A stretch of 21,565 nt of DNA from an uncultured Acidobacteriota bacterium (lineage in GTDB: Bacteria; Acidobacteriota; Polarisedimenticolia; J045), in NCBI GenBank assembly GCA_963702425.1, contig CAVPCQ010000002.1, forward strand, positions 1-21,565, read 5' to 3'. Each line of letters begins with the position of its first letter. Positions within the stretch are counted from its first letter, which is position 1. The notes under the pieces are model-generated. The model was given only the letters and a program-made list of their open reading frames with translations. It ran no database searches and was not told the DNA's origin. Made by a program: the position numbers and the translations under genes. Of the stretch, positions 1 through 21,565 are shown one piece after another.

Positions 1-288
1 GGCGGCGGCGGGTCGTTCGCGGGGCTCACTTACGAACTCATGGATTCGAGTTTCTCGGATCGCATGCCGTTGGCTGAGACGGCCGACCTGCGCGAGACGC
101 CGGCCGGAGCCGCCGCGGCTTCGGGCGGTTCACGTTGTTTCGCGACTGCCTCTCGGAACGACTGTGGGGACGAGAGCCCGTGAGCGCTCGGCCTGATCGG
201 TCCCACTCGTCCGCGCGAAGCTAAACGAACCGGGTCCGTCAGTAATCCAGATGCGGATTTCCTCTTTACCAATCAGCAATTTTCTGAC

Positions 289-317
289 TTCAAAACCGGA
301 GCTGATAGCCGTATAAC
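289..317 (+). promoter_or_regulatory. Putative sigma70-type promoter for the 371-5392 operon
   Basis: TTCAAA (289-294), 17-nt spacer, TATAAC (312-317) in a locally AT-rich patch. Strong RBS GGAGGAGAGG (359-368) lies just before ATG 371. Confidence 0.5.
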
Positions 318-370
318 TCCGTAACCCGCCGGGCTGAGGGGCCTGCGCCGGGGTCTCTGGAGGAGAGGTC

Positions 371-2449
371 ATGATCTGCACTTGTAGGCGCGCGGCGTGG
401 CTCGCCGCGGTGGTCGTCGTCGTGCTCGCCGCGTGTCCGGCCGCGTTCGCGCAGCAGTTTCCGTTCGGCGTGAAGATCGAGAAGGTCCTCGACAACACGG
501 CCGAGTTGGGCGAGATCGTGCAGGCCCCGACCGGCGAGCTGTGGTTGCTCGAGCGCGCCACCGGCACGATACGGGTCTTCACCAACGGCAAGCAGAGCAC
601 CACGCTCGGGATCCCGGTGACCAGCACCTGCCAGGCCGGACTCCTCGACGCCGCGTTCGCGCCCGACTACGCGTCGAGCGGGGTGGCATTCGTCTCGTAC
701 GTGGACGTCAGCGGCAAGCTCCGCGTCGACCGGGTGCTGCGCAACGGGACTGCGCTCTCCCTGGGCTCGATGGTCCTCGATCTCGGCGCGGTGCTCGACA
801 CCTGCCGCCCGGGCGGCGGCCTGCAGCTCGGCAAGGACGGGAAGCTCTTCGTCTCCACGGGCGACCTGGGTGCGTCCGGCAACGCGCAGGCCGACAGCCA
901 CACTTCGGGCAAGGTGCTGCGCGCCAACCTCGACGGCACCGTTCCGGGCGACAACCCGTCGGGCAGCCTGGTCTGGTCCAAGGGCTATCGCAACAGCGCA
1001 GGGCTCGCCTACAACCCGGACACTGCGCGGGCCGCCGGGACCTTCTATGTCAGCGACGTCGGCGCCACCTCCGGCGCGATCGCTTCAGACGAAATCAACG
1101 TGGTCACGCCGTCCGGCAATCACGCCTGGGACATGGGCTCCGGCATGTACGGGAACGGGACCAACGACCCGCTGGTCGCCTGGGGTACCAGCGCCCTCGT
1201 CAACCCCGACTCGGTGACCGTGCTGCGCACCCCCAAGTTCGGTACGGCGCACCAGAACGCGCTGATCGTCGCCGCACCGACGAACACCACGACCGTCAGG
1301 GGCAAGGTACGCGAGATCACGCTGACCGGCTCGGAACTGGCGACGCTCGGCCAGTCGAAGTCGTTCTTCGACCCGGTGCTCGAGATGGACGGCACCGCGG
1401 ACCCGCAGTGTCCGTCGCGGATCAACGCGGTGACGATGGCGGGCGACGGCTGGCTCTATTCGTCGAACCTTGGGACCAACCCCGCGATCTGGCGCTTCTG
1501 GTACGACGCGCCGGGCGCACGCGAGGTCTCGTCCACCGGTTCGCCCTTCCCGCTGACGGTTCAGCGCAACGGATCGCAGCTCGACTTCGGCTGGGAGAAC
1601 CTGGGCGCGATCGACGCCGGACGCACCAAGCGCTTCGCAACCGGCCAGCGCGCCGAGGCCTACCGGATCTTCGAGGGGACGCTGCCGATCGCGGGCGGCG
1701 CCTACAACCACGCCGGCGTGCTGTCCACCAACGGCACGGCGGACGGTCTGGTGCGGCTCACCGCGACGCTCGCGGCACCGGGCGCCGGGAACCGCTACTA
1801 CCTGATCGGTGCGCAGAACGACAACCTCGAGGGGACGCTCGGAGCCGCCAGCAGCGGCACGGCCCGGACCGTTCCCGGAACGAAGGACTACTGCGACGTG
1901 ATCGGACGCGGCAAGGTGACTGGTGTCTGCGCCCGCGACTTCCAGAACGAGACGACCGGGGCGCCGCTCCGGCTGAAGGACTACAACCCGAAGTCGCCGA
2001 CCTACGGCCAAACCTTCAGCCTGGCTGACTTCCGCGGGAAGGTCATCAAGCTGGCGCTGACCTCGGAGAACTGCTACTGGTGCGAGCGCGAGGCGGAAGA
2101 AGAGGGCACGGTGGACAAGCAGTACCGCGACCGCGACTACCTCTTCGTCTCCGTCTTCACGCTCGACTACGGCATCTGGCACGTCCCATCGAGCGAGGCG
2201 GACTGCCAGACGCGCATCACCAACTGGGCCAACGCCTGGAACACGGCCTCGATCATGTTGTGCGACGTGGACGCCAACGGCGACGGCTACGGCGACATCT
2301 CGAACTGGTACGACCAGTGCAACTGCGCGCCGCAGAACTTCTACATCGACCAGGGCGGAGTCATCTTCAACAGGGTCGAGGGTGCCCAGTTCAGCGCCGA
2401 CGTGATTGCGAACATCAGTTCCGAAGTGAACGCTCCGAGCTGCGACTGA
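371..2449 (+). CDS. Exported GSDH (PQQ sugar dehydrogenase-like) beta-propeller protein fused to a beta-sandwich module and a C-terminal TlpA/AhpC-TSA-like redoxin domain
   Basis: Signal peptide (lipobox-like LAAC and SPase I-like AFA-QQ). GSDH-like motifs GLLDAAFAPDY, GGGLQLGKDGKLFVSTGD, GKVLRANLDGTVPGDNP, KGYRN, DEINVV and GNHAWD. C-terminal SLADFRGKVI...CYWC...PQNFYIDQGGVI is a thioredoxin-fold signature. Strong RBS. Confidence 0.85.
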   Translation: MICTCRRAAWLAAVVVVVLAACPAAFAQQFPFGVKIEKVLDNTAELGEIVQAPTGELWLLERATGTIRVFTNGKQSTTLGIPVTSTCQAGLLDAAFAPDYASSGVAFVSYVDVSGKLRVDRVLRNGTALSLGSMVLDLGAVLDTCRPGGGLQLGKDGKLFVSTGDLGASGNAQADSHTSGKVLRANLDGTVPGDNPSGSLVWSKGYRNSAGLAYNPDTARAAGTFYVSDVGATSGAIASDEINVVTPSGNHAWDMGSGMYGNGTNDPLVAWGTSALVNPDSVTVLRTPKFGTAHQNALIVAAPTNTTTVRGKVREITLTGSELATLGQSKSFFDPVLEMDGTADPQCPSRINAVTMAGDGWLYSSNLGTNPAIWRFWYDAPGAREVSSTGSPFPLTVQRNGSQLDFGWENLGAIDAGRTKRFATGQRAEAYRIFEGTLPIAGGAYNHAGVLSTNGTADGLVRLTATLAAPGAGNRYYLIGAQNDNLEGTLGAASSGTARTVPGTKDYCDVIGRGKVTGVCARDFQNETTGAPLRLKDYNPKSPTYGQTFSLADFRGKVIKLALTSENCYWCEREAEEEGTVDKQYRDRDYLFVSVFTLDYGIWHVPSSEADCQTRITNWANAWNTASIMLCDVDANGDGYGDISNWYDQCNCAPQNFYIDQGGVIFNRVEGAQFSADVIANISSEVNAPSCD

Positions 2450-2456
2450 CGATCTC

Positions 2457-4592
2457 ATGAGAAGAACGCTCTCCGGCCCCCGCGCGCAACGCCGCGCGCG
2501 GGGGTTCTTCCTGCTTGCACTGCTCGTGTCAGCACTCCTGCCGGCCCTGGGGCAGGAGCCGCCGCCGGCTCCGCCGCCGCCGGATACGCCGCCCGCGACA
2601 TCGCCCCCGGCGACACCGACGCCGGCCGACGACGAGGACACCGTACAGCTCGACCAGACGGCGGGCTCGGTCGTCGGAGGCCTGCAGGGGCAGGCCGGCG
2701 TGCGGGTGCAGACGATGTGCACCCACTGCAACTCCGCGAACGTCCAGCTCGGTGGACTGTCGCAGGACCTGGTGCCGATCTTCTACGGGCCGTACCCGCT
2801 GATCGGTGGCCTCGCCGTCTCGTACGTTCTGAACATGCTCCCGCCGGACTCGGTGGCGGAGGCCAAGGTCACCCGCGGCCCAGGCGAGGCGATCGAGCCG
2901 GCCACGGCCGCGGGGGGTGTCATCACCTTCGTACCGGCGACCCCGAAGGAACTGCCCTGGCTGATGTTCGAACCGGAAATCGGTTCGTTCAACCGCTGGG
3001 ACGCGACGCTCCGCGCGGCCGGTCCGATCACGAGCTGGCTCGCCGGATCGCTGACGCTCGCGAGGGAAGAGGCCGACCCGGTGGACGGCGACAGCGATGG
3101 GTGGGTGGACGCGGCCGGCGTCGATCGCTTCGTCGGGGCGGCCTACCTGGAGGCCCGGACGAAGGACCGGAAGAACAAGTTCGACTTCGGCGGCTCGACC
3201 ATCGACGAGACCGACTGGGGCGGGCGAGGGGCGTTCGACGTGAGCGCCTTCCTGAAGGAGTTCGGGCAGGGGAAGTTCGTTCCGGCGTGGACCCGGGAGG
3301 ATGCCGACTTCACGCGAGACCAGTACCAGGCGGGCTGGTCGTGGCTGGGAGACGATGGGGGAAGGGTGTCGCTGCACGCGTTGCGGGCGGCGCGCGACCA
3401 GACGGTCTTCTCTCAGAACACCGCGAGACAGGATGTGCCGGCGGAGCGGCGGCGCCTCGAGCCACGCTACGTGATCGACGAGACCGACTGGTGGGGCAAG
3501 CTGAAGTGGGACCAGCCCTGGGGACTCGATTGGAGCACCTCGATGGGGATCGACTCGTACTACCAGTACGTCTCGGCCCTCGACCTCGGCGGATCCAGCT
3601 TCGAGAAGCCCGAGCCGGTGGCCGACTGGGTCAAGATGTGGGGCGGATTCGCGCAGGCGAACTGGACCCCCTCCGGATCGCGCTGGGGGGCGAGTATCGG
3701 CGCGCGCTACGACACCGACGAGAACTACGGCTCGGCTTTCGAGCCGCGCGCGACGCTCTTCTTCTACCCGGCGCGCGGCTGGACGATGCGCCTGCTGGCG
3801 GGACGCACCTTCCGGCCGCCGACCCCGATCTTCAGCGAAGTCTGCTGCGGGCAGCGCTACTTCCCCAATTTCGAGACCGGCGTCACCGGCGAGACCGCCT
3901 GGACCTACGGCTTCGAGGGGATCTACCAGCCGAGCCCGACCTTCCGGGTCTCGCTCTACCTCGCGCAGACCGACTTCGACAACTACATCCTGCGCCTCGC
4001 CGCCCAGAGTCAGCTCTACGTCCAGGCCTACGCGAACGCGAACATCCCCAGCGCGCGCTCGCAGGTCGCGGAGCTCGTGGCGCGCTGGACGCCGATCCCG
4101 GCGCTGACGTTCGACGCCAGCTACGGGATCCTGTCGTTCCACAACACCGGCGACGAGTTGGTGACGATCCGCTACAACCCCTTCTCGAGCACAGAGATCG
4201 AGGAGGATCAGCGTCCGATCGACCAGGTCCCCTACCGGCCGGAGGACACGGGTTCCTTCGGGGTGAACTGGACCATCGCGCCCCGGCTCAGCGTCCTGCT
4301 GCAGGCGACCTACACGGGATCCCAGTTGATCCAGCAGTTCGAGAAGCTCGAACCCCCGCGGGTCACCGCGGACAATCTTCTGCTGGACGACCTGCGCGAG
4401 GTGCCGTCCTTCTGGCTGCTCAACTTCTCGCTCGCCGCGCCGCTGTCGCCGGGTTTCGAGGTCGTCGCCGGGATCGACAACATCAACGACTACGTCCAGG
4501 AGGACCTGGGCGACCCGACGCGCGACTACAACTGGGGTCCGTTGACCGGGACCTCCTACTGGTTCGGCGTGCGCATCGCGCTCAACCGGTGA
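2457..4592 (+). CDS. TonB-dependent outer-membrane receptor with a CxxC motif in the plug
   Basis: Signal peptide, Pro-rich linker, plug-like GVRVQTMCTHCNSANVQLGGL...VTRGPG...AAGGVITF. Barrel strands with typical motifs (GARYD, GRTFRPPT, GIDNIND) and terminal WGPLTGTSYWFGVRI. Starts 7 nt after the previous stop. Confidence 0.9.
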   Translation: MRRTLSGPRAQRRARGFFLLALLVSALLPALGQEPPPAPPPPDTPPATSPPATPTPADDEDTVQLDQTAGSVVGGLQGQAGVRVQTMCTHCNSANVQLGGLSQDLVPIFYGPYPLIGGLAVSYVLNMLPPDSVAEAKVTRGPGEAIEPATAAGGVITFVPATPKELPWLMFEPEIGSFNRWDATLRAAGPITSWLAGSLTLAREEADPVDGDSDGWVDAAGVDRFVGAAYLEARTKDRKNKFDFGGSTIDETDWGGRGAFDVSAFLKEFGQGKFVPAWTREDADFTRDQYQAGWSWLGDDGGRVSLHALRAARDQTVFSQNTARQDVPAERRRLEPRYVIDETDWWGKLKWDQPWGLDWSTSMGIDSYYQYVSALDLGGSSFEKPEPVADWVKMWGGFAQANWTPSGSRWGASIGARYDTDENYGSAFEPRATLFFYPARGWTMRLLAGRTFRPPTPIFSEVCCGQRYFPNFETGVTGETAWTYGFEGIYQPSPTFRVSLYLAQTDFDNYILRLAAQSQLYVQAYANANIPSARSQVAELVARWTPIPALTFDASYGILSFHNTGDELVTIRYNPFSSTEIEEDQRPIDQVPYRPEDTGSFGVNWTIAPRLSVLLQATYTGSQLIQQFEKLEPPRVTADNLLLDDLREVPSFWLLNFSLAAPLSPGFEVVAGIDNINDYVQEDLGDPTRDYNWGPLTGTSYWFGVRIALNR

Positions 4593-4600
4593 GGGGAACG

Positions 4601-5392
4601 ATGACGAAGATCGTGTCGAGAGATCGGACAGTTCGCGGGCGCGCGGCGCTCGGCGCGGCGCTCGCTCTCCTCCTGGCGTCGCTCCCGCTCGCGGCCGAGC
4701 CCGGCCCCGAGCCGGCGTGGATCGAAGACGCCGGCACCGGGCTGGCCCAGGCCGGCAAGGACGGCAAGCCGATCCTCGTCGACATCTGGGCGGTCTGGTG
4801 CGCTCCCTGCAAGGAAATGGACCGCACCACGTATCGCGACGCGAAGGTCCTGGCCGGGATGTCGGGCTTCGTGCCGCTCAAGGTCGACGCCGACCGCGCC
4901 AAGACCTTCATCGAACGCTACCAGATCGAAGTCTTCCCCACGGTGCTGTTCCTCGACGAGAAGGGGAAGGAGATCTCGCGGTTGCTGGGCTTCATCGGCG
5001 CCGAGGAGATGATTCAGCGGCTGGGGACGGTCGCCGACGGCTACGCGGGGTACCGCGAAACGCTGGCTGCCGGCAACGATCCGGCGGCCCAAGCGAAGGC
5101 CGGACGCTACCTGCTCGCGGCCGGCAACGGCAGCGACGCGAAGCGACTGCTCGAAAAGGCGCTCAGGAAGGCGCCGGCGACGGAGCGCGAGGCCCTCGAG
5201 CTGGACCTCGCGCGCGCGGAACTCGCGGTCGGCGACTCGAAGCAGGCGGCGGAGCGCTTCGCAGTCCTTGCTGACAACGGCTCGTCGCGCGAGGTGAAAG
5301 CGGCCGCGCTCGAGGGGCTGGCGTCCGCAGAAGAGCAGCGCGGGCGTGCCGGTGCGGCGCTGAACGCCAGGGAACGGTTGAGGAAGCTGTAG
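4601..5392 (+). CDS. Exported thioredoxin-family protein with a C-terminal TPR-like helical region
   Basis: RBS GAGGGG then ATG 4601 (the track's 2717 start is a shadow extension). Signal peptide, KPILVDIWAVWCAPCKEM, cis-Pro loop FPTVLFLD, then Ala/Leu-rich helical repeats. Confidence 0.88.
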   Translation: MTKIVSRDRTVRGRAALGAALALLLASLPLAAEPGPEPAWIEDAGTGLAQAGKDGKPILVDIWAVWCAPCKEMDRTTYRDAKVLAGMSGFVPLKVDADRAKTFIERYQIEVFPTVLFLDEKGKEISRLLGFIGAEEMIQRLGTVADGYAGYRETLAAGNDPAAQAKAGRYLLAAGNGSDAKRLLEKALRKAPATEREALELDLARAELAVGDSKQAAERFAVLADNGSSREVKAAALEGLASAEEQRGRAGAALNARERLRKL

Positions 5393-5463
5393 CCAGGCCC
5401 CGCGCCGCGGCCGGCCCGCTGCGGCAGTCCGGCACCGCCCGTGACCGAACGGTGATCATCGCG

Positions 5464-5472
5464 TGGTACAAC
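5464..5472 (+). promoter_or_regulatory. Possible extended -10 promoter element for the radical SAM gene
   Basis: TGgTACAAC (TGn plus a -10-like hexamer) about 25 nt upstream of ATG 5498, followed by a GAGGG RBS. Confidence 0.35.
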
Positions 5473-5497
5473 AACCTCGAGCCTCGAGGGCCGTACC

Positions 5498-7066
5498 ATG
5501 CGGGCGTTGCTCGTCAACCCGGCCGTTCCGGACGCCTACTGGACCGGACGCGCATCGCTTCCCTTCGCTAGGCGACGCGCCCTCCTGCCGCCGTTGGGAC
5601 TGATCACCGTCGCGGCCCTGCTGCCGCCCAGCTGGAAGTGCCGGCTCGTCGACATGAACGTCGAGCCGCTCCGCGACGCCGAAATCGCCGCCGCGGACGT
5701 GGTCCTGGTCACCGGGATGCTGGTCCAGCGCGAGTCGATGCAGCAGGTCCTCCTCCGCTGCCGCGCGCTGGGTGTGCGTACGCTCGTCGGCGGACCATAT
5801 GCGACGGCGCTTCCCGGCGAGCTGGCGGCCGCGGATCACATCGTGCTGGGCGAGGCCGAGGAACTGGTCCCGCACGTCGCCGCCGCGCTGGAGCTGCGTG
5901 ACGCCGCGCGCATCTACCGCGAGGAGCGGAAGCCGGACCTCGCCGCCGCACCGGTGCCCCGCTTCGACCTGCTGGCTCGCAAGGCCTACCACCAGGCGGC
6001 GCTGCAGTTCTCGCGCGGCTGCCCGCACCGCTGCGAGTTCTGCGACATCGTCAGCCTGTTCGGCCACACGCCGCGCGTCAAGTCGCCGCCGCAGGTGGTG
6101 GCGGAGCTCGACGCGATCCGGGCGACCGGCTTCGCGGGAGACGTCTTCTTCGTCGACGACAACTTCATCGGCAACCGGAAGGCCGTTCGCTCGCTGTTGC
6201 CGCAGATCTCCGCCTGGCGCCGCCGGACCGGCGCCCGGCTGGGCTTCTACACCGAGGCCAGCATGGACCTCGCGGAGGACCCGGAGCTCGTCGACTCGAT
6301 GGTCGACGCCGGCTTCTCGGCCGTCTTCCTCGGGATCGAGACCCCCAATCCCGACGCCCTGCGCGAGACCGGAAAGCGGCAGAACCTCGAGGGCGACCCG
6401 ATCTCGCGCATCCACACGCTGCTTTCCCGGGGACTCGACGTGTGGGGCGGTTTCATCCTCGGCTTCGACAGCGACGGCCCCGACATCTTCGACCGGATGG
6501 TCGACTTCGTCCGGCGCGCGGCGATTCCGTACGCGATGGTCGGACTGCTCGGCGCGCCGCCAGGGACCGCGCTCTGGAAGCGGCTGAAGCGCGAGGGGCG
6601 GCTGCGGACGGGGACCGCGTTCGAGGGTGGCGACCAGTTCGGCCTCACGAACGTGATCAGCCGCCTGCCGGCCGAGCAGTTGCTCGAGGGGTACCACCGC
6701 GTGATGGACGCGCTCTACGCCCCGGCCGCCTACTTCCAGCGCTGTCGCGACAACCTCGGGCGCTGGAACGGTCGCCATGCCGGCGCGCGCCGCGTCTCGA
6801 TCGCCGAGCTGCGCTCGGGACTGCGCGCGGTGATCGCCCAGGGTTTCCGAGGCCGCTACCGGCGCGAGTACTGGCGCTTTCTCGGCTGGGCCGCGGCCCA
6901 CCAGCCCCGCAAGCTGGCGACCGCGATCCGGCACGCCGCAGCGGGCCACCACTACATCACGTACACCCGCGAGACCGTGCTGCCGGCGCTCGAGCGGACG
7001 CGCGCGGAGCTGATGGCTGCCGCGGCCTCAGCCGGGCGCCGGTGTCCCGAGCCTCCTGCCGCGTGA
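5498..7066 (+). CDS. Cobalamin-binding radical SAM protein (DUF4070-type; probable class B methyltransferase)
   Basis: N-terminal PPLGLITVAALLP and VGGPYAT B12-binding motifs, SRGCPHRCEFC (CxxxCxxC), FFVDDNFIGN, FLGIETP, GGFILGFDSD, and a C-terminal YRREYWRFL...GHHY extension. Confidence 0.92.
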   Translation: MRALLVNPAVPDAYWTGRASLPFARRRALLPPLGLITVAALLPPSWKCRLVDMNVEPLRDAEIAAADVVLVTGMLVQRESMQQVLLRCRALGVRTLVGGPYATALPGELAAADHIVLGEAEELVPHVAAALELRDAARIYREERKPDLAAAPVPRFDLLARKAYHQAALQFSRGCPHRCEFCDIVSLFGHTPRVKSPPQVVAELDAIRATGFAGDVFFVDDNFIGNRKAVRSLLPQISAWRRRTGARLGFYTEASMDLAEDPELVDSMVDAGFSAVFLGIETPNPDALRETGKRQNLEGDPISRIHTLLSRGLDVWGGFILGFDSDGPDIFDRMVDFVRRAAIPYAMVGLLGAPPGTALWKRLKREGRLRTGTAFEGGDQFGLTNVISRLPAEQLLEGYHRVMDALYAPAAYFQRCRDNLGRWNGRHAGARRVSIAELRSGLRAVIAQGFRGRYRREYWRFLGWAAAHQPRKLATAIRHAAAGHHYITYTRETVLPALERTRAELMAAAASAGRRCPEPPAA

Positions 7067-7069
7067 CGA

Positions 7070-9340
7070 TCAGGGCGAGGACGAGAGACCGAGACTCGTG
7101 AGGCGCTTGCGCGCCGCGTCGGATCCCTGTGCGGCTGCCCTCCGCCACGCGTCCGCGGCGCGCTCGCGCTGTCCGGCGGCCTCGCACAGCTCACCCAGGC
7201 GGAGCAGGAGCGTGGCATCGTAGGGGCGCCGCCGGGCGGCCTGCTCCTGCGCCTCCTGCGCGTCGCGATCGCGACCGAGCGTCTCGTAGGCGTCGGCCAA
7301 AGCCGCGTACGCGCGGGGGGAAAGCGGGCTCAGGCGTGCGGCGAGTTGGAGAATCGGTATGGCACGCGCGGTTTCGCCGCGCTGCAGATAGGCGAGAGCG
7401 AGTGCCAGCTGGGCGGGCGCCAGACGCGGATCGATCCGAGTCGCGCGCTCGAGCAGCGCGACGCCCTCGTCCTCGTGTCCCATCTGCATCAGCGTGAAGC
7501 CGGCGAAGAGCGCAGCGGGCGCGTCGTTCGGGCAGGACACCAGGGCCTTGTCGCGCAGTACGGCGAGCCCCTCCGCGCGGTTGCCGGTCGCGAGGAGGTT
7601 CTTGCCGTAGTAGTAGGAGAAACCAGGCTCGCCGGGTCGGGCCGCGAACGCCTCGGCCCAGAGGTCGCCCTCGGTGGTCGTCGGGAAATCGGACGGCGGC
7701 CGATCGAGTCGCAGGTTGAAGCGGACGATCTGGGCGAGGCGCGCGCCGGAGAAGAGCGGTCCCTTCGTCACGAGGTCGAGCCGGCGGGCGAACTCACCGA
7801 GTCGCGGATCGACCCAAGCCCCGTCGCGGCCCAGCAGGTGCGAGACGTAACCGGTGGGGACGATCCTCCTGAAGTGCCCCACGCGGAGCTTCGTGGCCGG
7901 CTCCTTCCCGGTCATGTCCCGGCACCACTCCTTCCACAGGTCATCGGACACGACGGCCGGCAGGCGGGCCAGCAGCGGATCGCCCAGACCGTGGAAATCA
8001 ACGACGTGTACCCCGGGCCCCGCGAAGAAGCCGAAGTACCCGACGGCTCCCTTGATCGCCAGCGGATGCCCGCAGCGGCGCGCCGCGAGCGCCTCGTGGA
8101 CCGGGTTGTCGAGCGGCTTCGGTCCCGGCAGACCATTGAGCCAGCCCGAGACGGGGAAGTAGAACGCCCGCTCGTCGGCGACGCCCCGAACGTCGACGAT
8201 GCTCTCCCGATCCAGGCCGTACTCCGCGCCGGAGAGGAGAGTCGGGGGCGAGGAGAGCAGGCCCACCGCCACGGCACCGGCCGCCGCGACGAGGCCCCAC
8301 GCCGGGCGCAGGGGAAGCGGGAAGCTGCTCAGCGCGAGCACCGCGACCAGGAGCGGGGCCGCGAGGAACCGCCCGCTCATGAAGTCGCCTCCGATGATCA
8401 CGACGTAGCCCAGGTAGAGAACGGCACCGCATGCGAGCGAGCGTGCCGGTGCGGTGCCACGCCAGAACACGATGGCCACGAAGAGCAGCGTGGCAGAGAG
8501 CGTCAACGGGTCATGGCGCAGCGATTCACCGAGGTAGTGCCATCCCTGCGCGACCCGCTCGGATGCCGGCACCCCGGTCGCGAGCTTCGCATAGGCCGTG
8601 TTCGGGACCGCGAACCCGTAGTAGAGCAGCGAGAACGCCGTCCAGACGACAAATGGAACGAAGCCGAGCGCGAGCGCTGCCCACTCGCGCCGCGTCCGCC
8701 GGCTCCACGCCATCCATGCCAGTGCGGGCACGACGAGCAGCACCGCGTCGTGCCGGCACAGGGCCACGAGCCCACCAAGTCCCGCCAGCAGCGTCAACGA
8801 CCGGAGTGGCTGACCGAGCCCTCGCAAGCGCCATGCGAAAGCCGCAAGCACGAGGTGCATCAGAGCATTCTCGAGGCCCGAGGTCGAGTAGTCGACGAAG
8901 GCGCGCGACGAGACGAGGATCGCAAGGACGGCCACACCCGTCGCCGGAGACGCCGCGACGCAGAAGCCGGCGATCCAGGCCGCAGCCAGGGACGCTGCGA
9001 TGCACAGGACGAGCGAGACGGAGTAGATGTCGCCGGTCAGGAGGTACCCCGGAATGAGAGCGAACGTCCAGAGCGGAGAGGTGAACGCCTGGACCCGCTC
9101 GTCCACATTCCAGCGCAGGCCATAGCCGTGGGCGGCGTTGTCGACGACACGGAAGGTGATGTAGGCGTCGTCGCACAACCATGCCGTGCGAACCAGGACG
9201 ATCAGGAACATCGCGAGGGAAAGCCATCGCAGGAAGCGGGCCGCCGTGTCGAGCGACTCCGGTGCGAGCAAGCGGGAGTTCCGGGGCCCCGGAGTCGAGA
9301 CGGAGCGCGAGAGGGCGCGCCGGACGCTTTGCTTCGCCAT
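7070..9340 (-). CDS. GT-C membrane glycosyltransferase resembling arabinofuranosyltransferase AftB, with C-terminal TPR repeats
   Basis: WLCDDAYITFRVVDN...NVDERVQAFTSPLW, DYSTSGLEN, PNTAYAK, GGDFMSGRFLAAP, GVADERAFY and RVGH match AftB-family motifs. Multiple TM helices, then TPR-like repeats (ERATRIDPRLAPAQLALALAY...). Start placed at ATG 9340 because a TATGAT -10 box lies 9 nt upstream; the track starts at 9364. Confidence 0.8.
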   Translation of the reverse strand: MAKQSVRRALSRSVSTPGPRNSRLLAPESLDTAARFLRWLSLAMFLIVLVRTAWLCDDAYITFRVVDNAAHGYGLRWNVDERVQAFTSPLWTFALIPGYLLTGDIYSVSLVLCIAASLAAAWIAGFCVAASPATGVAVLAILVSSRAFVDYSTSGLENALMHLVLAAFAWRLRGLGQPLRSLTLLAGLGGLVALCRHDAVLLVVPALAWMAWSRRTRREWAALALGFVPFVVWTAFSLLYYGFAVPNTAYAKLATGVPASERVAQGWHYLGESLRHDPLTLSATLLFVAIVFWRGTAPARSLACGAVLYLGYVVIIGGDFMSGRFLAAPLLVAVLALSSFPLPLRPAWGLVAAAGAVAVGLLSSPPTLLSGAEYGLDRESIVDVRGVADERAFYFPVSGWLNGLPGPKPLDNPVHEALAARRCGHPLAIKGAVGYFGFFAGPGVHVVDFHGLGDPLLARLPAVVSDDLWKEWCRDMTGKEPATKLRVGHFRRIVPTGYVSHLLGRDGAWVDPRLGEFARRLDLVTKGPLFSGARLAQIVRFNLRLDRPPSDFPTTTEGDLWAEAFAARPGEPGFSYYYGKNLLATGNRAEGLAVLRDKALVSCPNDAPAALFAGFTLMQMGHEDEGVALLERATRIDPRLAPAQLALALAYLQRGETARAIPILQLAARLSPLSPRAYAALADAYETLGRDRDAQEAQEQAARRRPYDATLLLRLGELCEAAGQRERAADAWRRAAAQGSDAARKRLTSLGLSSSP

Positions 9341-9552
9341 CGGGACGGCATCATACACGAGCACCCGGCGGCGACACCTGCCGAGCCGCTCCGAGGCGTC
9401 GTTCCGCAGCCACGGCCACGCTGGGCTATGCTATCCGCGCCGGTCCGCGTCGGCGCATGGCGCCGGCCCTTCGCGCGAGCGAGCGGGCGTGACGACGACG
9501 GTCGCCGGGGGGCCGCTTGGGGCGCAAGGGCAGTCCAGGAGGGGAGCGTCGC

Positions 9553-11307
9553 GTGACGCGCCGGGGGGAGTCCGACCGGCCCGCGGCCGCGAGGTCGCGC
9601 GTGCCGCCCGAGGTGCGGCGCTGGGCGTTGCTGGTGCTCGCGCTCGCGCTGGCGGCAACCGTCACGACGCTGCGCAACGGCTTCACGCTGGACACGCAAT
9701 TCGATCTGACCGCCAATGCGTACGTCACCAAACCGGGCGGGCTCGGTGCGCTCCTGACCTCCGACGCGTGGGAAGGAGCCGGCGTTCGCTCGGGTTTCTG
9801 GCGCCCGGTCGTCGGCCTCGCCAACTGGACCCTCTGGCGGATCGGGGGCGGACAGTCGGCCGTCTTCTTCGTCGCCAACATCCTGCTGCACGCGGCAATC
9901 TCCCTGCTCGTGCTCGGACTTGCGCTGCGCCTCGGGGCGACGACGACCGTGGCGGGCGCGGCCGCGGCCCTGTTCGCCGTGCATCCGGTTCACGCCGACG
10001 TCCTCGCCGGAAGCGTCGGGCTCAAGGACCTGCTGGCGGCGGTGTTCTTCCTTGCGGCGCTCTGGCTGTTCCTCGCGGCGCGGGCGCGACCGGCGGAGCC
10101 CGTGCGCCCGCTCGCGTGGGGGGCCGCATGCTTCGCGGCGGGCCTGCTCTCCAAGGAGAGCGTGCTGGCCTTGTTGCCCGCGCTCACGCTGCTGGATCTC
10201 GGCCGGGGAACGTGGCGCCAGGCGCGCGATCCCGCGCGACGGGTGGCGGTCTTCGGGCCCTACCTCGCGATGACCGCGATCGCAGTCGCCCGCTTCGTCG
10301 CGTCGCGCGCCGCCCTGGCGTCCGCGCGCGGCGTCGAGGGATTCGACCCCGCCGCCAACCCGCTGGTGCTGCTTCCGCCGGCAGCAAGGCCGCTGCACGC
10401 GCTCGGCCTGATCCCCGTCAATCTCGGGCTCCTGCTCTGGCCGGCGCGGCTCGCCCCGGACCGCAGCTTCAACGCGATCCCCGTCCGCGAGGGGTTGGAC
10501 CAGCCGGCAATTCTCGTCGGGGCGCTGCTCGCGGCGGCCTTTGTCGCCCTCGCCTATCTGGCGTGGAGCCGCGGCTTCGGCGTCCCATTCGCCGGCTTGG
10601 CGATCGCCGCCGCGGCCTACCTGCCGGTGTCGAACCTCGCGATTGCGATCCCGGGACAATTCGTCGCCGAGCGCTATCTGTACCTGCCGTCGGTCGGCTT
10701 CTGCATCGCCGCAGCTTGGATGCTGGCGCACCCGGCGGCGCCGCGACGCCTGGGAATCGCGCTCCTGGTGCTCGCCCTTGCGGCCGGACTGGCGCGGAGC
10801 AACGCGCGCAACGCGGAGTGGCGCGACAAGCTGACGCTGTGGACCGCGGCGCACCGCGTGGTCCCCGACAGCGTCGCCACCGCCCTGGCCGCGGCGGAGC
10901 AGCTGCGGCGCGCCGGCGACCTCGAGCGTGCGCGGGCCGTGATTGAGCGAGGACTGGCGGTCCACGCTCCGTCGCCGCTCACGCAGTCGATCGAAGATCG
11001 CTTCCGGCCCTCCCTTCTCCTGCTGAAGGGTCAGATCCTGCGCGACGGAGGCGACCTGGCCGGCGCCGAGCAAGCGATCCGGGCGGCGATGGCGGGACGC
11101 CCCGACCGGAACGACTGGCGCTCGGAGCTGGCCAACGTGCTGGCGATGGACGGGCGCCTCGAGGACGCGCTGCACGAGATCGAGGCCGCGCTGGACCGGG
11201 CCTCCGACGACGATGAGCGGCGCGTGCTCGAGCGGCGACGCGAAAAACTCCGACAATCGCTGATGGCGCCTCGATCCGATCCCCGGTCTTCCGGAAGCCG
11301 CCCTTAG
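9553..11307 (+). CDS. TMTC-like (DUF1736) GT-C protein O-mannosyltransferase homologue with C-terminal TPRs
   Basis: [67 protein letters not shown], then TPR helices. Start placed at GTG 9553 behind the RBS GGAGGGGAG; the track starts at 9517. A candidate -10 TATGCT lies at 9427-9432. Confidence 0.82.
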
Positions 11308-12908
11308 CCCCGGAGCAGGACCGTGTCGTGCCGCTCGTGGGCGTCGTCCGGGGCCGGGTGGTCGAGCGTGTAGTGCAGGCCGCGCGACTCCCGGCGGCGC
11401 GACGCGCTCTCGATGATCAGCGCGGCGACCAGCGCGAGGTTACGCAATTCGATCAGGTCGGGCGTGACCTTGTAGTCCCAGTAGTACTCGTTGATCTCGC
11501 GTTGCAGGTTTTCGATCCGGGCCGAGGCGCGCTCCAGCCGCTTGTCGCTGCGGACGATGCCGACGTAGTCCCACATCAGGCGGCGGATCTCATCCCAGTT
11601 GTGGTTGACGACGACCAGCTCGTCGGGATCGGCCGCGTCGCCGCTCTCCCACGCCGGGAGCGGCGGGACGACCCGGCCGAGAGCCTCGAGCCGCCCCGGT
11701 GCGAGCAGCGCCGCGCGATGCGCGACGACGACCGCCTCCAGCAGCGAGTTGCTGGCCAGCCGGTTCGCGCCGTGGATCCCGGTCTGGGCGACCTCACCCG
11801 CGGCGAGCAGGCCGGGAATCGAGGTCTCGCCGTCGACCGTGGCGACGACACCGCCGCACTGGTAGTGGGCGGCCGGCACGACCGGCAGCGGCTCCTTCGT
11901 CATGTCGAAGCCGAACTTCAGGCACTCCTCGTAGATGTTCGGGAAGCGCGAACGGATGAACGCGGCGTCGCGCTGAGTGATGTCCAGCAGGACGTGCTCG
12001 ACGCCCTGCTTCTTCATCTCGGCGTCGATCGCCCGGGCGACGATGTCCCGCGGGGCGAGGTCGGCCAGCTCGTGGTAACGCGCCATGAACGCGTTGCCGC
12101 GCAGGTCGCGCAGAACGGCTCCCTCGCCGCGTACCGCCTCGCTGATCAGGAACGACTTGGCCCTGGGGTGGAACAGGCAGGTGGGGTGGAACTGGATGAA
12201 CTCGAGGTTGGCGACCGGGGTCCCGGCCCGGTAGGCCATCGCCACGCCGTCGCCGCTCGCGATGTCGGGGTTGCTGGTGTAGAGGTAGACCTTGCCCGAT
12301 CCGCCGGTGGCGAGCAGCGTCAGCGGCGCGGCGAACAGGCCGACGGCGAGCGATCTCTCCTCCAGCGCATAGCAGCCGAGGCAGCGGTTCGGGCCGGGCA
12401 GGCCGCGCTTGGCCGAGGTGATCAGGTCGATCGCGATCACGTCCTCGTGGATCGTGATGTTGGGCTCGGCGGCGGCCGCGGCCAGCAGCGCGCGCTCGAT
12501 CTCGCGGCCCGTGATGTCACCGGCATGCAGCACGCGACGCTTGGAGTGCCCCCCCTCGCGCCCCAGGTCGAACTTTCCGGCCGCCCCCTCCTCGCGCGTG
12601 AACTTCACCCCCCAGTCGATCAACCGACGGACGACGGGAGGGCCCTCGGCGACGATCGTGCGGACGACCTCTTCGTTGCACAGCCCGGCCCCCGCGCGGA
12701 GCGTGTCCTGGACGTGCAGTTCGAGCGAGTCGTCGTCCCCCATGACGGCGGCGATCCCGCCCTGGGCGTAGTTGGTGCTGCTCTCCGCGCGGTGCTTCTT
12801 GGTGATGATCGCGACCCGGCCGTGCGGGGCGACCTCGAGCGCGAAGATCAGGCCGGCGATCCCGCTGCCGATCACCAGGAAGTCGACGTCGTGCCGTGCG
12901 GTGTCCAT
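11304..12908 (-). CDS. nadB: L-aspartate oxidase
   Basis: FAD-binding [102 protein letters not shown]. Its stop overlaps the convergent gene's stop at 11304-11307. Confidence 0.97.
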
Positions 12909-12975
12909 GGCGCGCGATTATGAGGCAGGTTGGCTGCGCCGTCCGCGGGGCGGTTTTCGGCGCGCCCGCGCCCCC

Positions 12976-13005
12976 TTGACAGCCCGCCCTCGCCCGCCGG
13001 AACCT
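12976..13005 (+). promoter_or_regulatory. Possible promoter for the acyltransferase-PAP2 pair
   Basis: Perfect TTGACA (12976-12981), 18-nt spacer, weak -10 GAACCT (13000-13005), 8 nt before GTG 13014. Confidence 0.35.
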
Positions 13006-13013
13006 CCTGCCCG

Positions 13014-13901
13014 GTGCCCCTCTTCCGGCGACACGACGGCGACCTCGTCCGCGGCGAACCGCCGATGCGCCGCATCATGCCCTACGTGATGCGCACCCGG
13101 AACGAGAGCGTGGTCTTCCACGACTCGGTCTACCGGATGCCCGCGGCGCTGGACTGGATGAAGGCCTACAACCGCGCCCACGCCGAGCGGGCGACTCTCT
13201 TCACCCTCTTCGCCTACGCCTGCGGTCAGGCGCTTCACGCGCGTCCCGAGCTGAACCGCTTCGTCTCGGGCGGCCGGCTCTACCAGCGGCGCGGCGTGCA
13301 GATCGCGTTCCTGGTCAAGCGCGAGCTGAGCGACCAGGGGGTCGGCACGACGGTCAAGGTGGAGATCGTGCGCGAGGAGGCGTTCCCGGCATTCGTCGCA
13401 CGGATCACCCGGATCATCGAGGAAGCGCGTGGCCCGGACCGCGCGGTCGACAAGGAGACCGCGCTGGTCATGAAGCTCCCCGGCCCGATGGTGCGGGGGC
13501 TCGTCGCGGTCGCTCGCCTGCTCGATGCCTGGAACCTCTACCCGCGCTTCATGACCGCGAACGACCCGATGTACGCCAGCCTCTTCCTGGCCAATCTCGG
13601 CTCCGCCGGGATCAGCGACGCCTACCACCACCTCTACGAGTACGGAACCGTCTCGATCTTCGGGACGATGTCGGCGCTGCGCCGGACGCCGTTCGTCGAG
13701 GGGGACCGGGTCGTGGTGAGCGAGGGGCTGGCGATCCGCTGGACCTTCGACGAGCGAATCCACGACGCCTTCTACGCCGCCCGCTCGCTGGGGATCGTGA
13801 AGCGGGCCCTCGAACACCCGACCCGCTACCTCGGCGCGCCGGAGGGGGAGCCGGTCTTTGCGCCGGGGGTGCGCCCCGAGGCGACAGACCCGCCGCCATG
13901 A
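13014..13901 (+). CDS. Stand-alone 2-oxoacid dehydrogenase E2-type (CAT-like) acyltransferase catalytic domain protein
   Basis: RPELNRFV, ASLFLANLGSAGI and IRWTFDERIHDAF correspond to the E2 motifs P.lN, tisNlG and tfDHRiiDG. No lipoyl domain. Start probably GTG 13014 (MPLFRRHDGDLV); the track's 12930 extension is low-complexity and spans the promoter. Confidence 0.78.
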   Translation: MPLFRRHDGDLVRGEPPMRRIMPYVMRTRNESVVFHDSVYRMPAALDWMKAYNRAHAERATLFTLFAYACGQALHARPELNRFVSGGRLYQRRGVQIAFLVKRELSDQGVGTTVKVEIVREEAFPAFVARITRIIEEARGPDRAVDKETALVMKLPGPMVRGLVAVARLLDAWNLYPRFMTANDPMYASLFLANLGSAGISDAYHHLYEYGTVSIFGTMSALRRTPFVEGDRVVVSEGLAIRWTFDERIHDAFYAARSLGIVKRALEHPTRYLGAPEGEPVFAPGVRPEATDPPP

Positions 13902-14731
13902 GGCCCTCCGAACGGCTGACCCTGGTCGCGGTGCTCGTGCTCTCAGCCGTCACTGCGGCGGTGCGGCCGGAGGGGAGCGGGCTGCGCCTCGCGGCCTTCC
14001 TCGGGATCGCAGCGACGACCGTGCTGCTCGCGCGCGTGCCGTCCGGCGGGGGCGCCGGCTTCCTGCGCGACTGGCTGCCCGTCGGCGCGGTGCTCGCCGT
14101 CTTTCTGCTGCTGCAGCCGATCATCGAGGCCGCGGTGCCGTGGCGGCTGGACGCCGCGCTGGCCGCGCTGGACGCGCGCTGGCTCTCCCGGCTCGTCGAC
14201 GCCTGGCGCGGCGCCTTCGGCCGCCCGGCCGCCTTCAGCGACGCGATCTACCTGGCCTACGCTTCCTACTACCTGCTGCCGATCATCGTGGCCGCCGTGG
14301 CGTGGCGGCGGGACCCGTCGACTTTCGAACGGACCGCCTTCGCGCTGCTGCTCGGCTTCTACCTGACGTTCCTCGGCTACCTGGTGCTGCCGGCGTCGGG
14401 GCCGCGCCCGCCTGTCGCGGAAGAAGCCCGCCTGCTCGGTGGCGGCGCACTCAGCGACAGCGTGCGGGCCTTCCTGCACGCTGCGGAGTCGACGACGCTC
14501 GACGCCTTCCCGAGCGGCCACACCGCGATCGCCGTCCTCTCGGGGGTGCTCGGCTCGCGCCTGCTCGGGCGCGCTGCGTCCGTCGCGCTCTGGTCCTGGG
14601 CGGCGATGATCGTGTTCGCGACGGTCTACATCCACGTCCACTACGCGGTCGACGTGCTGGCGGGGCTGGCGCTGGCGGCGTTCGTGCTCGCCGTGACGCC
14701 GCGGCCGGCGCGGATTCTCCGGGGGGAGTGA
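13898..14731 (+). CDS. PAP2-superfamily membrane protein, Aur1/IPC-synthase-like (PAP2_3)
   Basis: Multiple TM helices; FLRDWLP, YASYY, YLVLPASGPR, DAFPSGHTA, ATVYIHVHYAVDVLAG. ATGA overlap with the upstream stop suggests translational coupling. Confidence 0.87.
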   Translation: MRPSERLTLVAVLVLSAVTAAVRPEGSGLRLAAFLGIAATTVLLARVPSGGGAGFLRDWLPVGAVLAVFLLLQPIIEAAVPWRLDAALAALDARWLSRLVDAWRGAFGRPAAFSDAIYLAYASYYLLPIIVAAVAWRRDPSTFERTAFALLLGFYLTFLGYLVLPASGPRPPVAEEARLLGGGALSDSVRAFLHAAESTTLDAFPSGHTAIAVLSGVLGSRLLGRAASVALWSWAAMIVFATVYIHVHYAVDVLAGLALAAFVLAVTPRPARILRGE

Positions 14732-14765
14732 CGGCGCCCCCCGGCGCAGAGATAAGATGCCGGCC

Positions 14766-15497
14766 ATGAAGACGCTGATGCGGGTGCCCCTCGTCGCGTG
14801 TCTCGTCCTGGCCGGTGCGCCGATCGTTCTCGCCGATGCGGCCGGCCCCCACTACTTCACCTTCTACGCCCAGCAGGCCTGGCCGAAGCAGACCAACACC
14901 AACAACCAGATCCAGGAGATCAACCGGACCTTCGGGACCGACTTCGACGACTGGAGCGACGTCGCGAATCTGAGCGTCGGGGCGCATCTCTTCTGGCGCG
15001 TCTCGCCGCACTGGAAGCTCGGGATGCAGGTCGACTACAGCCGAGGGTCGATCGGCGGGAGCGAGAAAGTCCAGACCGAGGCCGGCAAGGCCACGCTCAG
15101 CTTCGAGCAGGAGTACAGCGTCTACGCCGACCTCTACGCGGTGGCGCACTGTCTCCCGTGGCCGGAGTGGAAGGCGATCCGGCCGTTCGTCTACGGCGGC
15201 ATCGGCTTCGGCTACGAGAGCGACACGACGACGCTCGACCTGAAGAACCAGTTCGTCGATGCCGGGCTGCGGGTCGAGAACGACGGCTGGTTCCCGACCT
15301 ACACCGCCGGGATCGGGATGGACGTGCCGTTCTCATCCAAGACGGCGTGGTACTTCGAGGTCGGCGTGGCGTACGTCTGGTCGCGGATGACGAACGAGGT
15401 GCCGGCGACCGGTGCGCTGGCCCCGGCGCCGGAGGTGACGGCCGACACCGACTTCACGGGGCCCAACTACTGGCTGGGGGTTGGGCTCACGTTCTGA
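14766..15497 (+). CDS. Small outer-membrane beta-barrel protein (OmpW/OmpA-like barrel)
   Basis: Signal peptide MKTLMRVPLVACLVLAGAPIVLA, amphipathic strands, RPFVYGGIGFGY, C-terminal YWLGVGLTF. Start placed at ATG 14766, 7 nt after TAAGAT; the track starts at 14757. Confidence 0.82.
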   Translation: MKTLMRVPLVACLVLAGAPIVLADAAGPHYFTFYAQQAWPKQTNTNNQIQEINRTFGTDFDDWSDVANLSVGAHLFWRVSPHWKLGMQVDYSRGSIGGSEKVQTEAGKATLSFEQEYSVYADLYAVAHCLPWPEWKAIRPFVYGGIGFGYESDTTTLDLKNQFVDAGLRVENDGWFPTYTAGIGMDVPFSSKTAWYFEVGVAYVWSRMTNEVPATGALAPAPEVTADTDFTGPNYWLGVGLTF

Positions 15498-15540
15498 GAG
15501 CTGTCCACGAAGTGGCCCGTCCGGCCGAAATCGACTGCGC

Positions 15541-16173
15541 TCACGCGTAGCCGAGCACGGCGAAGAAGTGGCAGACGGTCCCGCCGAGTACGAACAGGTG
15601 CCAGACGAGGTGGCTGTAGCGCAGCTGTTTCCAGGCGTAGAAGACGATCCCCAGCGTGTAGCACAGGCCGCCGGCGACGAGCAGCGCGATCCCGGCCGGG
15701 GCGACCGAGTCCATCAGCGGGCGGCACGCGAACACCGCCATCCAGCCCATCAGCAGGTAGAAGGCCGTCGAGGCGATCGGGTAGCGCGGCCCGTAGACCG
15801 TCTTGAAGGCGACGCCCAGGAGCGCGAGCCCCCAGATCGCGCCGAGCAGCGACCAGCCCCAGGGCCCGCGCAGCGCGCCGAGCGCGAACGGCGTGTAGGA
15901 GCCGGCGATCAGCAGGTAGATCGCGGCGTGGTCGAGCCGCTCGAAGACCTGCTTGGCGCGCGTGCCCGGCAGCGCGTGGTAGATCGAGGAGCAGCTGTAG
16001 AGGAGCAGCGCCGCCGTGCCGAAGATCGCGCCGCCGACGATCTGCCAGGGGTCGTGCCGCAGCGCGGCCGAGACGACGAGGATCGGGATCGCCGCGAGGC
16101 TCAGGAGCGCGCCCGCGCCGTGGCAGGCGCTGTTGGCGATCTCCTCGCCCAGGGACTGACGCCTCGAGGCCAT
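15541..16173 (-). CDS. trhA: Hemolysin III family / PAQR membrane homeostasis protein
   Basis: EEIANSACHG, SSIYH, RLDHAAIYLLIAGSYTPF, YLLMGW, GGLCYTLG, HLVWHLFVLGG...HF; about 7 TM helices. Confidence 0.93.
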   Translation of the reverse strand: MASRRQSLGEEIANSACHGAGALLSLAAIPILVVSAALRHDPWQIVGGAIFGTAALLLYSCSSIYHALPGTRAKQVFERLDHAAIYLLIAGSYTPFALGALRGPWGWSLLGAIWGLALLGVAFKTVYGPRYPIASTAFYLLMGWMAVFACRPLMDSVAPAGIALLVAGGLCYTLGIVFYAWKQLRYSHLVWHLFVLGGTVCHFFAVLGYA

Positions 16174-16215
16174 CGTGAGGGGAGGATACGCCCCGAGCGG
16201 GAAAAGGGCTGCCGG

Positions 16216-18579
16216 TCAGGAGGCCAGGGGTCCGGGTCTGTCCCCGTCGCGCGCCCGGTCTCGGCCTTCGGCGTTCGCCACGGTTCTTCCCGCCCGGCGG
16301 TCCGGCTCCGCTCGTCCGGTCAGCCGCTCGTTGCGGTAGGTCCGCCCGCCGAGGGTGAAGTCCAGGTCGAGCGGTGCCCGGCCGCGGACCCGCATCGTGC
16401 CGCCGTGCTCTCCGCGCTGGTGGTGGTGGCGGCAGAGGGTGACGCGATTTCCCGGTGAGTCGTCCCCGTCGCGCGAGCGGTACCGGACGTGGTGATCCTC
16501 CAGGTTGGCATGCGCGGTGCAGCCGGGGGCCATGCAGCGCCAGCCGTCCCGGGCGTAGATCCCCACCCGGCCGCGGTGCTCGTCGTGGATCGCGGCGTAC
16601 GAGGTGAGGAGCGCGACCAGGCCCAGCCAACGTGCGTCGAAGAAGGCGATGTCGGCGGAAAACGTCTGGACACTCCGGGAGGCGGCGCCGAGCGCCCCGA
16701 GGAAATCCGCGGCCCGGGAGAACGGGAGGACGAGCAGCAGCGGGACGACGTCATGGGACCGCTCGGCGGCGAGCTGCGCACAAGTGCGCAGTCGCGTGGC
16801 GCTCTCGCCGGGCCTGCGGCCGAGCGACCCGTGCCAGTCGGCATCCGGCACCGGATCGGCCGGATCGGCCGTACGCAACAGCCGCCGCTCCCGCAGCAGG
16901 GCGCGCTCGTCGTCGAGGCGCTTGACCGTCACCGTGGCGGCGTGTTCGGCCCACCAACGTTCGAGCGGGAGGGGGACGGGCTTCCGGCCGAGGCCGAGCA
17001 CGCGCACGACGCGCAGTGCGGCGGCGGGAGAAAGCCGACGCTTGTCCCACGCCTGCCTGACGACGGGGAGGTGCTCCAGCGCACTTGCCAGCAGCGCAGC
17101 GTCTTCCGCGCTCGAGCGCGAAAGGCCGAGGCGGGCCTCGGAATAGTGCCGGAGGCTGTTGAAGCCGAGCGTGCGCCAGGCTCGGCGGGCGCGCAGTTGG
17201 GCCAGCAACTCCCCCAGGACCCCCCGCACCTCCTGCTCGAGCGCGAGCAGGGCCTGGAGGCGCCGGGCCGCAGCCGTAGAGCAGATGTCCCCGAGCCCTG
17301 ACCGTAGCGCCCGCGCCCGCTGCGCCAACTCGCCGGCGCGCGCGATGACCTGCGCGGCTGCAGCGTCGAACTCCGATCCGGTCGGGGGCCCGGGCGGAAA
17401 ACGTTCGGACGCGGCGTCGGCCTCCGAGCCGGCTTCCGAGCCGGCCTCCGAGCCGGCTTCCGAGCCGGCCTCCGAGCCGGCCTCCGAGCCGGCTTCCGAG
17501 CCGGCCTCCGAACCGGCCTCCGAGCCGGGAAGGGATCCCGGCGGAAAACGTCTGGACGCAGCGTCGCGCCGCTGCCGCTCAGCGTCCGCGTTCCGGCGCC
17601 GGTCCCACGCCGTCTCGCGCTCCTCATCGTCGAGTGCGCGAACGGCGGCGAGACGATCGAATGCGCTCGTCATGTCCGGCCGGACGGCGAGCCCCGAGGC
17701 CCGCGCCTCGGCGACCAGCGCATCGGTGAAGTCGGACGTCGAGGTGCGCTGCCCGACGACCCGTTCGTGCAGACGCCGGATCTCGTGGAATGCGGCGACC
17801 ACCGGTGCGGGGAGGTCGATCCTCAGCCGGAGCAACGGCTCCCGGTCCTCATCGACCAGGGGGTCGCCGTCGAGGCTGGGCGCCTCGCCATCCGTGGACT
17901 CAGCGTTCGGGTGCGAGCCGTCATCCCCGGGTAGCACGTCGTCGGAAGGGCTCTCTATGCGGATCCCGATCGACTCCAGGTAGCGCCGGTTCCATGGAAG
18001 CGCAGCGGCCTCACGAAAGGCCGGGTCCGAAAGCAGTTCCGGCGACAGATCCGCGATCCACTCGAGATGCGGATCGGGCGGTCTCAACGACGAATCGGGC
18101 CGGCCTGTCGCGTCGACCGGATGCCGCGCGCCCGCGGCCCGCGCCCGCCGGAGATGCTGTCGAAGCTCGCGCACGCTGACCGCGCGGCCCAGCGCGATCC
18201 AGCTCGGGAGAGCGTCGCCCGGCGGCTCGAAGCGCGCGATCGCCACGGCGGCGACGGTGCCGAGCGGCAGCTTGCCGTCGGAGCCTTCGACAGCGGCGAG
18301 CAGCCGATCCGTGGTCCAGGTCGAGCGTCCGAGCGCCGCCATGTCGCGCAGCCAGCGCGCAGTCCGCCCCAGTTGTTCGCGGGCGAAGTCCTCGGCCCGC
18401 GCGAAGCCGAGGCCCGTCCAGGCGCGGTCGCGGCAGGCCTCCGACGCGGTGATCGCGATCGGAAGCGTCATGCGGTGCAGGGCGGCGACGAGCGCCGCGG
18501 CGAGCGCGTCGAGCTGCTCGATCGATCCGCCCGATGGGACCTGGCACGGAGAAGGGGTCTCGGCTCCTGCAACGCGCAT
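16216..18579 (-). CDS. Large HNH endonuclease (DUF222-like helical N-terminus, C-terminal HNH); true 5' end uncertain, possibly frameshifted from ATG 18655
   Basis: C-terminal RDGWRCMAPGC...LEDHHVRYRSRDG...NRVTLCRHHH is a Zn-binding HNH motif. Two internal copies of an AWxxLGF...E.LG module and a (GSEA)9 tract. Confidence 0.85.
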   Translation of the reverse strand: MRVAGAETPSPCQVPSGGSIEQLDALAAALVAALHRMTLPIAITASEACRDRAWTGLGFARAEDFAREQLGRTARWLRDMAALGRSTWTTDRLLAAVEGSDGKLPLGTVAAVAIARFEPPGDALPSWIALGRAVSVRELRQHLRRARAAGARHPVDATGRPDSSLRPPDPHLEWIADLSPELLSDPAFREAAALPWNRRYLESIGIRIESPSDDVLPGDDGSHPNAESTDGEAPSLDGDPLVDEDREPLLRLRIDLPAPVVAAFHEIRRLHERVVGQRTSTSDFTDALVAEARASGLAVRPDMTSAFDRLAAVRALDDEERETAWDRRRNADAERQRRDAASRRFPPGSLPGSEAGSEAGSEAGSEAGSEAGSEAGSEAGSEAGSEADAASERFPPGPPTGSEFDAAAAQVIARAGELAQRARALRSGLGDICSTAAARRLQALLALEQEVRGVLGELLAQLRARRAWRTLGFNSLRHYSEARLGLSRSSAEDAALLASALEHLPVVRQAWDKRRLSPAAALRVVRVLGLGRKPVPLPLERWWAEHAATVTVKRLDDERALLRERRLLRTADPADPVPDADWHGSLGRRPGESATRLRTCAQLAAERSHDVVPLLLVLPFSRAADFLGALGAASRSVQTFSADIAFFDARWLGLVALLTSYAAIHDEHRGRVGIYARDGWRCMAPGCTAHANLEDHHVRYRSRDGDDSPGNRVTLCRHHHQRGEHGGTMRVRGRAPLDLDFTLGGRTYRNERLTGRAEPDRRAGRTVANAEGRDRARDGDRPGPLAS
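17419..17526. repeat. Tandem repeat, 9 x 12 bp (consensus GGCYTCCGAGCC), encoding (GSEA)9 in the HNH protein
   Basis: Nine contiguous units counted directly; the variants (C/T at unit position 4, one G>A) are synonymous in the minus-strand frame. Confidence 0.97.
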
Positions 18580-18660
18580 CGCCCGTCGCGTCGGCGGGTG
18601 CGGCCTCGATCGTCGCGGTGGCCGGATCGGCCTGCATCAAGGAGCTGCACCCCATGGAGT

Positions 18661-18705
18661 CCTCCTCGCATCGAGAAGTCTACAAGACGGAAGTTTGTCT
18701 GTCAA
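18661..18705 (-). promoter_or_regulatory. Near-consensus sigma70 promoter and RBS upstream of the HNH locus
   Basis: Minus strand: TTGACA (18705-18700), 17-nt spacer, TAGACT (18682-18677), then AGGAGG (18666-18661), 5 nt, ATG at 18655. Confidence 0.8.
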
Positions 18706-18850
18706 TGATTGATGTCGACATGTCCCATCTCCGGGAAGTTCCGTTGCGGCGCACGAGGAGGAGTCGACAACGAGTCGATCGGCATGGAGTGGAAGCAGCA
18801 GCCGGCGGATCCGCGTGACGCACTCACGCGGAGCGGCGCGCGGGCGAAAC

Positions 18851-18970
18851 GCGGCGCGATCTCCTGAAGCGGTCGCCGGTGCGGCACGTACTCTCCAAGC
18901 CGCGGCCGGTGCGGCGATCTCTCTCGAGACGACTGTCGGTACGGCACGAGCAACCGAGCCAACCGTCGAG
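18851..18970. repeat. Degenerate tandem repeat, 4 x 30 bp
   Basis: Units start at 18851, 18881, 18911 and 18941 with RCGGC and end in gccggt, gccggt, gtcggt and gtcgag. Confidence 0.6.
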
Positions 18971-19295
18971 GCGCGGCCAGGCTCGCCGCGCGCCGTCGGC
19001 GCGCCGCGTCGACCACCGAGGTGCGCCCCAGGCGGGGCCGCGGCGCCGGATCGCCTCCTGGAACGGGGCAGCCGGCCCGGGGCCCGCGGGCCGCAGCGGT
19101 CCGAAAGGCGGCCGCGGGGGAGCGCGGCGGCGGCCGGCGGTGCCATGCCGGGCGTCACGGCCGCGGGCCCCCGGGCGCTACCGATCGCAGGAACGCCCCG
19201 AGAATGTCCGCCAATGCCCGCGGGCGTCCGCCCGCCCAGCCGGCCGATGTTCCCAGAAATCCCTATCCCATAAACAGTTAGGATCGAGAAATCAT

Positions 19296-19325
19296 TTGAC
19301 GGAGCGGGTAACTTCTCAGTAAATT
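19296..19325 (+). promoter_or_regulatory. Putative sigma70 promoter for the Fe-S oxidoreductase
   Basis: TTGACG (19296-19301), 18-nt spacer, TAAATT (19320-19325) within an AT-rich patch (about 19255-19335). Confidence 0.6.
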
Positions 19326-19420
19326 AGCTTCGTTCAAGCTCGACCGGCCCGCGCAATCGGTGGGCCGGGAGCAGTTGCCGCGGCCCGGGGTGGGCCGCGC
19401 GCGCCGGATGGGGCGTACCG

Positions 19421-21565
19421 ATGTCCTTCGGGTGGGAGCAGGGAGTCCTGGCACTCCTCATGGCGGGGAGCGCAGCGCTCTTCGTCCGCACCCTCTCCAT
19501 GAAGCTGTCCTGGGTTGCCGCCGGGGCGGTGGACCGTCCGCGCACCGACCACGCCGGCCGGCGGCTCGCGGAGACGCTGCGCGAGGTCTTGCTCCAGACG
19601 CGGGTGATCGGCGGGCGGCCCGTCGTCGGGGTGCTGCACGCGATCGTGATGTTCGGCTTCGTGCTCTTCGCGATCGAGACGGTCGACCACTTCGCGCACG
19701 GCTTCGGCCTGAAACTGCTCGAACCGCTGCTCGGGCCCGCCTACCCCGCCTACCGCGTGGCGATGGCGGTGGTCGCGGTGCTGGTCAGCGTCGCGATCCT
19801 GGGCCTGGCCTTCCGGCGATTCGTGCTGGTGAAGTCGTCGCCCGACCCGAAGTCGTGGACCTCGGCGGTGGTCGCGCTGTTCATCCTGGTGCTGATGCTG
19901 ACCTATCTGAACGGGATGCGCGCCGAACCGTTCGCGCCGCGCGCCAACTGGTGGGTCCACGCGCTGGTCATCCTGGCCTTCCCGTACCTGATCCTGAAGA
20001 GCAAGCACTTCCACATCCTGCTGGCGCCCGCGGCGATTTTCACGCGGCTCCCGCGGCTGGGCGACTACGCCCCGATCGACCTCGAGAAGGTGATGTCCGA
20101 GGAGGCGACGGACGTCACACTCGGGCTCGAGGCGGTCAAGGACATCCCGTGGAAGACGCGCCTCGACTTCCTGTCGTGCGTCGAGTGCCGCCGCTGCACC
20201 GACAACTGCCCGGCCCACGTGGCCGGGAACGTGCTCGACCCGCGCGGCTTCATCCTGGCCGGCCGGCGCGCGCTGGCCGCGGGGAAGCCGGACGACGTCG
20301 TCATCGGGCCGATGGCCGAGGCCGCCCCGCCCGTGCTCACCGAGGAGGCGCTGGGGGTCTGCGTCACCTGCGGCGCCTGCGAGTACGGCTGCCCCGTGGG
20401 AGTCGAGCACCTGCAGCTACTGATCGGCACGAAGCGGGCGCAGACCCTGGCCAGCGGCCGCGGCGTCGTGGCAGCCGACTTCTTCCACGCGATCGAGTCG
20501 ACCGGCAACGCCCTCGCGCGGCCGAAGTCCGACAGGGCCACGCTCCTGAAGGAGCTGGAGCTGCCGCGCTTCACCGGCGCGGAGGGCGAGTGGCTGCTCT
20601 GGTTGGGCTGCATCTGGGGCTCCAACCGCGACCAGCGGCCCGCCGTCGCGGCGTTCAAGCAACTGCTCGACGCGGCGCAGGTCCCCTACGGCGTGCTGGA
20701 CGAGGAGGTCTGCTGCGGCCACCACTCGCGCCGGCAGGGGGAGGAGGTCCAGTACCAGGACCTGGCGCGCCGGACGATCGAGCTGCTGCGCGAGAAGAAG
20801 GCCCGGAAGATCGTCACCGCCTGCCCGCACTGCCTGCACACGATGCGGCGCGAGTACCCACAGCTCGACGGCGGCGCGGCGGACCTGGAGATCGTGCACC
20901 ACGCGCAGCTTCTGGAGCGGCTCGCGACCGACCGCCGGCTGCCGCTGAAGGCCGTGGCGGGCGCGGGGGAGGCCGTCGCCTTCCACGACCCCTGCTACCT
21001 CGCGCGCTACGAGGGCGAGACCGCCGCGCCGCGCGCGGTGCTCGCGGCGGCGGGCGTGTCGCTGGTGGCCCTGCCGCACGAGCGCGCGCGCACGCTCTGC
21101 TGCGGCGGCGGCGCGGCCGGGTTCGCGCGCGAGATCAGGCATGGCAAGCGGGTCGATCCGCCGCGGCGCGACGAAATCGTCGCGTCGGGTGCGAAGCGGC
21201 TGGTGACCGCCTGCCCGGAGTGCCGGATGATGCTCGACGCCGCGGTCGAGCAGACACAAGACATCGCCGAGGTCCTCGCGGCGTCGCTGGTGCGCGTCGA
21301 GCCCGTCTCGAAGGCCCCGGCCGGAGGACATGACATCGGGGAAGGAGAAACGATGTACAAGCCGGTCCAAGACGACCCCGAGCTCGAAGCGAAGATCCTG
21401 CAGATGTTCGAGCATCACCCGCAGGAGGAGCTGCAGCTCCTCGACATCGCCGGCAAGGCGCACGTGAGCTGCAAGCTGTGCGACCTGCGCCACGCCGCCG
21501 ACCACCTGGTCGAGGAAGGCCAGCTCTGCCTGTGCCGGCACGGCGGCGGGCGCTACTACAAGCTG
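19421..21565 (+). CDS. Membrane-anchored heterodisulfide-reductase-like Fe-S oxidoreductase (FadF/HdrF-like) with an in-frame C-terminal winged-helix-like extension; runs off the window end
   Basis: Not in the ORF track because it has no stop inside the window; I translated 715 codons by hand from MSFGWEQGVLALL. TM region with His residues (GVLHAIVMFGF, WWVHAL, SKHFH), ferredoxin motifs CVECRRCTDNCP and CVTCGACEYGCP, and two CCG domains (WLGC...EVCCG...TACPHC; FHDPCYLAR...LCCGGG...TACPEC). Confidence 0.92.
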   Translation, partial: MSFGWEQGVLALLMAGSAALFVRTLSMKLSWVAAGAVDRPRTDHAGRRLAETLREVLLQTRVIGGRPVVGVLHAIVMFGFVLFAIETVDHFAHGFGLKLLEPLLGPAYPAYRVAMAVVAVLVSVAILGLAFRRFVLVKSSPDPKSWTSAVVALFILVLMLTYLNGMRAEPFAPRANWWVHALVILAFPYLILKSKHFHILLAPAAIFTRLPRLGDYAPIDLEKVMSEEATDVTLGLEAVKDIPWKTRLDFLSCVECRRCTDNCPAHVAGNVLDPRGFILAGRRALAAGKPDDVVIGPMAEAAPPVLTEEALGVCVTCGACEYGCPVGVEHLQLLIGTKRAQTLASGRGVVAADFFHAIESTGNALARPKSDRATLLKELELPRFTGAEGEWLLWLGCIWGSNRDQRPAVAAFKQLLDAAQVPYGVLDEEVCCGHHSRRQGEEVQYQDLARRTIELLREKKARKIVTACPHCLHTMRREYPQLDGGAADLEIVHHAQLLERLATDRRLPLKAVAGAGEAVAFHDPCYLARYEGETAAPRAVLAAAGVSLVALPHERARTLCCGGGAAGFAREIRHGKRVDPPRRDEIVASGAKRLVTACPECRMMLDAAVEQTQDIAEVLAASLVRVEPVSKAPAGGHDIGEGETMYKPVQDDPELEAKILQMFEHHPQEELQLLDIAGKAHVSCKLCDLRHAADHLVEEGQLCLCRHGGGRYYKL
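21353..21565 (+). CDS. Possible separately initiated small Cys/His-rich winged-helix protein, in frame with the upstream oxidoreductase; 3' end outside the window
   Basis: RBS GAAGGAGA (21341-21348) before ATG 21353. Peptide MYKPVQDDPELEAKILQMFEHHPQEELQLLDIAGKAHVSCKLCDLRHAADHLVEEGQLCLCRHGGGRYYKL shows a three-helix plus beta-wing pattern. Confidence 0.55.
   Translation, partial: MYKPVQDDPELEAKILQMFEHHPQEELQLLDIAGKAHVSCKLCDLRHAADHLVEEGQLCLCRHGGGRYYKL

Follow-up and report, generated by a model that had tools for sequence, protein, structure and literature searches.

In mycobacteria, syntrophs, and many soil phyla, beta-oxidation is coupled to respiration by EtfD- and EMO-type enzymes, whose structures have become available only in 2025-2026. 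These are membrane ETF:(methyl)menaquinone oxidoreductases, represented by M. smegmatis EtfD (PDB 9OJN) and S. aciditrophicus EMO. They consist of a NarI-like membrane domain with haem b, two cubane [4Fe-4S] clusters, and two CCG domains, and have FadF of B. subtilis and DgcB of P. aeruginosa as homologues. The EtfD paper (PMC13083937) gives His78/His241 as the haem ligands, describes the C-terminal region as predicted to contact ETF, regards the ETF binding site as not known, mentions homologues from Acidobacteriota, and reports little or no C-terminal extension for FadF and DgcB. Two smaller proteins are also relevant here. Membrane-anchored ArcB of E. coli also yields its C-terminal domain as a diffusible product, ArcB-C (10.1101/520783), and DsrD, long presumed to be a regulator, turned out to activate its enzyme allosterically and to bind DNA only non-specifically (PMC8794893).

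Here we describe a locus of an uncultured Acidobacteriota bacterium in which an enzyme with the EtfD/EMO domain order differs from EtfD at its C-terminus, where it continues into a folded 82-aa domain, predicted to be a winged helix, that has its own Shine-Dalgarno (SD) site and ATG and is a separate gene in some relatives. A literature search returned no description of this winged-helix family; the word "winged" is absent from the texts of the EtfD paper (PMC13083937) and the EMO preprint (10.64898/2026.08.18.745454), and Fig. EV8 or the supplementary alignments of EtfD/EMO homologues might show C-terminal extensions.

RESULTS

Organization of the fused gene

The window, that is, the whole stretch of 21,565 nt that was analyzed, is an entire contig, and the ORF at its end is 3'-open, so its truncation reflects the contig end and not biology. 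No other contig of the same genome continued this ORF. The features referred to below, all on the plus strand, are:

19296..19325, + strand: sigma-70-like promoter, TTGACG-18 nt-TAAATT, within a conserved AT-rich block (5 genus-clade sequences)
19421..21565, + strand: fused ORF, 715 aa here, putative EtfD/EMO-type membrane Fe-S oxidoreductase, linker, and predicted winged-helix tail
19421..20065, + strand: membrane domain, putative NarI/HdrE-like cytochrome b anchor, approximately aa 1-215, with His73, His90, His180, and His198
20168..20404, + strand: two cubane [4Fe-4S] motifs, aa 250-328, C253/256/259/263 and C314/317/320/324
20594..20845, + strand: CCG domain 1, aa 392-475, with C397, C431, C432, C468, and C471
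20978..21238, + strand: CCG domain 2, approximately aa 520-606, with C525, C560, C561, C598, and C601
21290..21352, + strand: linker, aa 624-644, 21 codons, stop-free, in frame throughout the genus clade
21342..21347, + strand: SD core AAGGAG, 5 nt upstream of the internal ATG
21353..21355, + strand: conserved internal ATG, in frame and placed between enzyme and tail; its homologue starts the free-standing gene
21353..21565, + strand: predicted winged-helix tail, 71 of 82 aa, with H1, a short beta strand, H2, H3, and a beta-hairpin wing

An earlier description made from the DNA alone (the sequence-only reading) had reported that no stop follows ...DIAEVLAASL at the end of CCG domain 2, that GAAGGAGA, 4 nt, and an ATG lie inside the linker, and that 71 codons bearing CKLC, CLC, and six His follow. 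All of this was recovered: the ORF call showed an open frame of 715 aa, the tail was present as claimed, and the start signal was located at 21341-21355 (GAAGGAGA at 21341-21348, then AACG, then ATG at 21353-21355). Whole proteins in same-genus relatives have 718-726 aa, with the stop 11 codons beyond the end of this contig and a complete tail of 82 aa, of which 71 codons are present here. Contigs from three independent DNA runs span 21290-21352 free of indels and of changes that would create a stop, with no differences listed over 21332-21367; this agreement excludes an assembly error as the origin of the read-through. The genus-clade linkers are 18, 21, or 26 codons long, with the frame always kept.

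Upstream of the ORF, the sigma-70-like promoter has 9/12 consensus matches (2 sites in the region, versus a mean of 0.0 in 50 shuffles), and the alignment of the upstream block contains long runs of invariant columns. Rfam gave no match at E<=1 on 18600-19500.

The enzyme part

Sequence comparison places the enzyme among the membrane oxidoreductases of the EtfD/EMO/FadF type. It matched the solved M. smegmatis EtfD (9ojn_A) at an E value of 4e-72, with residues 300-614 and also 170-290 aligned, and all cluster Cys and haem-His of 9ojn_A align with it. His73 falls in a haem ligand region of that structure, ...GIAHFF..., and KSKHFH here corresponds to HSKHLH in EtfD; the membrane domain itself matched no Pfam family. 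Fer4_9, Fer4_8, and Fer4_17 exceeded their cut-offs over the cubane region, whose Cys line up with the EtfD cluster motifs, and PF02754 (CCG) matched two stretches (E 9.6e-26). The 18 cluster Cys and the four transmembrane His (His73, His90, His180, and His198) were invariant in the 23 sequences aligned. CCG domain 1 carries an Hdr-type CC in the enzyme here, whereas EtfD has CT. In other genera, six relatives that lack the tail have their stop 0-4 residues past the conserved enzyme end and, together with FadF and DgcB, bear out the earlier statement that this family normally terminates once CCG domain 2 is complete. The majority of EtfD-like enzymes, those of sister genera among them, function with no tail.

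The ETF families PF01012 and PF00766 had no match in this genome, the assembly of which is 91% complete, and no ETF gene adjoined the enzyme gene in any locus scanned. Because of this, ETF is put forward only provisionally as the electron donor. The Holophagales genome and 3/4 same-genus genomes had etfBA pairs, which lay on contigs other than that of the enzyme, and a canonical ETF-QO was also present.

The winged-helix tail

The tail is predicted to fold as a winged helix (H1-beta-H2-H3-beta-hairpin), as the sequence-only reading had proposed. Predicted secondary structure places helices at 9-21, 29-35, and 42-55 and strands at 58-63 and 66-71 of the tail, and the model has a pLDDT of 78, with 85-88 in the core. 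Foldseek aligned this model with winged-helix domains at TM 0.6-0.7, and a structure comparison returned 104 chains at Z>=8 (top Z 10.4), all of them winged-helix and the top neighbours mostly DNA-binding regulators (Fur, ArsR, and MarR). By sequence, the tail appears to be an orphan winged-helix family that has neither a Pfam nor an NCBIfam model: NCBIfam returned 0 families, the tail profile reached a best E of 1 against PDB sequences, no transcription-factor family rose above threshold, and neither FeoC nor any other metal-sensor family matched at E<=10 among 14 tail sequences.

Of the two Cys motifs, CKLC opens H3 and CLC falls within the first strand of the wing. The four Cys are confined to the genus clade and to P0019, the relative closest to it; other tails have replacements (e.g., SGRLS or LLVLQ). 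The idea of a FeoC-like Fe-S sensor, raised in the sequence-only reading, is therefore unsupported, because the Cys are limited to one narrow clade; FeoC itself was unmatched. The core is net-negative in 33/39 fused tails (the tail here has a pI of ~5.2), as is the H3 consensus L-x-D-L-K/R-H-A-A-D-H-L-V-E. One free-standing clade is basic, with a core charge of +2 to +6, and could bind nucleic acid.

Nearest-cluster searches in the ESM Atlas gave DsrD for 18/30 of the clusters closest to the tail, with 160-165 shared features, which is below the 170 guide. We rejected an assignment of the tail to DsrD (PF08679), which matched 0/14 tails at E<=10 in Pfam and nothing in this genome at E<=1. NIR_SIR, DsrC, DsrD, and sulfite reductase genes were likewise searched for in this genome, and none matched.

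Distribution of fused and split forms

The junction was stop-free in 4/4 same-genus genomes, 4/4 metagenome loci, and 5/6 genome loci. Other Acidobacteriota clades also carry the fused form, with tails that are ~50% identical, and all of the longer proteins found with the tail profile (23/23) contained CCG domains. In the split locus L040 (Holophagales), the enzyme gene ends in TGA and is followed by 17 nt with GGAGGA and then by an ATG in another frame; the homologue of the junction ATG is the start codon of this small gene. L040 was the only split locus recovered by the related-locus DNA search, in which patterns from a 5-sequence alignment favour genus-like tails and leave split clades under-sampled. 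Free-standing small forms of 73-76 aa occurred on contigs of 8-27 kb, and several of these "free" calls are unreliable because the contigs are short (the fused P0019 has a tail identical to P0039).

Clades of the enzyme mirror clades of the tail. Fused and split forms have been exchanged several times: the tree requires at least 4 changes between the two states, and a single fused clade was rejected by the AU test (p 2e-5). The sequence-only reading had offered a recent loss of a stop codon as the simpler explanation. This is wrong in its timing, because the fusion is conserved across clades with ~50% identical tails and has undergone several gains or reversions. The comparison of homologues that it proposed showed the fused form across clades and a two-gene form in L040.

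In a phylum sample, 6/401 genomes matched the tail profile at E<=1e-3, strongly only in the genome studied here and in G004; the four weaker matches (E 3e-5 to 6e-4) were taken as unrelated winged-helix domains. In an order sample around the Holophagales genome, at least 1/151 genomes matched among the part of the first-look candidates that was scored. Sequencing-run shares were <0.5, and no habitat was drawn from them.

The probable internal start site

The junction Met was invariant in 14/14 aligned sequences and kept in 32/33 fused-type proteins, with a loss in the fused lineage P0020. The SD was invariant across 5 aligned genus sequences, and among 7 genus-clade sequences only 14% of columns varied in the 21-nt SD-spacer-ATG stretch (-18..+3), versus 77% in the adjoining linker; these are the best conserved and the most variable parts of the junction. 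A GGAGG-type motif stands 4-5 nt upstream of the ATG in three further fused lineages, and the SD-ATG stretch is likewise kept in the L036/L041/L042 lineage. In this gene the SD is written in rare codons (GGA, 4/53 Gly; GAA, 7/48 Glu). Across the genome, AGGAG or GGAGG occurs at -16..-4 in 158/7602 (2.1%) internal in-frame ATGs and a 6-mer SD in 72/7602 (0.95%); given this background of 1-2%, the combination of SD and ATG is more than chance. The 16S rRNA has a canonical anti-SD tail.

We found no sigma-70-like promoter upstream of the tail, and folding predictions for the junction RNA of four lineages showed no structure signal (z-scores of -0.5 to +0.4). One 170-nt metatranscriptome contig covers 21344-21507, and such a fragment can show neither transcription nor a start. 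Since selection maintains the SD and ATG within fused genes, a second product is probable, and it is plausible that one gene gives rise to both a tethered protein and a free copy from internal initiation. Of the earlier proposal of one locus with two products, the internal SD and ATG are thus real and conserved, and two products would be a reasonable reading of them.

DISCUSSION

The explanation that fits best is that the small protein is an accessory module of the enzyme. The enzyme would take up electrons from a donor in the cytoplasm, ETF being the most likely one, and deliver them to the quinone pool. The winged-helix protein would ancestrally have had a gene to itself, 17 nt past the enzyme gene and equipped with an SD site, an arrangement that some Acidobacteriota retain, and would then have been fused in frame to the enzyme C-terminus, giving a tethered copy and, by internal initiation, a free one. 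Repeated switching between fused and split forms suggests that the small protein physically partners the enzyme or serves it as an accessory module, and its position appears to match that of the region of mycobacterial EtfD proposed to contact ETF. This account, in which the tail is a fused enzyme partner made as two products and not a dedicated transcription factor, seems to us about as likely to be right as wrong when taken as a whole. Binding of the tail to the enzyme or to ETF is something we infer, most EtfD-like enzymes do without a tail, and ETF is neither found in the assembly nor adjacent in relatives. The best fold matches are mostly DNA-binding regulators, the free-standing clade with a core of +2 to +6 exists, and an imperfect inverted repeat in the conserved AT-rich promoter could be an operator. 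Retention of the SD and ATG could also be partly a leftover of several separate fusions, and P0020 has lost the Met.

The regulator-like fold matches, the basic clade, and the possible operator are what would be expected if the free copy were a sequence-specific regulator, maybe redox or metal sensing through its Cys and His, with the tethered copy coupling or sequestering it and so linking electron flow to transcription; PutA offers an analogy. Besides the Fur, ArsR, and MarR neighbours and the basic clade, such a role could draw on the internal SD and ATG, which could supply a diffusible copy, on the CxxC and CxC of the genus clade, and on the repeat TAACTT-N6-AAATTA in the conserved promoter block. 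We nevertheless consider it unlikely. The fused tails are acidic (33 of the 39 cores negative), the H3 consensus is net negative, the Cys are not kept across the family, and neither FeoC nor any transcription-factor family was matched; by eye, no obvious operator is common to the upstream sequences of the genus clade and those of the L036/L041/L042 lineage. DsrD, by analogy, indicates that the same fold and gene position need not mean regulation, and the DNA-binding role that the sequence-only reading had proposed for the tail is unsupported. A consolidated fusion in which the full-length protein alone matters, in which the tail is simply a C-terminal domain, and in which the SD and ATG are vestiges of the old gene boundary that also encode a flexible Gly/Glu-rich linker, is improbable to a similar degree. 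Gly/Glu-rich linkers are common, the frame is kept over three linker lengths, P0020 has lost the junction Met, and each of several independent fusions would have begun with an intact SD. However, the genus-clade linker has turned over, with indels and 77% variable columns, while the SD-spacer-ATG stretch has not (14%), the L036/L041/L042 lineage repeats this pattern, GGA and GAA are rare codons here, and nearly all fused proteins (32 of 33) retain the Met.

Least likely, and in our estimate very improbable, is a clade-specific thiol switch in which the CxxC and CxC of the genus-clade tail form a redox-active dithiol pair that the Hdr-like noncubane cluster site reduces or oxidises, so that the tail would be a tethered redox substrate or sensor. 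DsrK, which acts on DsrC, is a model for such chemistry. The strict retention of four Cys in the genus clade and P0019 and the Hdr-type five-Cys motif of CCG domain 1 would fit, and CCG domains are the disulfide-reducing sites in Hdr according to the EMO preprint, which also holds that in EMO/EtfD the CCG clusters serve electron transfer (10.64898/2026.08.18.745454). Because the Cys are absent from most of the tail family, a thiol switch is not the family function; no DsrC, DsrD, or sulfite reductase was matched in this genome, and in the modelled secondary structure H3 separates the two Cys pairs, one at each end, which makes it unlikely that a monomer forms one four-Cys site.

A bolder extension of the accessory-module account, which we regard as quite unlikely, makes the tail a new kind of regulatory subunit at the entry point from ETF to quinone, where the tethered copy gates ETF docking or access to the clusters, the free copy signals elsewhere, to other enzyme molecules or to DNA, and the genus has added a CxxC/CxC thiol switch that the Hdr-like cluster of the enzyme itself could set. 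If true, the redox state of the quinone/ETF couple would be written onto a diffusible protein. More generally, a conserved folded module at the putative ETF-contact position, fused or split, offers a handle on ETF docking and its control. The carriers are a few soil and sediment bacteria in which a fused respiratory enzyme has kept the translation start signal of a small protein; a fusion that retains the SD and start codon of the downstream gene is a comparative case and a candidate for dual-product expression.

Among known systems, Fur and ArsR have the fold in common with the tail, which is an 82-aa single domain without their dimerization and metal-site domains, and FeoC shares the winged-helix fold, whereas the tail keeps its Cys only in the genus clade and P0019. 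DsrD appears to be the best analogy. It too is small (~78 aa), has the winged-helix fold, and is encoded right after a redox enzyme, it is fused to the C-terminus of DsrB in one lineage, and it is a structural neighbour of the modelled tail (1ucr_A, TMq 0.65 and TMt 0.71; 1wq2_A, TMt 0.79). It differs in being Lys-rich and basic, whereas the tail here is mostly acidic, and in its partner enzyme. For the start site, the closest counterpart is ArcB-C, in which, as here, an SD-like sequence and a start codon lie exactly at the boundary of the C-terminal domain of E. coli arcB and are conserved across species. ArcB-C has been demonstrated by Ribo-RET and Western blot, whereas the two products here are proposed from conservation of the start signal; unlike that of ArcB-C, the internal start described here would be the inherited start of a once separate gene.

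Read-through of the enzyme gene into a winged-helix tail

The open reading frame (ORF) beginning at 19421 is stop-free up to the window's final base, encoding 715 aa. Its second CCG domain (CCG2) ends ...DIAEVLAASL at 21289 and is followed by a 21-codon linker, the end of which holds an internal start signal:

21341-21355, + strand: internal start, GAAGGAGA-AACG-ATG, within the linker end, read from sequence

The 71 codons after this ATG (the tail) contain CKLC, CLC, and six His. Because the window is the entire contig C2 of its genome assembly (G000), the open end of the ORF is the assembly end; no continuation was found on any other G000 contig. In same-genus genomes the frame stops 11 codons further, so that the tail has 82 aa and the whole protein 718-726 aa.

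In a six-frame search of G000 and 40 relatives, the tail part was matched only in G000 and four same-genus genomes, 4/4 of which were stop-free. Three named Acidobacteriota MAG records and a pair of near-identical metagenome contigs also showed the read-through; they may overlap with the genomes searched and were not treated as independent cases. The stretch 21290-21352 was bridged without indels by contigs from three independent public DNA runs. Their junction substitutions (21292, 21295, 21311/21312, 21319, 21325, and 21331) were synonymous or Ala/Thr as in relatives, with no difference listed for 21332-21367, and neither these contigs nor the close relatives had a stop between 21290 and 21352. 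These results confirm, exactly as the sequence-only reading had described it, a stop-free passage into a Cys/His-rich tail with its own SD and ATG. At related locus L039 (and G001:C174) and at L041, the enzyme ORF is broken upstream of the junction, the stop-to-stop frames being 545 and 323 aa long; in L041, a second frame carries the N-terminal part of the enzyme. These breaks are either frameshifts or assembly errors, and the junction itself is continuous.

Enzyme identity and genomic context

In Pfam, the ORF product matched a 4Fe-4S dicluster domain and, twice, the CCG domain; among solved structures, 9ojn_A (E 4e-72), Mycobacterium smegmatis EtfD (PMC13083937), alone matched strongly. In the description of EtfD, five TM helices hold a b haem, and this haem, a pair of cubane clusters, and a pair of CCG domains make up the wire linking ETF to menaquinone (PMC13083937). 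In the alignment to EtfD, His73 and the KSKHFH motif fall on haem-ligand regions, and the cubane and CCG motifs, two of each, align with their counterparts; CCG1 carries the Hdr-type CC in the window's enzyme and CT in EtfD. His73, His90, His180, His198, and all cluster Cys were invariant in a 23-sequence alignment. The related Syntrophus EMO is reported to carry three haems in its NarI-like domain and to bind ETF via EtfB (preprint 10.64898/2026.08.18.745454). The enzyme thus belongs to a known family, and we infer ETF as its electron donor.

ETF (PF01012, PF00766) had no match in the 91%-complete G000 assembly, probably reflecting a gap, and etfBA pairs occurred in three of four congeners and a Holophagales genome, away from the enzyme locus. 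G000 encodes a canonical ETF-QO (C20:140202-140495; PF05187, E 2e-33), so that, counting the EtfD-type enzyme, the genus has two candidate routes by which electrons could pass from ETF to quinone. G000 had no match for DsrC, DsrD, or sulfite reductase, and this is therefore not a Dsr module.

Genes adjoining the enzyme vary by lineage (HlyIII, beta-lactamase, SDR, 5'-nucleotidase, GFO/IDH/MocA), so the unit is the enzyme gene plus tail. Genus-clade loci L037 and L038 have an HlyIII-family gene upstream of the enzyme, unlike the window's 787-aa ORF (16216-18579, - strand), which has a (GSEA)x8 repeat, a C-terminal His/Cys-rich HNH-like motif, and no Pfam match at E<=1e-3, and which may be an insertion. 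Across 371-15497, Pfam identified a GSDH-like dehydrogenase, a TonB-dependent receptor, a B12-binding radical SAM protein with DUF4070, two TPR proteins, a 2-oxoacid dehydrogenase acyltransferase-like gene, a PAP2 phosphatase, and the flavoprotein listed here, none evidently linked to the fused gene:

11304-12908, - strand: L-aspartate-oxidase/fumarate-reductase-type flavoprotein (Pfam)

Upstream of the enzyme, an AT-rich block in this ~70% GC genome (19255-19368) was near-invariant across five genus-clade sequences and, with its leader, had no Rfam match:

Inside 19255-19368: promoter TTGACG-18-TAAATT
Over the -10 of this promoter: imperfect inverted repeat TAACTT-N6-AAATTA
19344-19350 / 19362-19368: GC hairpin in the leader, CCGGCCC / GGGCCGG, downstream of the inverted repeat

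A separate conserved AT-rich block, containing GTAAAC-N15-GTTTAC, is found in the L036/L041/L042 lineage.

Fold and distribution of the tail family

With a 14-sequence alignment as input, the tail was predicted to fold as H1-beta-H2-H3-beta-hairpin (pLDDT 78 overall, core 85-88). Foldseek returned generic winged-helix matches only (best E 1.4e-3, TM 0.6-0.7), among them the Fur N-domain, Rpc34, SmtB/CzrA/CadC, Z-alpha, and DsrD. Exhaustive structural comparison gave 104 chains at Z>=8, winged helices without exception, including the purely protein-binding cullin WHB, ESCRT-II, and Rpa2. Judged by sequence, the tail is an orphan: no Pfam family scored above threshold (best EutK_C, E 0.01-0.02), NCBIfam held no family for it, and its profile reached a best E of 1 against PDB sequences. 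When 1.84 billion representatives were scanned in full with HMMER, 15 matches resulted, of which one was a false positive from a repeat protein and another a fragment. DsrD clusters were nearest in the ESM Atlas (18/30); membership in DsrD was rejected, with 0/14 tails matching the DsrD profile at E<=10.

Among the HMMER matches were free proteins of 73-95 aa as well as fragments in which the CCG2 end continues directly into the tail. Searching the 90%-clustered collection with the tail profile gave 33 shorter proteins and 23 longer ones, all of the longer carrying CCG domains; the latter are full-length fused forms (704-726 aa) whose sole label is 'Fe-S oxidoreductase'. At the DNA level, L035, L036/L042, and L041 are fused in frame, with tails 52-55% identical to the window's. 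The Holophagales MAG locus L040 has the split form: its enzyme gene ends ...AAGG-TGA, and 17 nt containing GGAGGA precede the small gene's ATG in another frame. Free forms on 8-27 kb contigs, part of them annotated as separate hypothetical proteins, make up two or three split clades. Since the free call P0039 and the tail of the fused P0019 have identical sequences, free calls from contigs <2 kb are unreliable, and these 19 were left unscored as to state.

Mapping state onto the tail tree, built from 68 rows and 81 columns and with many of its forks unresolved, took at least four changes for the 39 fused and 10 reliably split rows; the minimum fell to three without two uncertain fragments and rose to 12 when short-contig calls were taken as split. 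A single fused clade was rejected (AU test, 49 reliable rows, delta lnL 48, p 2e-5), the group having been named after seeing the tree. Clades of the enzyme-part tree mirror the tail clades, and the tail-less enzymes of sister genera form a separate clade, with the backbone unresolved. The family is rare, with a patchy distribution: in a phylum sample of 401 genomes, strong matches were limited to the window's genus, and the Holophagales order sample had a strong match in 1/151 genomes.

Conservation of the internal start signal

Variable columns by junction segment in seven genus-clade sequences
CCG2 end: 33%
Linker: 77%
SD + spacer + ATG (21 nt, -18 to +3): 14%
Tail: 18%

Linkers in these seven sequences have lengths of 18, 21, and 26 codons, each in frame. 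The SD codons, GAA and GGA, account for 7/48 Glu and 4/53 Gly codons of the fused gene. GGAGG or AAGGAGG lies 4-5 nt upstream of the ATG in three further fused lineages, despite unlike linker peptides. The junction Met was kept in 32/33 fused-type proteins, always preceded by Gly/Glu/Lys/Asp-rich residues; the sole fused form without it, P0020 (719 aa; ...EEGRP-T-RGTVEQ...), may be a fully consolidated fusion. The G000 16S rRNA has a canonical anti-SD, and 2.1% (5-mer) and 0.95% (6-mer) of internal in-frame ATGs in G000 have an SD.

Fused frame and start signal both appear to be maintained, which supports, without proving, the earlier proposal that one locus yields two products. As no sigma-70-like promoter was found inside the fused ORF, a free copy would come from internal initiation on the same mRNA. 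A precedent is ArcB-C, reported to arise from an SD and start codon at the C-terminal domain boundary of membrane-bound ArcB (10.1101/520783); mutation and Western blotting confirmed that product (10.1101/520783), whereas the window's would be a candidate read from sequence.

Regulator or enzyme partner

The same proposal cast the free product as an Fe-S-sensing transcription factor, and this part was not supported. The full Cys set (CxxC + CxC) is confined to the genus clade and P0019; it is partly kept in P0020 (two of four), P0021, and P0025, and is absent elsewhere, so it cannot define the function of the family. In the tail model, CxxC lies where H3 begins and CxC just past its end; with the motifs at opposite ends of the helix, a single four-Cys site in the monomer would be unlikely. 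A DNA-binding role in general seems less likely to us, even though most of the best fold neighbors are regulators and the conserved AT-rich promoter block, with its imperfect inverted repeat, is a possible operator. Charge bears on both sides: the window's tail is acidic (pI 5.2) and 33/39 fused tails have a negative core (median -3), while one free-standing clade is basic. The basic forms (5/10 reliable free forms, all of one clade or on long branches) are the 'MLSAVSTG' clade and P0008, with cores of +2 to +6 (P0011, P0053, P0054, P0058, P0008). Free and fused tails may have diverged in binding target.

We favor the tail as a putative accessory module that would bind the enzyme or its donor, given the unconserved Cys, the acidic tails, the interchange of fused and split forms, and two known systems. 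Such interchange is a classical mark of physical partnership. The regulator-type fold neighbors, the basic free-standing clade, and the possible operator are real evidence against this accessory reading. In the available portions of the EtfD/EMO literature and in full-text searching, we found no description of a winged-helix C-terminal module, its separate gene, repeated fusion, or retained start signal; these features appear new, and the enzyme family is known. The tail occupies the same C-terminal position as the mycobacterial EtfD region predicted to contact ETF (PMC13083937). The close functional precedent is DsrD, likewise a small winged helix beside or fused to its redox enzyme: its gene directly follows dsrAB and is fused to dsrB in Bilophila, and it is reported to bind DNA only non-specifically and to act as an allosteric activator of sulfite reductase (PMC8794893).
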